DNA of 64,000 bases from an uncultured Verrucomicrobiales bacterium. Its GTDB lineage: Bacteria > Verrucomicrobiota > Verrucomicrobiia > JADLBR01 > JAIBCM01. The stretch spans positions 699 through 64,698 of the forward strand of contig CAYSZK010000001.1 in NCBI GenBank assembly GCA_964435495.1. Direction: 5' to 3'. Below, piece after piece: positions 1 to 64,000 of the stretch. Under the pieces are notes generated by a model. The model was not told where the DNA came from and searched no databases. It saw nothing but the letters and a program-made list of their open reading frames with translations. How positions within the stretch are numbered: position 1 is the stretch's first letter; each line of letters begins with the position of its first letter. The translations under genes and the position numbers were made by a program.

Positions 1-1
1 T

Positions 2-793
2 TACGAGAACTACGGGGCGGACGCGATTCTGTGCGGGGCGCGTCCGGTGTTTGTGCGGTTGCACGCGCCAGGGTTCCGGTTTGACCCGGAGGAACTGCGG
101 GCGGCGATGCGCGGGGCGAAGGCGGTGGTGGTGTGCAATCCGTCCAATCCCTGCGGGCGGGTGTTCACGCGGGCGGAGCTGGAGGCCATTGGGGGGCTGG
201 CGGCGGAGAACGGCGCGTGGGTATTGATGGACGAGGTGTATGAACACATTGTGTATGAGCCCCACCGGCATGTGTACATGGCGGCGCTGCCGGGCATGTG
301 GGAGCGGACGCTCACGACGGGGTCGTTGTCGAAGACCTACTCGATTACGGGCTGGCGGCTTGGGTATGTGATTGGGCCGCCCGCGGCGATTGGGGCGGCG
401 CGAAAAGTGCATGATTTTCTAACCGTCGGAGCGGCGGCGCCGTTGCAGGCGGCGGCGGTGGCGGGGTTGCGGTTCCCGGATGCCTACTACGCGGAGTTGC
501 GCGGGGCGTACGCGCGGCGGCGGGAGTTGTTTCTGGGGTATTTGGAGCGGACGGGCCTGCCGTTCACGCGTCCGGAGGGGGCCTATTATGTGTTGGTGGA
601 CATTTCGCGGTTTGGGCGGGCGACGGACACGGAATTTTGCCGGTGGCTGGCGCGGGAGATCGGGGTGGCGGCGGTGCCGGGGTCGAGTTTTTTTGATGTG
701 CCGGAGCACCGGTTCATGCGGCTGCACTTTGCGAAGCGGGACGAGACCCTGCGCGAGGCGGGGCGGCGGCTGCTGAAACTGGCGGAGTTCTGA
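2..793 (+). CDS. PLP-dependent aminotransferase (class I/II), C-terminal part; 5' end lies outside the window
   Basis: The frame is open from base 2. The translation (…VVCNPSNPCGRVF…LSKTYSITGWRLGY…) has the typical fold-type I aminotransferase C-terminal small domain and the SK(T/S) region. Confidence 0.7.
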   Translation, partial: YENYGADAILCGARPVFVRLHAPGFRFDPEELRAAMRGAKAVVVCNPSNPCGRVFTRAELEAIGGLAAENGAWVLMDEVYEHIVYEPHRHVYMAALPGMWERTLTTGSLSKTYSITGWRLGYVIGPPAAIGAARKVHDFLTVGAAAPLQAAAVAGLRFPDAYYAELRGAYARRRELFLGYLERTGLPFTRPEGAYYVLVDISRFGRATDTEFCRWLAREIGVAAVPGSSFFDVPEHRFMRLHFAKRDETLREAGRRLLKLAEF

Positions 794-930
794 GCGCCCG
801 AATCGTGACGATGCGGGCCCGCCGCGGGATTCCGGTGCGCCCTTTGCCCGGATCGCAAGGATTCGGGCGCGTGCGCAAGGGAAATCGCGGCGTTGATTTG
901 GGGGGCGGGTTTGTGCTTATCTCGCGGGCT

Positions 931-3621
931 GTGGAATACAAGGCGACGCTGAATCTTCCGAAGACGGACTTTCCGATGAAGGCGGACCTTCCGGTCCGGG
1001 AGCCGGAACGGTTGGAGCAATGGGGGCGGGAGGACGTGTACCGGCGGCTGATGGAACGGCGGGCGGGGGGTCCGGAGTTTGTGCTTCACGACGGGCCGCC
1101 GTTCGCAAACGCGGACCTGCACATGGGCACGGCGTTGAACATGGCGCTCAAGGATATGGTGCTGAAGTCGCGGAGCATGGCGGGGTTCCGCGCGCCGTAC
1201 GTGCCGGGGTGGGACTGCCACGGCCTGCCGATTGAGCACAAGGTGATGAAAGAATCGGGCGCGGGCGCGATGTCCCCGGCGGAAATCCGGGCGAAGTGCG
1301 CGGCGTATGCCCGGAAGTTCATGGGCATCCAGAGCGGGCAGCGGCAGCGGCTGGGGGTGTTGGGGGAGTGGGACGATCCCTATTACACCATGGCGCCGGG
1401 GTACGAGGCGGATATCCTGCGCGTGTTCGCCGCGCTCGTGGGCAAGGGGCTTGTGTACCGCGGCCTGCGCCCCGTGCACTGGAGCACCGGCTGCCGCACC
1501 GCATTGGCTGAGGCCGAGATCGAGTACCAGCCGAAGACCGACCTTTCGGTGTACGTGAAGTTTCCGCTGGCGGACGCGGCCGGAGCGGGGTTGCCGGGGG
1601 ACACGGCGTTTCTGGTGTGGACGACGACGCCATGGACGCTTCCGGCAAACCTCGCGCTGGCGGTGGCGCCGGGGCTGGTGTACGGGCTGTTCGAAACCGC
1701 GCGCGGGCCGGTGATTGCCCTCGTGCCGCTTGCCGCGAAGTTGCCGGGCTTCGAACCGGGCGCCGCGCCGGTGCGGACGTGGGAGGGCGCGGAGCTGGAG
1801 GGCTGGGCGTTCCGGCATCCGTTCCTGGAGCGGGCGGGAAAGGTATTTGGGGCGGACTTTGTGACGGACGACACCGGCACGGGGATCGTGCACATCGCGC
1901 CGGGGCACGGCCAGGACGACTACGCGCTGGGGAGGGAGAAAGGGCTGGCGGTGTTGTCGCCGGTGGATGACGCGGGGCGGTTGACGGCGGAGGCGGGATT
2001 GCCGGAGTTGGCGGGGACCTACGTGTTCGACGCGAACCCGAAGATACGGGATTTGTTGCGGGAACGGGGCTTCTTGTGGGCGGAGGAAGAGTTTGCGCAC
2101 GAGTACCCGCATTGCTGGCGGTCGAAGACGCCGACGGTGTTCCGGGCGGTGCAGCAGTGGTTCATCAAGGTGGACGCGATCCGTGAGGAAGCGTTGCGCG
2201 CGATTGACGGTGTCACATGGGTCCCGGCGTGGGGGCGCAACCGCATCCGCGGCGCGGTGGAAAGCCGCCCGGACTGGTGCATTTCGCGCCAGCGCACCTG
2301 GGGTGTGCCGATCCCGGTGTTCTTCCGCGCGGACGGCGAGCCAGTGCTTGAGGAGCGCGTGATCCGGCGGTTCGCGGACTTTGTGGAGCAGCACGGGACG
2401 GACCTGTGGTTTGTGGCTTCCCATGGCGAGTTGGGAAAGGCGCTGGGGCTGGGGCCGGGGCTGGAGAAAGGGCGGGACACGCTGGACGTGTGGATCGACT
2501 CCGGTGTGAGCCACACGGCGGTGGTGCGCAAGCGGCTGCGGTTTCCGGCGGACCTGTATCTTGAGGGAAGCGACCAGCATCGCGGATGGTTCCAGTCGTC
2601 GCTGCTGACGTCGGTGGCGGCGCACGGGGTGGCGCCTTTCAAACAGGTGCTCACGCACGGGTTCGTGCTGGACGAGGACCGGAAGAAAATCTCGAAATCG
2701 GCCACCTACGAAAAGCCGATGGACCTGATGAGTTTCGTGAACCGGCACGGCGCGGACGTGGTGCGGCTGTGGGTGGCGAGCCAGGATTTCCGGGACGACG
2801 TGCCGTTCTCGGAGGAAATCTTCCAGCGCGTGGCGGAGACCTACCGCTCGATCCGGAACACCCTCCGGATTCTCCTGGGGAATCTGGCGGGGTTCGACCC
2901 GGCGCGCGACGCCGTGGCGTGGGACAGGATGACTTCAATTGATCGCCACATCCTCCTGCGCTTGCAGGCGGTGGAGGCGGAGGCAATCGGCGGGTACGAC
3001 CGGTACGAGTTCCATGTGGCCTATCACGCGCTGAACCGGTTTTGCGCGGTGGACTTGTCGGCCTTCTACGTGGATGCGCTCAAGGACCGGATGTATTGCG
3101 ACGCGGCGCGGTCGGAGCGGCGGCGGTCGGCGCAGACAGCGATGCGGGAGGCGGCGTCGAGCCTCTGCCGGCTGCTTGCGCCGATGGCGCCGTTCACGGC
3201 CGACGAGGCGTGGCGGGCGCTGGGCGGGCGGGAGTGCGTGCACTTGGAGGAGTTCCCGAAGCCGGTCCGGTTCGCGGCGGCGCCGGGGTTCGAGGAGGGA
3301 TTCGGCGCGATCCTGGGCGTGCGTGAGAAAGTGAACGCGGCGCTGGAACCATTGCGGCGGGAGAAGCGGATCGGGAAGAGCCTTGAGGCGGCGGTCGAAG
3401 TCGGGACGGAGCTGTTGTCGGCCCGCGACGCCGGGGAGTTGGCGGAAATTTTCAACGTGTCGCAGGTGGCGTTTGTGAACGGGGACGGCGTTCGCGCGTT
3501 TCCGGCGGAGGGGAAAAAGTGCGTGCGCTGCTGGCGGGTGCTGCCGGATGTGGGCTTGAACGCAATGCATCCGGAGCTTTGTCCGAGGTGCGTGGAGGCG
3601 GTGGAGGGGGGAGGATCGTAG
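931..3621 (+). CDS. ileS: isoleucine--tRNA ligase
   Basis: The HIGH-type motif (ADLHMGTA), KISKS (KMSKS) and the C-terminal Zn-finger CxxC…CxxC are present. The N-terminus 'VEYKATLNLPKTDFPM' matches the canonical IleRS start, so the GTG at 931 is preferred over the upstream ORF-track start at 805. Confidence 0.93.
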   Translation: MEYKATLNLPKTDFPMKADLPVREPERLEQWGREDVYRRLMERRAGGPEFVLHDGPPFANADLHMGTALNMALKDMVLKSRSMAGFRAPYVPGWDCHGLPIEHKVMKESGAGAMSPAEIRAKCAAYARKFMGIQSGQRQRLGVLGEWDDPYYTMAPGYEADILRVFAALVGKGLVYRGLRPVHWSTGCRTALAEAEIEYQPKTDLSVYVKFPLADAAGAGLPGDTAFLVWTTTPWTLPANLALAVAPGLVYGLFETARGPVIALVPLAAKLPGFEPGAAPVRTWEGAELEGWAFRHPFLERAGKVFGADFVTDDTGTGIVHIAPGHGQDDYALGREKGLAVLSPVDDAGRLTAEAGLPELAGTYVFDANPKIRDLLRERGFLWAEEEFAHEYPHCWRSKTPTVFRAVQQWFIKVDAIREEALRAIDGVTWVPAWGRNRIRGAVESRPDWCISRQRTWGVPIPVFFRADGEPVLEERVIRRFADFVEQHGTDLWFVASHGELGKALGLGPGLEKGRDTLDVWIDSGVSHTAVVRKRLRFPADLYLEGSDQHRGWFQSSLLTSVAAHGVAPFKQVLTHGFVLDEDRKKISKSATYEKPMDLMSFVNRHGADVVRLWVASQDFRDDVPFSEEIFQRVAETYRSIRNTLRILLGNLAGFDPARDAVAWDRMTSIDRHILLRLQAVEAEAIGGYDRYEFHVAYHALNRFCAVDLSAFYVDALKDRMYCDAARSERRRSAQTAMREAASSLCRLLAPMAPFTADEAWRALGGRECVHLEEFPKPVRFAAAPGFEEGFGAILGVREKVNAALEPLRREKRIGKSLEAAVEVGTELLSARDAGELAEIFNVSQVAFVNGDGVRAFPAEGKKCVRCWRVLPDVGLNAMHPELCPRCVEAVEGGGS

Positions 3622-3714
3622 CCGATGGCCGGTCAAGGAGGTCCGAGCGGATCTCCAGAGATAGATTCCGCCTGCGCGCGTCCAGCGAAACCTCAACCGC
3701 CCGGGGGCGGCCCG

Positions 3715-5133
3715 TCAAGCCCCCTGCTCGCGCGGAATCCGGGCTGGCCGTTTGTGCGCGTCGCTGGCGCGGGACGTTGGCGCCTCGGCCGGGTCGCGGC
3801 CCGCCGCTTCCCCCTCGCGCCCCCGCCGCCCGATCCCCCACGCCCGAACCCGCGCCCAATACGCCAGATTCACGCCCGCCACAAACGGCAGCGTCGCCCA
3901 GCCGCGCGGACGCGCCAGGTGCCGCCCCACCCGGCGCGCAATCCGCCAGGGCCGGTAAAACTCCCGCGTGATCCAATCGTGCCCCCGCTGCAGTTGGCCC
4001 GCCGTCATCCGCTCGGGATGAAACACGGTATGATGAAAGTCGTAATGCGCCCAGTCCCAGTCAAAAATCCGCCCCGCCCACCGTTTGTGGGCCGGGGTCC
4101 CCGGCAACGGCGTGAAGATCGAGAATTGGACCGCGTCCACGCCCACCGCGTCCAGCGCGGCCAGGGTCCGGGCAAACGTCTCGGGCCCGTCCTCCGGAAA
4201 CCCCAGCACGATCCCCGCCTCCACCCCGATCCCGTTCCGGTGGAACGCATCCACCAGCGCCCTGTAGCGGTCGATCCGGTTGAACCCTTTCTCCATCGCT
4301 TCCAGGTTTCCGCTCGAGAAGGTTTCCATCCCCACAAACACTCCAATGCACCCTGATTCCGCGGCCGCCGCCACAAACCCCGGATCCTCCGCGACGTCCA
4401 GAGTCGCCTGGGTCATCCACCGCTTGCCCAACGGCGCCAGCGCCTCGAACAACGCCCGCGCATACCCGCGGTCCGCCGCCAGGTTGTCGTCCATAAACAG
4501 CACGTACTTGTCCGCCACCGCCGCCAGTTCCGCGGCCACCTCGGCCACCGGGCGGCGCGAATGCGCGCCCCCGTGAAACGCCGACACCGCGCAAAACCCG
4601 CACCGGTTCGGGCACCCCCGCGTTGCCTCGACCGGATACACCGGCGCGTAGCGCCGCCGGTCAATCAAGTCGTGCCTGGGCGCGCCCAATCCCGCCAGCC
4701 CATCCTCCGGCGCCCCGCGATAAACCCCGCCCAACCGCCCCGCCACCGCGTCCGCCACCGCGCGCGGCCATGCGCCTTCCGCCCCGCCCGCCACCACGGC
4801 GTCCGCGTGCCCCAGCGCCTCGCCCGTGCACAACGTCGGATGCATCCCCCCAAGCACCACGGGAACGCCCCGTGCCCGGAACCGCGCCGCAATCTCATAC
4901 GCCCGCGGCGCCAGCGCCGTCATGCATGTGATTCCCACCAGCCCCGCGTCCGCGTCCCACGGAACCGCGTCAAGCTGTTCGTCCACAATCCGAATCCGGT
5001 GCCCGGTCGGCGTCGCCGCCGCCACCCGCAGCAGGCTCAGCAGCGAAAACCGGAACGTACGGCCATTCCCGAACCGGCGGCGCCCGACTTGCCGCCAATG
5101 CCCCGACGCGGGCGCGATGAGTAGAATGTTCAC
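3715..5133 (-). CDS. B12-binding-domain radical SAM protein (class B rSAM)
   Basis: The N-terminus has a cobalamin-binding Rossmann region (ILLIAP…GITCMT…VVLGGMHPT). This is followed by a CPNRCGFC (CxxxCxxC) radical SAM motif. Confidence 0.8.
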   Translation of the reverse strand: MNILLIAPASGHWRQVGRRRFGNGRTFRFSLLSLLRVAAATPTGHRIRIVDEQLDAVPWDADAGLVGITCMTALAPRAYEIAARFRARGVPVVLGGMHPTLCTGEALGHADAVVAGGAEGAWPRAVADAVAGRLGGVYRGAPEDGLAGLGAPRHDLIDRRRYAPVYPVEATRGCPNRCGFCAVSAFHGGAHSRRPVAEVAAELAAVADKYVLFMDDNLAADRGYARALFEALAPLGKRWMTQATLDVAEDPGFVAAAAESGCIGVFVGMETFSSGNLEAMEKGFNRIDRYRALVDAFHRNGIGVEAGIVLGFPEDGPETFARTLAALDAVGVDAVQFSIFTPLPGTPAHKRWAGRIFDWDWAHYDFHHTVFHPERMTAGQLQRGHDWITREFYRPWRIARRVGRHLARPRGWATLPFVAGVNLAYWARVRAWGIGRRGREGEAAGRDPAEAPTSRASDAHKRPARIPREQGA

Positions 5134-5258
5134 GCTTTGAACCTGCCCCGAACCCGCGGGAGTGGGAAATTGATTGGATTTGGATGTATATTGATCCCAT
5201 CAATGGCCTATGGCTGCGAAACCCGTGCCGCACGCGACGGGAGGTTCCCCGCATGGGG

Positions 5259-5830
5259 CTAGTCCAAGATCCGCCGAATCCTCCGGATGTTCTCTTCGAC
5301 GGGCCGCAGGCCATCGAGAACGAGCCGCCGCGCATAGGCCGCCGGCAGGCCGTCGGACGGGGGGTTCGCAATGCGCTCCCAGTTCTTCCGCAATTGCGCG
5401 GGCCACTCCGCCACATCGGGATTGCGGCGTGCGACACGCTCCACGGCGCGACGTCCCGCGGAATGAGCAGTTGGATAAACAAGTCGGCGGGCGGGAACGG
5501 AAGCATGGAATCCACGAGGACGATGGGACGAAGGGTGAAGCGATTCCAGCCGGACTCCTCGGCGATCCGGCGGAAGGCGCGGAAATCGTACTCGGGACAG
5601 GCGCACACGGTTCCGACGGGCTGCGCCAGTTGGCGGGCAAGCCTTGGGAAATCGAAGCCGAGGTTTGAGAGCATCCGGCCGTCCCGGTCCTCAAGGTAGA
5701 AATCCGAGTTGATCGCCGTCATCCGCGCCTCGCCGTATTCCGCTTGCAGCGCGCGGGCCAGGGTGGATTTTCCGGCCCCGGAAGGGCCGAAGAGATTGAC
5801 TATGCGTTTGTCGGGCGGGGATGGGTTCAT
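5259..5830 (-). CDS. udk: uridine kinase / phosphoribulokinase-family P-loop nucleoside kinase, apparently frameshifted near 5445-5450
   Basis: Walker A (GPSGAGKST) and the Udk-like segments (CPEYDF…, IVLVDSML, LLIPRDVA) continue in the -1 frame (VERVARRNPDVAEW…NIRRIRRILD). The join is at a gcgcc|gtgg C-run; one extra C restores a ~190-aa Udk-like protein. Confidence 0.55.
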
Positions 5831-5964
5831 CGGGAAACATTGAAACCATCATGCGGTCGGGAGGAATGGCCGGCGATGGGGTGGGGGAGATGGAATGTGG
5901 GAGATGGCCGGGCTGCGTTCGAAGTGCGCCTGCCCGTCCAGGGGTGTCATGGGAGCGATCGATT

Positions 5965-6330
5965 TCAGATCGAATACGGAAAGCGGACGCGGGGATCGTC
6001 TTTGGGGAAGTCCCGGCGGTTGCGGGTGACGAGGATGCATCCTTCCACATCGGCGCTGGCGAGGACCACGGCATCGGGCAGTTTGAGGCGGAGGTCCCGG
6101 CGGAGTTCCACGGCACGGCGTGCCACTTGCTCATTCAACTCCACCCGCGAGAGGGTGGCCAGCAGAGTATTCACCGCGACGGTTTCTCCCGGATCCCGCG
6201 CCCCGCAATGCAGCTCGATGAACGAGATCATCGAGTAATGCGGCTGGCGATAACGCGCCAATTCCTCGCGGGCTTCGGGCATCCCTTGCAGGAAATCGAT
6301 CAACACGTCGGTATCCAATATCGCTTTCAT
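5965..6330 (-). CDS. vapC: PIN-domain toxin, VapC family
   Basis: MKAILDTDVLIDF… carries the PIN acidic residues (D5/D7…, D near the C-terminus). It is 121 aa and sits immediately downstream of a small RHH antitoxin gene. Confidence 0.85.
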   Translation of the reverse strand: MKAILDTDVLIDFLQGMPEAREELARYRQPHYSMISFIELHCGARDPGETVAVNTLLATLSRVELNEQVARRAVELRRDLRLKLPDAVVLASADVEGCILVTRNRRDFPKDDPRVRFPYSI

Positions 6331-6342
6331 GAGGGCCGCGAT

Positions 6343-6558
6343 TCACCGCCATTCGTCGCGCAGGGTTTTCACGACGGCGCGGCTGTCGCCTCTGGACGAC
6401 CAGGCCCCGAAAGCGGCGTCCCGGCGGCCGTTTCTCTGGGTGGCCAACAGTTGATCGACAGCGCGACGGATCGCTTCGGCGCGTGAAATCTTTTCCCGAG
6501 CGCAGAAGTCGCCTAGTGCCGCCACCTGCCTTTCTGCAAGGTCAATAATGGTTCGCAT
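6343..6558 (-). CDS. vapB: ribbon-helix-helix antitoxin (VapB/CopG-like)
   Basis: The product is about 72 aa (MRTIIDLAERQVAAL…) and lies upstream of and adjacent to vapC. The internal Met was chosen as the start. Confidence 0.7.
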   Translation of the reverse strand: MRTIIDLAERQVAALGDFCAREKISRAEAIRRAVDQLLATQRNGRRDAAFGAWSSRGDSRAVVKTLRDEWR

Positions 6559-6709
6559 GATGACGCCATCATATATCATTCATTGGAGTTGGCAAGTTCT
6601 GGCTCCCCAGGCAACCTTACGGCTTCGGGTTTCCGGCAGCTCAACAGAGGTTACGAGGTGTGGACCCATGAACCGCGGAGGACGGGGTGGGGGGAATGGG
6701 GCGAAAGCG

Positions 6710-6780
6710 TTGCCCGACATGGATTCGAACCATGACCAGAGGCTCCAAAGACCTCTGTGCTACCCTTACACCATCGGGCA
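6710..6780 (-). tRNA. tRNA-Gln (anticodon UUG)
   Basis: I folded it by hand: a 7-bp acceptor stem TGCCCGA/TCGGGCA, D-stem GTGT/GCAC, anticodon stem GAGGT/GCCTC with loop CTTTGGA (U33, anticodon TTG), T-stem CATGG/CCATG with the canonical TTCGAAT loop, and discriminator A. It has the U1:A72 pair seen in E. coli tRNA-Gln. Confidence 0.9.
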
Positions 6781-6833
6781 GGTGAAGACCCATCATTCTC
6801 GCCCGAAAGCGGGCTGGTGGCAAGCAGGGAGTG

Positions 6834-8027
6834 TCAACCGCCTTCGCTGAGGCGTTTCTTCGGGGCCTCGGCAAAAAGTTCGTGGGCCTCGCGGAGGATG
6901 GCGGGGATGCGGTCGGCGAAGGGGCTGGCGGCGACGGCCTTGCGGACGGCGGCTTCGTCGAACTCGGCGGCGTTGGTTCCGGGGAACCAATGCCCGGCGT
7001 TGCCCATGAGATTGTAGCGCATCTTGCCGAAGGCGACCAGGTCAAGGGCCTTGGCCCACGACCAGAGCCGGACGATTTCGCGGACGTTGAGCTGGTTGGG
7101 CATTTCGGTGTATTCGGGGAGGCCTTCGGGCCAGCGTTTCCACCACTCCTCGCCGAGGGCGTCGTTCATGGCGGCGCGGAGGCGCTGTTCGATGGGGGCG
7201 ATGGCCTCGGCGGCGCGGTCGTAGTGTTCGAGCGCGGCGATGTGTTCGTCGAAGTCGGACGGGCGGGCGGCGCCGAGGGAAAGCGTGTGGACCTGGGGGC
7301 GGGCGAGGCACCAGAGGTCGTTGAACTGCATGGGGGTGAGGGGCTGGCAGAGGCCGGCGAGGCGCGCGGGGGCTTCATAGAGTTTGCCGCCTTTGTCGTT
7401 GGGGCTGATGATGAAGACGCCCATGTCGAGGCGTGCGGCGGCCTCGACCGCGGGCCAGTTGAGTTCATTGACGAAGTACCAGTGCAGATTGACGTAGTCG
7501 AAGGCGTTGGTTTCGATGGCCTGGAGGATGATCCCGCAGGGGGCGTGGGTGGAGAAGCCAATGAACCGGCAACGGCCTTCGCGCTGGAGCTGGCGGGCGC
7601 CGTCAAGGGCGCCGTCCTTGCGGATGGCGCGGTCGAGGCATCCGGCGTCGTTGATGCCGTGGAGCGAGAGAAGATCGACGTATTCGATGCCGAGATACTT
7701 CATTGACGTGTTGAACGTCTCGAGAAACTCGGCGCCGGTCTCCGCGGGGGCGACCTTGGTTTGGACGATGATCTTCCCGCGCGGAAGCGCGGGGAGCACG
7801 CGGCCGAGCTGCATTTCGGAGGAGCCGTAGCCGCGGGCGGTTTCGATGTGGTTGATGCCGAGCTCCACGGCGCGGTGGATGGTGGCTTCGAGGTTGGCCT
7901 GGTTGTCGGCGGGGATTTCCTCGGGAGGCACGTCCTGCCATTTGTGCTGGTAGCGCATGCCGCCGCAGGAAAAGACGGGCATTTGAAGGTTGGTGCGTCC
8001 AAACCGGCGGTAGCGCATGGAGGCCAT
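6834..8027 (-). CDS. aldo/keto reductase family oxidoreductase
   Basis: The translation shows AKR signatures throughout (…[12 protein letters not shown]…, NAD(P)-binding C-terminal region). Confidence 0.85.
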
Positions 8028-8078
8028 GGGGGGAAGATTACGCGGCGCGGGGGCTGGGGGAAAGCACGAAGCGTTGGG

Positions 8079-9386
8079 TCAGGGTTTCACGATGATGCGC
8101 GAGCCGCGTTTGTACATGGCGTAGCTGTAGAACCATTGGAGAAGAACGGCAATGCGGTTGCGGAACCCGACAAGGAACACCAAATGGACGAAGAGCCAGG
8201 CGAGCCAAGCCGGGTAGCCGGTGAGCCGGACCGGGCCGATGTGGGCGATGGCGGCGGAGCGCCCGATGGTGGCCATGGAGCCCTTGTCAAAATAACGGAA
8301 CGGGGGGCGCGACAAAGGTTCCGCGGCGGCGGGGTTATCGATGGCGGCGGCGATGAGGCGGGCGGTGTGGCGGCCCATCTGCATGGCAGCGGGGGAGACG
8401 CCGGGGACGGGTTTGCCGTCTTCGCCTGTGACGGAGGCGATGTCGCCGATGGCAAAGGCGTGGGGATGGCCGGGGAGCGAGAGATCGGGAAGGACCTTGA
8501 GGCGTCCGGCGCGGTCGGTTTCGACGCCCAGGGCGCGGGTGATGGGCGGGGCGGCGACGCCGGCGGACCAGATGACGTTGGGAGTTTCGATGCGTCCGGG
8601 GTGGGCGCCTTCGAGCGTGACGGTTCCGGGGGCGAGGTCCTTGACGCGGGTGTTGAGGAGGATTTCGACGCCCATTTGTTCGAGCTTGAGGCGGGCGTTT
8701 TCGGCGAGGCCGTCCGGGAACTGGCCGAGGAGCCGGGGGGAGGCTTCAACCAGGAGGATGCGCGTCTCAGCGGGGTTGATATGGTCGAAGTCGCGGCGGA
8801 GGACGTGGCGGGCGAGTTCGGCGAGGGCGCCGGCGAGCTCGACGCCGGTGGGGCCGCCGCCGACAACGGCGAGGGTCATAAGGGCGCGGCGGCGGGCGGG
8901 GTCGGGCTCCATCTCGGCGCGCTCGAAAGCGGCGAGGACGTTGGCGCGGATGGCCATGGCGTCGGCGAGGGATTTCAGGCCGGGGGCGTGCGCGGCCCAT
9001 TCGGGGTGGCCGAAATACGAAGTGGCCACGCCGAGGGCGAGGACGAGGAAATCGAAGGGGAGCTCCCGGGAGGCCAGGGTGGCGCGGCGGTTTGGGAGGT
9101 CGATGCCGAGGACGTCGTCCATGAGGACGTTGAGGTTGGGGGCGCGGTTGAGGATGGCGCGGAGGGGTTGGGCGATTTCCGGGGCGGACAAGCCGGCGGT
9201 GGCGACCTGGTAGAGGAGGGGCTGGAAGAGGTGATGATTCTGGCGGTCCACGAGCGTGACGGAGGCGCGTGGGTGGCGGAAGGCCTGGCAGAAGGCGAGT
9301 CCGCCGAAGCCGCCGCCAAGGACGAGCACGCGGGCGGGCGAGGGGGGTTGCATGGAGGAGGGTAGGTGGGGCACGCGGGATTGCAA
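8079..9386 (-). CDS. ndh: NAD(P)/FAD-dependent oxidoreductase, type II NADH dehydrogenase (NDH-2)-like
   Basis: There are two dinucleotide-binding GxGxxG motifs (VLVLGGGFGG…, LAVVGGGPTGVE) and a C-terminal amphipathic membrane-anchor region. Confidence 0.8.
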   Translation of the reverse strand: MQSRVPHLPSSMQPPSPARVLVLGGGFGGLAFCQAFRHPRASVTLVDRQNHHLFQPLLYQVATAGLSAPEIAQPLRAILNRAPNLNVLMDDVLGIDLPNRRATLASRELPFDFLVLALGVATSYFGHPEWAAHAPGLKSLADAMAIRANVLAAFERAEMEPDPARRRALMTLAVVGGGPTGVELAGALAELARHVLRRDFDHINPAETRILLVEASPRLLGQFPDGLAENARLKLEQMGVEILLNTRVKDLAPGTVTLEGAHPGRIETPNVIWSAGVAAPPITRALGVETDRAGRLKVLPDLSLPGHPHAFAIGDIASVTGEDGKPVPGVSPAAMQMGRHTARLIAAAIDNPAAAEPLSRPPFRYFDKGSMATIGRSAAIAHIGPVRLTGYPAWLAWLFVHLVFLVGFRNRIAVLLQWFYSYAMYKRGSRIIVKP

Positions 9387-9454
9387 CCGGGGTTCAGCGG
9401 GGCGTTTGAATTGAGGCTGGCGCGCGGTGGGAATGCGGCTAGATTCTCTGGAAG

Positions 9455-10681
9455 ATGAAGAGGCGGCTGCTTTGGGCGGCGATGGCGGTGGTGTTGTTTC
9501 CGGCGGTGAGTCCGGCGCCGTTGGTGTGGCGTCCCGGGGAGGGTTGGAGCACGGAGGGCGGTGGCGGGGAGGAGGCGTCGAGTTCGCGGGAGCAGTTGGA
9601 GTTGGGCCGGCGTTTGGAGAAGGATGAGGAATGGAACCGGGCGCGGCTGGCGTATGTTTCGCTGGTGCGGCGGTGGCCGTTTTCGTTCAACGCGGGGGAG
9701 GCGCAGTTCAAGGTGGGGTGGTGCGCCGAGAAACTGGCGGATTTCGCGGGGGCGTTCAAGGCGTACCAGACGTGCGTGGAGAAGTATCCGGCGAGCAACT
9801 ATTACGAGAAATCGCTGGAGCGCCAGTTCAACATTGCGAACCTGTTTTTGGCGGGGGAACGGCAGAAGATATGGAAGGTGCCGATAGCGCCGTCGATGGA
9901 CAAGGCGGTGGAAATGTACGGGCAGGTGATCCGGAACGCGCCGTACGGGCGGTACGCGGCGGAGGCGCAGTTCAAGATTGGGCTGGCGCACGAGAAAAAG
10001 AAGGCGTGGAGCGAGGCGATCAAGGCGTATCAGGTGATCATCGACCGGTACTCGAACCACGACACCGTGGACGACGCGCATTACCAGATCGGGTACGCGT
10101 GGATGCAGGCGGCGACCTCCGGGGAATACGACCAGGGCGCGGCGGACAAGGCGATCGACGCGTTCAACGAATTTCTGACGCGGTTCCCGAACAACGAGAA
10201 GGCGTTTCAGGCGCGGGACAACATTGCCAACTTGAAGGGGCGGTTGACGGAGGGGGCGTTCAGCATCGCGAAGTTTTACGAGAGCCAGAAGAAGATTGAG
10301 GCGGCGATCCTGTACTATAATGATGTGATCCAGAAGGACCCGGAATCGGAGCAGGCGAAGGTGGCGCGGGAGCGGATCGCGGCGCTTACGCCGTTGAAGG
10401 AGTCGGGGCCGCCGAAACCCGAAAATCTGGAGCGCCTGGCCGCAAAAACGCAGGTGCGCGAGGCGCGCGACAAGAACCGCGAGGCGCGCGGGCGCGAGGC
10501 GGAGGAGGGCGGCGGGGGCGCGGGCGAATTTGTGGGGCCGGAACCGGAGCTGCCTTCGGAGGCGGGGGGGGAAGGGGCGGAGGGATCGTTGGCGCCTCCG
10601 GTGGAGACGGCGCCGCGGGTGGAGACTTCGGATTCGGACGCGTTCATTGGGCCGCGGATGCCGGAGCCGAGCGTGGAATAG
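9455..10681 (+). CDS. bamD: outer membrane protein assembly factor BamD-like TPR lipoprotein
   Basis: It has a signal peptide and TPR repeats with the BamD/YfiO-type pattern (AQFKIGLAHEKKK…YQVIIDRYSNHD…), plus a C-terminal acidic/Gly-rich tail. Confidence 0.65.
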   Translation: MKRRLLWAAMAVVLFPAVSPAPLVWRPGEGWSTEGGGGEEASSSREQLELGRRLEKDEEWNRARLAYVSLVRRWPFSFNAGEAQFKVGWCAEKLADFAGAFKAYQTCVEKYPASNYYEKSLERQFNIANLFLAGERQKIWKVPIAPSMDKAVEMYGQVIRNAPYGRYAAEAQFKIGLAHEKKKAWSEAIKAYQVIIDRYSNHDTVDDAHYQIGYAWMQAATSGEYDQGAADKAIDAFNEFLTRFPNNEKAFQARDNIANLKGRLTEGAFSIAKFYESQKKIEAAILYYNDVIQKDPESEQAKVARERIAALTPLKESGPPKPENLERLAAKTQVREARDKNREARGREAEEGGGGAGEFVGPEPELPSEAGGEGAEGSLAPPVETAPRVETSDSDAFIGPRMPEPSVE

Positions 10682-10688
10682 GAGGAAT

Positions 10689-11198
10689 ATGAGGAGAGCA
10701 TGGATGATGGCGGCGTTGGCCGTGGCGGCGCTCGCGGGTTGCGGGTACAAATTGGGCAACCTCGCGGGGCGTGAGTTGGAGGGAGTGAAGACTGTGTACG
10801 TGCCGGTGGCGCGGAACGAGACGTACGAGCCCGCGATTTCGGTGCTGGTCACGGATGCGTTGATCCGGAGGCTGCACGCGGACGGGACCCTGCGGGTGGC
10901 GCGGCGGGAGGAGGCGGATGCGACCTTGGCGGTGGTGCTTAAGGAGATCGACCGGAACCCTCTGCGTTCGGCGCGCGGGGACTACCGGGTGACGCAGGAG
11001 TTCCGGGTCAACCTGAGGGCGGAGGTGACGCTAACGCGGAAGGGGGGCGGCATTCCGATCATGAACGCCCGGGGTTTCACGGGCCGGACGGAGTATTTTG
11101 TCGGGCGGGACCCGCAGGAGGGCGAGCGCCAGGCGATGGGCTTGGTGGCGGAGGATTTGGCCAACGAAATTGTCCTGAACGTGGCCGAAGGATGGTGA
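10689..11198 (+). CDS. lptE: LptE-like LPS-assembly lipoprotein (putative)
   Basis: A GGAGGA ribosome-binding site precedes the ATG. The lipobox is LAGC-GY and the product is ~170 aa, following bamD. The family assignment is tentative. Confidence 0.45.
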   Translation: MRRAWMMAALAVAALAGCGYKLGNLAGRELEGVKTVYVPVARNETYEPAISVLVTDALIRRLHADGTLRVARREEADATLAVVLKEIDRNPLRSARGDYRVTQEFRVNLRAEVTLTRKGGGIPIMNARGFTGRTEYFVGRDPQEGERQAMGLVAEDLANEIVLNVAEGW

Positions 11199-11235
11199 TC
11201 CGGCGGCTTCGCGCGAAGGAGAGGGGATTGGTGGC

Positions 11236-13347
11236 GTGGGGGAATTCCTTCGGGAAGGGCCGATGACGGGGCGCGCGCGCGGTTGTTGGGCGGGTTTGGC
11301 GGTTGGGGTCGCGGCGCTGGTTGTGGGGGCGCTGACGGTTCCGGCGTGGCTTTCGGGGATCGTGGAGGGGCTGGCGGCGAAGGATGGGTTTCGGGGGATG
11401 CTGTCGCGCCAGGTGGGCGGCGCGATGAAAGTGCGCGGGGAATTCGCGGAGCTGGATCTGAAAGATTGGAGGGTGCGCACGGCCCATTTCCGGTCGGAGG
11501 GGATGCCTGGGGAGGCGATTGAGGCGCTGGAGGCGGAGGGGATCACGGGGAAGTTTGATCCGGCGGGTGTGCTGCGGCGTGTGTGGCGGGTGGACTGGGT
11601 GGATGTGGAGCGCGCGCGGATCGCGCTGCGGATGCCGGATGACGCGAAGAAGATCGTGAAACAAAAGGGGCGGCGGCCGCCGTGGGCTGTGTTGATGCCG
11701 GACCGGTTTTCGTGCGGGCCGATTCGTTGCCCGGACGCGGTGATGGAATTCCCGTTCCAGGGGGGCACGGCATCGCTGACGAACCTGGCGGTGACGGCGG
11801 AGCTCATTGGCCGGGACTTCCGTTACCACGCGACCAATGGATTCCTGGATTTCCCGCTTTTTCCGCCGATGCGCGTGGAGGATTTGGTGATTTTCGTGAC
11901 GCGCCCGATGATCGACGTCGAACAAGCGCGGCTGGTGGCGTCCGCGCCCGGAGACCCGGCGGCGGCGAACCTGAAAGTGCGGATGGGCATGCGCGAGGAC
12001 AAGAGCGTGAAGGCGGACGTGGTGCTCAAGCGGATGCCGATTGGCCAGGCGATGCCGGAGCGCCTTCGCGGGCGGCTGGCGGGTCGGGCCTCGGGCCGGA
12101 TGGTCTGGGAGAACGACCCGACCGGGGGGAATATCGTGTCGGACGGGGCGTTGTCGCTGGAGGACGTGCGGCTGGGGAACCTGCCGATGTTGGACGAGCT
12201 GGCGCGCCTGCATTCCAATCCGGAGCTCAAGCAGTTCGATTTCGACAAGTTCCAGTGCAAGTTTTTTGTCCGCACGAACCTCTTCTGGGCGGAGCGGCTG
12301 CAACTGGCGTCCGAGGGCAAGGTGAAGCTGCGCGGGGACGTTTGGTACCTTGCGAAGGAGCAGACGGGCGGGGTGGAGATGGTGCTTGCCGAGGTGCCTC
12401 TGGCGCGCTGGCTGCCGGAGGACGCCAAGCCGCGCGTGTCCGCGGTGGCTGGCGGGTGGTTCCGGTGGACGGGCCGTCCGGACAATCTGGAAGGCTCCAG
12501 CGGATCGGCGCTGCTGGAGACGGCGGGGGAGATTCGGAATCCGACAGGGCTCAAGTCGCTGCTGGCGCCGGTGGGCATCAGCGTGCCCGATTTCCTGCAA
12601 GTGACCAACGCGCGGGTGCAGCTTGATTACGCCGGGCGCGTGTTCGAGGTGCGGGACCTTGCGCTGGACGCGCCGGGATTCATCCATCTCCGGGCGAAGG
12701 GATCGTGGGCGCCGAATGATGTGCTGGAGTTGGATGCGGCAGTTGGGGGGCTGGAATTCGAGCGGTGGCTGCCGGCGGCGGCCCGAAGCTATGTGAAGGG
12801 AAGCGCGCGTTTGGAAGGGCGGTGGCGGTGTCCCAAGCTGGAGTTTGACCGCGGGGACGGGGAGGTCCGGCTGAACCTGGACGGGATGCGCGTGACGGAC
12901 GTGAAGATTCTCCGGCAGGCCGCGCGGTTCCTGAAGGATTCCGGTTTGAACGAACTCCGGTTCCAGCGGGCGCGCCTGACGGCGGTGTACCGGAGGGGGA
13001 GGATTACCTTGCGGGACATTGACTTCATGTCCGCGGGAAAGCTGGGGGTGCGGGGAACTGTGGAGATTGGGTTGCGGCGGGAGTTGTCGGGGGGGCTGGA
13101 AGTTGGCCTGGCGCCGAAGAACGTCGGCTGGCTGCCGGAGGCCGGGGGCGGCCTGTTTTCCGGCCGCGGCGAAAACCTGGCGTGGGCGCCGGTGCGCCTG
13201 GCGGGGACGCTGAAGAAACCGGAGCAGGACTTTGACCGGCGCGTCTTGAGCGAAGTGAAGGGGAGCCCGTCCACGTTGGTTTGGCTGTTGATGAAGGCGG
13301 TGAGCTGGGTGCTGGGGGATTGGCTGGGGACGGCGCCGAAAATGTGA
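11236..13347 (+). CDS. AsmA-family / DUF748-like membrane-anchored periplasmic protein
   Basis: It has a single N-terminal TM helix and a long predicted beta-rich domain. It lies in an outer-membrane biogenesis neighbourhood (bamD, lptE). Confidence 0.5.
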   Translation: MGEFLREGPMTGRARGCWAGLAVGVAALVVGALTVPAWLSGIVEGLAAKDGFRGMLSRQVGGAMKVRGEFAELDLKDWRVRTAHFRSEGMPGEAIEALEAEGITGKFDPAGVLRRVWRVDWVDVERARIALRMPDDAKKIVKQKGRRPPWAVLMPDRFSCGPIRCPDAVMEFPFQGGTASLTNLAVTAELIGRDFRYHATNGFLDFPLFPPMRVEDLVIFVTRPMIDVEQARLVASAPGDPAAANLKVRMGMREDKSVKADVVLKRMPIGQAMPERLRGRLAGRASGRMVWENDPTGGNIVSDGALSLEDVRLGNLPMLDELARLHSNPELKQFDFDKFQCKFFVRTNLFWAERLQLASEGKVKLRGDVWYLAKEQTGGVEMVLAEVPLARWLPEDAKPRVSAVAGGWFRWTGRPDNLEGSSGSALLETAGEIRNPTGLKSLLAPVGISVPDFLQVTNARVQLDYAGRVFEVRDLALDAPGFIHLRAKGSWAPNDVLELDAAVGGLEFERWLPAAARSYVKGSARLEGRWRCPKLEFDRGDGEVRLNLDGMRVTDVKILRQAARFLKDSGLNELRFQRARLTAVYRRGRITLRDIDFMSAGKLGVRGTVEIGLRRELSGGLEVGLAPKNVGWLPEAGGGLFSGRGENLAWAPVRLAGTLKKPEQDFDRRVLSEVKGSPSTLVWLLMKAVSWVLGDWLGTAPKM

Positions 13348-13351
13348 GCGC

Positions 13352-15481
13352 CTACTTGTAGCGGTCGAGGGTCTTGGCGAGTTTGGCTTTCTCGTCGGGG
13401 GACAGGTTCTGGCGGGACACCCAGGCGCGCGCGGCGTCGGCATCGGAGCGCACCCAGCGCCGGAGGACGTTGTCGATGGCCGAGGCGCGCTGGTTGGAGT
13501 CGCCGATGACGGCGGCCCAGTCGGCGGCGACGGAGGCGTCGAAAGTGGCCACTTCCCCGGCAAAAGCCGCGAGGGCGCGGTCGGTGGAAGCGCCGGCGGG
13601 GAGCGCGTCGAGCCATTTGGTGGCGCTGTTGGGATCGTGGCGGCCCCAGGCGCGCGCGACCTGTTCCAGGGCGCGGTCGCGGGCGCCGGAATCCTGGAGC
13701 GCGGCGGCCCACGCGGCCGCGTCGGCGGGGTTGTTTTCGGCCCATTCCCCGGCGATGCGGCTTGCGGCGTCGCGGCGGGCGTTTTCGTCGGTGATCTTGG
13801 GGAACTCGCTGGCGGCGAGGCGGGGGTCGGTGTCGGCGAGCGTGGAGAGGAGATTGGGCATGACCGCCGAGAGGAGCGCGGGATCGGAGACGGAGCGCGT
13901 CCAGGCCAGGGCGGCGGCGGAGTCGCGCCTGGCCCATTGGCTGACGGTTTGCTGGACGGCGCGGCGTTTGAGATCGGCGGATTCGATCCGAAGCGCGGCG
14001 GCGGCGGCCGCGGGCGGATCGGAATTGGCCCAAGTCGAGAAGATGTTGGCCGTGCCGTTGTCGCGGGATTCGCCGGGCGGAAGTTTTTGGAAGAACGCGA
14101 GGGCGGACTGGGGATCGCGTGAGGCCCACTGCCCGGCGACGGAGTCGAGAAACCGGTTGCGGGTTTCGCCTGGGGGCAGGCTCAGGGCGTGGCCTGCGGC
14201 GCCGACGGGGTCGGTGGACGCCCAGTTGTGGGCGATGGACCAAATGGCGTTGCGGGAGCCCTGGCCTGGGGGAAGCGACGCGAGCCATTGCGCGGCGGCT
14301 TTCGGGTCGGTCTGGCTCCAGGCGGAAACCACGGACTGGATGGCGGTGTCGCGGGCGCGGGAGGCGGGGAGCTGCAGCACTTCGGCGGCGGCCTTCTTTG
14401 GGTCCTGGTTGGCGGTTTGTTGCAGGACGCTCTGAAGGGCGGCGGTCCTGGCGCGTTCGTCGGGAAGGTTGCGTGCCCACGCGAGGGCGGCATCGGGGTT
14501 GGAAGCCGCCCAGGAGGAGGTCACGCTGTTGATCAGGTTGTCCCGTTCGGCAGCCGGCGGAAGGGCGAGGACGAACGCCGCGGCCGCGGCCGGATCGGTT
14601 TGCGCCCACGAGGCGATCGCGGTGGACGTGGCGGAATCCCGGCTGCGGCCCGCGGGCAGGTTGCGCGCCCAGGCAAGGGCGGCCTGGGGATCGGCGGATG
14701 CCCAGCGCGAGGCGATGGCGGAGTATTGCGATTGCAGATCGGAATCGTTGGCGCGCGAGGCGAGGGCTTTTGCGGCGGCCAGAGGGTCGCGTTCCGCCCA
14801 GCGGAAGAACACCATGTAATCAAAGCGGTGGTTGCCGGACTTCAGTTCATCGGCGAGGCGCAGCGCGCGCTCCGGGTCCTTCTCGGCAACCGCCTGGATG
14901 AGCGCGTTGGCCGCGATCATGCGTTCGCGGGGATTGCGGGACACGACCCAGGCCCCCGCGGCAGACGGATCGTTGGCGGCCCAGGAGGATACCGCGGCGG
15001 AGATGGCCTGGTAGCGGGCGTTCGGTTCGGTGAGTCCAATGGCGAAGGCCGCGGCGGCCGGCCCGTCCACGGCGCCCCATCGTTCCAGAAGGATTGGCAG
15101 GACGCGCTCGCGGTCCGTGGCGTTGCGGTCCGCGGCAAATCGCGTCGCGGCTTCGCGAAGGGCGGCCGGGTCCTGCGTGGAGGCCCAGGCGTACATTCCC
15201 GCGAGCCGGTCGAATCGCGACGAAAGCTTGAGGACGGCGTCGAGGCCGCTTGGGGCGGCGCCGGCGGTATCCGGCGGCTCGGCGGCTGGGCCGGACGCCT
15301 GGGAGGGCGCAGCCGCCGGGCGCGGTGGCATGGAGCGCCCGGCGGCGGCCGCGGTTTCCGAGGAGGCGCCGGGCCGTGGGACGGAGGGAGCGGAGGCCGT
15401 GGCGTGGCGGACGCTGAGCCGTCCGGCGACAAAGGCGGCGGCGAGGCATGCCGCGGTGGCGGCGAGACGCCATGCGTTCAT
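13352..15481 (-). CDS. secreted tandem-repeat protein (~17 x ~36-aa alpha-helical W-A-x-x-D-P…L-P…R-D repeats)
   Basis: It has a signal peptide and the repeated unit xxWAxxDPxAAxxWxxxLPxGxxRDxA is visible by eye through most of its 709 aa. Confidence 0.6.
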   Translation of the reverse strand: MNAWRLAATAACLAAAFVAGRLSVRHATASAPSVPRPGASSETAAAAGRSMPPRPAAAPSQASGPAAEPPDTAGAAPSGLDAVLKLSSRFDRLAGMYAWASTQDPAALREAATRFAADRNATDRERVLPILLERWGAVDGPAAAAFAIGLTEPNARYQAISAAVSSWAANDPSAAGAWVVSRNPRERMIAANALIQAVAEKDPERALRLADELKSGNHRFDYMVFFRWAERDPLAAAKALASRANDSDLQSQYSAIASRWASADPQAALAWARNLPAGRSRDSATSTAIASWAQTDPAAAAAFVLALPPAAERDNLINSVTSSWAASNPDAALAWARNLPDERARTAALQSVLQQTANQDPKKAAAEVLQLPASRARDTAIQSVVSAWSQTDPKAAAQWLASLPPGQGSRNAIWSIAHNWASTDPVGAAGHALSLPPGETRNRFLDSVAGQWASRDPQSALAFFQKLPPGESRDNGTANIFSTWANSDPPAAAAAALRIESADLKRRAVQQTVSQWARRDSAAALAWTRSVSDPALLSAVMPNLLSTLADTDPRLAASEFPKITDENARRDAASRIAGEWAENNPADAAAWAAALQDSGARDRALEQVARAWGRHDPNSATKWLDALPAGASTDRALAAFAGEVATFDASVAADWAAVIGDSNQRASAIDNVLRRWVRSDADAARAWVSRQNLSPDEKAKLAKTLDRYK

Positions 15482-15577
15482 AAGAGTATCAGTAGCGCGG
15501 ATGGGGCGGATTGCGACTGAATACCGATGGGGCGGACGCCGGTTGCGGGTGGCACGGCGGGCGGGCGCCGCAGGGCT

Positions 15578-15976
15578 TCATGCCGCGATGTGCCGGGAGT
15601 CGTTCTCGTCCTTTTCCTTGTAGCCGGTGTCCTGGCGCTGCAAGTTGACGGCGTTTTTCTGAAGGTAAGCGTCGTAAACGTCCCTGGCGGACATGCCCAT
15701 GACCTGGGCCGCGGAGATGAGGAAATGGAACAGGTCCACGATCTCGACGCGGGCATTCTGCTTGTCAAACTTCTGGTATTTCGCCCACCACTTCCACGGG
15801 ACCGAGTCGGTGAGCTCGGCGAGTTCCTGGGTCATGGCGCGGCAGTAGTTCAGGAGCCAATGAATGCGTTGTTCGTCCGTCATGGAGGCGGTGTCCACGC
15901 CGATGCGGCGGTTGAGGGCTTCCTGGAGCCGCCAGATTTCGTCGAGGTGGTCGGGGTTTGTCGCGGGGTCGGTCAT
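15578..15976 (-). CDS. dimeric (all-alpha) dUTPase / dUTPase_2 family NTP pyrophosphatase
   Basis: The translation (…WKWWAKYQKF…EIVDLFHFLIS…AVNLQRQDTGY) matches dimeric dUTPase-family motifs. The start is taken at MTDPAT, and the upstream ORF extension is Pro/Arg-rich junk. Confidence 0.65.
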   Translation of the reverse strand: MTDPATNPDHLDEIWRLQEALNRRIGVDTASMTDEQRIHWLLNYCRAMTQELAELTDSVPWKWWAKYQKFDKQNARVEIVDLFHFLISAAQVMGMSARDVYDAYLQKNAVNLQRQDTGYKEKDENDSRHIAA

Positions 15977-16100
15977 GGGACGGTGGTAGCGCCGGGCGCG
16001 CGCGGAACCGAGAAGAAAAAGTGGGGGGCGCCCCCCATGGCCGGGAGGCCGATGGCCCGGAAGATTGACGGGCGGAGGGAATGGCCCAAACTTTGCGGGC

Positions 16101-16499
16101 ATGGGCAAGCGAGGTGAGCGGAGCGGGAAGATCGATGTTGCGGGGCCGGCAGCGCCCCTGGCCACTCCTTTTGCGGCGATGGACCTTGGGGGGTTGCCGC
16201 CGGGACCGGAGACAGAGGTTCGCCCCGGCGAAGCGCGCATGGGAACGAAGGGGCGCGTGGTGTTGCGCCGGGAAACAGCCCACCGTGGCGGCAAAACGGT
16301 GGTGGTCGTGGGCGGGTTTGCGGATTCGGTGGGCGCCGGGGAATTGGAGCGTATTGCAAAAGGATTGCGAAAAGCCTGCGGCTGCGGAGGAACGGTCCGT
16401 GGCCGGGAGATTGAAGTGCAGGGGGAGCAGGCGGACCGGGTGCGGGCCTGGCTGGAGGGGGAGGGCTATCGGGTGGCGGGGGTGCGGGGCGGCGGGTGA
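16101..16499 (+). CDS. yciH: translation initiation factor SUI1/YciH family
   Basis: The SUI1 core is present (GGKTVVVVGGF…LRKACGCGGTV…IEVQG). Confidence 0.8.
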   Translation: MGKRGERSGKIDVAGPAAPLATPFAAMDLGGLPPGPETEVRPGEARMGTKGRVVLRRETAHRGGKTVVVVGGFADSVGAGELERIAKGLRKACGCGGTVRGREIEVQGEQADRVRAWLEGEGYRVAGVRGGG

Positions 16500-17086
16500 A
16501 CGGCGACCCCCACGACTGGGAGGAGCGGTACCGCTCCGGGGAGATGCCGTGGGAGAAGGGGTACGCGGCGCCGCCGTTGACGGAGTACCTGGCGCGTTGC
16601 CGGATCGAGGGGCGGGTGCTCGCGCCGGGCTGCGGGTCGGGGCACGACGTCCGGGCGCTGGCGGCGCAGGGGGCGGAGGTGGTGGGAATGGACATCGCGC
16701 CCTCGGCGATACGATTGGCGCGGGCGCATGCGCCGGCAGGAACGGAGGCCTATATTGAGGGGGATTGGTTCGCTCCGCCCGTGGAGTGGTCCGGCGCATT
16801 TGATTGGGTGGTGGAGCACACCTGTTTTTGCGCGATTGACCCGGTGCGGCGTCCGGACTACGTGCGCTCGGCGGCGCATGTCTTGCGGGCGGGCGGGCGG
16901 CTCTTCGGAATATTCTACCGGGACCCAGGACCAAGGGACTATGTTGGGCCTCCTTACGGCGTGAGTGGCGCGGAGCTGGACGCCTTGTTTGGCCGGGCGT
17001 TTCGGGCGGTGGAGGAATGGGAGCCGGCCTCGGCGTATCCTGGGCGGGAAGGCCGGGAGTTGGTGCGGATTCTGGAAAGGGTCTAG
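16496..17086 (+). CDS. class I SAM-dependent methyltransferase (thiopurine S-methyltransferase-like)
   Basis: W…W…PPL…RVLAPGCGSGHDV…VVGMDIAPSA. The start overlaps the yciH stop (GTGA). Confidence 0.7.
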   Translation: MNGDPHDWEERYRSGEMPWEKGYAAPPLTEYLARCRIEGRVLAPGCGSGHDVRALAAQGAEVVGMDIAPSAIRLARAHAPAGTEAYIEGDWFAPPVEWSGAFDWVVEHTCFCAIDPVRRPDYVRSAAHVLRAGGRLFGIFYRDPGPRDYVGPPYGVSGAELDALFGRAFRAVEEWEPASAYPGREGRELVRILERV

Positions 17087-17088
17087 GG

Positions 17089-19584
17089 TCAGCGGGTGAG
17101 GAAGGGCGGCGAAGTGACAATCGCGTTGATGAGGGCGGAAAAACGGAACTGGCCGCGGGTGGCGTGGGCGAGGATGGGCGGCAGATGCCGTTCGTCGGCG
17201 GGTTCGAGGGCGCGGCCAAGGGCGTAGAGCAGGAGTTTTTCCGTGAAGCCGCGGAGGAATTGGTCGCGGCGGGCCATGAGTTCCTTGCGCAGGCCGGCGG
17301 GCCCGGTGAGTTCGCCCCCGCCGGGGATTTGCGCGGTGAGATCGGCGGGGGAAGCCGCGCGGAGGGCGCCGATGCCGTTGAAACGTTCCAGGGGCAGGCC
17401 CCAGGGATCGATGCGCTCGTGGCAGGAGGCGCAGGACGGATCGGCGGCGTGCAGCGCGAGCTGCTGGCGCAGCGAGGCGGGGGAGGGTTCGGTGCTTGAG
17501 GCCGGAATCTGGGGCACATCGGCCGGGGGATTGGGCGGGGGACGGTTGAAGAGCTTCTCCAGGATGAACACGCCGCGCATGACGGGCGAGGAACGGGTGG
17601 GTTGGGAGTGGACGGCGAGGATGCCGGCGTGCGCGGCCACGCCGCCGCGTTCGGAGTCCGGCGGCAGGCTGACCCGGCGCATGGCGGCCCCTTCGACGCC
17701 GGGGATGCCGTAGTGGGCGGCGAGCCGGTCGTTGAGGTAGGTGAAATCGCTGTCGAGAAACGTGAAAACCGGGCGGTCCTCGCGCATCACGTCGCGGAAG
17801 AAATATTCCGATTCGGCGCGCATGGCTTTGCGCAGGGCCTCATCCCAATCCTTGAAGATGCCGGGGTCGGGCGCGATGTCGCTGATCCGGCGGAGGCCGA
17901 GCCATTGGCCCGCGAAATCCTGGACGAGGGCTTCGGCCCTGGGATCGGCGAGCATGCGCCGCGCCTCGGCCTGGAGGACCGACGGAATGCGCAGGCGGCC
18001 CTGGGCGGCGACTTCGAAGAGGCGGTCATCGGGCATGGATCCCCAGAGGAAATAGGAGAGCCGTGCCGCGGTCTCGAACTCGCCGAGATGCCCCCCGGGG
18101 CGGCGGTCTTCCACGAGATAGAGGAAGCTTGGCGAGCAGAGCACGGCTTCGAGCGCGGCGGCGAGTGCGTCGGCGGGTTTGGCGCCGGCGGCGAGTTCGG
18201 CGGAGGCGACAGCGGCGTAACGGGCGATTTCATCGTTGGACACGGGCCGCCGGAAGGCGCGCGGCAGGAAATGGGCGAGCACGCCATGGAAATCGCCGAC
18301 CGGCGCCTCGCCGCAGACGAGGCGATGGCTTCGGGGCGGCCACGGGTTGCGGATGGGTCCGGCCAGCTCAATTTCGCACAAAACGAGCCGGGGCACATGG
18401 TCCAGCATACTGCGCCGGACCTCGGAGGCCGCGCCTATGTCCAGGCGGGTGCCGGCGAAGTCGGACTCGAACTCGAACTCGAACACCCGCGGTTCCCCGG
18501 TGACGGGCACGGCGAACTCGAACTTGCGGCGGTTGTTGACATCCACGCCCATGACGCAGCCGGACCTGGGTTCGACCACGGCGCCTTTGCGGTCCCGCGC
18601 GGGCTCGGCATACGCTTTGACCCGCACCTTGTAGCGTCCGTACTCGAGCGGGTTGCGGAACGCAATCGAGCCGCGCCGTTCGAGGCGGCCCGTGGGCGGG
18701 AGCACCACCTCATAGCCGTGGGCGCCCCTGCCTTCGCGAACGCTCCGCTTGTCGCCCGGGGATCCGGAGGAGTGATCGAGGCCGAGGAACTTGACCGGCG
18801 ACGTTTCGTAGGCCTTCTCGCGGTCCCTGCCCGCCCATTCGTGGAGGCCGGTTGGGGAGGGCTTGATCCCGGACTTTGCGTCGCGCTGGTCGCGATCGAC
18901 GGGATAATAGGTTGTCGTGGTGGTGGCGGGCTGGCTTTCTGTGACCAGGGCAAGGCGGACGAGGTCGCGGGCGGCCTTCTGGTATTTCTCAAATAGCATC
19001 GGCGAAATGCTCTGCACGTTGGCGATGCTGTCGAAACCTTCCAGGCCGAGGTCCTGGGGGAACGCATCCGCCGGGGCGATGTCCACACCGAGCAGGTCGC
19101 GGACGGTGTTGTTGTACTGGGCGCGGTTCAGCCTGCGGACGAAGCGGCCCGACGGGCTGGATTCACCGGCGAGCGAAGCCGAAATCCAGGCCCGCATGCG
19201 GTCGTAGTCCGCGGCGGCGGGGCGGGGGAGGCCGGCCGGCTTGGAGGGCGGCATGGCGCGGATTTCCAACTGGTCGCGGATGTCGCGCCATTCGGCGAGG
19301 TGTTTGCCGACGGGGCCGCCGCCCAGGAGCGGGCGCATGTCCACGTCCCCCTCGATCTTCGCGCCTTCGCCGTGGCAGGAAAGACAATAGGTGCGCAGAA
19401 ACTGGCGGGCCTCGTCCGGACGGAGCGGCGGATCTTGTTCGGGGAATGCCGGAGCGCGCCCGCCCGCGGCAACAAGAACGGCGATCGCGAAGACGTGGCC
19501 CTGGAGTTGGAGCCTCGATCCCCAGCGGGCCGGGACGGGCGGGTAGGAGCGCAAGGGCGTGCCGCGCAGCGGGGGGTGGGCCAT
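17089..19584 (-). CDS. DUF1592/DUF1595/DUF1587/DUF1588 (PSD1/PSCyt) domain protein with N-terminal haem CxxCH
   Basis: It has a signal peptide and CLSCHG, then the long conserved PVC-specific domain series. It is always paired with a DUF1552 protein. Confidence 0.8.
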   Translation of the reverse strand: MAHPPLRGTPLRSYPPVPARWGSRLQLQGHVFAIAVLVAAGGRAPAFPEQDPPLRPDEARQFLRTYCLSCHGEGAKIEGDVDMRPLLGGGPVGKHLAEWRDIRDQLEIRAMPPSKPAGLPRPAAADYDRMRAWISASLAGESSPSGRFVRRLNRAQYNNTVRDLLGVDIAPADAFPQDLGLEGFDSIANVQSISPMLFEKYQKAARDLVRLALVTESQPATTTTTYYPVDRDQRDAKSGIKPSPTGLHEWAGRDREKAYETSPVKFLGLDHSSGSPGDKRSVREGRGAHGYEVVLPPTGRLERRGSIAFRNPLEYGRYKVRVKAYAEPARDRKGAVVEPRSGCVMGVDVNNRRKFEFAVPVTGEPRVFEFEFESDFAGTRLDIGAASEVRRSMLDHVPRLVLCEIELAGPIRNPWPPRSHRLVCGEAPVGDFHGVLAHFLPRAFRRPVSNDEIARYAAVASAELAAGAKPADALAAALEAVLCSPSFLYLVEDRRPGGHLGEFETAARLSYFLWGSMPDDRLFEVAAQGRLRIPSVLQAEARRMLADPRAEALVQDFAGQWLGLRRISDIAPDPGIFKDWDEALRKAMRAESEYFFRDVMREDRPVFTFLDSDFTYLNDRLAAHYGIPGVEGAAMRRVSLPPDSERGGVAAHAGILAVHSQPTRSSPVMRGVFILEKLFNRPPPNPPADVPQIPASSTEPSPASLRQQLALHAADPSCASCHERIDPWGLPLERFNGIGALRAASPADLTAQIPGGGELTGPAGLRKELMARRDQFLRGFTEKLLLYALGRALEPADERHLPPILAHATRGQFRFSALINAIVTSPPFLTR

Positions 19585-19595
19585 CGCGGCGGGGA

Positions 19596-21089
19596 TCAGC
19601 CGAGGCCGGCCAAGGGGCCCGTGCTGTCGGAGAACCGGATGTCAGGTACGCCCGCGGCCCCGGCGATGGACACCAGGACGTTGGCAAGCGGGGTGCCGTG
19701 GTCGAAGTTGAGGTGCCGCCCTGTCTGGAACGCCCCCCCGCCTTTGCCGGCGACAAGGAGCGGCGTGTTGACCTGGCCGTGGGCGTCGAAATGGACGGAG
19801 TCGCCTTGGACCCGGCGCGAGGGGCCATTGGTCAGCCCGGCACCGTAAAGGACGACGCAGTTGTCGAGCAGGGGAACGCCGTCGGCGTCGGGAGTCGCCT
19901 TCAGGCGGGCCAGGAAATAGGCGAGCTGTTCGACATGCAGCCGGTCGATGGCCTTGGCGCCGGCGACGCGTTCCGGGCTGCCGCCGTTGTGGGCGTACAC
20001 GCCGTGCGGGTCCTCCGGGAATCCGAGGAATCCGAAGCTGCCATAATACCCGCCCAGCCGCAACGTGGCGACGCGCGTGACGTCGGTCTGGAGCGCGAGG
20101 ACGAGGACGTCCAGCATCAGGCGCATCCGCTGGACACGGTCTTCGCCCCGCGCGCCCGAGCCGCGGTCCTGGCCCGTCTCCGGGCGGACGGCGCCTGGCG
20201 GCAGGGTGATCGGGTTGTTTTCCCATTGCACCGATTTCTCGATGCGCCGCTCCACATCGCGGATGGCCGTGGCGTATTCGTCGAGCCTCTGGCGGTCTTC
20301 GGACGGGACGCGCCCGTCGAGGGATTTCATGTCGCCGAGGATGGCGTCGAGAACCGAACGCTTGCGCCGGCGTTCGGCGTCGCGTTCGGACTTCTGCCGC
20401 CCGGAACCATCGGTGAAGAGCCGGTCAAAGACCGCGGCGGGGTCGCCTTCGGTGGGGAGGGCGTTGCCATTTTCGTCGTAGCTCAGGAACCCCATGTATC
20501 CGAGGCCTGACGCCTCGCGGGTGTTGTAGGAACCATGCCCGACGGTGAGGGCAAGCGAGGCGACGCGGGTGTTCATCCCCGCGCCCTGCGCGATGAGTTG
20601 GTCGATCGAAATTCCGTTGCGCAGCGCGACGCCGGGCGTGGAGGAGATGTTCTGGCCGGTGAGGAGAGTCCCGAGATCCTGGCCATGGCCGTTGACGACG
20701 GAGTTGGGGATCGTGTCGTGCTTGTGGTGGAGGCCGCTGAGGATGTTAAAATCCGATTTCAGGGCGCGCAGCGGTTCGAGCGTGGAGGTCAGCTCGTAAT
20801 CCTTGCCAGTGTGCGCCACGCAGCCGCCGGGCAGGACACCTCCCTTGCCCCAGTCTTTGGCGCGGACAGGGTCGGTCCACTCGCGGCAGGGAAAGAAACC
20901 ATCTTCCCCAGTCCAGACGCCGCCTTCGACGCCGAGAAAGACCGTTCGAACGGGCGCGGCGGATTTGGCGCGGCCCAGGGCGGCCAGGACCGACGGGGGC
21001 GCCATGGCGTGGAGGAACGGGAGGGCAACGCTGGCGCCGAGGCCGCGGAGGATCGTGCGCCGCGAAAGGGGAGACAGGCCGGGATGCAC
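19596..21089 (-). CDS. DUF1552 domain protein with twin-arginine signal
   Basis: The N-terminus SRRTILRGLGASVALPFL is a TAT motif, and the gene lies directly downstream of the DUF1592 gene. Confidence 0.8.
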   Translation of the reverse strand: MHPGLSPLSRRTILRGLGASVALPFLHAMAPPSVLAALGRAKSAAPVRTVFLGVEGGVWTGEDGFFPCREWTDPVRAKDWGKGGVLPGGCVAHTGKDYELTSTLEPLRALKSDFNILSGLHHKHDTIPNSVVNGHGQDLGTLLTGQNISSTPGVALRNGISIDQLIAQGAGMNTRVASLALTVGHGSYNTREASGLGYMGFLSYDENGNALPTEGDPAAVFDRLFTDGSGRQKSERDAERRRKRSVLDAILGDMKSLDGRVPSEDRQRLDEYATAIRDVERRIEKSVQWENNPITLPPGAVRPETGQDRGSGARGEDRVQRMRLMLDVLVLALQTDVTRVATLRLGGYYGSFGFLGFPEDPHGVYAHNGGSPERVAGAKAIDRLHVEQLAYFLARLKATPDADGVPLLDNCVVLYGAGLTNGPSRRVQGDSVHFDAHGQVNTPLLVAGKGGGAFQTGRHLNFDHGTPLANVLVSIAGAAGVPDIRFSDSTGPLAGLG

Positions 21090-21282
21090 AGATATAAGCT
21101 GTCAAGTTCACATGGGAAGTCCACCTAATGCTGATTCCGTCTTTGGTAGGGTGGATGCCGGCGCCGTGGCCTTCCAGCCCGGAAGCCGAACGGCTCCTCA
21201 TTGCGCGGGTGGCGGAGCGGGAATGCGAAGGGAAAACCAGCCTCGTCCCTGTGACTTCAGGCGTCCTGGCCAAAGCCCTCGG

Positions 21283-22005
21283 TCACCCCACGGCGGTCTT
21301 TGCGGAAGCGGGAACCACGACGGGCGGTTCGCGTGGCGTGGACGCTGTCGAAGAAATCGCGTGGGAGACCTTTTCAAAGCGCGTCACCGTGAACGACTTC
21401 CCCGAATGCAGTGTGACAACTCTTCGGGCGCCTTCATGCAAACCGCAAGCCTTTGCCGTTGCCGCCATCTCTTCCAGGTCGATGTACGTGAAGGACGCGC
21501 CCACACCCGCCAGGCTCCGCGCGTACGGGGATGCGCTGACCGTCGGCAAGCCGACGCTCTTTCTCTGCACCAGAGCGCAGAGCGCGCCACCGGGCCGGAT
21601 TGCGAAGGACAAGGACCTGATCGCCTCGTGGAGCCTTGTGTATTCGAATACAAGCGCCCCGAAAAAGAGGTCGAGCGGTTCCGTCAAGGAAAGCTTCTCA
21701 ACCTCGGTGCAAAGCACCTCCAATCCCCTGATTTTTCCCAGGTAACGCTGGGAAAGCCGGTGTACGTAGGCGGGGTTGACATCAACACAAACAACACGGG
21801 CCAAATCCAGCCGGGCGATTTCATCCAGTCCGTTTCCGCCCGCACACCCAACGAGCCCCACAGAGCGTGCCCCGGACATTTCGACCGCGCGGCGGAATTC
21901 CCCGGCAAGCATGGCCGCCTGCCCGACTTCCGGCAGGGCCATGTGGCTTTCGTACTCCGCCAGGTCCACGGCAAGCCATGGATTGGCTTTCATATGATCC
22001 ATCAT
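21283..22005 (-). CDS. class I SAM-dependent methyltransferase
   Basis: A glycine-rich motif I (VGLVGCAGGNGLD) and motif II/III spacing are present. Confidence 0.6.
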   Translation of the reverse strand: MMDHMKANPWLAVDLAEYESHMALPEVGQAAMLAGEFRRAVEMSGARSVGLVGCAGGNGLDEIARLDLARVVCVDVNPAYVHRLSQRYLGKIRGLEVLCTEVEKLSLTEPLDLFFGALVFEYTRLHEAIRSLSFAIRPGGALCALVQRKSVGLPTVSASPYARSLAGVGASFTYIDLEEMAATAKACGLHEGARRVVTLHSGKSFTVTRFEKVSHAISSTASTPREPPVVVPASAKTAVG

Positions 22006-22017
22006 CCCGAGGAAGAA

Positions 22018-22623
22018 TCAGGCGGCTTTCATGTAGTCGAGGCTGCCGGCGGTCTTTTCGACCTCCGGCAGGCCGTCGAGCAGGTCGCCAATGGCGTCCC
22101 AGCGGCCTTCGAGCAATCCCTGGCGGGCGGAATCGCGCAGGGAACAGGGAAAGCTTTTTCCCGCGATGCGCAGTTGGAGTTTGACGATGTCCACGGCCAG
22201 TTCCTCGGCGGGGTCGCTTTCGACGATGGCGCGGATGGCGGCGATGTCGGCGCGGCTTGCGGAGACGCAGGGCATGCCCAGGGTGATGGAGTTGCCGAAG
22301 AAAATCTCGGCGTACCCTTCGGCGACGATGGCCTTGAAACCGGCGCGGCGAATGGCCTGGGGGGCGTGCTCGCGGGAGGAGCCGCAACCGAAATTATTTC
22401 CGGTGAGCAGGATGGTGGCGCCGGCGAATCGCGGGTCGTTGAGCGGATGGGGTTTGGGCCTCTTCTGTTCGTCGTAGCGGACGTCGTGGAAAAGGAACTC
22501 GCCGAGGCCGTCGAACGTGACGCACTTCATGAAGCGCGCGGGGATGATGCGGTCGGTGTCGATGTCATCGCCGGGGACGGCGGCGCAACGGCCTTTGACT
22601 ACGTAGATTTTTGCGAGGGGCAT
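22018..22623 (-). CDS. leuD: 3-isopropylmalate dehydratase small subunit
   Basis: MPLAKIYVVKG…IDTDRIIPARF…NFGCGSSREHAPQA. The start is taken at the internal Met. Confidence 0.9.
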   Translation of the reverse strand: MPLAKIYVVKGRCAAVPGDDIDTDRIIPARFMKCVTFDGLGEFLFHDVRYDEQKRPKPHPLNDPRFAGATILLTGNNFGCGSSREHAPQAIRRAGFKAIVAEGYAEIFFGNSITLGMPCVSASRADIAAIRAIVESDPAEELAVDIVKLQLRIAGKSFPCSLRDSARQGLLEGRWDAIGDLLDGLPEVEKTAGSLDYMKAA

Positions 22624-22692
22624 GGTGGTGGGTATCCGGTTGGGCGGGGCGGGGGGGATCAGAAGTGGCCGTTGGGCCACTCGGCGGCTTGG

Positions 22693-24111
22693 TCAATGGC
22701 GTGTGTCATGGGGGAAAACTTCGCGGGCGTCGGCGACGTGGCCGGTGACGGCGGCGGCGGCAACCATGACGGGGCTCATGAGGATGGTGCGCCCCGTGGG
22801 GCTGCCCTGGCGGCCCTTGAAGTTGCGGTTGCTGGAGCTGGCGCAGATTTGGTCGCCGACGAGTTTGTCCGGGTTCATGGCAAGGCACATGGAGCAACCG
22901 GCTTCGCGCCATTCGAAGCCGGCCTCGCGGAAGACGCGGTCAATGCCCAGATCGCGGCAGTGGTTGTTGACAATCTGGGAGCCGGGGACGGCGATGGCCG
23001 TGACGCCTTCGGCGACCTTGCGCCCTTTGAGATGGCGTGCGACCTCGATGAAATCGGAGAGGCGCGCGTTGGTGCAGGAGCCGACGAAGGCGACCTGGAT
23101 GGGCGTGCCTTGGATGGGTTTGCCGGGGGGCAGTTTCATGTGTTCCAGGGCTTCGGCGACCGAGGCCTTTTCGGACTCGGGACTGCCTTCGACGGTGGGG
23201 ACGCTTTCGCTGATGAAGATCGCCTGGCCGGGGTTGATGCCCCAGGTGACGGTGGGTTCGATCGCGGCGGCGTCGAAGGTGGCAACGTCGTCGTATTTGG
23301 CGTCGGAGTCGGAAGCGACGGCGCGCCAGCGTTGCACGGCGCGGTCCCAGGCGGCGCCGGAGGGGCAATAGGGACGGCCCTTGAGATAATCGAAGGTCGT
23401 GTTGTCGGGGTTGACGTAGCCGACGCGGGCGCCGCCTTCGATGGACATGTTGCAGACGGTCATGCGTTCCTCCTGGGAGAAGCGGTCGAACACGTCGCCG
23501 CCATATTCGTAGGCGAAACCGGTGCCGCCGTTGACGCCGAGTTTGCGGATGATATGGAGAATGACATCCTTGGCATAGACGCCGGGGCGGAGCCTGCCGT
23601 TAACATTGATGCGGCGGACCTTGAGCTTGCCGATGGCCATGGTCTGGGTGGCGAGCACGTCGCGGACCTGGCTGGTGCCGATGCCGAAGGCAATGGCGCC
23701 GAACGCGCCGTGGGTGGAGGTGTGCGAGTCTCCGCAGGCGATCGTGGTGCCGGGCTGGGTGATGCCCTGCTCGGGGCCGACGATGTGGACGATGCCCTGT
23801 TTGCCGGTGGCACGGTCGAAGAACGTGACCCCGAACTCGCGGCAGTTCTTGCGCAGCTCGTCCATCATGGCCTGGGCGAGCGGGTCGCGGTAGGGTTCGG
23901 CGAATTCGTCGGTCGGGACGATATGATCGACCGTGGCGAAAGTGCGTTGGGGGAAGCGGACCTTCAGCCCGAGTTCGCGGAGCATGGAAAAGGCCTGCGG
24001 GCTGGTGACCTCATGGATGAGGTGGGTGCCGATCAGGAGTTGGGTCTGGCCATTGGGAAGCGTGCGCACCGCGTGCGCCTCCCATACTTTCTCGAACAGT
24101 GTCTTGCCCAT
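22693..24111 (-). CDS. leuC: 3-isopropylmalate dehydratase large subunit
   Basis: Aconitase-family motifs are present (…[11 protein letters not shown]…, Cys ligands [13 protein letters not shown]), and it is adjacent to leuD. Confidence 0.95.
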
Positions 24112-24145
24112 TGTTGTGTCTCCTGAATGCGGTGAACCATCTAAG

Positions 24146-24665
24146 CTACACCATCGGCGGGCGGGATGTCCAGCGCGCGATTGCCGTCTGTCGCGCCCGG
24201 TTGGTCACCGCCCCAGCGCCCAACCTGTAGCGCACTGTTGCCGGTTCGTTGACCGTGCCGGACATCCATGTGGCCGTGCCCGCGGCCACGTTGGTCACCT
24301 GGTTGAGGCCGTTGTGCTTCGCAGCGCGCAGCGTTGTGCCCGCTTTCTCCCAGAGCCGGTTGTCCGCCTTGTCGTAGCCGTAGCCGTAATCGGTCTCCGG
24401 CGTCCAGTTGCCCCCGCCGCTGTCCCGCCACACGGGCGCGGCGACGAGCTGGTTCACCTCGTCATACACCGCCCGCATTTCCCGCGCCGGGTCCACCCCC
24501 CGAATCTGCCCCCATTGCGTGATTTGGTCCAGCGCATCGTACTCGTAGGTGAACGTGCTCAGGTGCGTGGCGCCCACGCTGTTGGTGATGCCCCGGAGCC
24601 GCCGATCCCCCATGGCGTCCCAGTATCCAAAGGCCGTGGTTTGGCTGTTGGGATAGGCGCGAATC
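24146..24665 (-). pseudogene. truncated Rhs/YD-repeat core fragment (remnant of an rhs cassette)
   Basis: About 170 aa is nearly identical to an internal segment of the full Rhs (…[19 protein letters not shown]…[12 protein letters not shown]). Homology ends abruptly on both sides and there is no N-terminus, C-terminal core or toxin tip. Confidence 0.7.
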
Positions 24666-24929
24666 TCAATTCGCCCAGTGAGGCATTACAACAAAATGCG
24701 CAAAGAGGAGCCCATCAAAAACAACAGCAACAAAGAGAAGCGCGTTGCTCTTGAAATAGAAGGCGAAAGCGGTACCTATGACCGAAACACAAAATAGCGC
24801 CACATTGAAGCGACACACCAAAGAATAGGCACGGCTCGCCGATTCGTGAAGAAAGCCCATCGATGGATACAGTAATAAACATGAACTCACGAGAAGGACA
24901 CTCATTATTGCGGTTTTACACAATTTCAT
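24666..24929 (-). CDS. putative Rhs immunity protein (small hydrophobic, low-GC)
   Basis: An 87-aa membrane-like ORF overlaps the orphan-3 stop by ATGA. Local GC drops to ~45 % against a 70 % background. Confidence 0.5.
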   Translation of the reverse strand: MKLCKTAIMSVLLVSSCLLLYPSMGFLHESASRAYSLVCRFNVALFCVSVIGTAFAFYFKSNALLFVAVVFDGLLFAHFVVMPHWAN

Positions 24930-25783
24930 GGCTTACTACTCCGGTACTCAATCAGCTTGGCCTCCGCGTCATTCTTAACTTGAATAACATCGTCGCGCTC
25001 TCGGGATCCTCGCGGCAGCGATTGCTCATCGAGCAGCATCATGCCAGCCAAATCCCGCTGGAGTTCGTAAGCGGGAATCTCATTGGCCGCTTCATTGAAG
25101 AAATCATCGAAAAACCCTTGTCGCGAGTGGACTTTCTCATGTTCATCAATAATTGAACGAGCCGGGCATGACAATTCATAATATCGTCTCCCATGGAAAA
25201 CGAAATCGGTTCCCTTAATGGTTAGCGCGTATGCGTCTCCAATGGTAAGATCAATGGCGAATTTGGCGGCAACGACTGCTGCAGCGCCAACGAGTCCGGC
25301 CCCAATAACCGGCACGACTGCAAACTCCCCTGTGGAATCGCGGTAACTTAGCGCACGATCGCCCGCATAGGCATACACGTTGATGCCCCCATTCTCCGCG
25401 ATTCGATCCCTCGAGACCCACCTCCCCAACTCCGCCGAATACGCCCGATACGGGGCCAAGTGCAACCCACTCAGTGCGTGGAAATAGTGCCCCGTAAAGG
25501 CGAAATCCGCATCCCGATCCCCTGCCGTCTTCGTCACCCGGCCCCAGGGATCGTAGCTGTAGCCGGCGCGCAGCGCGCCACTGTTGTCCACCATCTCCCT
25601 CACGGAGCCCAGGTGATCCCGCGTGTAGAAAAGTTTCTCTCCGCCTCCGGTCTCTACCCCCTGTGGGAAAAACTGTTTCACCACCGCACCGCTCGAGTCC
25701 CGCTCCTCGCACAACTCCAGCCCGCACCAGACAAACCGTTTCACCGCGTTGGTCACCGCCCCGGCCTTCTCCACGATCTGCAC
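24926..25783 (-). CDS. orphan rhs C-terminal cassette 3 (Rhs core 3' end plus divergent toxin tip)
   Basis: The N-terminal ~110 aa match the main Rhs core end ([16 protein letters not shown]…YTRDHLGSV…[10 protein letters not shown]). It then diverges into a unique ~150-aa C-terminus. Confidence 0.7.
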   Translation of the reverse strand: MQIVEKAGAVTNAVKRFVWCGLELCEERDSSGAVVKQFFPQGVETGGGEKLFYTRDHLGSVREMVDNSGALRAGYSYDPWGRVTKTAGDRDADFAFTGHYFHALSGLHLAPYRAYSAELGRWVSRDRIAENGGINVYAYAGDRALSYRDSTGEFAVVPVIGAGLVGAAAVVAAKFAIDLTIGDAYALTIKGTDFVFHGRRYYELSCPARSIIDEHEKVHSRQGFFDDFFNEAANEIPAYELQRDLAGMMLLDEQSLPRGSRERDDVIQVKNDAEAKLIEYRSSKP

Positions 25784-25870
25784 CCATCGGTCCAGACCGT
25801 CGTAGCTGATCTGGGTCGTGTTGGTGCCTCGGGTGATCTGGGTAAGCCGGTTCTTCGCGTCCCACTCATC

Positions 25871-26155
25871 TTAGACCAAATCCAATCTAACCCGCTTCCG
25901 AACGCTGGCGGACTGAGTTCGAATAAAACTCATAATGTCTTCAAAGGACGCTTTGGCAAGTGTCAGATGGTCGCCTGAGTGATGTTCTTCAAGCCAAGTC
26001 GTTGCCTCTTGAAAATCTCTCCATGCGGGGATTGAAAGAACGTCATCAGGCAATTTCCTTAACACATAGCCTGCCGCGCCACGTTCACGGACTACCCACA
26101 CATGGCCACTGCCATTCTTAAACTGTTGAAAGAAAATGACCTTTTCAGAATTCAT
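25871..26155 (-). CDS. putative Rhs immunity protein (low-GC small ORF)
   Basis: A 94-aa ORF lies immediately downstream of the orphan-2 toxin tip, in an AT-rich pocket. Confidence 0.45.
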   Translation of the reverse strand: MNSEKVIFFQQFKNGSGHVWVVRERGAAGYVLRKLPDDVLSIPAWRDFQEATTWLEEHHSGDHLTLAKASFEDIMSFIRTQSASVRKRVRLDLV

Positions 26156-26260
26156 GCCATTATTTCAAAAAGCCTTATTGCTCCTCAAGATTCATCAAAT
26201 CCCCTAGCGCACTTGACCGCGGGTCATCGCCCGAGCCTTCGATGTAGCCCCCGTTCCCAA

Positions 26261-27289
26261 TCAAACCTCCATATGGTATGTCTTTGTATTTGACAGTTTC
26301 TCCGGTGGGTTGACCGCCTTTGATAATCGGCAACTCATCATCGGGATCAAATGTCTTGCTGGGAGGCAGGCCCTGCCTGGCGGGCTTGCCGGACACGGTT
26401 CCCGGTCTCCAAGCGACTCATGAAACAAGGGTCCAAGAAAACCAAGCACCGCCGCCGCGGCCGCCAGTTTGGTCCGCAAGTCTGGCGGCCTTGGCGTCGG
26501 ACTTTCCGGGGTCGGCGCGTCCGCGTTGTCGGGTTCGACAAGGAGCAGCGTCGCCACAACCGCCGCGATCACCAGCGGATTGTCCCCTTTCGGGTCAGTG
26601 TAGTTCACCGGGTTATTGGCAAGGGCGCCGTAGATGTTTATCCCTCCCCGCTCGCCAATGGCGTCCCGCCGGAGCCACCTTCCCAGAACCGCGCTGTAGG
26701 GCCTGCCGAGTTTCGGAAACTGCAGTTCTGACAGGCCATGCGCATACATCCCCTGAAACAAGAATTCCGCGTCCCGATCCCCCGCCGTCTTCGTAACACG
26801 CCCCCAGGGATCGTAGCTGTAGCTCGCACGAACTGCCCCATTCGTGTCCACGAGTTCCCGCACTGAGCCCAGATGATCCCGCGTGTAGAACAGTTTCTCC
26901 CCGCCTCCGGTCTCCACCCCCTGCGGAAAGAACCGCTTCACGACCGCGCCGCTCTGGTCCCGTTCCTCACACAACTCCAGCCCGCACCAGACAAACCGCT
27001 TGACCGAGTTCGTTGTGGCTCCGGCCTTCTCCACAATCTGGACCCAGCGGTCCAGACCATCATAGCTGATCTGGGTCGTGTTGGTGCCACGGGTGATCTG
27101 GGTGAGCCGGTTCTTCGCGTCCCAGGAAAGGATGCGGTCATAGACCGCATCTATAGTCAGGTTGCCGTCGGCGTCGTACGTGAGGCTTTGCGAGGGGCTG
27201 TTGGTACCGATCACGATCCTGGTCCCCCCTAGGGCCGGCGTTCGTCGCCAAGCGCACCAGCGGCTCCGCTTATACTTGGCGTAAAGCAT
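26261..27289 (-). CDS. orphan rhs C-terminal cassette 2; the toxin tip is probably in the overlapping frame 26175..26396 (apparent frameshift)
   Basis: Homology to the Rhs core runs from about 27200 (IVIGTNS…) through DPKGDNPLV…HESLGD. The in-frame tail is junk-like. The -1 frame instead gives a plausible Pro/Asp-rich tip (…PSKTFDPDDELP…GGYIEGSGDD…). Confidence 0.65.
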   Translation of the reverse strand: MLYAKYKRSRWCAWRRTPALGGTRIVIGTNSPSQSLTYDADGNLTIDAVYDRILSWDAKNRLTQITRGTNTTQISYDGLDRWVQIVEKAGATTNSVKRFVWCGLELCEERDQSGAVVKRFFPQGVETGGGEKLFYTRDHLGSVRELVDTNGAVRASYSYDPWGRVTKTAGDRDAEFLFQGMYAHGLSELQFPKLGRPYSAVLGRWLRRDAIGERGGINIYGALANNPVNYTDPKGDNPLVIAAVVATLLLVEPDNADAPTPESPTPRPPDLRTKLAAAAAVLGFLGPLFHESLGDREPCPASPPGRACLPARHLIPMMSCRLSKAVNPPEKLSNTKTYHMEV

Positions 27290-27480
27290 ATCGTCAACTT
27301 TTTAGATCCAGCAGAAAGAGTTCCCATTTCTTCGCTTAAGTGCCAATGCCCGGATGGTCCCTCCTTGCCAATAATGCGTTCACAAATCTCGGCCAGAAAC
27401 CTCAATCCTGCTTCGTTAGCCACAATATCAACCTCGCTGGATTCCTCATCTAACGAGACATTAATCTCTATATTGCTCAT
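27229..27480 (-). CDS. putative Rhs immunity protein
   Basis: It is 83 aa, has an ATGA overlap with the orphan-1 stop and sits in a low-GC island. Confidence 0.5.
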   Translation of the reverse strand: MSNIEINVSLDEESSEVDIVANEAGLRFLAEICERIIGKEGPSGHWHLSEEMGTLSAGSKKLTICFTPSISGAAGALGDERRP

Positions 27481-29075
27481 TTCGGATGCCAATTGACCCC
27501 GTCTGGAGACCACTCCTGTTGACTCCCATCACGCAAATGCCCGCGATCCCAATGCGGCTGACCACCTCGTTTATCGTGAGGGCTCTTATCCCAGTGATAA
27601 TGCCAATCATCATCTCTCTGGTCCATTTTATTGTTTGGATCAAAGCTACTGCCTCCACCTGAATCTGATGGACAGATGTCATTTGAATCCCGAAATGACT
27701 CATGAAACAAGGGTCCAAGAGAACCAAGCACCGCTGCTGCGGCAGCGAGTTTTGTCCGCAAGTCCGGCGGCCTTGGCGTCGGACTGTCCGGGGTCGGAGC
27801 ATCCGCGTTGTCGGGTTCGACAAGGAGCAGCGTCGCCACAACCGCCGCGATCACCAGCGGATTGTCCCCTTTCGGGTCAGTGTAGTTCACCGGGTTATTG
27901 GCAAGGGCGCCGTAGATGTTTATCCCTCCCCGCTCGCCAATGGCGTCCCGCCGGAGCCACCTTCCCAGAACCGCGCTGTAGGGCCTGCCGAGTTTCGGAA
28001 ACTGCAGTTCTGACAGGCCATGCGCATACATCCCCTGAAACAAGAATTCCGCGTCCCTATCCCCTGACGTCTTCGTCACCCGGCCCCAGGGATCGTAGCT
28101 GTAGCTGGCTCGGACTGCGCCACTGTTGTCCACAAGTTCCCGCACCGAGCCAAGATGATCCCGCGTGTAAAACAGCTTCTCGCCGCCGACGCCCTCGGCC
28201 CCCTGGGGAAAGAAGCGCTTCACCACCGCGCCGCTCTGGTCCCGTTCCTCGCACAGATCCAGCCCGCACCAGACGAACCGCTTGACCGAGTTCGTTGTGG
28301 TTCCGGCTTTCTCTAGGATCTGCACCCAGCGGTCCAACCCATCGTAGCTGATCTGGGTCGTGTTGGTGCCGCGCGCGATCTGGGTGAGCCGGTTCTTGGC
28401 GTCCCAGGAGAGGATGCGGTCACAGACCGCATCTACAGTCAGGTTCCCATCCGCGTCATAGGTGAGGGTTTGCGAGGCGCTGTTGGTCCCGATAACGATC
28501 TTGTAGTGGTTCGTCGCGGTGTTGGTGTTGCCGTCGGTGGCGGTGATCGTGAGCAGGTTCTCACCGGGCACCAGGTTGTTGAGCAGCGCGGAAAAACTGC
28601 TTCCTTCCGTCTGTCGCGCCTTGTTGGTCACCGCCCCACCGCCCAAGCGGTAGCGCACTGTGGCCGGTTCATTGACCGTGCCCGACATCCATGTGGCCGT
28701 GCCCGCGGCCACGTTGGTCACCTGGTTGAGGCCGTTGTGCTTCGCAGCGCGCAGCGTTGTGCCCGCTTTCTCCCAGAGCCGGTTGTCCGCCTTGTCGTAG
28801 CCGTAGCCGTAATCGGTCTCCGGCGTCCAGTTGCCCCCGCCGCTGTCCCGCCACACGGGCGCGGCGACGAGCTGGTTCACCTCGTCATACACCGCCCGCA
28901 TTTCCCGCGCCGGGTCCACCCCCCGAATCTGCCCCCATTGCGTGATTTGGTCCAGCGCATCGTACTCGCAGATGAAGGTGCTCAAGTGCGTTGCGCCCAC
29001 GCAGTTGGTGATGCCCCGGAGCCCACGGTCCCCCATGGCGTCCCAGTAACCGAAGGCCGCGCTTTGGCCGCACAA
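27477..29075 (-). CDS. orphan rhs C-terminal cassette 1 (YD repeats, Rhs core end, unique His/Trp/Asp-rich tip)
   Basis: The 532 aa are nearly identical to the main Rhs over ~460 aa. They diverge after the HESFRD motif into a lower-GC tip (…DDDWHYHWDKSPHDKRGG…). Confidence 0.75.
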   Translation of the reverse strand: MCGQSAAFGYWDAMGDRGLRGITNCVGATHLSTFICEYDALDQITQWGQIRGVDPAREMRAVYDEVNQLVAAPVWRDSGGGNWTPETDYGYGYDKADNRLWEKAGTTLRAAKHNGLNQVTNVAAGTATWMSGTVNEPATVRYRLGGGAVTNKARQTEGSSFSALLNNLVPGENLLTITATDGNTNTATNHYKIVIGTNSASQTLTYDADGNLTVDAVCDRILSWDAKNRLTQIARGTNTTQISYDGLDRWVQILEKAGTTTNSVKRFVWCGLDLCEERDQSGAVVKRFFPQGAEGVGGEKLFYTRDHLGSVRELVDNSGAVRASYSYDPWGRVTKTSGDRDAEFLFQGMYAHGLSELQFPKLGRPYSAVLGRWLRRDAIGERGGINIYGALANNPVNYTDPKGDNPLVIAAVVATLLLVEPDNADAPTPDSPTPRPPDLRTKLAAAAAVLGSLGPLFHESFRDSNDICPSDSGGGSSFDPNNKMDQRDDDWHYHWDKSPHDKRGGQPHWDRGHLRDGSQQEWSPDGVNWHPK

Positions 29076-29113
29076 CGCCCTCTGGTAAGCTCATATGAAT
29101 GTCATGACCGGCT

Positions 29114-29467
29114 CTAAGCCACATAAATGCGCCCGTCCAAGTGAACTTGAAACGATTCAAAGTCCCTCGAACTATTGAAAACATCTAGTGAGTAACTATT
29201 CTCAAACATCAATATCATTCCACCTTCCTCGGTGCGCGTCGCGTGCTCACACGAAAGCCCAACTAGCTGACAAATCGCCGACGCATGTATTGTGTAGTCG
29301 CTGAATTCCGATCGGAGTGTGATGCCATGCTTAAGCAGGCATGCCCCCTCAATGGACACCCTGCTGTCTTCAAAATTCAAAATGCATTGGTGTTCACTAA
29401 TGCAGACTTGAAGCACCTTCTTGCCAATAAGGGGACTTAGATCGATCTCAACAGGCAATCCATTCAT
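29114..29467 (-). CDS. putative cognate immunity protein of the full-length Rhs
   Basis: A ~117-aa ORF lies in an AT-rich island 4 nt downstream of the rhs stop. Confidence 0.5.
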   Translation of the reverse strand: MNGLPVEIDLSPLIGKKVLQVCISEHQCILNFEDSRVSIEGACLLKHGITLRSEFSDYTIHASAICQLVGLSCEHATRTEEGGMILMFENSYSLDVFNSSRDFESFQVHLDGRIYVA

Positions 29468-29471
29468 AAGG

Positions 29472-32400
29472 CTACCTAGGGGGAAGGGGAACATGCGTCT
29501 GGGCCTGAAACTCAGGCCTGCTCACGTTGGAAGGAGGCTTTCCAGTAGCGGGATTTACTGGCTGGCCATTCTGATTGTATTGCCTCCAATATCCGTTTGG
29601 ATACTGCTCAGTTGGCGACATTTCTCGAATGGTATGTCCAGGTGGAAGCTCGTCTGGCGTGGGAGGTTCTTGTGGAGAATTAGTCGGCTCCTTGAAATAT
29701 GGACTAGGCTTTGGAGATGCGGGGTTTACGGGACACGGCTCCCCGTCTCCAAAAGACTCATGAAACAATGGTCCAAGAAAACCAAGCACAGCCGCCGCGG
29801 CCGCCAGTTTTGTCCGCAAGTCCGGCGGCCTTGGCGTCGGACTGTCCGGGGTCGGAGCATCCGCGTTGTCGGGTTCAACAAGGAGCAGCGTCGCCACAAC
29901 CGCGGCAACAACCAGCGGGTTGTCCCCTTTCGGGTCAATGTAGTTCACCGGGTTGTCGGCAAGGGCTCCGTAGAGGTTGATGCCGCCCCGCTCGCCAATG
30001 GCGTCCCGCCGCAGCCACCTGCCGAGCAAGGGGCTGTAGGGCCTGCCGAGCTTCGGAAGTTGCAGCTCTGACGAGCCATGCTGATACATGCCCTGAAACA
30101 GGAAATCCGAATCCCGATCCCCTGCCGTCTTCGTAACACGCCCCCAGGGATCGTAGCTGTAGCTCGCACGAACTGCCCCATTCGTGTCCACGAGTTCCCG
30201 CACTGAGCCAAGATGATCTCGCGTGTAAAACAGCTTCTCGCCGCCGACGCCCTCGGCCCCCTGCGGAAAGAACCGTTTCACGACCGCGCCATTTCCATCC
30301 CGCTCCTCGCACAGTTCCAGCCCGCACCAGACAAACCGCTTCACCGCGTTGGTCACGGTCCCGGCCTTCTCCACAATCTGGACCCAGCGGTCCAGGCCGT
30401 CGTAGCTAATCTGGGTTGTGTTCGTGCCTCGCGTGATCTGCGTGAGCCGGTTCTTGGCGTCCCAGGAGAGGATGCGGTCATAGACCGCATCTACAGTCAT
30501 GTTCCCATCGGCGTCATAGGTGAAGGTTTGCGAAGCGCTGTTAGTGCCGATCACGATCGTGTAGCGGTTTGTTGCCGTGTTGGTATTTCCATCCTTGGCT
30601 GTGATCGTCAACGTGTTGCTGCCCACGACCAAATTGGTCAGCAACGCCGAAAAACTGGTTCCTTCCGTCTGTTGCGCTTGATTGGTCACCGCTCCTGTAC
30701 CGAGCCGGTATCGCACCGTCGCCGGTTCGTTCACCGTGCCGGACATCCATGTGGCCGTGCCCGCGGCCACGTTGGTCACCTGGTTGAGGCCGTTGTGCTT
30801 CGCAGCGCGCAGCGTTGTGCCCGCTTTTTCCCAGAGCCGGTTGTCCGCCTTGTCGTAGCCATAGCCGTAATCGGTCTCCGGCGCCCAGTTCCCCCCGCCG
30901 CTGTCCCGCCACACGGGCGCGGCGACGAGACGGTTCACCTCGTCAAAGACCGCCCGCATTTCCCGCGCCGGGTTCACCCCACGAATCTGCCCCCATTGCG
31001 TGATTTGGTCCAGCGCATCGTACTCGTAGGTGAAGGTGCTCAGGTGCGTGGTGCCCACGCTGTTGGTGATGCCCCGCAGCCGCCGATCCCCCATGACATC
31101 CCAGTAACCGAAGGCCGTGGTCTGGCCGTTGGGATAGGCGACGCCCGCCAGCAGCGGCGACACCGGGTTTTCGTAGGTGTAGGCGAAGTCGCCAAGGGCA
31201 TTGGCCGCGTTTGTGGCGCGCCCTTGGCTGTCAAACGCCCAAGCGGCCACCACGCCGTTGATGGCGCGGTTGGTCATGCGCCCCAGTCCGTCATAGCCGT
31301 AGGAGACAAGATCATTGGCCCATGGCCCGTCTTCGGCCACAAGCTGGCCGGCGTTATCGAAAGTGTAGGCGGTGGCGCCGATGCCGTCGGCCATGTTAGT
31401 GCGCCAGTTGCGCCGGTCATAGCCGAAACTCACCGGGGCCAGGCCTGTGCCGGTGATGTTGGTGAGGTTCCGAGCGGCGTCGTAACGGAATTCGTTGGTC
31501 TGGCCCCGGCTGTTGACCGCCGCCGCCAGCAACCCGCGCGGGTCATAGGCGTAGGCGATCCGGTTGCCGTCGCTCCACTCCCGGTTGGTGACGCGGTTGA
31601 GTGCGTCGTAGGCAAAGCGCGTGGCGTTGCCGTTGCCATCGCGCAGAACGGTGAGATTGTCGGCGGCGTCATACTGCATCTGAATCCAGCTTCCGTCGGG
31701 GCGGCCCTCGGCCACCATCCGTTTGTTGCCGTCGTAGGCGAACACCGTCTTGCGCCCAAGCCGGTCGGTCACCGAGGCCGGCACGCAGCATTCCCACTCG
31801 TACTCGTCGAAGGTCCCGTCAGGGCGGGTGGCGCGAATGAGCCGGTTGAGATTGTCGTAATCAAAAGACCGCGTTCTTCCCGCGGCGTCGGTGGAAGCCT
31901 GGACCCGTCCCACTGCGTCATAGGCCGCCGTGGCGACGGCCAGGCCCTGGTGGGTGACATTGGTTACGCGGAAGAGGTGGTCGCGTTGGAGGGCGGTGAC
32001 TTCGCCCAGCGCGTTGGTGACCGCCGCAGGCAGGCCGTTGGGCGCGTAGGCAACGCGGGTGGCGCGGTTGAGCGCGTCGGTGATCAAGACGGGCTGGCGC
32101 GCAGCGTTGTACTCGATCCGGGCGGCGCTGTTGCCCGCGCCGTCGATGATGTTGGTCACGTCCAGGCCGTTGGCGGCGTAGAACCAGCGGTTGGTGTTGT
32201 TGCGGGCATCGACGCGTTCGATGGGCATACCCTGGTCGTTGTAGGCCATCCGGACCATTACGTTGGCGGGGTCAATGATGCGGCGGGGATGGCCGTCGAG
32301 GTCGAAGTCCATGAACTGCCAGCGGGTGCCGTCGGCGCGCTTGATTTCCGACAAGAGCGCTTTGCCTTCGACGACCGAGTAGCGCAGTTCGGTCTTGGGC

Positions 32401-34721
32401 GCCTGTTTGGCAGGCAGCGGGGATTCCATCTGCCGGCCATCGCGAATCCAACTGAACCGGCTGTACCCATTGTAATAATACTCCATCCGGTTGTTCTCCG
32501 GGGTTGTCACGGTGATGCGGTAGTTCTCCCACATGGCGGCGCCGGTGGCGGGGTAGTAGTTGGCGGCGCGCACGCCGTCGGTGGGTTCGGTGAGAAAACC
32601 GGTGGCGCCCATCGGGGTGGTGACGCGGTCGAGGAAAAGATTCCCGTTATTGGTGGTGTAGCCATAGGAGTAGGCGACGCCGCCCATGTCGGTTTGGTTG
32701 GTGAGGTTGCCGGAGGCGCTGTAAAGGAACGTGGCCTGGCGTCCAAAGGGATCGGCAATCGCCTGGATTTTTCCCTGGGCGTTATACGACACCGTGAAAT
32801 CGCGGTTGAGGGCGTCGGTGACTTTGAGAATCTGGCCCGCGGCGTCGTGGGTGACGCGCACGGTGTTGGTGTGGGGGTCGCGGATTTCCAGCAGCAGCGG
32901 CGTGGCGCCGCCGCCGCCCATGGCCGCCGGGATGCCGTAGGCGTAGATCATGCCCTCGGGAGTCTGGACTTGATAGGCGCTGGCGGCGGTCTTGCGCAGC
33001 GTCCACGCCCCGTGTTCGATGGGCGGGAGATAGCCGCCGACGCCGTCGGGGGTGTAAACGTCGCGGCGCCCGTCGGGCATGATGACGGTGACCTTGCCGT
33101 CCGGCCCAACCAGGGCGTAGGACGCGTAGTTCAGCGTCCATTTGTTGCCGACGGGCCGGGCTTGGTTGAGGGCGTCCTGGCTGTTGTAGGTGAGGTCGAA
33201 GGAAACCGCGGGGCCGAGCCCGGAGTTGTGCCACAGAGGCGTGTCCAACACGCAAAGGTTGAGATTCGCCGGATTGATGTCCCAAACGGGGAGGCCGGAA
33301 CCGGCGGGCAACCCGCCGCCGCCAGACTCGTCACGTTCGCCCTGGCATCGGCGTTTGTCGGAGCCCAGATCGTCCTCAGGGCGGGGAATGCCACAGCAGC
33401 CGCCGAGGACCTCGGTTTCGGAAGGTGTCGCGGCGGGAAACGCCCGCGCGGCGCCGGGATCGAAGACCACTGCCAAGCCGCTCCATTGGGAATCAAACTG
33501 CTCGAGCGTGAGGGTGACGGTTTGCTTGAGGCGGGGGTCGTAGATCGTGAGGAGAGCCGGGGCGGCGCCCGATTTTTCCAGACCGCTGACGACGACGAAG
33601 TGGAGGTCGCGGTAGTGGGCGATGAAAGGGCGGGGGAGACTGGCGATGCCGCCGGCGTCGGCCTGGACGGCGGCGGTCTCAAGGCCGTGACTTTCGGCAA
33701 ACCGCTGGAGTTGGCCGATGGTAAAACCCTCGTCGCCGGGGGCAGGGAGGCGGCGGACCTCGCGCGCCTCGCGGATGCGCCCGCGCAATTCAAGCACACG
33801 GGCGACGGCTTCGGCGCCGCAATCGCGCAGCTCGGCGAGGTGGCCTTGGAAATGGTTCAACTGGCGAATCCAGTTCTGGGCGTAGGTGCGGCGTTCCCAC
33901 TCCGTCTCCACGGCCAGCATATCGGCAAAAGCGGCGCGTGAATTGGCTATTTCGCCCCGTTCCATCAGGAGGACCGCGCGGCGGAGCCTGGCTTTCTGGC
34001 GCATGGCAAAAGCCGAGTCCTGGGCCGTCTCCGGAATGGCGGAAAGGATGGCGTTGAAGTGGCCCTCGGCTTCGTCCCAGCGCCCCGTGAATTGCGCCTC
34101 GCAACCCAGGTGCAGCCGCGCCTCACCGGCCCACGGACTGTCCGGGAACTCGCGCAAGTGCGCATGGAAGACCGGAACGGCCTCCGCATACCGGTGCGCA
34201 TTCCACAGATTCATCGCGCGGGCGAAGTGAAGATTCACCCGCTCCATCCGCGCGCGCTGTCCGGCATCCTTCAGCCGTAGCGGCTCGGCGGGCGCGGTGG
34301 GCGTCAACGGGCTGCCCAATTGTCCGGCCATTCGGAGTTCGCGTTCGGTGGGCACGCGGTCGAGGCGCAAATCGAGCAGGCTGATTGCGCCTTCCACGCC
34401 GCCATAGAGGCTGGCGCGCTGGCCGCGGCGTTCAGGCGGGTCGCGGCGTTCGAGGTCGCGGATGCGTTCTAGGGTGAGAGGCGGCTCGATCCTGGCGGTT
34501 GGCGCCTGCGGGGCGGGCTTCGAGCAAGCGGCCAGGAGCACGAACGCCATCCAGTGGAGATGCGGTCTGTGACAGCGTCGGACGCATTCCCGGTTCTGGG
34601 ATGCGTGGCTGGCATGGTTCGGGCGGTTTGTGGCGGATCGTCGGACGGCATGGCACACTTCCATGGAGAACGACCGGATGCGGTCACAAGCCGAATCGAC
34701 AGAATAGGGAGTCGGGATCAT
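29472..34721 (-). CDS. rhs: Rhs-family polymorphic toxin (TPR region, C39-peptidase-like domain, YD/RHS repeats, RHS core, variable C-terminal tip)
   Basis: It has many YD repeats and an Rhs core end (YTRDHLGSV…YSYDPWGRV…[34 protein letters not shown]). A papain-like Cys…His region ([12 protein letters not shown]…[13 protein letters not shown]) lies in the N-terminus. The ATG at 34721 overlaps the upstream gene's stop (ATGA). Confidence 0.9.
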
Positions 34722-37700
34722 GGCAGGGACTCCGCGTTGGCGGGGGTTTGAAGCTGGATCACAGGGGCCGACACATCACCGGGCACGAAACCGGGCGGTG
34801 CAGAACGGGCAGGGTCGAGAGGGAATGCGTCGAGCGCGTCGTTCACGCCGTCACCGTCTGAATCCGTGCGGAATGGGCTTGTTCCTTTGGCGGCCTCCTG
34901 GCTCAGGCTCAAGCCGTCGCCGTCCGGGTCGCCGCTGGCGGGATGCAGGCCCGCGGCCCACGCGGCGCCATCGAGGAGCCCGTCTCCGTTGGTGTCGGGA
35001 TTCTGAAAATCGCTGGGGGGCGAGAGTGTAAGCTCGGCGAAGTCGGAGAGGCCATCGCCATCGGTATCGCCGCCTGAATAGACAGTGACGGAGACGGGCG
35101 TGGACACGGTGGAGACACCGCGGTCGTCGGTGGCGACGGCCTTCAGGATGGCCGCGCCGAGCGGCGCGTTGGTCCATTGAAGGGTGTAGGGTGACGAGAT
35201 ATCCTCGCCGATCTTATTCGTGCCGGAAAAGAACTCGACCTTGGCGACGTAACCGTCGGGGTCTGAAGCGGTGGCGGCCAGCCAGAGCGTTCCGGTCGCA
35301 TCGGTGGCGGCGGCGCCGGCGGCAGGAGAGGTGATGGCCACCGTGGGCGGATAACTGAAGACGTTGAACCCGGTGATGCGCGTTGGGGTTAAACGGTTGT
35401 CGCTGTCGCCCAGGCCGAGGCGTCCGCTTCCCCCGGAGCCCCACGCCCACACAAAACCCGCCCCGTCGATGGCGAGGCTGTGATGGGCGCCCGCGGCGAT
35501 GGCGATGGCGTTGCTGAGCCCCGGCGCGGCGGCCTGGCGCGGTGTTTCCACATCGCCGCCAGTCGTGCCGTCGCCCACCGCCCCATACTCCCGGCGTCCC
35601 CACGCCCAGACCGTGCCGTCGCTTTTCAAGGCGAGCATGTGATCATTGCCCGCGGCGATGGCGGTAGCGTTGGAGATGCCGGCGACAACTGTGGGATTGC
35701 CATCAAATCCGTTGGTGATTCTGCCGAGCTGCCTGTCGCTGTTCTCGCCCCATGTCAGCACCCGTCCATCCGAACGCAGCGCCGCGGCAAACTGGTAACC
35801 AGCGGCGATTTCGATCATTGTGCCGCTCCCCGACCATGAAGTCAGGGCGTCATATATGGCGGTCGTGTCGTTCTTGACCTGGCGCATGCTGTTGTCGCCG
35901 GTGGCGCGCGGGTTGGGCGTGGTGACGGTTTCGGCGATGATATGGCTGTTGCGGCGTCCGGCGGCCACGCGAAGCGTTCCAACCGCCGAGAATGTGATTA
36001 AGCGCGGCTGATTTGTCCATGTGGACGCTCCGGAGTCCCCTTTCCCCAACTGGCCCCGTTCGTTGCCGCCCCATGTGTACAGCCTTCCGTTGGTTGTGAC
36101 ACACATGGAATGGTCCTCCCCGGCCGAGACCGCGGCGGCGTTGGGATGATGTTGACGGTGACCGGGCTCTGCTTGTCCTCGTCGTCCCCGTTTCCCAAAC
36201 GGCCTTCAGCGCCGGCGCCCCAGGCCCGCAGCCGCCCGTCGTGGCGCACCGCCAGGCAGTGGAGGGAACCCGCCGCCACCGACCGGACCAGGGAAATCCC
36301 CGAAACCTGCGCGGGACGGTTCGTAGAGCCCGCGTCCGAACCGTTCCCCATCTGGCCGGAGGAGTCTGAACCCCAGGTCCACACCGTTCCATCGTACATC
36401 AGCGCGATGGAATGCTCGTCGCCGCCGTCGATGCCGACGGCTCCGGTCTTGTCGTCGTCGGAAATGGTGTTGGTTGCCGTGCCGGGAGAACCGATGTTGT
36501 AGCCGGAACTGGTGGAGATCGCCACGGCGACGGTTTCATTGGTTTCAACCACGGTGTCATCGAGTACGGAGACCTGAAGATTCGTGAAACTTGCTCCGGC
36601 CGGGATCACCACGGGCGAGCTGATCGCGCGATAGTCGCCGCCGTTGCTGGCGGAGCCGCCGATGGAAAAGTTGACCGCCAACGGCCCGAACGTGTTGCCG
36701 GTGCGGGCAAAGGTGAACACTCCGGAATTGAATCCAGGCTCCGACGCCGATGGATCGGAGGCGGCCACCGTCACCGTGGGTTTGTTGCCGCTGGACTGCG
36801 CGAAAGCCTCAAAAATCACCGCCTGTCCGACCGCCTGGGTGCTCATCGCCAGGTCCACGGCCTGGGCGTAGATCGTTTGCAGCGCCCCGGTGGGGCACAT
36901 CTTGAGAAACACGGAAGCCTCGCCGTTGGCGGCCGTGCGGACCGTTCTGGAGGCCAGTTGCGAGCCGCTGCCCTTGTTCGTGGCGAACAACCCGCCAACG
37001 GGCGAGATCGAGAACGTAACCGGCGCGTTGGTGAGAACATTGCCCACGGCGTCGCGCACCAGCACCACGAGTGGATTGGCCGCGAAAGCGCCGGTGTTCG
37101 TGGTTTGGCGGTCTCCGCTGGCCAGCGACAGCAACGGGGCCTGGCCATTGAAAAAGTCGTTCGGCAGCGTGCCCGCTTGGAACTCCGCCAGGTTTGAGGC
37201 GCCGTCGCCATCGTAATCGCCGGCGGCCGGCTGGTTCGTGCCGCCAAGCCATTCGTATTCCCATGCGTCGTCCATGCCGTCGGCATCGGCATCGCCGCCC
37301 ACGATCGTCACGGAGACCGGAGTGGTGTTGGTGGTCGCGCCGCCGTTGTCGGTGGCGCGGGCGGTGAGGACATGGGCGCCGAAGCCGGCATTGGTCCACT
37401 CCACCGCGTACGGGGCGAGGCCGTCCTCGCCCAGCTTGTTGGTCCCCGCAAAAAACTCGACCTTTGCAACCGTCCCATCCGTGTCGGCGGCGGACGCGCG
37501 CAGCCAGACGCTGGCGGAATTTAGGACCACCGCGCCATCCATCGGGGCGTTCCAGGCCACCGATGGCGGGATGTTGCCGTCAATGAGCCCATGGCCCGCC
37601 ACGGCGGAAAAGGATGCCGCCTGTTCGGAAATGGGATCATCCCCAGCTCCAAACAACCCCGCAAGCGCCGTTTCGGGCAGAGCCACGTTCATCACGCCGC

Positions 37701-38223
37701 GCGGCGACCAGTTTGTGCCGTCGGTGGAGGTGAAAGCCGCCACCGCCTTGCCGCCGCGGTCCAGGCGCAGCCAAAGGGGCGGGTTGGCCAGGGTCCAGTT
37801 GGTCAATTGCCAATCCGCGCCATCGGCAGTGCGCCACGCCATGGACCACGCGGCGATTTGGGAGGGGAGCGCCGCGGACACCAGGAAAAGGGAAGCGTAG
37901 GCGGCATCGGGCGTGTTCGTGGCGCGGATCATGAGGCCGGCGTTGGCCAGCCGGCCAGGCGAAGCGTTGGAAACCTGGACCAAAGCCGAAATGCTGCCCG
38001 TGGTTCCCATGGGCGCGTGGCGGAAGAGAATCGCGTCGGCGCCGGGACCCAGTTCCGTGTTTCTGGCGGCGATCGCAGCCTCGTTGGAAGAAACGGTGAA
38101 CGTTCCCGACTCGCCCTGCAAAGCGGGAACGGGGGTGATAACCGAATTGGTCCAGGTCTGCGCGTGCGCCACGGCGGCGGCGAGCGCGGCGGCGGGCAGG
38201 AGCGGGCGCAAGAACGGCTTCAT
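34718..38223 (-). CDS. secreted multidomain protein: signal peptide, Ig-like/thrombospondin-type-3 Ca-binding segments, Calx-beta, RCC1 beta-propeller repeats; apparent frameshift at ~36143-36146
   Basis: [21 protein letters not shown] is a signal peptide. A Calx-beta-like block is present (FTFARTGNT…[14 protein letters not shown]). RCC1 repeats (…HS/HCLAL…DGxVWxWGxxxxGQLG) continue seamlessly from the 1121-aa ORF frame into the 462-aa ORF frame at an atcatccc|aacgcc C-run. Confidence 0.7.
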
Positions 38224-40684
38224 TGCGCGAGCACCCGGTAAAGGTTGGCGGAGTCCGCGGCCAAGCCGTTGGTTTGGACAACCGTCTCGGGGGCGCCGGC
38301 GCCGGTGACGGCTGCGATGGGCCGGTAGGTCTTGCCGTCGGTGGAGTGTTCGACGACGTAATCCACGCCAACTTGGGCGTCGAAGGTGATGGCAATGCCC
38401 TGGGGCGCACCCTCCAACTGGACAACAGGCGGCGCGGCGGGCGCGGCGTTGGTGAGCACGTTGCACCACGCGGCCATGGACCAGCGCGAGAGCCAATTGC
38501 CGTCGCGGAAGGCGCCGGCGTGGGCCGCGGGGGCGAACCAGCCGTTCCACGGGGCGGCCAGCGCGATGGAGCGCGCGCCCGCGCCGGCGGCGAGGAGCGG
38601 ATTCAGGGCGCGTTCGTTGAGCCGCGCGATGCGGCGCAGGCCGGGGTTTTCCGCAAATACGTTGCCGTTGCTGCCCGCGCCGAGGATCGGGGCCACTACC
38701 GCGTCGTTGGCGCCGCCGTTGACGCTGGCGGCGTCGCACGCGCCCGTGGCGCCGATGCTCCACCAGTGGACGCCCTGGAAGGAAAGATCGGGGCCCGGCG
38801 CGGCGGCGCTGTCGGCGGCCAGGTTGAATTCGCCCCCGGAACTGCGCGTGGCCGCCAGGCGCGCCTCCTGCAGCGCGTTGGTCCCGATCCAGAGGCCGGG
38901 ACCGGCGGTGTCCATGACGATGCTGTTGCGCAGCCGCCCGCCGGAGTTGTGGCGGAAGCGCAGGCCGTTGCCCGGCGCCGTGTTGCCCGAGTCCGTGCCG
39001 CGCCCGATGAGCGTGGCGTTGTAGATGAGCGGGACCGAATACGGACCCGCGGGATTCATGTCGTCGGGTTCGGGGCCCTGCCCGTCGAGGAGGGCGTCGC
39101 CGGCTTCGGCGACCGGGTCGCGGCCAGTGCCGTCGCTGGCATTGTCCTGGATGGCGAACCATTGCTGGCCCAAGCCATGCCAGCCTTCGTCCCAAGCGAA
39201 GGCGTCCTGTCCGGCGAACCACGCCGCCGCCCGCGCCAGCCGCGCCGAGCCGCCGCGCAGCTCGAAGCCGTTGCCCGCGGCGTTCCAGACCTCCACCAGT
39301 TCCACCACCGTGTTGCTGCCCACTCCCGCCAGCGCCAATCCCGCCAGCCGGTGCGCGCCCCACGCGCGCGCACCCGCGTAGCGGATCGACACGAACCGCA
39401 TCACCCCGCTATCGCTGCCTTCGTCAGTGCCCCCGTAGAGGCCCTTTGCGGAGCCCTCCAAGCCGCGGAGATAGTCGCAGCCGGTTCCGGTGTCGATTGC
39501 GCCGGGGTTATCGATGAATTGCGCCCCTGTGGCGTTGCCCTGGGCGACGGGCGCCTCGCCCAGCAGAACCACTCCGCCCCAGAGGCCGGAGTGCTCGAAA
39601 GCATTGGGCTGGCCGGGATCGGCGGTCTGGTATTGGCGGCGGTTGGCGGGGTCGGTCAAATCCCGGCTGCCCGCTCCGGCAAGCGGGTTTTCCCATGGCG
39701 GAATGGTGTTATCCCCGCACGGAAGCAGCGGGTCGTCGATGGAGGTAAAGATGATGGGGGATTGGGCGGTGCCGTTGGCCACCAGCTTGGCGCCGCGGCA
39801 GACGATTAGCGCTCCGGCGTCGGAGGGCGACTGCCCGGAAATGCCGGTGGTGGTGGGGCCTTCGGCGCGGACGATGGTGCCGGGTTCAACAATAAGAACC
39901 GCTCCGGCGCGCACGTAAATGGGGCGGTCGAGCACATAGATATTGTTGGCGGTGAAGCGCGTGTCATTGGTGATGTCGGCAACGATCTTGAGGTAACTGC
40001 GGCTGTTCCACTGCTGGGGGCGCCCGCGTTGTACGCCGCCTCGTCAAACTCGGGCGCTCCCTCCATGCCCATGAGCGCCATCATGCCGCCCTCCGGCGGC
40101 GGGGGATCGGCGAGAAGCTCCGCGCGATGGGCGTCGAAGTAGCCATGGACCCAGTCCAGGAAAGCCGCGTCCTCCGGACGGAGGGGCTTGTCATGTTTGG
40201 CAAGCACGGGAAATTCACCCGGCCGCGGCCCGCGCCACTGGGAGGCCTCCTGCCCCTTGCCTGAAGCGGCGGCCAATTCGTTCTTGAGCGCCATTTCGGA
40301 AGGCAAAGCCTCCCATTTCCGGTAGTTCTCCCAATCCCCGCAAAACCGCAAACACCACGCGCCATAACCGGCCTTGGGGTCTTCCCAGTCACGATGGTTT
40401 CGGATGGCGTCAAAAGGGATTGAGGAGATGACGCGCGCCCAGCCGCTTCCCGTCCATATTTGGATCACGGACAGGCCATTGCCGAAGCACTCCACCCAGA
40501 GCACTTGGCGGACGATCGGCGTCTGAGTCTTGGCGGGTCCGGCTTCAAGAGCGATGGGCTCAGCGGATGCCGTTTCGACGCCGTGGGAGAAGAGGCAGAA
40601 TATGCCGCAAACCGCAAATGCGGCGAACGAAACGCGGGCGGCGACCAGCACCCGCTGGAAAAAGTCCCCAGACCCCAGTCTCAT
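38220..40684 (-). CDS. secreted right-handed beta-helix (pectate-lyase-fold-like) protein; apparent frameshift at ~40016-40021
   Basis: The signal peptide and N-domain are in ORF 39806..40684. The body is in ORF 38220..39935, whose frame is open back to ~40000. The join is at a gcgccccc|agcag C-run. The stop overlaps the downstream start (ATGA). Confidence 0.6.
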
Positions 40685-40756
40685 TCATGCGAAGGGTGCG
40701 ACTGGGAAACCGTGGACGTCAATGGAAAAATCGCCGAAGTCGGGTGGCGGTTTGCG

Positions 40757-41758
40757 TCACGCGGTTCCCGTTAGGAACCAGGTTGCCATGGGGCCTTTGC
40801 CCTTGATCTCGATTTCGCCCCGGGGCTCGAACGTGAAGGCGCCGCCCAAGCGTTCCTTGACGGCGGCGCTCACATGGATTTTGCCGGGTTCGCCGTGGGA
40901 TTCCAAGCGGCTGGCGGTGTTTACGGTGTCACCCCAGATGTCGTAGATGAATTTGCGCTTGCCGATGACGCCGGCGACGACGGCGCCGGCGTGAAGGCCG
41001 ATGCGCAACTGGAGCGCTTGGCGCCCGCTGTCGGCGACCGCGGCCCGCATCTCCAGGGCGAGCCGGGCCATGGCGGCAAGGTTGTCCGGACGCGGATCGG
41101 GCAGGCCCCCGGCCACCATGTAGGCGTCGCCGATCGTCTTGATTTTCTCCAGGCCGTGTTTTTCGACGAGGTTGTCGAAGGCGGAGAACACGCGGTTGAG
41201 CATTTCGACGAGGCTGATGGCGTCGAGCTTCGCGGAGAGCGGCGTGAAATTGACGATGTCGGCGAACAGCACGGAGGCGTCTTCGAAACGTTCCGCGATG
41301 ATTCCGCCGCCGCGCTTGAGGCGGTCGGCGATGGGGGCGGGGAGGACGTTGAGGAGGAGGCGGGTGTTTTCCCGGTTGAGGCGGTCGAGGGCGAGATGGG
41401 TGTTGACGCGGGCTAGCAGCTCGTGGGCGTTGAACGGCTTGGCGACGTAATCCACGGCGCCCAGTTCGAAGCCTTTGACGATGTCGGCGGTCTCGGTCCT
41501 GGCGGTGAGGAAGATGACGGGGATGTCCCGCCAGCCGGGATGTTCCTTGAGGCGGCGGCAGGTTTCGAAGCCGTCCATTTCCGGCATCATCACGTCGAGA
41601 AGGATCAGGTCGGGGACCTGCCGGGCGAGGGCGTCGAGGGCGATCCTGCCGTTGGTGGCCACGCTGATCTGGTAGCCTTGCTCCTTGAGAATGGCGGTGA
41701 CCGCCTGGATGTTGGCCGGGGTGTCCTCGACCAGCAGGATGCGTCCTTCTTTGTTCAT
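40757..41758 (-). CDS. response regulator receiver fused to class III adenylate/guanylate cyclase domain
   Basis: ILLVEDT…DLILLDVMMPEMDG is a REC domain. FADIVNFT…GDAYMVAGG…YDIWGDTVNTASR is a CYC domain. The start overlaps the HK stop (ATGA). Confidence 0.85.
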   Translation of the reverse strand: MNKEGRILLVEDTPANIQAVTAILKEQGYQISVATNGRIALDALARQVPDLILLDVMMPEMDGFETCRRLKEHPGWRDIPVIFLTARTETADIVKGFELGAVDYVAKPFNAHELLARVNTHLALDRLNRENTRLLLNVLPAPIADRLKRGGGIIAERFEDASVLFADIVNFTPLSAKLDAISLVEMLNRVFSAFDNLVEKHGLEKIKTIGDAYMVAGGLPDPRPDNLAAMARLALEMRAAVADSGRQALQLRIGLHAGAVVAGVIGKRKFIYDIWGDTVNTASRLESHGEPGKIHVSAAVKERLGGAFTFEPRGEIEIKGKGPMATWFLTGTA

Positions 41759-44700
41759 GAAATTCCGTCCGTGGCGGAGGGGCATGCCTCGTCGAGCCGG
41801 CCCAGGGCGCCGTGGAAGTCGTAACCGCGCACGGCGGCGGCAACGGCATCGAACGCCGGGGCGGGCATGGCGGCGCGCAGGAGCGCCTCCGATTCGTCGA
41901 GCCAGTCCACCGAGGCCGCGTCGAAATCGGCGAGGCGGCGGCGAAGCTCGATGGCCGCGGCGCGGGCCTGGGCGGGGTCCACGGTGGCGGTTTCGGCGGG
42001 CGCGGGCATGGCGGGCGCGGCGGGCGCCGGTTCTTCGGGGAGACGCAAGAAAGCGCGCACTGCGGGGAGCAGGGCGTCGAGCGCGGCGGCGGTGGCGGCG
42101 TGAAGGCTCTGGATTTCGGCGGCCGGGGCTCGGGAACGGAGGGCGGCTTCGAGTTGGGCGGCGGCGGCATGCAAGGCTTTTGCGCCGAGATTGCCGGCGA
42201 CTCCCTTGAGGGCGTGCGTGGCGGCCTCGGCGGCGGGGAGGTCGCCGGAGGCGATGCTGGTCCCGATGCGGGCGGCGGTCCCGGCATTGTTCTCCGCGAA
42301 CTGGCGGAGCAACTTGTCGTAGAGCCTGGCGTTGCCGGCGACGCGCATGAGGCCGTCGGCGGTATCGAGGGTGGGGAGGGCTGGGGGCGGCGCGGGTTCA
42401 ACGGGGGAGGCCGGGGGGGCCGGAGGGGCGGGGAGTGGGGCGGTGTGGGTTGGGCGGAAATGCTTGGTGATGGTGGCGAACATCTGGACGGGGTCGATCG
42501 GCTTGGCGATGTGGTCGTTCATGCCGGCATCAATGCAGCGTTGCCGTTCCTCGTGCGTGGCGTGGGCGGTCATGGCGAGGATCGGCAGAGCCGCGAACTG
42601 GGGATCGGAGCGGATGAGCATGGTGGCCTGGTATCCGTCCATTTCGGGCATTTGCAGGTCCATGAGAACCAGATCGAACGCCGCGGGCGCGGCGGCGAGT
42701 TTTTCGACGGCATCGCGCCCGTTGTGGGCGAGGGAGACGGTGGCGCCGGCGCTTTCGAGGAGTTCCGTGGCGACCTGCTGGTTGATTTCGTTGTCTTCGG
42801 TGAGGAGGACGCGGGCGCCATCGATCCGGGCGGTGGCGTCGCGGGGCGCGGCCTGCGCGGCGGCGCCGGAGTCGGGTGCGAAGACGTTGACGAGCGTATC
42901 GACGAGCATGGACTTGGTGACGGGCTTGACGAGGAATCCGTCCACGCTCTCGGCCTCAGCCTCCTCGCGGACTTCCTCCCGGCCGAAGGCGGTGACGATG
43001 ACGAAGGCGGGCGGGTTGGGGATGGCGGGATCGTTCTTGATTTGGCGGATGGCCTGGATGCCGTCCATGCCGGGCATGCGCCAGTCCATGAAGACGATGT
43101 CGTAGGGGCTGGCGGCGGCGTGCTGGCGGACGGCGGCGATGGCTTCGAGGCCGGAGGCGACGGCATCGACGGCGGCGGCCATGGGGGCGAGGGCGTCGGC
43201 GAGGATTTCCCTGGCGGCGGCGTTGTCATCGACGACGAGGGCGCGGAAGGCGCGGAGGCCATCGGGGACGAGGCGCTGGGAGGAGCGTCCGGCGCCGATG
43301 CCGAGCCAGACGGTGAAATGGAACTGGCTGCCTTTGCCGGGCTGGCTTTCGAGCCAGATTTGGCCGCCCATGAGTTCGACGAGCCTGCGGCAGATGGTGA
43401 GGCCGAGGCCGGTGCCTCCGTGCTTGCGGGTGGTGGACATGTCGGCCTGGCTGAAAGGCTGGAACAGGCGGGCGGCTTGTTCCGGGGTCATGCCGATGCC
43501 CGTGTCGCGGACGGTGAACTGGAGTTTGGCCTTGTCGCCGGTGCGCTCGGCGACTTGGGCGGTGACCCGGACTTCGCCGGTTTCGGTGAACTTGACGGCA
43601 TTGGTGATGAGATTGGTGAGGATTTGGCCGAGGCGCAGGGGATCGCCGACCAGGTCCTGGGGGACATCGGCGGGGATATCGACTAGGAATTCGAGGCCTT
43701 TGTCGTGGGCCTTGCCGCCGGTGATGTTGACGGTGGAGGTGATGACATCGTCGAGGCGGAAGGTAGTGGATTCGATTTCGAGGCGGCCGGCCTCGACCTT
43801 GGAGAAATCGAGGATGTCGTTGATGATGGAAAGCAGGGAGGTGCCGGCGTTGTGGATTTTGGCGAGGTAATCGCGTTGTTTGGGTGTGAGGGCGGTTTTG
43901 AGGGCGAGGTGGGCGAGGCCGATGATGGCGTTCATCGGGGTGCGTATCTCGTGGCTCATGTTGGCGAGGAACATGGACTTCATCTGGGTGGCTTCCTCGG
44001 CCCTGGCCTTGGCCTCGATCATGGCCTCCTCCTGCCGGCGGCGCAGGGTGATGTCGGTGAAGCTGACGACCGCCCCCACGACGGCGCCGTCCTTGCGGAT
44101 CGGTGTGGCGCCGTATTCGACGGGAAGGGGCGAGCCGTCCTTGCGCCAGAGGCATTCGTCGTCCACAACGCGGGCCTCGCCGCGGGTGTAGGCGGCGTGC
44201 ATCGGGCATTCCTCGACCGGGTAGTCCGAGCCGTCGGGCCGGTGGTGGTGGATGAGGGCGTGGGACGGCTGGCCGATGAGATCGGCGGTGTCGAAGCCGA
44301 GCATTTTGCAGGCGGCCGGGTTGACGAAGGTGACGCAGCCTTTGACATCAACGCCGAAAATGCCCTCCGACGCCGACTGGAGGATCAGGCGGTTGCTTTC
44401 CTCGGCGGCGCGCAGCTCGGCGTTGCGGGCGGCGAACCGGAGGGCGTTGGCGACGGCCTCGGCGGCCTTGTCCAACCATTTGGATTGGATTTCCGAGAGC
44501 GGCTTGAAGAGGGCGAATTCGGCGGCGCCGACGAGATCGTCATCGGCGAGGAGGGGTTGGGCGACGATCTCGGCGGGGGCGACTTCGCCAAACCCGAAAT
44601 GGACGCGCAACGAGGAGGCGTCGGGGCCATGGACCAGGCGCTGGCGGGAGCGGGCGGCCTCGCCCACGGTGCCGACTCCGGGGGGATAGGCATGGCCCGC

Positions 44701-46278
44701 CGCGGCGTCCGGGTAGGCGTGGGCGGCGAGGCGGTGGAGGTTGCCGTCATCGGCGAGGGTGAAGATGGCGCCGGCCGGGGCTTCGAGGAACCGGATCATG
44801 ACGCCGAGGGCGCGCTGGGCGAGATCGGCGGTGGACAGGCAGCCGCGGAGGCTGGAGTTGAGCTCGGAGAGGCTGGATTCAAGGGCGGCCTGCTGGCGGG
44901 CTTGGCAGGCCTGGGTTTCCAGGGCGTCCTCGGCGGCCTGGCGGCGTTCGGCCATGAGATTGATGGCGTCGGAGAGGGAATCCTCGCTGCCGCGGCGGGG
45001 CACGCGGCGGCTGAAATCGCCTCCGGCGATGGAGGCGCAGACCGAGGCAACGTGGCGGTAGGAATCGACGACGCGGTTGAAGCTGCGGAACATCGCGCCG
45101 ATCTCGTCTTTCATTCGTCCGGGATCGGGGAGGTCCTGGCCGAGATTGCCGGAGGCGACGCGATCGGCGGCGTGCAGGGCGAGGCCGATGCGGCGGGAGG
45201 CGGAGGAGGAGAAGGCCCATGCGAGCGCGAGCGCGAGGCCGAGGGCGGAAAAGGCGATGGTCGAGGCCAGGAAGCCATGGCGCTTGATGGGGCCGAGGAC
45301 GGCGGCCTCCGGGAACTTGACGAGGACCATCCATTCCCCCGTGGGAACGGGGGCGGAGGCGAAGTAGCAGGGTTGTCCATCCACGGGATCAACGGCGGCG
45401 GTAAACCGCGCTTCCTGGCGGTTGGCGTGGAAGGCGGAGGCGATCTCCTTGTAAGGGGTGTCCTTGATCTCCTTGGTCCGGTAATGCACGGCAAGCGTGG
45501 AGGCGATGAACCGTCCCCGGCTGCTGATGAGGATGACGCCGACGCCGGTGTCTTTCTGGATGGACAGGAGGGATTCGGCGATGTCTTCGAGGGCGCGGTC
45601 CACTCCGGCGACGCCCGCGAAACGCCCGTCGCGGACGATGGGAAAGGTTTGTTCGACAATCATTTTGCCCTCGTACACGTAGGGCTCCGTCACCATGGGA
45701 ACGGGTTTGCCCTCGGCCAGGAAGCGGTCTTTGCAGCCCTGATAGTACAGGCTTTTTTCCATGTCGATCAGGGGGGTGAGCGAGATGGCGCCCGCCGCCT
45801 TGTTGTCGCGGAACCAGTAGGGGATGAACCGGCCTTCGGGACCAAAGGCGTTGCCGAGGGCGGCGGCATCGGGCGTGCCGGCGTAGGCGGCGTCCTGGCC
45901 GTCGGCGCCGGGTTCGTAGCCGAAATAGGCGCCTGTGAATTCGGGCGATTCTTCGAGAATCCGGCGGGCGTAGCGGAGGGAGGCGCCGCGGTTGCCGAAA
46001 AGGCCCTCCTCCTGAGCGAGGGCCATGATGCGGGCGGTTTGGACGGCCCGCTGGTTGCTTTCATCGATTTGGACGGCGATGGTTCGGGCGCGGGCGCGGA
46101 GGAGGTCCTCGGCCTGGGCGCGCATGGCTTTCTGGGTGCGCGAGGAAAGGAAGAGCAGGACGGCGGTGAGGACGGCCATGGCGGGGAGCATGACCCAGAG
46201 CATGAGGCGCCCACGCAGGCTGTGGCGGAAGGCGACGCGGGTGGGCGCGGTTGCGGGGGTTGGAGTTTGATCCGCCAT
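41755..46278 (-). CDS. hybrid sensor histidine kinase (periplasmic sensor, HAMP, GAF/PAS, HisKA-HATPase, two REC, HPt)
   Basis: An N-terminal TM helix and a Cache-like region are followed by HEIRTPMN (H-box), N/G boxes, two DxxxD…D…K receiver blocks and a C-terminal HPt (HALKG). Confidence 0.9.
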   Translation of the reverse strand: MADQTPTPATAPTRVAFRHSLRGRLMLWVMLPAMAVLTAVLLFLSSRTQKAMRAQAEDLLRARARTIAVQIDESNQRAVQTARIMALAQEEGLFGNRGASLRYARRILEESPEFTGAYFGYEPGADGQDAAYAGTPDAAALGNAFGPEGRFIPYWFRDNKAAGAISLTPLIDMEKSLYYQGCKDRFLAEGKPVPMVTEPYVYEGKMIVEQTFPIVRDGRFAGVAGVDRALEDIAESLLSIQKDTGVGVILISSRGRFIASTLAVHYRTKEIKDTPYKEIASAFHANRQEARFTAAVDPVDGQPCYFASAPVPTGEWMVLVKFPEAAVLGPIKRHGFLASTIAFSALGLALALAWAFSSSASRRIGLALHAADRVASGNLGQDLPDPGRMKDEIGAMFRSFNRVVDSYRHVASVCASIAGGDFSRRVPRRGSEDSLSDAINLMAERRQAAEDALETQACQARQQAALESSLSELNSSLRGCLSTADLAQRALGVMIRFLEAPAGAIFTLADDGNLHRLAAHAYPDAAAGHAYPPGVGTVGEAARSRQRLVHGPDASSLRVHFGFGEVAPAEIVAQPLLADDDLVGAAEFALFKPLSEIQSKWLDKAAEAVANALRFAARNAELRAAEESNRLILQSASEGIFGVDVKGCVTFVNPAACKMLGFDTADLIGQPSHALIHHHRPDGSDYPVEECPMHAAYTRGEARVVDDECLWRKDGSPLPVEYGATPIRKDGAVVGAVVSFTDITLRRRQEEAMIEAKARAEEATQMKSMFLANMSHEIRTPMNAIIGLAHLALKTALTPKQRDYLAKIHNAGTSLLSIINDILDFSKVEAGRLEIESTTFRLDDVITSTVNITGGKAHDKGLEFLVDIPADVPQDLVGDPLRLGQILTNLITNAVKFTETGEVRVTAQVAERTGDKAKLQFTVRDTGIGMTPEQAARLFQPFSQADMSTTRKHGGTGLGLTICRRLVELMGGQIWLESQPGKGSQFHFTVWLGIGAGRSSQRLVPDGLRAFRALVVDDNAAAREILADALAPMAAAVDAVASGLEAIAAVRQHAAASPYDIVFMDWRMPGMDGIQAIRQIKNDPAIPNPPAFVIVTAFGREEVREEAEAESVDGFLVKPVTKSMLVDTLVNVFAPDSGAAAQAAPRDATARIDGARVLLTEDNEINQQVATELLESAGATVSLAHNGRDAVEKLAAAPAAFDLVLMDLQMPEMDGYQATMLIRSDPQFAALPILAMTAHATHEERQRCIDAGMNDHIAKPIDPVQMFATITKHFRPTHTAPLPAPPAPPASPVEPAPPPALPTLDTADGLMRVAGNARLYDKLLRQFAENNAGTAARIGTSIASGDLPAAEAATHALKGVAGNLGAKALHAAAAQLEAALRSRAPAAEIQSLHAATAAALDALLPAVRAFLRLPEEPAPAAPAMPAPAETATVDPAQARAAAIELRRRLADFDAASVDWLDESEALLRAAMPAPAFDAVAAAVRGYDFHGALGRLDEACPSATDGIS

Positions 46279-46427
46279 GGGAGATATTTTGGCCGGGGCT
46301 TTGGAGAGGGGAGCGTAGGGGATGGAGCGGGGGATTGTCGATGGCGAACCGCTCGCACGCGGGGTTCAGCGCGTGAGAAGGGGTCTGAAGAGGGTTCGGG
46401 AAAAGGCGAAAAGGGGTCAGGGCGCAC

Positions 46428-46491
46428 AAATCAAGGGCCTTGCGCGAGCGCGGAGCGCTTCTTGCCAATCCAGCGGCTCAACCCGGGGGGC
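46428..46491. repeat. ~64-bp imperfect direct repeat, copy A (upstream of vapB-2)
   Basis: aatcaagggccttgcgcgagcgcggagcgcttcttgccaatccagcggctcaacccggggggcag differs by ~5 mismatches/1 indel from the copy at 47351..47414. Confidence 0.7.
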
Positions 46492-46581
46492 AGCAGTGAC
46501 GAGGGCCAATCCCCCAATCGACATGATCCGGGCGGTCCGACTGCGGGGGGGAACGGATTGACGGAAAGCCGTAAAGCCGGT

Positions 46582-46824
46582 ATGGATTTCCATATGAAGG
46601 TGAAAACGACACTCAACATTAGCGGCGCGACGATGCGGGAAGTCAAGCGTGAGGCCGCGCGGCGCCGGCAGACCATGTCCGAACTGGTCGAGGCCGCGCT
46701 GCGGATCGTTGTGGAACCGCAACAGCACGGCACGGTGCTGCCGCCCCTGCCGGAGTTCCGCGGCGGCGGGCTGCGCGTCGATGTGGCCAACCGCGACGCG
46801 CTATACAATGTAATGGAGCGGTAG
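46582..46824 (+). CDS. vapB: VapB-family antitoxin (Rv0623/PSK-like)
   Basis: MKVKTTLNISGATMREVKREAARRRQTMSELVEAALR is a classic VapB N-terminus. Its stop is 2 nt before the PIN gene start. Confidence 0.65.
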   Translation: MDFHMKVKTTLNISGATMREVKREAARRRQTMSELVEAALRIVVEPQQHGTVLPPLPEFRGGGLRVDVANRDALYNVMER

Positions 46825-46826
46825 CC

Positions 46827-47309
46827 GTGTTCGTTGTGGACACCAACATCCTGATCTACGGGTCTGACAAGGACTCGCCCGATCACAAGCGATGCCGGGG
46901 ATTGTTGGAATCGTGGAGGACGCAGCCGACGCCATGGTATGTGACATGGGGCATTGTCTATGAATTCCTCCGGGTGGTTACCCATCCCCGTGTTCTTACC
47001 CGCCCTTTTACGCCGGAGGAGGCATGGATGTTTTTAAACGCCCTGTTTGCCTCCCCGCGTCTTGGCGTGCTCGCCGAGACGGACCGGCACCGGCATGTCG
47101 CCGCGGAAGTGTTTTCCGAAGTGCCCGGCATTTCAGGCAATCTGGTGTTTGACGCGCATACCGCAATCCTGATGAGAGAAAACGGCATCCGGACGATTTA
47201 CACACGGGATTCAGATTTCAATCGGTTTCCGTTCCTGGATACGATCGATCCGATTACGGACAACCGACGAACCGGCAAATCCCGCGTACGCGGCAAACCG
47301 CGCCGCTGA
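46827..47309 (+). CDS. vapC: PIN-domain toxin VapC
   Basis: VFVVDTNILIY…LVFDAHTAILMRENGIRTIYTRDSDFNRF shows the PIN D…E…D…D pattern. It has a GTG start. Confidence 0.8.
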   Translation: MFVVDTNILIYGSDKDSPDHKRCRGLLESWRTQPTPWYVTWGIVYEFLRVVTHPRVLTRPFTPEEAWMFLNALFASPRLGVLAETDRHRHVAAEVFSEVPGISGNLVFDAHTAILMRENGIRTIYTRDSDFNRFPFLDTIDPITDNRRTGKSRVRGKPRR

Positions 47310-47350
47310 TTAGCGGCCCGCCGCGCAGCATGAAGGGGCCGGGGAGCATC

Positions 47351-47414
47351 AATCAAGGGCCTCGCGCGAGCGCGGAGCGTTTTTGCCAATCCAGCGGCTC
47401 AATCCGGGGGGCAG
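47351..47414. repeat. ~64-bp imperfect direct repeat, copy B (downstream of vapC-2)
   Basis: See copy A. Together the two copies bracket the ~860-bp vapBC module. Confidence 0.7.
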
Positions 47415-47437
47415 GTCTCCTTTCCCAAAGGGACGCT

Positions 47438-48136
47438 TCAAGGCAGAAGCAGGAGATAGCTTTGGGCGGCGAGGAGGGTGGTCAGGTGGAAGAACAGGGC
47501 TTCTTCCAGGGGGAGAATGCCGAAGAGACGGATGCCGAGAGTTTGGGAATCGTCGAAGAACCAGACGCCCGCGGCGATGGCGGCGGTGTCGAAGGCGCAG
47601 AGGATGAAACCCAGACCGAAGGTAACGGCAAGGACAGGGACGGGCATGCCGATCCAGACGCCACCGGCGCACCACTGGAGCGCGATGACGGGGAGCATCC
47701 AGACCAGAAGATGGCGAAGGTAGGCCAGGCGCGGCGGAAGGGGCAGGCGGAGGATAACCCACCCTGCGGGGATTGAAGCGGCGAGGGTCCAGGCGGCGGC
47801 AGTCCAGTCGGGCGGAAGTTTCATGGGGATGGGATGGCCGTGGAGCTTCCAAATGGTGACGTGCATGAGGAGGCAGGCCTGGACGGTCTGGATGACGAAA
47901 AAGGCGTATTCTTCCACGGGGCATTTGCCGATGCGGAAGCGGATGCGGTTGTCGGGGAAATCCCAGATGCCGCGGGCAACGGCCCAGTTATCCCAAGGGG
48001 TGGTGAAGGCGACGGCGAGGAGAACGACGCCGGCGGTGACGGCGGTGTCGGTCCAGGTCCAGGTGAAGGAGGCGGCGCCGGCGAGGAGGAGCAGCAGGGG
48101 CGCGTTGAATCGCCAATGGAAGGATTCGTAGGTCAT
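47438..48136 (-). CDS. lycopene cyclase domain-containing membrane protein (CrtYcd-type)
   Basis: It is polytopic, with lycopene-cyclase-domain motifs (…PVEEYAFFVIQT…, repeated half-domains). Confidence 0.65.
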   Translation of the reverse strand: MTYESFHWRFNAPLLLLLAGAASFTWTWTDTAVTAGVVLLAVAFTTPWDNWAVARGIWDFPDNRIRFRIGKCPVEEYAFFVIQTVQACLLMHVTIWKLHGHPIPMKLPPDWTAAAWTLAASIPAGWVILRLPLPPRLAYLRHLLVWMLPVIALQWCAGGVWIGMPVPVLAVTFGLGFILCAFDTAAIAAGVWFFDDSQTLGIRLFGILPLEEALFFHLTTLLAAQSYLLLLP

Positions 48137-48159
48137 GATGCCGGGGCGCCGCGCGGGGG

Positions 48160-48633
48160 TCAGCGCGAGATGTCGTGTTGGGTGAGGATTTCATAACCCG
48201 CGGCGCGGAGGACGGTGCGCGCGCAGTCGCGGTCTTCGACATGAAGGACGAGGCAGGGGCGTCCGCGCGGGCGGGTGAGGAGCGGGTACATGAAAAGGAT
48301 GTTGCACTCGCCCTGGAAGAGGGCGGCGAGGAGGCCGCGGAGTTCGGCGGCCTCGGCCATTTCGGCGACGAGGACGTGGGTTTCGGTGAAGGCATGGGCG
48401 TGTTCGTGGAGGATGTGGCGGGTGCGGTCCGGGTCGCTGACGAGGATGCGTTCGATGCCGCAATCGGAAGTGTCGAGGACGGAGACGGCGACGATCTGGA
48501 TGCCGGCGGTTTCCAGCATGCGGGTGAGGTCAAGGAGGCGTCCGACCTTGTTTTCGAGGAAGACGGAGAATTGGATGGTGCGTTCGGGTTCGCGCGCGCG
48601 TTGCGTTTCGGCCTGCACGCCCCCAGCTTGCAT
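48160..48633 (-). CDS. ACT domain-containing protein
   Basis: Two beta-alpha-beta-beta-alpha-beta ACT-like halves are present (FSVFLENKVGRLLDLTRMLETAGIQIV…). Confidence 0.55.
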   Translation of the reverse strand: MQAGGVQAETQRAREPERTIQFSVFLENKVGRLLDLTRMLETAGIQIVAVSVLDTSDCGIERILVSDPDRTRHILHEHAHAFTETHVLVAEMAEAAELRGLLAALFQGECNILFMYPLLTRPRGRPCLVLHVEDRDCARTVLRAAGYEILTQHDISR

Positions 48634-48683
48634 GAAGGCGCGGAAAAATCGAGCCTTTCAAGAAACTCGCATGGGCGCCGGGA

Positions 48684-48986
48684 TCAGGCGGGTTTTGGGG
48701 CGACGGACTCGAGGGTGGAAGCGAGGCGCGCGGAGATGATGCGGGAGATATTGAGCAGGACCTGGGAGACAAGGTAGGGGGAGAAGCGGCGGAGGGAAAG
48801 GAGGGAATCGTAGTCGAGGCTGAGGAGGCGGGCCTGGGTGCGCGCGACGACGTCGGCGGTGCGGGGGCGTTGGGAGACGAACGCCATTTCGCCGAAGATG
48901 TCGCCCAAGCCCAGGGTGGCGACGGTCTTGCGCGCATCGCCGGCGCCGACGGCGACTTCGAGGCCGCCGGAAAGGACGACGTACAT
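48684..48986 (-). CDS. cyclic-nucleotide-binding domain, C-terminal half (continuation of the upstream MMPL ORF across an in-frame TAA)
   Basis: YVVLSGGLEV…GDIFGEMAF…RTADVVA are the cNMP phosphate-binding-cassette motifs. It is in the same frame as 48999..51404. Confidence 0.6.
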   Translation of the reverse strand: MYVVLSGGLEVAVGAGDARKTVATLGLGDIFGEMAFVSQRPRTADVVARTQARLLSLDYDSLLSLRRFSPYLVSQVLLNISRIISARLASTLESVAPKPA

Positions 48987-48998
48987 GCGCGCGCCGGG

Positions 48999-51404
48999 TT
49001 ACCCGGGGGGGACGACGAGGGAGCCCGGGGGATGCTCTTCGATGTCGGAGGCGAGGATGATTTTGCGTGCCTGCCATGGGGTCAGCCCCTCGAAGAACGG
49101 GGATTTGGCGAGCAGGGCGGTGCGGAGGTGGAGGCCGACGATGTCCCAGAGCGTGACGACGCGGGTGTGGCCGAAGAAGAGGGGGGTGACAAGCATTTCG
49201 GTGGCGAGCGCGACGAGCATGACGCCGGCGCTGAGGAGGCCGAATTCGCGGACGGGCTGGAAACTGGAGAGGCCGAGGACGGCGAAACCGGCGCCGAGGG
49301 CGAGGGATGTGGCGGTGATGGGGACCAGCTCGTCGCGGATGGCGGTGCGCATCCCGGCGCGTTCGTCCTTGAGGCGGCGGGCCTCGCGGTTGAAATGGAC
49401 GAGCAGGTGCATCGTGTCGTCCACGGCGATGCCCAGCGTGATGGCGGCGACCATGCAGGTGCCGACGTTGAGGGTGATGCCGGCGGCGCCCATGGCGCCG
49501 AAGATGGCGAGGACGGGGAGCATGTTTGCGACGACCGTGAGCGCTCCGCAACGCCAGGAAAGGAAAAGGACCCCGACGATGAGAAAAAGCGAGAGCATCA
49601 TGCCGCCGAGGGAAAGGGTCTGCGCCCAGGTGATCGAGTCGGCGCCGCCGGCGAACAGGAGGGCGCGCCCGCCAAGGCTGTACACTACCGGGCCGAATAG
49701 TTGGGCGTCGAGGGCGGCGCGGATGCGGGCGGCGAGGGCGCTGATTTCGCGGCTTTGGTCGAGGTGGCAACGGATCACGAGATTGGCGCGGGCGAGGTCC
49801 GGGGTGAGCAGGCTCTTGTATTCGGCGGGGTGGGCGAAGAGGAGAAGCTGGCGGACGGCGGCGGCGGTGGCGGGGACGGTCTGGTGGACGGGATCGCCGT
49901 CGTGGATCTGGCCGTTGATGCGGGCGAGGAGCCCGGCGGCGGACATGACGCTGTCCACGCCTTCCTGTTTGCGGAGGAAATCGGCGATGGCGGCCACCTG
50001 GCGGAGGGCTTGGGGATCGGCGAAGGCGCCTGGGGCGGCGTGGAGGGTGAGGTTGAGGACTTGGAGGCCTGGGAGGCGGGCGGTGAGGCGGTTGTTGTTG
50101 AGGATGACGGGGGAGTCCGTGCGGAAGAAGGCGCGGAAGTTGTTGCTGACCTCGATGCGGACGGCGAGGAAAATGGATGCGGCGGCGAGGAGGGCGAGCC
50201 CGGCGAGGACGGCGCGAGTGTGGCGGAACAGGAGCCGGTCCAGCCAGGCGACGATCCGGTCGGGCCAGGTGCGGCGGGAGGGGGCGCGGTTGCCGTGGAG
50301 GAGCGGGGCGGCGAAGCGGAAGCAGGCGGGGAGGAAGAGGATGGAGACCAGGAACCGGGCGGTCATGGCGAGCGCGGCGGCGATGCCAAACTCGCGGAGG
50401 ATGGGGACATTGCTGGTGGCGGTGGAGGCGAACCCGAGGATGGTGGTGCCGGAGGTGAGGGCGAGGGCGAGGCTGATGCGGCGGGCGGCGTGTTCGACGG
50501 CCTGGCGCGGGGACGCGCCCGTTTGGAGGTGTTCCCGGAACTCGTGGATGATGTGGATGTCGCTGGTGGCGCCGATGACGAGGACGAGGGCGGGCAGGAT
50601 GTAGTTGAGGGGGTTGACAGGCAGGCCGATGGCCGCCATGGCTGCGCCGGTCCAGAGGACGGCGATGGCGGCGTTGAGGATCGGGAAAACCGCGGCGGGC
50701 AGGCTGCGCAGAGTAAAGATCAGGAGGGCGAAAAGGACACCGAGAGACAGGGGGAGCAGCACGGCCTGGTCGCGGACCAACTGGCGGCGCAGCCAAGTCT
50801 CGGACGCCGGCGCGCCCGCGTAGAAAAGCGCGGCGAAATCGCCGGTGAACTCCGCAAGGACATGCTCGACCGCGGCCGTGACCCGTTCGGCGGGAGGCGC
50901 ATCCGGGCCGTCGGGGAGGTGAAGGAGGAAGAGCGTGGCTTCGCCGTCCTGGGAGACCACCTGGCCGGTGAGGAGCGGGTTGGCGATGACGCGGGCGCGG
51001 AGGGCGGCGGCGGCTTCGGGGGTGGCGGGTGGGGAGGCGATGGCGGGGCCGGTTTCCAGGATGCCGTTTTCGTTGCGGATATCGGAGAGGTTGAAGAGGC
51101 TTTCGACGCGGGAGAAGACGGGAAGGGCGGCGAGGCGGTCGTGAAGGGCGCGCAGGCGCGCGAGGCGTGCGGGGGAGAAGAGAGCGGCATCTTCCGCATA
51201 GACGGCGGAGGGTTCGCCGCCGCCGAAGTGGCTGCGCAGCGTGTTCCATTCGTCGCGTTCGCGGCTGGCGGCGGGGATGAGCGCATCGCCGGAGACTTCG
51301 ACGCGGACCTGGCGGGCGACGGGAAGGGCGAGGACCGTGGCGAGGATTACGGCCAGGGCGATCCAGCGGGCCTGGTCAAACGCGAAAAGGGGAATCCGCC
51401 ACAC
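48999..51404 (-). CDS. MMPL/RND-superfamily transporter with the start of a C-terminal cNMP-binding domain
   Basis: It has 12 predicted TM helices in two 6-TM bundles with periplasmic loops. The C-terminal …FFEGLTPWQARKIILASDIEEHPPGSLVV is the N-terminal half of a cNMP-binding domain. Confidence 0.75.
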   Translation of the reverse strand: MWRIPLFAFDQARWIALAVILATVLALPVARQVRVEVSGDALIPAASRERDEWNTLRSHFGGGEPSAVYAEDAALFSPARLARLRALHDRLAALPVFSRVESLFNLSDIRNENGILETGPAIASPPATPEAAAALRARVIANPLLTGQVVSQDGEATLFLLHLPDGPDAPPAERVTAAVEHVLAEFTGDFAALFYAGAPASETWLRRQLVRDQAVLLPLSLGVLFALLIFTLRSLPAAVFPILNAAIAVLWTGAAMAAIGLPVNPLNYILPALVLVIGATSDIHIIHEFREHLQTGASPRQAVEHAARRISLALALTSGTTILGFASTATSNVPILREFGIAAALAMTARFLVSILFLPACFRFAAPLLHGNRAPSRRTWPDRIVAWLDRLLFRHTRAVLAGLALLAAASIFLAVRIEVSNNFRAFFRTDSPVILNNNRLTARLPGLQVLNLTLHAAPGAFADPQALRQVAAIADFLRKQEGVDSVMSAAGLLARINGQIHDGDPVHQTVPATAAAVRQLLLFAHPAEYKSLLTPDLARANLVIRCHLDQSREISALAARIRAALDAQLFGPVVYSLGGRALLFAGGADSITWAQTLSLGGMMLSLFLIVGVLFLSWRCGALTVVANMLPVLAIFGAMGAAGITLNVGTCMVAAITLGIAVDDTMHLLVHFNREARRLKDERAGMRTAIRDELVPITATSLALGAGFAVLGLSSFQPVREFGLLSAGVMLVALATEMLVTPLFFGHTRVVTLWDIVGLHLRTALLAKSPFFEGLTPWQARKIILASDIEEHPPGSLVVPPG

Positions 51405-51434
51405 AACCGGGCCGCGCTCCTTAGCCGCCGAACC

Positions 51435-52331
51435 TCATTCGAGCGTGACGGTCATGCCAAACTGAAAGATGAACTCCTCGACATCCTCCGGCTTCCATTT
51501 TTCCTGGAAATCCGTGGAGAAGAGATGGTCTTCAAATTTTTCATTGAGGCGCCCTTCGACGACAAGAAACTCGGTGAAACTGCCGCGGGCGAAATCCTTC
51601 ATGATGGCGGATTTGGGGCGGGTGGTCTTGCCCTTGACGTCGGGGGAGCGGTAGCCGGAGGCTTCGAGGGCCTTGATTTTCCCGCCGTTGGGGCCGTAGA
51701 ACTCGGCCTTGAGCAGGTCGAACGTCTCCTGGTCAAGGAACAGGTCGCGATGGGCGTAGGCGCTGGATTTGGAGGCGCGGGACTCAATGGCGCGGACGAC
51801 GTAACATTTGCGGTTGTCCACCACGGCGTCTTCGAGGCGTTCGTAGGTGTGGGCGGAAGGCATCTCCTCCAGGAGGTCTTCGTAGGTGAAATCGGAGCCG
51901 AGGAAGGCGGAGGAGCGGGCGCCCCCGGCGAGATCCTTGGATTTCCCGACGGCGGGGAGGAAGAAAAACTGTTTGAGGCCGGCCACCGGGTCGTTGACGG
52001 CGAGGACGGTGACGCCTTCGACGTCCTTGGGGCGAACCATGCGCAGGAAGTAGGATTGGCCGCCGCTGGGATTGGTGCGATAGACGACGAGGAATCGATG
52101 TTCCTTTTCGGGGGCGCCGGGCACGCTGGTGGTCATTTTGATGAAGGCCATTTCCGAATCGCTCTTCTTTGTGGCGATCCAGCGCTCGATGATCTCGTTG
52201 GCCGGCGGCGTGGCGGCGGGGGCGTCCACGGCGTTCGCGCGCGGCACGGGGACGGCGCCGAGGGCTCCGGCTGCGAAGGTGATGGCGGCAAGGGCCGCAC
52301 TGCGTGAAGGATTCCACTCCCGAGGCTTCAT
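51435..52331 (-). CDS. outer-membrane lipoprotein-sorting (LolA-like) fold protein
   Basis: It has a signal peptide and is immediately upstream of and co-directional with the MMPL transporter. The family call is by pattern only. Confidence 0.5.
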   Translation of the reverse strand: MKPREWNPSRSAALAAITFAAGALGAVPVPRANAVDAPAATPPANEIIERWIATKKSDSEMAFIKMTTSVPGAPEKEHRFLVVYRTNPSGGQSYFLRMVRPKDVEGVTVLAVNDPVAGLKQFFFLPAVGKSKDLAGGARSSAFLGSDFTYEDLLEEMPSAHTYERLEDAVVDNRKCYVVRAIESRASKSSAYAHRDLFLDQETFDLLKAEFYGPNGGKIKALEASGYRSPDVKGKTTRPKSAIMKDFARGSFTEFLVVEGRLNEKFEDHLFSTDFQEKWKPEDVEEFIFQFGMTVTLE

Positions 52332-52503
52332 TTGGCCGGAAAGATGCCTTCCGGGGGCGGGTGGTCAAACGAAATTGACAGATTCGCGGATGGCGAAATC
52401 GGCGGCAGCCGCGTGCGCCTCCCCAATCCTGGCGGTCCGAGGCAGAGCGGCGCAAAACGGGCGCACCGCGCGCATGGGCGATCGTCAGGAATGGGGCGTG
52501 TGT

Positions 52504-53586
52504 CTATTGGCTTCCGACCTGTCCGGTGGCGGCGGTGTCGGCGGCGGATTTCGCGGTATCGCCGCGAAGGGTCCAGACGCGGGCGCGCTCGCGCAAGGCT
52601 CGGGCGTGGTCGGGGTCCGCGGCAAGGGCGTGTTCGAGGGCCTCGGTGGCCTTGGGGAGGTCGCCTGTGGCCGCAAGGAGGATGCCTTGGAGCGTCCAAA
52701 CGTCGGCGGGAACGGCTTTGAGCCGGAGAAGCGGCGCGAGGACGGCGAGGGCATCGTCGTGGCGGGCAAGGGTGTTGAGCACGACCGCGTGATTGTACGC
52801 GATGGCGGAGTCGCCGGGCCGGAGGATTCCCGCGCGGCGCAGATCGGCTTCGATGATCTCACCCATCTGCGTGCGCACAACGCCGCGGGAGGCGAGCGCG
52901 CCGGCGTCCTTGGGATCGTTCAGGATGATGAAGTCATAATCCGCCACGGCGCCCTTCCAGTCTTTGAGGAAGCCGTGGATCTGGGCGCGCATCTTTCGGG
53001 CGGGCATGGCGTCCGGGGCCGAATCGATGGCGCGGTCGAGATCGCGGCGGGCGTCTTCGAACCGGCGCTGGCTCATGAAAACCTTGGCGCGGAGAAAAAG
53101 GCACGCGGGGTCGCTGGGCTCGGATTCGATCCCCTTGTCAAGGTCCGCCAAGACGGCGCCGATCCGGGCCGCCCGCAGATGAATGGCGGCCCGGAGGCAA
53201 AGCGCGGGCGCGGAGCGCGGATCGCGGGCGAGAACGAAGTTCACGCGGGCCTCGGCCCCCGCGGTGTCGCCCCTTGAAAAAAGTTCAGCGGCCTCTTTGA
53301 GCGGCTGGGGTGGGGGCGTCGGACCAAAACTCCGAACCGAGTCCCTGTAGGAAGCGTGGGTGGAAAGATTGGTGCGAATGAACTCGGCGGCGCGCGCGGG
53401 GGTGACATCCTGAATTGCAATAGGCGGTTCTGTGTGCGCGCTGGATGTCTGGTGGCGGCGCGCAAGCGGCCAGAGAACGGCTGCCGCGGCGGCAAGGGCC
53501 ACGGCGGCGGCCGCCGCGACCGGGGGCGGAACCCTTTGCAGTGTGCGCCAAGCGCCGGCCCTGATTGAACTTCTTCGCGACCCCAT
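52504..53586 (-). CDS. tetratricopeptide repeat protein
   Basis: An N-terminal TM/signal is followed by multiple TPR units. Confidence 0.6.
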   Translation of the reverse strand: MGSRRSSIRAGAWRTLQRVPPPVAAAAAVALAAAAAVLWPLARRHQTSSAHTEPPIAIQDVTPARAAEFIRTNLSTHASYRDSVRSFGPTPPPQPLKEAAELFSRGDTAGAEARVNFVLARDPRSAPALCLRAAIHLRAARIGAVLADLDKGIESEPSDPACLFLRAKVFMSQRRFEDARRDLDRAIDSAPDAMPARKMRAQIHGFLKDWKGAVADYDFIILNDPKDAGALASRGVVRTQMGEIIEADLRRAGILRPGDSAIAYNHAVVLNTLARHDDALAVLAPLLRLKAVPADVWTLQGILLAATGDLPKATEALEHALAADPDHARALRERARVWTLRGDTAKSAADTAATGQVGSQ

Positions 53587-53892
53587 GGGAAGGACGGTAC
53601 CAAGCGGGAGGCGACCTGTCTATAAAAAATACAATATACACGTATTTGAGGTTTTGCTTAAATGTGGCGCATCGCTGCTAATCTTGGCGATTGGGGGGGC
53701 GCCAAGGCGTTCGGCTGGCTCAGGCGGATCGCCGTTGGCGGCATGCGGCCGTTCGGTCCGTGCGGGGAGTGGATCAAGGGACGGTTTGAGGAGCGGCATT
53801 GGCGAACCAGGGAAGAGGGAATAGGAAGTGTGGGACGGGGGCCATGGCCGCCGCCGCATGAATCCCGGCGCCCGCCTGGGAGAGGCCCGCCC

Positions 53893-55992
53893 TCACGCGG
53901 CGTCGATCCATTTTTCTTCGTTGCCGTGTTGGAGGGCGTGGACGCGGGCGCGGAGGGGGAGGTTGGCGGGGGTTGTGAGGGCGGGATCGAGGTTCACGAG
54001 TTCGCGGGCGGCGAGTTGGGCCGCGCGGATGATGGGGAGGTCTGTGTGAAGGTTGCCGAGGCGGAAGGGTGCGGCGCCGCTTTGCAATTTGCCCATGAGA
54101 TCGCCGGTGCCGCGGAGCTGGAGGTCGGCCTCGGCGATGCGGAAGCCGTCGCGGGTTTGTTCGAGGACCTTGAGCCTTCGCCAGGCGGGGGACTCCTCGT
54201 CGGCGGTGACGAGGACGCACCAGGACTTGTGGGCGCCGCGGCCGACGCGCCCGCGGAGCTGGTGGAGCTGGGCGAGGCCGAAGCGTTCGGCGTTTTCGAT
54301 GACGATGACGGAGGCGTTGGGGACATCGACGCCGACCTCGATGACGGTGGTGGCGACGAGAACGGCGGCACGGCCGTCGCGGAAGGCGCGCATGACGGCG
54401 TCGCGGGCTTCGGGGTCAAGGCGTCCGTGGAGCTCGGCGACAGTGTGGGGGGCGAGGCGTTGGCGGAGGCGTGCGGCTTCCTGGCGGACGGTTTTGATTT
54501 CGGCGGCGGCGGATTCGATGTGGGGATAGACGACGTAGGCCTGGCGTCCGGCGGCGCACTCGGCCTTGACGAAGTCCCAAATTTTTTCGAGGGCGGCGGG
54601 GGAGCGGACGGCGGTGAGGAGCGGGCCGCGTCCGCGGGGGAGTTCGTCGATGACGGAGACATCGAGGCCGCCATAGACCGTCAAGGCCAGCGTGCGGGGG
54701 ATGGGTGTGGCGGTCATGACAAGGGTATGGGGGGCGCGGCCTTTGGCGCGGAGGCGGGCGCGTTGTTCGACGCCGAACTTGTGTTGTTCGTCGATGACGG
54801 CGAGGGCGAGGTTTTCGAGGGGCGCGTTGTCCTGGAAGAGCGCATGGGTGCCCGTCCACAGGCGGGGTTGGAAAAAAATGTCGGGGCGCGATTTCTCGGA
54901 GCCGGTGAAGAGGCCGACTTCGAGGCCGAGGCCCTGGACGAGGCGTTTGAGGGTGGCGTGGTGCTGGCGGGCGAGGATTTCGGTGGGGGCCATGAGGACG
55001 GCGGTGGCGCCGGCTTCGGCGGCGTGGAGCATGGCGAGGGCGGCGACGAGCGTTTTGCCGGAGCCGACGTCGCCCTGGAGGAGGCGGTTCATGGGCGCGG
55101 GGGCGCGCATGTCGGCGAGGATTTCGCGCAGGGCGCGGGCCTGGGCCTGGGTTGGAGTGAGCCCGGAGGCTTCGAGGGCGGCGGCGGCGAGGCGGCCCGG
55201 GGTTTTGATGGGAAGGGCGGGGGATTGGCGGGCGCGGGCGCGGCGCTGGGCCACTGCTGTTTGCCAGACGAGGAACTCGTCGAAGGCAAGGCGGCGGCGG
55301 GCGATTTCGGCGGCGCTGCGGGACGAGGGGAAATGGAGGGCATCGACGGCATCGCGCCATTCGATGGGGGGCGCGGCGGGGAGGCGCCAAGGGGCGGAGT
55401 CGCGGGGGATGGAGCGGAGCGTGCGAAAGATGACGGCACGGTAGAGGCGCTGGCCGAGGCCTTCGGTGGTGGAGTAGATGGGGACGATGCGGTCGGTGTG
55501 GATTTGGCGGTCTTCGTCTTCGGGAACGATCTCCCATTCGGGCATATCGAGCATCCAGCGGCGGCCCTGGCGTTTGAGTTTGCCGAAGACGCAGAGCGTG
55601 GGGGGTTGCGGGGTGAAGGTTTTGGCGAGGTAGGGGACGTTGAACCAGCGGAGGATGACCGCCTGGGAGGGGTCGGCTTCACAGGCGCCGCGGAGCTCGA
55701 CGACGGCGCGTCCGAAGCGGAGGCGCCGGAGGGCGGCGGGGCCGGCGGGGCGGAAGCGGAGGGCGGTCCATGCGCCTTCCTCCCAGTGGTCCGGGGGGCG
55801 GAGGCGGCGGTCCTCGTAGCGGCGGGGTTTGGTGAAGAGCAGGTCGCCGGCGGTGAGGATGTCGAGGCGGGCGAAGAGCGCGGCGCGGACGGGGCCGACG
55901 GGGGGGATGGCGTCGAGGGGCAGGTCAAGGCTGAAGGGCGCGGAGTTCAGAATGGGGAAAATGGCAGCGTTGGGCGTCCGCCGCAATCCCAT
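53893..55992 (-). CDS. recG: ATP-dependent DNA helicase RecG
   Basis: A wedge domain is followed by helicase motifs (GDVGSGKT Walker A, DEQH, SAT, QLRGRVGRG). Confidence 0.9.
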   Translation of the reverse strand: MGLRRTPNAAIFPILNSAPFSLDLPLDAIPPVGPVRAALFARLDILTAGDLLFTKPRRYEDRRLRPPDHWEEGAWTALRFRPAGPAALRRLRFGRAVVELRGACEADPSQAVILRWFNVPYLAKTFTPQPPTLCVFGKLKRQGRRWMLDMPEWEIVPEDEDRQIHTDRIVPIYSTTEGLGQRLYRAVIFRTLRSIPRDSAPWRLPAAPPIEWRDAVDALHFPSSRSAAEIARRRLAFDEFLVWQTAVAQRRARARQSPALPIKTPGRLAAAALEASGLTPTQAQARALREILADMRAPAPMNRLLQGDVGSGKTLVAALAMLHAAEAGATAVLMAPTEILARQHHATLKRLVQGLGLEVGLFTGSEKSRPDIFFQPRLWTGTHALFQDNAPLENLALAVIDEQHKFGVEQRARLRAKGRAPHTLVMTATPIPRTLALTVYGGLDVSVIDELPRGRGPLLTAVRSPAALEKIWDFVKAECAAGRQAYVVYPHIESAAAEIKTVRQEAARLRQRLAPHTVAELHGRLDPEARDAVMRAFRDGRAAVLVATTVIEVGVDVPNASVIVIENAERFGLAQLHQLRGRVGRGAHKSWCVLVTADEESPAWRRLKVLEQTRDGFRIAEADLQLRGTGDLMGKLQSGAAPFRLGNLHTDLPIIRAAQLAARELVNLDPALTTPANLPLRARVHALQHGNEEKWIDAA

Positions 55993-56026
55993 TGCCCTCC
56001 GGCAAAAGCCTGTCTAGTCTGGGGGC

Positions 56027-56512
56027 TTGAAGACATTGGCACTTGCCTGGGTTCTGGCGGCGCTGGCGGCGGGGTTCGCCCTGGCGCAGGATCCGTCCGC
56101 CGACGAGGAGGCGGCCCCGGAAAAGGACCGGCTTGAGGAGCTAGCGCGGCCCGGGGCGGCGGTGAAGGGGTTTAGCGTGCCGGATTTCGACGCGACCGGG
56201 GCGTTGCGCGGGAGGCTGACGGGGATTACGGCGGTGATGGTGGACGATCACACTTTGAAGGTGCAGGGAATCCGGTACCAGCAGATGACGAACGGGCGGG
56301 TGCTGGTGGGCATTGAGGTGCCGGAGTGTTTGTTTGACCAGCGGACCCAGACGGTGACAACGCACGAGTTTGTGAAGGTGGAGCGGCAGGGTGTGTCGAT
56401 TTCGGGGCGCGGGTTTTTCTGGAGTGTGCCGCACCAGCGGGGCAGCATCCAATCCAACGTCGTGATGGTGATTCACGACATTGAAAAGGGCTTGGTGAAG
56501 AGGGATAAATGA
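56027..56512 (+). CDS. lptC: LptC-like periplasmic LPS-transport protein
   Basis: It is a small signal-peptide protein immediately upstream of lptA-lptB. Sequence similarity is weak. Confidence 0.45.
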   Translation: MKTLALAWVLAALAAGFALAQDPSADEEAAPEKDRLEELARPGAAVKGFSVPDFDATGALRGRLTGITAVMVDDHTLKVQGIRYQQMTNGRVLVGIEVPECLFDQRTQTVTTHEFVKVERQGVSISGRGFFWSVPHQRGSIQSNVVMVIHDIEKGLVKRDK

Positions 56513-57144
56513 AGGCGTGGCATGGAAACAGGCGGGCCGTGGCGGCCGCGGGGCTGGCCGGGGCGCTGGCGGCGCTGGCCGGGGTGGCGGCGCGGGCGCA
56601 ATTCAGTCCGGTGCCCGAGCCGGCGGCGCCCGCGGCGGTCGGGACGGGGGCGGTGGCCGCGCCGGTGGCGGGGACCAATTCGGCGACGATAGTGACGGCG
56701 GACCGGTTGGACGCGGACCTTCTCAATCGGACGGCGGTATTCCGGGGGAACGTGACCGTGCGGGACGCGGCGTTCCAGATGCGGTCGGATGAGATGACCG
56801 TGTCCTTCAACAACGGGCAGAACGGGGTGGACTCGATCCACGCGAAAGGGCGCGTGGTGATCACGCAGCAGGACAAGTCCGCGTCGGCGGACGAGGCGAT
56901 TTACGTGATCCGGGAGGAAAAGATCGTGTTGAACGGAAGCCCGAAGGTGCAACAGGGGGCGAACACGCTGACGGGGGCGAGCATAACCTTTTACCGGAAC
57001 GAGAACCGGGTGCAGGTGGACGGGCGGACGATCCTGTTGATCCAGAATCCCGGGGCGCTGGGGACGTTTACGCCAAAGCCGCAGGCGCCGTCGCCGCCAC
57101 AGGTTCCGGCGGCGCCGGGCGGGCCGGGGGTTGGAGCGCCCTGA
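56509..57144 (+). CDS. lptA: LPS transport periplasmic protein LptA (OstA-like)
   Basis: A signal peptide is followed by OstA-like beta-jellyroll motifs (ADRLDAD…TAVFRGNVTV…). It overlaps lptC by ATGA. Confidence 0.6.
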   Translation: MKAWHGNRRAVAAAGLAGALAALAGVAARAQFSPVPEPAAPAAVGTGAVAAPVAGTNSATIVTADRLDADLLNRTAVFRGNVTVRDAAFQMRSDEMTVSFNNGQNGVDSIHAKGRVVITQQDKSASADEAIYVIREEKIVLNGSPKVQQGANTLTGASITFYRNENRVQVDGRTILLIQNPGALGTFTPKPQAPSPPQVPAAPGGPGVGAP

Positions 57145-57160
57145 GGGCGAAGGAGGCGGG

Positions 57161-57883
57161 ATGGATTTGTTGCAGACGAGCGATTTACAGAAGGCCTACG
57201 GGGGGCGGATGGTGGTGAAGGGGGTGAACATGTCGGTGCAGGCCGGGGAAATCGTGGGGTTGCTGGGGCCCAACGGCGCGGGGAAGACGACGACCTTTTA
57301 CATGATTGTGGGTTTGGTGCCGCCGACGGCTGGGGAGGTGTTTTTCCAGGGGCGGGAGGTATCGCGGGAGCCGATGCACCGGCGGGCGCGGATGGGGATG
57401 GGGTATCTGGCGCAAGAGCCGTCGGTGTTCCGCAAACTGACGGTGGAGGACAACATGATGTCGATTGCGGAGACGATCGCGTGCGGCCGGGAGGAGCGGG
57501 ACGAGCGGGTGGACGCGCTGCTGGGGGAGCTGGGGTTGAGCCATTTGCGCAAGGCGCGGGCGTTCACGTTGTCGGGGGGCGAACGGCGGCGGCTGGAGAT
57601 CGCGCGGGCGCTGATCACGCAGCCGAGTTTTCTGCTTTTGGACGAGCCGTTCAGCGGCGTGGACCCGAAGGCGGTGAACGACGTGCAGGACATCATCCGC
57701 GCGCTGCAGGCGCGGGGGCTGGGGATCTTGATCACCGACCACAACGTGCGGGAGACGTTGTCGGTGTGCAACCGGGCGTACCTGATCTGCGAAGGGCGGG
57801 TGGAGCGGGAGGGGACGAGCGACTTTCTCATCAACGACCCGGTGAGCCGGGACTTGTATCTGGGGCCGAGGTTCTCGATGTGA
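57161..57883 (+). CDS. lptB: LPS export ABC transporter ATP-binding protein LptB
   Basis: GPNGAGKTTTFYMIVGL (Walker A), LSGGERRRLEIARAL (ABC signature) and LLLDEPFSGVDP (Walker B) are present. Confidence 0.9.
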   Translation: MDLLQTSDLQKAYGGRMVVKGVNMSVQAGEIVGLLGPNGAGKTTTFYMIVGLVPPTAGEVFFQGREVSREPMHRRARMGMGYLAQEPSVFRKLTVEDNMMSIAETIACGREERDERVDALLGELGLSHLRKARAFTLSGGERRRLEIARALITQPSFLLLDEPFSGVDPKAVNDVQDIIRALQARGLGILITDHNVRETLSVCNRAYLICEGRVEREGTSDFLINDPVSRDLYLGPRFSM

Positions 57884-57887
57884 CGGC

Positions 57888-58832
57888 ATGAAGCGCGCGC
57901 GGACCCTGATCACGGTTGAGAATTTCTACACGATCCACGCGGGGGCGCTGCATCTGCGGATCATCGCGGGGGCGTCGGGGCTGAAGCGCCCGATCCGGGA
58001 GGGTTCGGTGAACCGTCCGGGGCTGGCGCTGGCGGGGTATTACCGGGATTTTGCGAACAAGCGGGTGCAGGTGATCGGGAAGCACGAGACGGGGTACCTG
58101 AAGAGCCTTCCCGCGGAGGAGCAGCGGCTGCGGATCAAGCAATTTTTCAACCAGCGGATTCCGTGCGTGATCGTGGCGCGGAACCTGCAGCCGCCGCGGA
58201 TGTTCATGCAGGAGGCGGAGGCGCACACCATACCGGTGTTTGCGTCGCCGATGATCACCTACCGGCTGGTAAACGCGGTGACGATCTGCCTGGAGATGGA
58301 TTTTGCGCCGACGGTATCGGAGCACGGGAGCATGGTGGACATCCAGGGGATCGGGGTGTTGATCCGCGGGAAAAGCGGGATCGGGAAGAGCGAAGCGGTG
58401 CTGGGGTTGATCGAGAGGGGATACAGCCTGGTGGCGGACGACGTGACCAAGTTCCGGTTGATTGAGGGGCGGGATTTGGTGGGGACGTCCGACGACCTGG
58501 TGCGGCATCACATGGAAATCCGGGGGTTGGGGATCATCAACGTGGGGACGGTGTTTGGGGTGGGTTCCATCCGGTTGGAGGAGAAACTGGACCTGGTGGT
58601 GACCCTGGTGGAGTGGGACGAGGCCACGGATATCGACCGGACGGGGCTGGACGATTTGTATTACGAAATACTTGGCATTCGCGTGCCGCATGTCATAGTG
58701 CCGATCAAGCCGGCGCGCGATGTGGCGCGTTTGGTGGAAGTGGCCGCGCTGGATGCCAAGCTCAAGCAGATGGGGCATCATTCGGCGCGGGAGTTCAACG
58801 CAAAGTTGTTGGCGGCAATGAAAGCATCGTGA
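57888..58832 (+). CDS. hprK: HPr kinase/phosphorylase
   Basis: The P-loop GKSGIGKSE and HprK C-terminal signatures are present. Confidence 0.9.
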   Translation: MKRARTLITVENFYTIHAGALHLRIIAGASGLKRPIREGSVNRPGLALAGYYRDFANKRVQVIGKHETGYLKSLPAEEQRLRIKQFFNQRIPCVIVARNLQPPRMFMQEAEAHTIPVFASPMITYRLVNAVTICLEMDFAPTVSEHGSMVDIQGIGVLIRGKSGIGKSEAVLGLIERGYSLVADDVTKFRLIEGRDLVGTSDDLVRHHMEIRGLGIINVGTVFGVGSIRLEEKLDLVVTLVEWDEATDIDRTGLDDLYYEILGIRVPHVIVPIKPARDVARLVEVAALDAKLKQMGHHSAREFNAKLLAAMKAS

Positions 58833-58835
58833 GGC

Positions 58836-59129
58836 ATGGTGAAGACAGCGGAAAAGGATAAGAAGGCGTCGCGGGAGATGCTGATCTCGAACAAGCTGGG
58901 CATGCACGCCCGGCCCGCGGCGCTGTTTGTGAAGATGGCCAACCGGTTTGCGTGCGAGGTTTGGGTCGAGAAAGACGGCGAGGAGGTCAACGGCAAGAGC
59001 ATCATGGGCCTGATGATGCTGGCCGCCGGGTGCGGCTCGAAAATCCGGGTGACCGCGACGGGGGACGCCGCCGAGGAGGCCCTGCGGCAACTGGAGGAAC
59101 TGATCAACCGGAAGTTCGACGAGGACTAG
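58836..59129 (+). CDS. ptsH: phosphocarrier protein HPr
   Basis: LGMHARPA contains the active-site His. GKSIMGLMML is the regulatory serine region. Confidence 0.9.
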   Translation: MVKTAEKDKKASREMLISNKLGMHARPAALFVKMANRFACEVWVEKDGEEVNGKSIMGLMMLAAGCGSKIRVTATGDAAEEALRQLEELINRKFDED

Positions 59130-59163
59130 GCGCGGCCGCGTCCCGTCAAAGGAGCCTCAACCC

Positions 59164-60927
59164 ATGGCCGTCCGGGGCGCTGAAGAAAGCAGAATCCAGG
59201 GGATCGGCGTGTCGCCGGGGATCGCGCACGGCCCGCTTTTCATAATCAGCCGGGACGAGCCGGTGGCACCGCGGCGGGAGATTCGGGAGGGGGATTTGCC
59301 GGGCGAACTGCGGCGCCTGGAGAAGGCGATCCAATTGACGCGGGAGCAACTGCTGGAAATCCAGCGGGACACGGCGGCGCGGTTGGGCGGGGCGGAGGCG
59401 GGGGTGTTCGAGGCGCACCTGCTGGTGCTGGAGGACGCGACGCTGCTCGGGGCGGTGCACAAGCAACTGGAAATGAGCCGCCACAACGTCGAGTCGGTTT
59501 ACGCCCATGTGATCCGCCGGTATTCCGACGCGCTGGAGAATGTGCCCGACTCCTATCTGCGCGAGCGCGCGGCGGACGTGCGGGACGTGGGGCGGCGGGT
59601 GCTGCGCAATCTGATGGGAACGGAGGACCGTCCGTTTGCGGGCATCACGGCGCCGTGCGTGGTGGCCGCGCACGACCTTGCGCCGAGCGACACGGCGCGG
59701 TTGCCGCGGGACTTGGTGCTGGGCTTCGTGACCTACGCCGGGTCGAAGACCTCGCACACGGCGATCATGGCGCGGTCCATGGACATCCCGGCGGTGGTCG
59801 GCATCCATCCCGATCCGTCCCATCTGGAGGAGGGCACACAAGTTATCGTGGATGGGTACGGCGGGTTGCTGATCCTGCATCCGTCGCCGGCGACGGTGGC
59901 GTCGTTTGGGGCGATCGAGACGCGCCACGAGCAGGTGGAAGAAAGCCTGGAGGCGTTGCGGGCGACACCGGCGGTGACGACCGACGGGCGGCGGGTGGTG
60001 TTGTCGGCGAACATCGAGATGCTGGAGGACCTGCCGTGGGTGCTGGAGTCGGGGGCGGAAGGCATCGGCCTGTTCCGGTCCGAGTTCCTGTTCACGGGGC
60101 GGCGGGATGCGCCCGAGGAGGAGGAACAGTACCAGGCGTACGTGAAGGCGGCGCGGGCGGTGGCGCCAAACCATGTGGTGCTGCGGACGCTGGACATTGG
60201 GGGGGACAAATTTCTGGACCGGATGCAGGAGGAGAGCGAGGCGAACCCGTTCCTGGGCCTGCGGGCGATCCGGTTTTGTCTGGTGCACAAGCCGCTGTTC
60301 CGGGTGCAGCTGCGGGCGATGCTGCGGGCGAGCGTGGAGGGCAACGTGCGCATCATGTATCCGATGGTATCGGGGATTGATGAGGTGCGCCTGGCGAACC
60401 GGCTGCTGGAGGAGGAGCGGGCGCGGCTGTTGGGCGAGGGGGTCAGGGTGCCCGAGGCGCTGGAGATCGGGGTGATGATCGAGGTGCCGTCGGCGGCGAT
60501 GACCGCGGAGATTCTCGCGGAGGAGGCGGACTTTTTCAGCATCGGGACCAATGACCTGATCCAATATTCCATCGCCATCGACCGGGGCAACGAGCTGCTT
60601 GCGCACCTGTACCAGCCGACCCATCCGGGAATCCTGCGCTTGATCCAGCGCACGATTGAAGCGGGCCACGCCGCGGGGATATCCGTGTCGGTCTGCGGCG
60701 AGATGGCGGGCGAGATCACCCTGGTGCCGCTGCTTCTGGGGATGGGTGTGGACGAGCTTTCGACCGGCGCCGCGCTGGTGCCGCGCATCAAGAAAGTCGT
60801 CCGTTCCGTCGCCCACAGCGAGATGCGGAAGCTCGCGGAGGAACTCCTCGCGAACCCGTCCGGAGAAGCGATTCAGGAAAAGCTCGCCGCGTTCGCGAAA
60901 GAGCGGTTTGGCGACCTCCTGGACTGA
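59164..60927 (+). CDS. ptsI: phosphoenolpyruvate-protein phosphotransferase (Enzyme I)
   Basis: GSKTSHTAIMARS is the phospho-His region, followed by a C-terminal PEP-utilising TIM barrel. Confidence 0.9.
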   Translation: MAVRGAEESRIQGIGVSPGIAHGPLFIISRDEPVAPRREIREGDLPGELRRLEKAIQLTREQLLEIQRDTAARLGGAEAGVFEAHLLVLEDATLLGAVHKQLEMSRHNVESVYAHVIRRYSDALENVPDSYLRERAADVRDVGRRVLRNLMGTEDRPFAGITAPCVVAAHDLAPSDTARLPRDLVLGFVTYAGSKTSHTAIMARSMDIPAVVGIHPDPSHLEEGTQVIVDGYGGLLILHPSPATVASFGAIETRHEQVEESLEALRATPAVTTDGRRVVLSANIEMLEDLPWVLESGAEGIGLFRSEFLFTGRRDAPEEEEQYQAYVKAARAVAPNHVVLRTLDIGGDKFLDRMQEESEANPFLGLRAIRFCLVHKPLFRVQLRAMLRASVEGNVRIMYPMVSGIDEVRLANRLLEEERARLLGEGVRVPEALEIGVMIEVPSAAMTAEILAEEADFFSIGTNDLIQYSIAIDRGNELLAHLYQPTHPGILRLIQRTIEAGHAAGISVSVCGEMAGEITLVPLLLGMGVDELSTGAALVPRIKKVVRSVAHSEMRKLAEELLANPSGEAIQEKLAAFAKERFGDLLD

Positions 60928-60940
60928 CCTGGGTTGTATT

Positions 60941-61792
60941 GTGAACCCGGCCGCCGCAATCCGCGCCCTCGTGGAGATGGCCCTGGCCGAGGATGTGGGG
61001 GCGGGGGACCTGACGTCGCGCTGGTTTGTGCCGGAGGGACTGCGTGGGCGCGCGGCGGTGATGGCGCGCCGGCCGCTGACGGTTTCCGGAACGGACGCGG
61101 CGGTGGAGGTGTTTCGGAGGCTGGACGCCGGCGCGGTTGTCGAGGTGTTGATTGGCGACGGCGGGCGGGCGGAGGCCGGGACCGCCTGCATGCGGGTGGC
61201 GGGGCGGCTGAGGCCGATGCTGGCGGCGGAGCGGACGGCGCTCAATTTCCTGCAGCGGCTCTCGGGGGTGGCGACGTTGACGCGGCGGTTTGTGGAGGCG
61301 GTGAAGGGCACCAAGGCCAGGATTCTGGACACGCGCAAGACGACGCCCGGCTGGCGGGCGTTGGAGAAGGCGGCGGTGCGGCACGGGGGAGGGTGCAACC
61401 ACCGGCAGGGACTCTACGACGCGATTTTGGTGAAGGACAATCACTGGGCGGCGCACCCGCCGGACGCGGCGTGGCTGGCGGACCGCATCGCGGCGATCCG
61501 GCGCGAGCATCCCGGGATCGAGATCGGATTCGAAGCCGACACGCTGGACCAGGCGGCGCGGTTCGCGGGGCTTGGCGTGGACGTGATCCTGCTGGACAAC
61601 ATGAGTCCGGAGGCCCTCCGCGCGGCGGTGGGAGTGGTGGCGGGCCGGGCGCAAACCGAGGCTTCGGGCGGGGTGACCCTCGAGACCGTGCGCGCCATTG
61701 CGGAGACGGGCGTGGACAGGATTTCGGTGGGGGCGCTCACCCATTCGGCGCCGGCGGCGGACCTTGCGCTGGACTTCGAGCCCGCGGGATGA
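60941..61792 (+). CDS. nadC: nicotinate-nucleotide diphosphorylase (quinolinate phosphoribosyltransferase)
   Basis: …LNFLQRLSGVAT…ILDTRKTTPGWR…DNHW… is the type II PRTase fold. It has a GTG start. Confidence 0.85.
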   Translation: MNPAAAIRALVEMALAEDVGAGDLTSRWFVPEGLRGRAAVMARRPLTVSGTDAAVEVFRRLDAGAVVEVLIGDGGRAEAGTACMRVAGRLRPMLAAERTALNFLQRLSGVATLTRRFVEAVKGTKARILDTRKTTPGWRALEKAAVRHGGGCNHRQGLYDAILVKDNHWAAHPPDAAWLADRIAAIRREHPGIEIGFEADTLDQAARFAGLGVDVILLDNMSPEALRAAVGVVAGRAQTEASGGVTLETVRAIAETGVDRISVGALTHSAPAADLALDFEPAG

Positions 61793-62739
61793 GCCCGCTG
61801 GCGGTGGTCTTCCGGGAATTGGAGGCGGTGGCGCCCGCGCATTGTCCCGTGCCCCGGCTTGCGAACGCGGGCGTGGCCGGGGACGCATTGCGGGCGGCGA
61901 TTGCGGAACTTGCCCACCTGGGTTTCCGGCCGGAGGCCGATCCCGTCGCGGGACTGCGTCTCGGGGCGCGCCCGGACGTTCTTGTGCCCGACGAGATTGA
62001 GGCGGTGGCGGGGACGGGCGGCGGGTCATTCCGCGTCCGGGTATTCCGAAGCACCGAATCGACCAACGACTTGGCGGCGCGGGCGGCGGCGGCGGGCGGG
62101 GCGGCGGGGCTGGCGGTGTTTGCGGAGGCGCAAACAGCCGGGCGCGGGCGGCGGGGACGGGCCTGGGAATCGCGGGCCGGGCTGGGGCTGTGGTTTTCGG
62201 TTCTGGCGCGGCCGGGGGATGTGGCACAGCCGGGGCGCTTGTCGGCGGCGGCGACGGTGGCGGTGGCGGTGGCGGTGCGGGAAGCGGCGGGGCTTGGCAC
62301 GGAGGTGAAGTGGCCCAACGACGTGCTCGTGGGCGGGCGGAAGTTGGCGGGGATACTGATTGAGACGGGCCGGGACCGGTCGGGCGTGCCGTTTGCGGTG
62401 GTGGGGATTGGCTTGAATGTCAACCACGAGCCGGGGGATTTCGGGGAGAAGGCGGCGGGGCGGGCGACGTCGGTTCGGATCGAGACAGGGCGGCTGGTGC
62501 GCCGGGCCGGGCTGGCGGGGGCGATCCTGGCCGGGTTGGCGCGGCGTCTTGCCGAGCCGTTCGAGGAAGTCCGGCGGGAATGGATGGCCTGGTGCGGCAC
62601 CCAGGGCCGGATCGTGCGCGTGACCGGGGATCCGAAGGTTGAGGGATTTGTGGAGGGCCTGGACGATGACGGCTCCCTGCTTGTGCGGACCGCGGGCGGA
62701 GTGTTGCGGCGGGTTGCGGCGGGCGAGGTGCTGGTGTAA
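61789..62739 (+). CDS. birA: biotin--[acetyl-CoA-carboxylase] ligase
   Basis: It carries GRGRRGRAW and KWPNDVLVGGRKLAGIL. It has an ATGA overlap with nadC. Confidence 0.85.
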   Translation: MSPLAVVFRELEAVAPAHCPVPRLANAGVAGDALRAAIAELAHLGFRPEADPVAGLRLGARPDVLVPDEIEAVAGTGGGSFRVRVFRSTESTNDLAARAAAAGGAAGLAVFAEAQTAGRGRRGRAWESRAGLGLWFSVLARPGDVAQPGRLSAAATVAVAVAVREAAGLGTEVKWPNDVLVGGRKLAGILIETGRDRSGVPFAVVGIGLNVNHEPGDFGEKAAGRATSVRIETGRLVRRAGLAGAILAGLARRLAEPFEEVRREWMAWCGTQGRIVRVTGDPKVEGFVEGLDDDGSLLVRTAGGVLRRVAAGEVLV

Positions 62740-63065
62740 CACCAGGAAAACCGCCACTCGGCTTTGCGGGAACGGGATCGGCACCCGGATCATCGGGGCC
62801 ACCAGGAATCTGAACAAGAAAGCCGAACCCGCAGGTTCAGGCGAGGCTTGCCCGCGCGCGCCCCGCCGCGTTGCCCGCCGTGGCGAAAAGTCCCCCCCGT
62901 GCGCCCCGTGCCCTCTGTGAGAGATTTCCCGCGGCGCTTGCCCGCGCCCCATTGAACGGCGCGAAATGGGCTTCCGGCAGGCGGGTTGAGAGGCAGTTTG
63001 CGAGGCGGCGCGCGGCGGCCAGGTGGCCGGCGGCGCCGTAAAACCTGGAGAGGAGACAGAAGAAT

Positions 63066-63260
63066 ATGGATGGCTTGTTATTTTGGATCATCATTGGGTT
63101 GCTGGCGGGATTCCTCGGCACGCTCGCCACCGCCACAATCGGCGCGATCCCGCTGATCTGGATCGTGTCAAGACTCAAAAAGAAGAGGCGCCCGCCGCCA
63201 ATCCGCCGCGCGCAAACGCGGCGAGCAGGCCCGGGAGCCGTTCGACCGGCAGGCCGATGA
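63066..63260 (+). CDS. small hydrophobic membrane protein (GlsB/YeaQ/YmgE-like?)
   Basis: GGAGAcagaagaat-ATG is a ribosome-binding site. The two TM-like stretches are AT-richer than their surroundings. It overlaps the maf 3' end convergently by ~85 nt, so this is uncertain. Confidence 0.3.
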   Translation: MDGLLFWIIIGLLAGFLGTLATATIGAIPLIWIVSRLKKKRRPPPIRRAQTRRAGPGAVRPAGR

Positions 63261-63795
63261 CGTTTGACATCAGGCCTGAGACGGATTCGATGATCTGGCC
63301 GCCGTCCTCCTGGGCCGCGTACGCGCCCGCCTTGTCGAGCACATGGACACGGGCAAGATACGCGTCGATGCCTTCGGCGGTGAGCGGACGGAAGCGCACC
63401 CGCGTGGTTTCCAAGCGCGCGAGGATTTCCAGCCTGGGACCACAGGCGCGGGCGAGCACGACGCCGGAGTGCACATGGTGAACGCGTCCGGCGAGGCTGG
63501 CTAGCATGGCCCGGGCGTGTCCCAGGTCGCGGGGCTTTCCCAGGATGGCCGCGCCGATGGCCACCTCGGTGTCCACGCCAAGGATCAAGCGGCCCGGCAT
63601 GGCGCGGGCGAGCGGACAAGCCTTGCGCGAGGCGTTGAGCAGCGTGATTTCGGCGGGGGACAGATGGAGGATTTCGCCTGGGGCGGCCTCGCGGTCGGGC
63701 GGAACCACGACTTCAAAGGCGATGCCGGCTTCGCGGAGCAGGGAGGCGCGCCGCGGGGAGCGGGAGGCCAGGACCAGGGGCGCGGCGGGTGTCAT
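63175..63795 (-). CDS. maf: Maf-like nucleoside triphosphate pyrophosphatase
   Basis: LVLASRSPRRASLL…GVDTEV…GLPVE are the Maf motifs. The start is taken at MTPAAP. Confidence 0.8.
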   Translation of the reverse strand: MTPAAPLVLASRSPRRASLLREAGIAFEVVVPPDREAAPGEILHLSPAEITLLNASRKACPLARAMPGRLILGVDTEVAIGAAILGKPRDLGHARAMLASLAGRVHHVHSGVVLARACGPRLEILARLETTRVRFRPLTAEGIDAYLARVHVLDKAGAYAAQEDGGQIIESVSGLMSNVIGLPVERLPGLLAAFARGGLAAGASSF

Positions 63796-63835
63796 GGGAG
63801 CGCGGCGGTGTGCGAGGGCGGGCGGGCGGCGTGGG

Positions 63836-64000
63836 TCAGTCACCCGTGGGATGCATCTCGAACGCATGAACTCCCCAGGCGGGGAGATCGACGAAGAGAC
63901 CGGGGTCGGCCATTTCGGCGGCGTTACGGGTAAAGGAAGGGCCGCCGAGGCGGTCTTCGAGGCGCCAGGCGCGGAATTCGGGACCGGTGGGCAGGGGGAG
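63836..64000 (-). CDS. hypothetical protein, C-terminal 54 aa only (the gene continues beyond the window end)
   Basis: An open frame runs from the window edge to TGA at 63836-63838 on the minus strand. No family is recognisable from this fragment. Confidence 0.3.
   Translation of the reverse strand, partial: LPLPTGPEFRAWRLEDRLGGPSFTRNAAEMADPGLFVDLPAWGVHAFEMHPTGD

Follow-up and report, generated by a model that had tools for sequence, protein, structure and literature searches.

We found that the vapBC toxin–antitoxin operon in the 64-kb window (i.e., the whole stretch of DNA analyzed here, 64,000 nt) lies between two copies of a long direct repeat. This arrangement is probably the scar of an insertion accompanied by long target duplication, a process described for restriction-modification (R-M) systems (Nobusato et al., 2000, Gene 259:99; Furuta, Abe, Kobayashi, 2010, PMC2853133). 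The insert between the repeat copies (46494-47332, 839 bp) holds only a predicted promoter, vapB, and vapC. The repeat (hereafter R) is local, non-coding spacer DNA, and it is best read as duplicated local sequence rather than as a dedicated recombination site.

The repeat pair and its host neighborhood

The left copy, R1 (46411-46493, 83 nt; core 46429-46493), and the right copy, R2 (47333-47414, 82 nt; core 47351-47414), were delimited by alignment to each other, and no strand is assigned to either. They have the same orientation, are 922 bp apart, and are identical at 74 of 83 positions (89%; eight mismatches and one single-base indel). The 64/65-nt core is 94% identical, with three mismatches and one indel, while the left 18 nt are more diverged (5/18 vs. 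4/65 in the core; Fisher p = 0.02); in the R1/R2 alignment, the left edge is fuzzy and the right edge sharp. With copies that differ by ~6-11%, the event must be old, or the copies were never identical. Direct repeats of ~64 bp around vapBC had been proposed by a sequence-only reading of this DNA; they are real and lie where it placed them, but extend further than it had stated. Its distances of ~90 bp upstream and ~40 bp downstream were also roughly right: the end of R1 is 100 nt from the vapB ATG, and the vapC stop is 41 nt from the 64-mer in R2 (23 nt from the extended R2).

The copies flank a site between two host genes. A hybrid sensor histidine kinase gene (41755-46278, minus strand) starts at 46278, with R1 132 nt upstream of this start; Pfam gives its domain order as dCache-HAMP-GAF-PAS-HisKA-HATPase-2xREC-Hpt. 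R2 lies 23 nt past the stop (47438) of a gene for a membrane protein with a lycopene-cyclase domain (47438-48136, minus strand), which converges on vapC and has its 3' flank kept by R2. The upstream region of the kinase gene is likewise intact (132 nt plus R1). In distant relatives (54-57% identity in the lycopene-cyclase gene), the ACT_8/lycopene-cyclase synteny is kept, the downstream genes differ, and R is not present. Other Pfam assignments in the 34.7-53.6 kb region, besides the kinase, are a response-regulator adenylate cyclase, a cNMP-binding protein, an MMPL transporter, a LolA-like protein, a TPR protein, and an RCC1-repeat protein. The other PIN/RHH pair of the window was examined as well and has no similar repeat scar.

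Over the repeat region, the window matches each of two independent Logan assemblies (SRR10095373 and SRR10095374) at 100% identity, which indicates that R1 and R2 are not an assembly artifact. Within the window, 20-mer and 29-mer cores occur exactly twice each (0.01 and 0.00 expected from shuffles), and the blastn match of R1 to R2 has E = 7e-26, with the next best matches at 16-19 nt. The 64-mer is thus confined to two positions of the 64-kb window, which the sequence-only reading had itself named as the first half of what would count against it. No third copy of R, even a degenerate one, was found in the window when up to three mismatches were allowed or when blastn (word size 7) and nhmmer were used.

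This copy number bears on the reading of R as a low-copy dispersed host repeat, either REP/MITE-like or regulatory, with vapBC having landed or been retained between pre-existing copies. Such an origin would fit the 6-11% divergence, as expected for old independent copies, and "chance insertion between repeated sequences" is a recognized class in Furuta et al. (PMC2853133); moreover, the host sequence examined spans 64 kb only. However, beyond the missing third copy, R has no palindrome, hairpin, or terminal inverted repeats (blastn-short), unlike REPs and MITEs, and no Rfam match was obtained at gathering thresholds or even at E<=1. The two copies also sit in the same orientation exactly around the only foreign DNA of the spacer. 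We consider a dispersed host repeat unlikely.

The secondary structure of R was assessed by folding both strands of both copies. The z-scores range from +0.8 to +2.3, i.e., less structure than in shuffled sequences, in agreement with the earlier remark that the repeat has no hairpin symmetry. A promoter/terminator scan gave no promoter-like or significant terminator-like signal in R; the one terminator-like match, a 5-bp stem in R2, is within the number expected by chance. Together with the Rfam result, these findings led us to reject a structured RNA or terminator. R as coding sequence was also rejected: the plus-strand ORFs over R1 and R2 are spurious, their frames differ around the indel, and they have no Pfam match. 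A sigma-54-like GG-N10-GC motif noticed by eye in R1 was discarded as a chance occurrence because its spacing is broken in R2. As a side observation, R2 has gained a short GC stem followed by a T-run.

An integron-type gene cassette, with the R copies as attC sites of a CALIN-like remnant, was also considered. Sedentary chromosomal integrons are well known to contain toxin–antitoxin cassettes between repeated sites, and R1 contains one RYYYAAC heptamer (GCTCAAC). Nevertheless, this heptamer is mutated in R2, and a regex search on either strand found no pair of R'' (RYYYAAC) and R' (GTTRRRY) motifs. The hairpin expected of attC is missing on both strands, the two copies in 64 kb form no array, the putative cassette has its own promoter, and the ORFs scanned (34.7-53.6 kb in full and a few elsewhere) contain no integron-integrase domain. 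The missing attC architecture, hairpin, and array effectively refute an integron cassette.

Alignment and blastn detected no similarity beyond the limits of R on either side, and there is therefore no trace of a larger duplicated unit. This result speaks against a local rearrangement unrelated to acquisition, in which an R-vapBC tandem duplication was followed by deletion of the second vapBC; that history would also take two precise events where one suffices. A variant holds that R is a cis-regulatory element maintained in two copies, with each neighboring gene needing its own. The better conservation of the core than of the left edge could reflect function, and the GC stem and T-run of R2 could weakly terminate vapC transcription. 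These hints are set against the lack of promoter-like or significant terminator-like signals in R and against its absence downstream of the lycopene-cyclase orthologues in the nearest relatives. Even taken jointly, a local rearrangement and two maintained regulatory copies seem very improbable to us.

The vapBC operon and its foreign origin

The insert begins with a left spacer (46494-46551, 58 nt, no strand assigned) that matches neither the host repeat nor other vapBC loci and is presumably flanking donor DNA that came along with the operon. It is followed by a predicted promoter/operator (46558-46596, plus strand), for which conservation in 16 aligned loci suggests the function. By sequence reading, this region has a -35 box, TTGACG (46558-46563, plus strand), and a -10-like TATGGA (46581-46586, plus strand) separated by a 17-nt spacer. 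The palindrome TATGGA-TT-TCCATA (46581-46594) contains the -10 element and runs into the vapB ATG (46594-46596). Conservation across the 16 loci starts exactly at TTGACR and takes in the palindrome and the ATG; a generic promoter scan did not call a promoter at 46558-46596. Judging from this layout, the vapB transcript is likely leaderless or near-leaderless. The apparently leaderless start is conserved across the vapBC family.

The gene content is as the sequence-only reading had given it. vapB (46594-46824, plus strand) encodes a putative 76-aa RHH-like antitoxin with matches to RHH_1 (E = 0.002) and DUF6364 (E = 5e-4) that are both below gathering scores; in related loci, it is kept together with vapC at the nucleotide level. 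Compared with its homologues, it has a 6-nt (two-codon) insertion after the start codon (MKVKTT vs. MKTT). Its ORF ends 2 nt before vapC (46827-47309, plus strand), which encodes a predicted toxin of 160 aa, a PIN-domain RNase of the Mtu_PIN family (PF01850, E = 3e-12; TIGR00028, 99.7 bits, with the cut-off at 73.6). Its translation contains the conserved acidic residues D5, E46, D109, and D128/D130. A right spacer (47310-47332, 23 nt, no strand assigned), defined by sequence reading and locus comparison, completes the insert; a GC-rich hairpin (GCCGCT-GATT-AGCGGC) around the vapC stop codon involves this spacer and the end of vapC. Apart from the apparently leaderless start and the two-codon insertion at the vapB N terminus, there is nothing unusual about the module itself.

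Sequence comparisons clearly point to a foreign, horizontally acquired unit. Homologues of VapC with 80-89% amino acid identity occur in several phyla; sources identified by name include Planctomycetota (80%), a cyanobacterium (78%), Pontiellaceae (78%), and Brocadiia (68%). By comparison, the best non-self homologue of the neighboring lycopene-cyclase-domain gene is 57% identical. This discrepancy, together with the low GC3 of vapC (67% vs. 80-90% in host genes), is the basis for considering the unit foreign. The GC content is 60.4% for the insert and 57.1% for vapC, compared with 66.3% for the whole window. The claim that the DNA between the repeats is AT-richer than its surroundings thus applies mainly to vapC, whereas vapB is host-like (GC3 83%). 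Carriage of this VapC by a plasmid or phage was rejected after a tblastn search of PLSDB gave at most 34% identity.

To delimit the conserved unit, we compared 80 vapBC loci from JGI and 12 from Logan, NCBI, JGI, and ENA, all with VapC homologues. Nucleotide homology to more than 60 related loci spans only ~46550-47320, and R1 and R2 were never matched. The left limit coincides with the operon's own -35 box (46558), and the right limit is ~10 nt past the vapC stop (~47317-47320). Because the homology is confined to this interval, R is not carried along with the module, and R as a part of a mobile vapBC unit was rejected. R was also absent beside homologous vapBC at ~90 loci with VapC homologues 56-89% identical and, with two core queries, from the IMG/VR viral contigs. 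A 20-mer query of GTDB contigs (one genome per species) gave only four chance matches of 20-21 nt, none of which extended. The proposal that the repeats belong to a family of recombination sites that moves toxin–antitoxin cassettes is not supported by these results: R occurs twice in 64 kb, has no copies in GTDB, IMG/VR, or the vapBC loci, and lacks attC features, hairpins, and terminal inverted repeats.

Four of ~62 vapBC loci have flanking direct repeats; among 197 pseudo-insert controls, 1-2 do (Fisher p = 0.012-0.03), and there were no inverted matches of equal score. In locus L044, the duplicated segment (86 nt, 89.5% identity) comprises the final 28 codons and the stop of a convergent host gene. 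In L043, a 52-nt repeat duplicates a promoter and RBS, with one copy before vapB and the other before the next gene. L047 and L019 provide weaker examples. The repeats of L043 and L044 are host-derived and unrelated in sequence to R. Nine of the 11 differences between the L044 copies are at silent third positions, which points to recombination with a donor-derived copy rather than to de novo duplication. With ~94% of the related loci having no flanking repeat, such repeats are not a usual signature of the vapBC family.

These loci also bear on the possibility that R1 and R2 are junctions of the attL/attR type that bound a site-specific integrative element, with R as a true attachment site; the element could be a larger island that decayed to vapBC or a tiny cassette mobilized in trans by a recombinase encoded elsewhere. 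Direct repeats around foreign DNA are the classic signature of att sites, and the fuzzy left and sharp right edges of R recall an att core whose arms are imperfect. The L044 repeat, a gene 3' end duplicated with divergence at silent sites, is what elements carrying a replacement gene end would produce. Against this possibility, Pfam found no recombinase, transposase, or integrase domain in the insert or in the 34.7-53.6 kb region (few ORFs were scanned elsewhere). No tRNA or tmRNA gene occupies the site: R is non-coding and lies 23 nt past a stop codon, and the only tRNA of the window is at 6.7 kb. The absence of R from the viral contigs, the GTDB representatives, and the ~90 vapBC loci is not expected of an attachment site either, and an 839-bp insert with margins of 58 and 23 nt around a complete operon contains no remnant of island genes. 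An att-type origin therefore seems improbable.

A probable insertion with duplication of a long target

The preferred explanation remains an insertion accompanied by long target duplication. A self-contained vapBC operon, with its own promoter/operator, RHH-like antitoxin, and PIN RNase toxin, would have been gained horizontally. The target would have been a spacer of ~238 bp (23 + 83 + 132 nt) between the stop of the lycopene-cyclase gene and the start of the kinase gene, and the insertion would have left ~65-83 bp of this spacer on both sides of the insert. We infer that the duplication arose together with the insertion. Duplication of the target sequence accounts for the intact flanks of both neighboring genes, namely, the 3' flank of the lycopene-cyclase gene and the 5' flank of the kinase gene. 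A duplicated target site had been suggested by the sequence-only reading as one option, and it gains support from the local spacer origin of the repeat, the foreign cargo, the homology that ends inside the repeats, and the analogous loci, although it is not proven.

Two sub-mechanisms may be considered. The repeats could result from widely staggered breaks that were repaired and filled in around captured DNA. Alternatively, the resident spacer could have undergone a single crossover with a homologous copy on a circularized or looped donor fragment. A clean fill-in duplication does not predict that the left 18 nt are far more diverged than the core. Once in place, R1 and R2 would be substrates for RecA-mediated loop-out or amplification, to which the module would be prone, and its loss would be counter-selected by the toxin.

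A broader proposal is that this widespread vapBC family consists of selfish cassettes without a recombinase, which use the long-target-duplication route shared with R-M systems. Such cassettes would enter a spacer with a target duplication of 50-90 bp, loop out as circles via the repeats, and return to related genomes when a single crossover takes place at the homologous spacer. The divergence of the L044 copies at silent sites hints at this cycle of loop-out and re-entry; still, we regard the proposal as rather doubtful. If it were true, the insertion mode would be independent of DNA cleavage by the cargo, since VapC is an RNase and not a DNase, and a general host-repair route for small addiction modules would be implied.

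The entry of small toxin–antitoxin modules into chromosomes without a mobility gene is poorly documented. A vapBC operon with an RNase toxin, together with two to three analogous loci in unrelated hosts, suggests a cargo-independent insertion route, and this locus offers a compact 0.9-kb test case. The weight of the case is modest because it is a single, old event without an empty-site control.

Comparison with known systems

Our literature search found no direct precedent for toxin–antitoxin modules flanked by long repeats; the precedent found was for R-M systems. Like the toxin–antitoxin cassettes of integrons, which are flanked by attC/VCR sites, the locus has a gene pair with its own promoter between two repeats of ~60-130 bp. 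Unlike them, it lacks attC architecture, a hairpin, and an array, the scanned part contains no IntI, and R is a local spacer sequence rather than a member of a family. The attL/attR sites of islands and prophages are similar in that direct repeats flank acquired DNA, and L044 resembles them in duplicating a gene 3' end. The differences are the lack of an integrase, of a tRNA target, and of an attP counterpart in viral contigs, and the element size of 839 bp. The cargo itself is a typical VapBC of the Mtu_PIN type (TIGR00028), with a PIN toxin above the cut-off, a small putative RHH-like antitoxin located 2 nt upstream, and a predicted palindromic operator overlapping the promoter.

The closest parallels are with R-M systems. 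In the published cases of long target duplication, the repeats exceed 30 bp (46-423 bp reported), the inserts are <20 kb and have no mobility genes, the left and right repeats are ~93-99% identical, and the repeats are genome-unique and often located where the target gene starts or stops, such that the gene stays intact (PMC2853133; PMC3874152). Repeats were counted as non-multicopy by Furuta et al. (2010) when there were fewer than 10 further copies, and 24 of their 122 cases were discarded for high copy number (PMC2853133). No mechanism has been established for the process, which was suggested to require that the R-M enzymes break DNA (PMC2853133). Our locus differs in that the cargo is a type II toxin–antitoxin pair whose toxin is an RNase and does not cleave DNA. 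Furthermore, the R-M cases had an empty site in a sister genome as validation, whereas for the vapBC locus no empty site was found among the available sequences, in which the adjacent host gene has no homologue closer than 57% identity. The repeat identity of 89-94% places its divergence at the high end of that reported for R-M systems. In other respects, the resemblance is close. By the criteria of Furuta et al. (2010), the insert is a complete gene unit of <20 kb with no linked mobility gene and flanking repeats of >30 bp. As in the R-M cases, a small "addiction"-type unit of foreign composition is bracketed by long direct repeats of local target sequence (65-83 bp here), which lie at a gene boundary, leave the neighboring genes intact, and occur nowhere else in the sequence examined here.

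Direct repeats flanking the vapBC operon

The toxin-antitoxin pair lies in an 839-bp insert (46494-47332). The first gene, vapB (46594-46824; 76 aa), resembles RHH and DUF6364 domains only weakly. A gap of 2 nt separates it from vapC (46827-47309; 160 aa), whose product has a PIN domain (PF01850, E=3e-12) and scores 99.7 bits against a cut-off of 73.6 for the NCBIfam Mtu_PIN VapC family. The sequence-only reading had described a cassette-like insertion bracketed by 64-bp direct repeats. Inspection of 46000-47900 together with a repeat finder recovered these repeats (R), which proved longer. Based on the repeat finder and alignment, the left copy R1 (46411-46493; 83 nt) and the right copy R2 (47333-47414; 82 nt) are 89% identical and differ by eight mismatches and a single 1-nt indel. 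The homology ends abruptly on the right, and the core (46429-46493 and 47351-47414) has 94% identity. Divergence is higher over the leftmost 18 nt (5/18 vs. 4/65 in the core; Fisher p = 0.02), where the similarity is still non-random (P = 3e-4). An assembly artefact can be dismissed, since the window sequence at R recurs unchanged in two independent Logan assemblies.

Cores of 20 and 29 nt each occur exactly twice in the window (0.01 and 0.00 expected), and neither blastn (word size 7) nor nhmmer found a third copy in these 64 kb, even a degenerate one. We consider it improbable that R is a low-copy host repeat with vapBC located between two of its members by chance. Among GTDB contigs (one genome per species), the 20-mer core had only four chance matches of 20-21 nt, none extending. 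Searches of IMG/VR with two cores gave no match, nor does R occur close to the lycopene-cyclase orthologues in the nearest relatives. The proposed family of recombination sites is not supported, because R was not found elsewhere in these collections or in the 64 kb of host genome searched.

R is without recognisable function. Both strands of both copies fold no better than shuffled sequences (z = +0.8 to +2.3), in agreement with the lack of hairpin symmetry noted earlier. No Rfam family matched R at gathering scores or at E<=1, and a promoter/terminator scan found no promoter-like site; the sole terminator-like match, a 5-bp stem plus T-run in R2, is within chance expectation. We consider it quite improbable that R was duplicated as a cis-element or by a local event unrelated to the insertion. 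Neither strand of R has an RYYYAAC...GTTRRRY pair, and the two ends of the insert do not form an inverted repeat, which excludes R as attC and a transposon-like origin. An integron-type cassette is hardly credible.

Insertion site and origin of the cargo

The flanking host genes, both on the minus strand, encode a lycopene-cyclase-domain membrane protein (47438-48136; stop 23 nt right of R2) and a hybrid histidine kinase of 1507 aa (41755-46278; start 132 nt left of R1). Subtracting one R copy and the insert leaves a spacer of 238 bp. The surroundings (40757-51404) are a cyclic-nucleotide signalling neighbourhood that includes the kinase, a response-regulator adenylate/guanylate cyclase (40757-41785), an ACT-domain-pair protein (48160-48633), and a cNMP-binding-domain ORF (48684-48986). 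Pfam scans of ORFs within 34.7-53.6 kb identified only signalling, transport, and repeat proteins, with no recombinase or transposase. No tRNA gene is near the insert, the sole one in the window (Gln) being at 6.7 kb, and the VapC family was not found on PLSDB plasmids (best match 34% identity). It is unlikely that R represents the att sites of an integrative element that has decayed or was mobilised in trans.

Two further toxin loci are present in the window, both on the minus strand. A second PIN-domain toxin, unrelated to vapC (5965-6330; PF01850, E=2e-13), and an RHH-like antitoxin ORF (6343-6579) lie about 130 nt from tRNA-Gln (6709-6780); no flanking direct repeat >26 nt was found at this pair (5965-6579). 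In the Rhs locus (24500-34721), an Rhs protein of 1749 aa that includes a C39 peptidase domain (29472-34721) precedes two shorter Rhs-repeat ORFs that we read as orphan C-terminal fragments (27477-29075 and 26261-27289) and, after these, a 285-aa ORF with no Pfam match. Its ORFs share 300-nt blocks in three to four repeats (81-95% identity), and GC3 is down to 0.64-0.75. A main rhs gene with orphan tips is the usual arrangement, which this locus fits.

Sequence comparison shows the vapBC cargo to be foreign and R to be separate from it. Among 5.8 billion proteins, no homologue exceeds 57% identity to the lycopene-cyclase-domain protein, whereas VapC has dozens at 80-89%. Named sources among the VapC matches include Planctomycetota (80%), a cyanobacterium (78%), Pontiellaceae (78%), and Brocadiia (68%). 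The claim that vapBC is AT-richer than its surroundings holds mainly for vapC (57% GC; GC3 67% vs. 80-90% in host genes); vapB is host-like (GC3 83%). We compared the spacer and operon (46279-47437) with 80 JGI loci and 12 further loci carrying VapC homologues of 56-89% identity. Nucleotide homology was always inside 46550-47320 and never reached R1 or R2. In an alignment of 16 upstream regions, conservation starts exactly at a -35 box, TTGACR (46558-46563), followed by a 17-nt spacer and a -10-like TATGGA within the palindrome TATGGA-TT-TCCATA, reaching the vapB ATG. Since conservation begins at the -35 box and spans the palindrome, the module would carry its own promoter and operator, and it is probably leaderless. 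Beside the conserved unit, 58 nt on its left (46494-46551) and ~12-23 nt on its right have no match and are most simply donor flank.

The same block, from TTGACR to the vapB ATG, is conserved across the family (window 46558-46596, L012-L023, and L092-L098). The family palindrome ATATGG-N4-CCATAT covers the -10 box and leaves no space for a leader or Shine-Dalgarno sequence, which suggests that the antitoxin mRNA is leaderless and has its start codon within its own operator. Relative to the family, the window vapB has a 6-nt insertion directly after the ATG.

Flanking repeats at other vapBC loci

For all loci with both flanks available, the 470 nt preceding vapB were compared with the 470 nt following vapC. 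Direct matches of at least 44 bits were found in 4 of ~62 contexts, and inverted matches that strong in none; pseudo-insert controls elsewhere in the same loci gave 1-2 of 197 (Fisher p = 0.012-0.03). Such a repeat is lacking in most loci, among them the seven nearest to the window vapC. Two cases are clear (L044 and L043), with repeats of unrelated, host-derived sequence, and two are weaker (L047, GC-rich; L019, low complexity). The 52-nt repeat of L043 contains TTGACG-17-TAGAAT and a GGAGGA ribosome-binding site; it precedes vapB and, as a second copy, the next gene, where its end is the ATG. In L044, the 86-nt repeat (89.5% identical) duplicates the end of a convergent host gene (last 28 codons, stop, and a few more bases); the vapB-adjoining copy is a truncated fragment. 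Nine of the 11 nucleotide differences are at third codon positions and only one amino acid is changed, so the copies diverged with coding constraint acting on both. This suggests that one copy came with the incoming DNA.

In L044, the vapC stop is separated from the right repeat copy by ~390 nt (1806-2196), which include a ~21-bp inverted repeat (TAGCCCGCGTTATTCATGA / TCATGAATAACGCGGGCTA) as well as an internal direct repeat and may represent a small MITE-like insertion next to the module. L102 (GCA_964411055.1, contig CAYPJN010000072.1) has a 401-bp direct repeat, 95% identical (2873-3273 and 3991-4391), adjoining a vapBC homologue. The repeat is a duplicated part of an IF-2B/MtnA-like gene and flanks a 203-aa ORF without Pfam match; the copy adjoining vapC is a 122-aa fragment. 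This looks like a further long-target-duplication insertion with that ORF as cargo.

For the window locus, the most likely account, and one we think rather probable, is that the spacer separating the lycopene-cyclase-domain and kinase genes captured a self-sufficient vapBC operon, leaving 65-83 bp of spacer on both sides of the insert. This may have occurred through repair of widely staggered breaks or, if a circularised donor fragment carried a homologous copy, through a single crossover with that copy. We lean slightly toward the crossover because of the fuzzy left edge, the 6-11% divergence between copies, and the L044 result.

Comparison with restriction-modification systems

Insertion with long target duplication was reportedly noted for restriction-modification systems by Nobusato et al. 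in 2000. It is described for these systems as direct repeats >30 bp (46-423 bp reported) that are genome-unique and ~93% to 100% identical between left and right, often lie across the start or stop of the target gene and keep it intact, and flank inserts <20 kb without mobility genes (Furuta et al. 2010, PMC2853133; review PMC3874152). The mechanism is unknown; DNA breakage by the enzymes has been suggested, as has a life cycle of insertion, repeat-mediated amplification, and release (PMC2853133, PMC3874152). In the literature searched, whose coverage is partial, we found no description of such a scar for a toxin-antitoxin module; this absence is no proof of novelty. The window locus matches the pattern on the published criteria open to testing here: flanking direct repeats >30 bp, an insert <20 kb that holds the complete gene unit, no mobility gene within 34.7-53.6 kb, and foreign cargo. 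An empty site in a sister genome and genome-wide uniqueness of the repeat are also among the published criteria. The case is a single old event and has no empty-site control. It exemplifies a type of scar already described, with a toxin-antitoxin module as a new type of cargo.

Follow-up and report, generated by a model that had tools for sequence, protein, structure and literature searches.

Exporters of lipids or siderophores from the RND superfamily, such as mycobacterial MmpL3, MmpL4 and MmpL5 and HpnN of Burkholderia, share a fold with 12 transmembrane (TM) helices and two periplasmic domains and act on hydrophobic cargo, MmpS or AcpM being their described partners. In T. pallidum TP0790, with the TP_0789-like family, and in TOL_3187 of Thalassolituus oleivorans, a PF17131 domain is instead the partner of an RND/MMPL core or fused to it. 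On n-C28 alkane, TOL_3187 is upregulated 42-fold, a response suggestive of very hydrophobic cargo (PMC6304351; PMC8407342). For neither TP0790 nor TOL_3187 is a cyclic-nucleotide-binding (CNB) domain described, and both are compared with the present locus by their description. Regulation by a CNB domain is represented by the channels SthK and MloK1, by MFS-CNBD fusions and by PKA-R/PKG; there, the CNB domain lies C-terminal to the membrane transport core, as it does here, but this core is a channel or an MFS protein, not RND. A review of transporter regulation mentions the MFS-CNBD fusions and lists no RND-CNB case (PMC10710835), and the literature searched on MMPL/RND proteins with a CNB domain yielded neither a description nor an experimental study of such fusions.

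The window, that is, the whole stretch of 64,000 nucleotides analysed here, which stems from an uncultured Verrucomicrobiales bacterium, encodes an RND transporter followed by a CNB domain, but the frame is interrupted within the latter by a single TAA (Table 1). The sequence is as originally predicted: an 801-aa transporter ORF is closed by an in-frame TAA, beyond which the frame goes on, and a 7-nt G run lies next to the stop (49005..49011 on the plus strand; 7 C on the coding strand). ORF 1 starts with GTG at 51404 and ends, on the coding strand, with ...GTC GTC CCC CCC GGG TAA; the window sequence at this site is CCCCCGGGTAACCCGGCG. Past the stop, the frame reads CCC GGC GCG CGC ATG TAC GTC ... 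for 104 codons until a TGA at 48684..48686 is reached. When the stop was replaced by Glu, which results in a conceptual full-length protein of 906 aa, Pfam MMPL was matched in two stretches, covering both protein halves (92.8 bits; cutoff 20.5), together with a single cNMP_binding domain (PF00027) at residues 790-871, spanning position 802; its score of 61.9 bits (cutoff 27.5) applies to this conceptual read-through translation only. An HMM specific for the CNB domains of the family was matched over its positions 2-36 by the end of ORF 1 and over 40-131 by ORF 2.

Table 1. Positions of the features discussed, in window coordinates.
Feature	Position	Strand	Description
ORF 1, 801 codons + TAA	48999..51404	-	12-TM MmpL/HpnN-like RND core, linker helices after TM12, first part of the CNB domain (N-terminal helix, beta1, beta2)
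In-frame TAA, codon 802	48999..49001	-	Beta2-beta3 turn of the CNB domain; column is Glu/Asp in relatives
Anomalous 18-nt patch	48992..49009	-	Coding strand CCCCC GGG TAA CCC GGC G; missing from per-run assemblies of the same strain
ORF 2, 104 codons + TGA	48684..48998	-	Rest of the CNB domain: beta3-beta8, phosphate-binding cassette FGEMAF...RTADV, C-helices
Terminator-like hairpin	48650..48669	-	15 nt past the TGA of ORF 2; weak evidence
LolA-like protein (PF17131, TP_0789-like), 298 aa	51435..52331	-	Pfam 113.8 bits, cutoff 30
Hybrid histidine kinase, 1507 aa	41755..46278	-	dCache/HAMP/GAF/PAS/HisKA/HATPase/2xREC/Hpt; immediately upstream of the cyclase
Receiver + class III adenylate/guanylate cyclase, 342 aa	40757..41785	-	Pfam Guanylate_cyc 208 bits, Response_reg 114.8 bits

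By the Pfam threshold, the transporter belongs to the RND superfamily, MMPL type (PF03176). Twelve TM helices and, following TM1 and TM7, large periplasmic domains are present in the AlphaFold2 model (pLDDT 84) of the orthologue P0001, which was used in place of the window protein; the two align without gaps (57% identity). Foldseek matched the P0001 model to MmpL4/5/3, HpnN and NPC1, with TM-scores of 0.64-0.80 to MmpL4/5. Across MmpL3/4/5 and HpnN, E-values ranged from 1.6e-26 to ~1e-19 and TM-scores from 0.6 to 0.8, and profile matches to the PDB agreed; however, identity to these proteins is only 14-16%, they carry no CNB domain, and their partners are not LolA-like. The conserved intramembrane charged residues D663, T664 and H666 (invariant) and D662 (conserved in at least 90%), as well as the G278/H284 motif, are kept in the window; they are presumably placed in TM4 and TM10, where they may serve in proton coupling. 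The best NCBIfam match, HAE3 (TIGR00921), covers both transporter halves, but since its 144.5 bits are below the curated cutoff of 351.9, the protein is not an HAE3 member by NCBI's definition. The curated cutoffs for the HpnN hopanoid transporter were missed as well (TIGR03480, 63.5 vs. 751.85 bits; NF052374, 35.3 vs. 1100 bits), and the NCBIfam actII models scored far under their cutoffs. For the CNB domain, PDB profiles matched PKG and PKA-R with E-values of 1e-37 to 1e-25 and SthK with 1e-18. Its phosphate-binding cassette, G-E-x-A ... R-[ST]-A, is present as FGEMAFVSQRPRTADV; G838, E839 and A850 are invariant in the family, R848 and T849 conserved in at least 90%, and all of them are kept in the window past the stop.

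An RND/MMPL exporter under cyclic-nucleotide control had been considered unusual; for the fusion as such, this view is not supported, as RND-CNB proteins form a large family across several phyla. MMPL-cNMP fusions, which had been proposed as a check, were found intact in many lineages: RND-CNB proteins of 900-930 aa occur in Verrucomicrobiota, Nitrospirota, Desulfobacterota, Myxococcota and Gammaproteobacteria. In 79/84 fetched loci, the CNB domain resides in the same unbroken ORF as the transporter, which bears out the original view of one fused gene, as opposed to orthologues encoded separately. Of the best 150 representatives at 50% identity, most align over their entire length, and full-length homologues align straight through the stop position, so that the continuation of the frame past it is no chance effect. 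The orthologues P0001 (905 aa, 57% identity) and P0002 (partial, 67%) share with the window protein its domain order, length, upstream LolA-like gene and motifs, as do further intact orthologues from Prosthecobacter, Brevifollis and Opitutales MAGs and, among cultured strains, from Cerasicoccus maritimus, Desulfospira joergensenii, Solimonas, Stenotrophobium rhamnosiphilum and Salinisphaera. The motifs GIAVDDTxH, TLWD and FGE...RTA are common to all of them and to the window. Each intact orthologue is one unbroken ORF, whereas the window, as assembled, lacks this hallmark of the family because of the TAA at codon 802. The RND-CNB transporter is a bacterial type that is common but, by the literature searched, unstudied.

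At the column of the TAA, none of 148 relatives has a stop codon; 60 have Glu and 47 Asp, so the stop indeed sits at a consensus D/E position and is one substitution (GAA to TAA) away from it. The closest full-length orthologue (in L083) reads GGG GAA ACC GGC; the corresponding codons of the window are GGG TAA CCC GGC. The deviation is not confined to the stop: three of four consecutive codons in an 18-nt patch differ from the family consensus. Besides the stop, the patch contains a 5-bp hairpin (CCGGG-TAA-CCCGG) and the rare residues Pro799 and Pro800, which occur at these positions in 1 and 2 of 149 relatives, respectively; no other two of the 7 rare residues found in 864 positions are neighbours (expected number of adjacent pairs, 0.057). 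A compensated frameshift at the C7 run was considered and rejected, since the +1 and +2 readings (SSPPGNPARA and RPPRVTRRAH) match the consensus V-[RK]-[QE]-G-[ED]-x-G less well than frame 0 does; the lesion is thus a substitution, not an indel. Phase variation by run length would offer no rescue either, as C6 or C8 puts the CNB domain out of frame. Origin of the patch from a quasi-palindrome or by template switching is not convincing because the arms around the TAA match, by eye, over 5 bp only.

The TAA is no part of the module's design. Most probably (roughly 55%), it is a local defect of the consensus, that is, an artefact of assembly or sequencing or else one allele at a site heterogeneous in the population, and less likely a fixed feature. 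Throughout the 20.8 kb fetched, Logan contigs from the sediment metagenome runs SRR10095373 and SRR10095374 match the window with 100.000% identity, and these per-run assemblies of the same strain break on either side of the patch (L085 runs up to 49010; L087 begins at 48991 and L088 at 48989), which makes an artefact or an unfixed variant the most likely source of the stop; the evidence on alleles at the patch comes from these assembled contigs. Positions 48990-49010 had originally been singled out for read-level inspection, rightly so, as the breaks show. Three other G7 runs sit unbroken inside the Logan contigs. Both runs are 19 C sediment libraries of ~5 Gb each, and the source study used MEGAHIT meta-large to co-assemble nine libraries and MetaBAT2 for binning (PMC8027834). 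Judged from its identity to the runs of that study, the window is most likely a low-coverage MEGAHIT co-assembly of sediment metagenomes. Past the stop, there is no decay: GC3 is 0.88, compared with 0.89 upstream, and identity to homologues is 62-68%, compared with 56-67% in the transporter body. A scan of 18 further ORFs (13 with normal Pfam matches, 5 without a match) revealed no other broken gene that would point to a generally poor assembly.

The main alternative, to which we assign somewhat less than even odds, is that the stop is genuine, fixed and recent, the result of a complex multi-nucleotide change from R/K-Q/E-G-E to P-P-G-stop. Several clustered substitutions are unlike random Illumina error and are better accounted for by a real complex mutation. 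The TAA path was, moreover, assembled, and some reads must carry it; in default settings, MEGAHIT keeps k-mers only if seen at least twice, so the path had some read support in the pooled libraries. Also the breaks in the per-run assemblies could result from coverage dropout caused by the real sequence itself (the G7 run and the GC-rich hairpin), and the 2-nt offset between the runs in the starts of the right-hand contigs resembles ragged dropout more than a clean variant bubble. With a genuine mutation, the product would be an 801-aa transporter with an intact 12-TM core and no working CNB domain, and hence with its regulation lost, and the 104 downstream codons would be the remnant of a young pseudogene; their undecayed state suits a very recent event. 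The CNB domain is naturally missing from some relatives, of 750-810 aa, which indicates that a transporter without it is viable. Exact look-up of the products of 801, 798, 101 and 100 aa returned no record; that both ORF products are unrecorded while neighbouring genes on the same 130,967-nt NCBI contig are recorded fits a pseudogene call by the annotator. However, a genuine mutation leaves a separate cause to be found for the failure of two per-run assemblies at exactly the 18-nt patch when other G7 runs were passed, and the allele was not seen in a second population: two scans of JGI metagenomes with DNA patterns, one of which allowed a variable gap over the patch, returned no same-strain or alternative-allele contig, and no close relative was found there.

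Far less probable, and in our estimate very unlikely, is a functional interruption, with either readthrough or recoding of the TAA yielding the 906-aa protein, or translation of ORF 2 by termination-reinitiation at its ATG and reassembly of the CNB halves. The preservation of frame, codon bias and all ligand-binding residues past the stop would suit such a device, as would the position of the ATG (48986; the conserved Met of the MYVV motif) only 12 nt, or 4 codons, downstream. A stop followed by C is a weak termination context in E. coli, which also counts in favour; on the other hand, both release factors recognise UAA, the least leaky of the stop codons. Readthrough or recoding, as suggested originally, receives no support from relatives, none of which has a stop or split here, so it is not a conserved device; nor from RNA structure, with a z-score of 0.04 for the fold around the stop, the 5-bp hairpin as the only element and no Rfam element at the site; nor from the tRNA complement of the window, where tRNA-Gln(TTG) is the sole tRNA and a suppressor is absent. 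A Shine-Dalgarno sequence of its own was not found for ORF 2, and according to the P0001 model the split would fall inside the beta-barrel, in the beta2-beta3 turn. Reassignment of TAA was rejected because in-frame TAA is absent from all other confident ORFs, which end with TGA or TAG. Two independent genes, for a transporter and a small stand-alone cNMP-binding protein, are a practically negligible option, since, even though ORF 2 begins with ATG and small stand-alone CNB proteins exist (a 118-aa gene in L081), one domain match covers both ORFs, ORF 2 lacks beta1-beta2 and the N-terminal helix, and the orthologues are fused, by which this reading is already refuted. The terminator-like hairpin past ORF 2 is weak evidence for a terminator because the count of such sites in the region is at chance level.

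Whether a flaw of the MAG consensus or a young lesion, the stop itself is of little importance, and single in-frame stops in low-coverage co-assemblies call for caution before biology is inferred from them. Apart from it, the locus is an ordinary member of a widespread two-gene module of a periplasmic LolA-like protein and an MmpL/HpnN-like RND transporter with a C-terminal CNB domain. Of the 74 loci with enough upstream sequence, at least 51 encode a homologue of the LolA-like protein directly ahead of the transporter gene and in the same orientation, as does the window, where the protein has an N-terminal segment resembling a signal peptide and no lipobox Cys. The fold similarity to MmpL4/5/3 and HpnN, the conserved Asp-Asp-Thr-x-His motif and the LolA-like partner suggest how the module might work: the proton-driven RND core would take a hydrophobic or lipid cargo out of the inner membrane and hand it to the LolA-like carrier, and binding of cAMP or cGMP to the cytoplasmic CNB domain, joined directly after TM12, would tune transport. 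It is tentatively proposed, though doubtful as a whole, that the LolA-like protein and the RND-CNB transporter form a second-messenger-gated module for export of envelope lipids or hydrophobes, with a class III cyclase of its own in several lineages, and that the TAA in the window is a natural knock-out of the regulatory domain segregating in the sediment population. If true, the combination of a lipid-type RND transporter, a canonical cNMP sensor and a LolA-like periplasmic partner (plus an adjacent cyclase in some lineages) would link cAMP/cGMP directly and post-translationally to envelope lipid traffic, an idea that is testable because the family is found in the cultured strains named above.

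No neighbour besides the LolA-like gene and the cyclases proved conserved: with the ACT, lycopene-cyclase-domain and TPR proteins and the 184-aa ORF, tblastn yielded no matches in the other loci. The receiver-cyclase and the giant hybrid kinase of the original prediction were both confirmed, at a distance of ~7 kb rather than 8 kb, and the cyclase might supply the ligand locally. The cyclic-nucleotide theme proposed for this region is plausible, as class III cyclases recur beside the operon in other lineages, their genes lying near it in ~17/84 other loci.

The transporter ORF (ORF 1) ends at a single TAA and is continued in the same frame by ORF 2, as listed in the table. When Glu was substituted for the stop and the resulting 906-aa conceptual product was scanned against Pfam, matches to MMPL (92.8 bits), Patched/sterol-sensing and ACR_tran were obtained, together with a single cNMP_binding match (61.9 bits) at residues 790–871, which therefore crosses the stop position, 802. 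An HMM of the cyclic-nucleotide-binding (CNB) domain built from family members matched with model positions 2–36 at the end of ORF 1 and with positions 40–131 in ORF 2, and nowhere else in the window. Thus, the original prediction of a transporter and a C-terminal CNB domain split by an in-frame TAA was correct. A terminator-like hairpin with a T-run (48650–48669, minus strand) lies 15 nt past the TGA, i.e., after the full fused frame and not after the TAA; such sites occur in the region at the number expected by chance.

Features of the split gene and of associated genes in the window
Feature	Position	Strand	Details
ORF 1	48999..51404	minus	GTG start at 51404; 801 codons; ends ...GTC GTC CCC CCC GGG TAA
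In-frame TAA	48999..49001	minus	codon 802
ORF 2	48684..48998	minus	after TAA: CCC GGC GCG CGC ATG TAC GTC GTC ...; 104 codons; TGA at 48684..48686
LolA-like protein	30 nt upstream of transporter	same as transporter	298 aa; PF17131, 113.8 bits
Receiver-cyclase	40757..41785	same as transporter	confirmed
Hybrid kinase	41755..46278	same as transporter	confirmed

According to the alignment and a structural model of P0001, an intact 905-aa orthologue, codon 802 falls into the β2–β3 turn with its G-[ED]-x-G motif. Among 148 relatives, this column is occupied by Glu (n = 60), Asp (n = 47), or other sense residues, and by a stop in none; the locus of the closest full-length orthologue (L083) reads GGG GAA ACC GGC versus GGG TAA CCC GGC in the window. 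No decay was observed downstream of the stop: GC3 is 0.88 versus 0.89 upstream, identity to homologues is 62–68% versus 56–67% in the transporter body, and the phosphate-binding cassette (FGEMAF...RTADV) is intact.

Logan contigs of the same strain were found via exact look-up of the LolA-like and ACT proteins in runs SRR10095373 and SRR10095374, which are 19°C “Cool” sediment metagenomes (about 5 Gb each) from a Liard River thermal-swamp study; there, nine libraries were co-assembled with MEGAHIT meta-large and binned with MetaBAT2 (PMC8027834). We infer the window to be a MAG of this study. Four Logan contigs were 100.000% identical to the window across all 20.8 kb fetched. In SRR10095373, one contig spans 56609..49010 and the next one 48991..43160; in SRR10095374, the right-hand contig begins at 48989. 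The patch 48992..49009 (coding strand CCCCC GGG TAA CCC GGC G) was assembled by neither run, and both have a contig boundary beside the stop. As the contigs are 3.7–7.6 kb long here, a contig end only a few bases from the stop would arise by chance in about one in a few hundred cases per run. Three further G7 runs (46545, 53693, and 55900) are unbroken inside the same contigs; a homopolymer is thus not sufficient to account for the gap. Codons 799–800 encode Pro-Pro, versus R/K and Q/E in the family, with Pro found there in only 1/149 and 2/149 relatives, respectively. Residues this rare occur at 7 of 864 comparable positions of the window protein, and P799-P800 is the sole adjacent pair among them (expected pairs, 0.057). 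The left-hand contig finishes at GTC GTC C, the first base of codon 799, and one base further on, a consensus Arg codon (CGN) would already depart from the window. Stop, rare prolines, and unassembled stretch coincide within 18 nt. The motif TCCCCCGGG (Pro-Pro-Gly) occurs twice in 30 nt (49002–49034, minus strand; HPPGS and VPPG-stop), its second copy forming a hairpin of 5 bp (CCGGG-TAA-CCCGG) whose loop contains the TAA. This may bear on the origin of the patch or on poor sequencing there.

We favor, at a probability of roughly 55%, the reading that the patch is a local defect in the consensus of a low-coverage MAG, which would make it an artefact or else an allele at a site variable within the population. 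Most likely, the stop does not belong to the design of the gene, and the organism's fixed sequence may well lack it. Tenable, if somewhat less probable, is a complex mutation that is genuine, fixed, and recent and that would leave a transporter of 801 aa with its RND core complete but its sensor missing. Such a transporter is viable, as in ∼20 relatives the match begins near the N-terminus and ends before the CNB domain, several of these being complete 750–810-aa proteins; thus, CNB-less versions occur naturally. MEGAHIT by default requires some read support before a path is assembled, which the TAA path must have had, and clustered substitutions are atypical of random sequencing error; both points speak against an artefact, as does the 2-nt offset between the right-hand contig starts, which resembles coverage dropout. 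Neither the 801-aa nor the 100-aa product is on record, although neighboring proteins are recorded from an NCBI contig of 130,967 nt, as would be expected if the gene had been called a pseudogene. Readthrough or a functional split is very improbable. The recoding signals that had been considered found no support: the local fold around the stop has a z-score of 0.04, Rfam and ARAGORN identified in the window a tRNA-Gln (anticodon TTG; 6709–6780, minus strand), not a suppressor, as the sole RNA gene, and no other confident ORF of the window contains an in-frame TAA. Moreover, no Shine-Dalgarno sequence precedes ORF 2, whose ATG simply encodes the Met conserved in the MYVV motif. Two independent genes can practically be dismissed, because transporter and CNB domain share one uninterrupted ORF in 79 of the first 84 loci fetched (the other five reach a contig edge or have no CNB match within that ORF), which bears out the one-gene view taken originally.

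Intact fusions were found in relatives across several phyla. A one-genome-per-species scan yielded at least 580 stretches encoding relatives, the best 80 of which belong to Verrucomicrobiota, Nitrospirota, Desulfobacterota, Myxococcota, Spirochaetota, and Elusimicrobiota, as well as Gammaproteobacteria (Solimonas, Stenotrophobium, Salinisphaera, and Spectribacter). Searching 1.84 billion representatives with P0001 gave 4529 relatives at E ≤ 1e-30; most of the best 150 align end to end, including the CNB domain. In a protein search, intact homologues of 905–928 aa with MMPL and cNMP_binding domains (27–57% identity) and one contig-truncated homologue (67%) all aligned through the stop position. 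Given these locus and representative counts, the architecture is well represented in databases; the fusion, which had been thought unusual, is real but not novel. The family is nevertheless uncharacterised: a literature search returned no paper joining the MMPL or RND superfamily with a CNB domain, and a 2023 review of transporter regulation mentions, among such fusions, only MFS-CNBD (PMC10710835). In two larger relatives, P0159 (1228 aa) and P0189 (1208 aa), the core aligns only to about residue 750 and ∼460 more residues follow, probably a different C-terminal cytoplasmic domain replacing the CNB domain.

The AlphaFold2 model was built on P0001 (57% identity), not on the window protein (mean pLDDT 84.2, pTM 0.72). 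It comprises TM1, a periplasmic domain, and TM2–6, then TM7, a second periplasmic domain, and TM8–12, the last TM finishing near residue 747, followed by three short helices, an eight-stranded CNB β-barrel (790–866), and C-terminal helices. By Foldseek, its fold resembles MmpL4/5, MmpL3, HpnN, NPC1, and Patched (E = 1.6e-26 to about 1e-19). In a PDB profile search, the tail matched the CNB domains of PKG, PKA-R, and SthK, and no solved chain contained both parts. HAE3 was the best NCBIfam model, yet scored under its cutoff, and the HpnN models scored far under theirs. Because of these neighbors and below-cutoff scores, the protein is classed as an MmpL/HpnN-like RND transporter outside any named subfamily.

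Two invariant motifs typical of proton-coupled RND transporters, Asp-Asp-Thr-x-His and G...H, are retained in the RND core, whose Foldseek relatives move lipids and other hydrophobic molecules. Of 74 loci with enough upstream sequence, at least 51 have a LolA-like gene immediately upstream in the same orientation; its product would be a partner carrying hydrophobic cargo. In a related Thalassolituus oleivorans protein, up 42-fold on n-C28 alkane, MMPL and LolA-like parts are fused (PMC6304351). The CNB domain, with its canonical binding cassette, joins TM12 via a short conserved linker (TLWD). cAMP or cGMP binding probably shifts the C-helices and, via the linker, the cytoplasmic ends of the TM bundle, by which transport would be switched or tuned.

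The proposed local cyclic-nucleotide theme is plausible: the receiver-cyclase and the hybrid kinase are real, the former about 7 kb from the transporter rather than 8 kb, and about 17 of 84 other loci encode a class III cyclase domain no farther than about 6 kb away, a count that overstates independent cases because many lineages are related. In Stenotrophobium rhamnosiphilum (L060:1688-8589), a 1069-aa protein (zinc ribbon, class III cyclase, AAA_16/STAND ATPase, and TPR) is followed by the LolA-like and the RND-CNB genes. This layout recurs in L039, L040, L046, L057, L067, L071, and L074 and suggests that in Nevskiales-type Gammaproteobacteria the transporter has a cyclase of its own; a cyclase is found at the same position in Solimonas, Nevskiaceae, Salinisphaera, and Spectribacter loci. 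Loci of the closest relative (67% identity; L081:173-6467 and L082, JGI 3300037308 and 3300037307) carry three cNMP-sensor genes in 6 kb, in the order RND-CNB, glutaminase-CNB fusion (614 aa), Na/H exchanger with TrkA_N, and stand-alone CNB (118 aa). These arrangements speak for cyclases and the module being functionally linked, without proving it.

Directly downstream of the transporter are genes for an ACT_8 domain-pair protein (48160–48633, minus strand) and a protein with two lycopene-cyclase domains (47438–48136, minus strand; TIGR03462, 113 bits), neither conserved at other loci. A 160-aa PIN-domain ORF (46827–47309, plus strand), called in Logan contig L087, runs opposite to the otherwise co-directional minus-strand array. 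At 29472–36106 (minus strand), a 1749-aa ORF is followed by a 462-aa protein with RCC1-repeat, Big_7, and TSP3 domains. An 831-aa PSD/DUF1592-family protein (PSD2–5, PSCyt3, and a weak cytochrome c match) adjoins a DUF1552/HXXSHH protein (17089–21089, minus strand); pairs of this kind are typical of Planctomycetes and Verrucomicrobia, in keeping with the window coming from a member of the Verrucomicrobiota.
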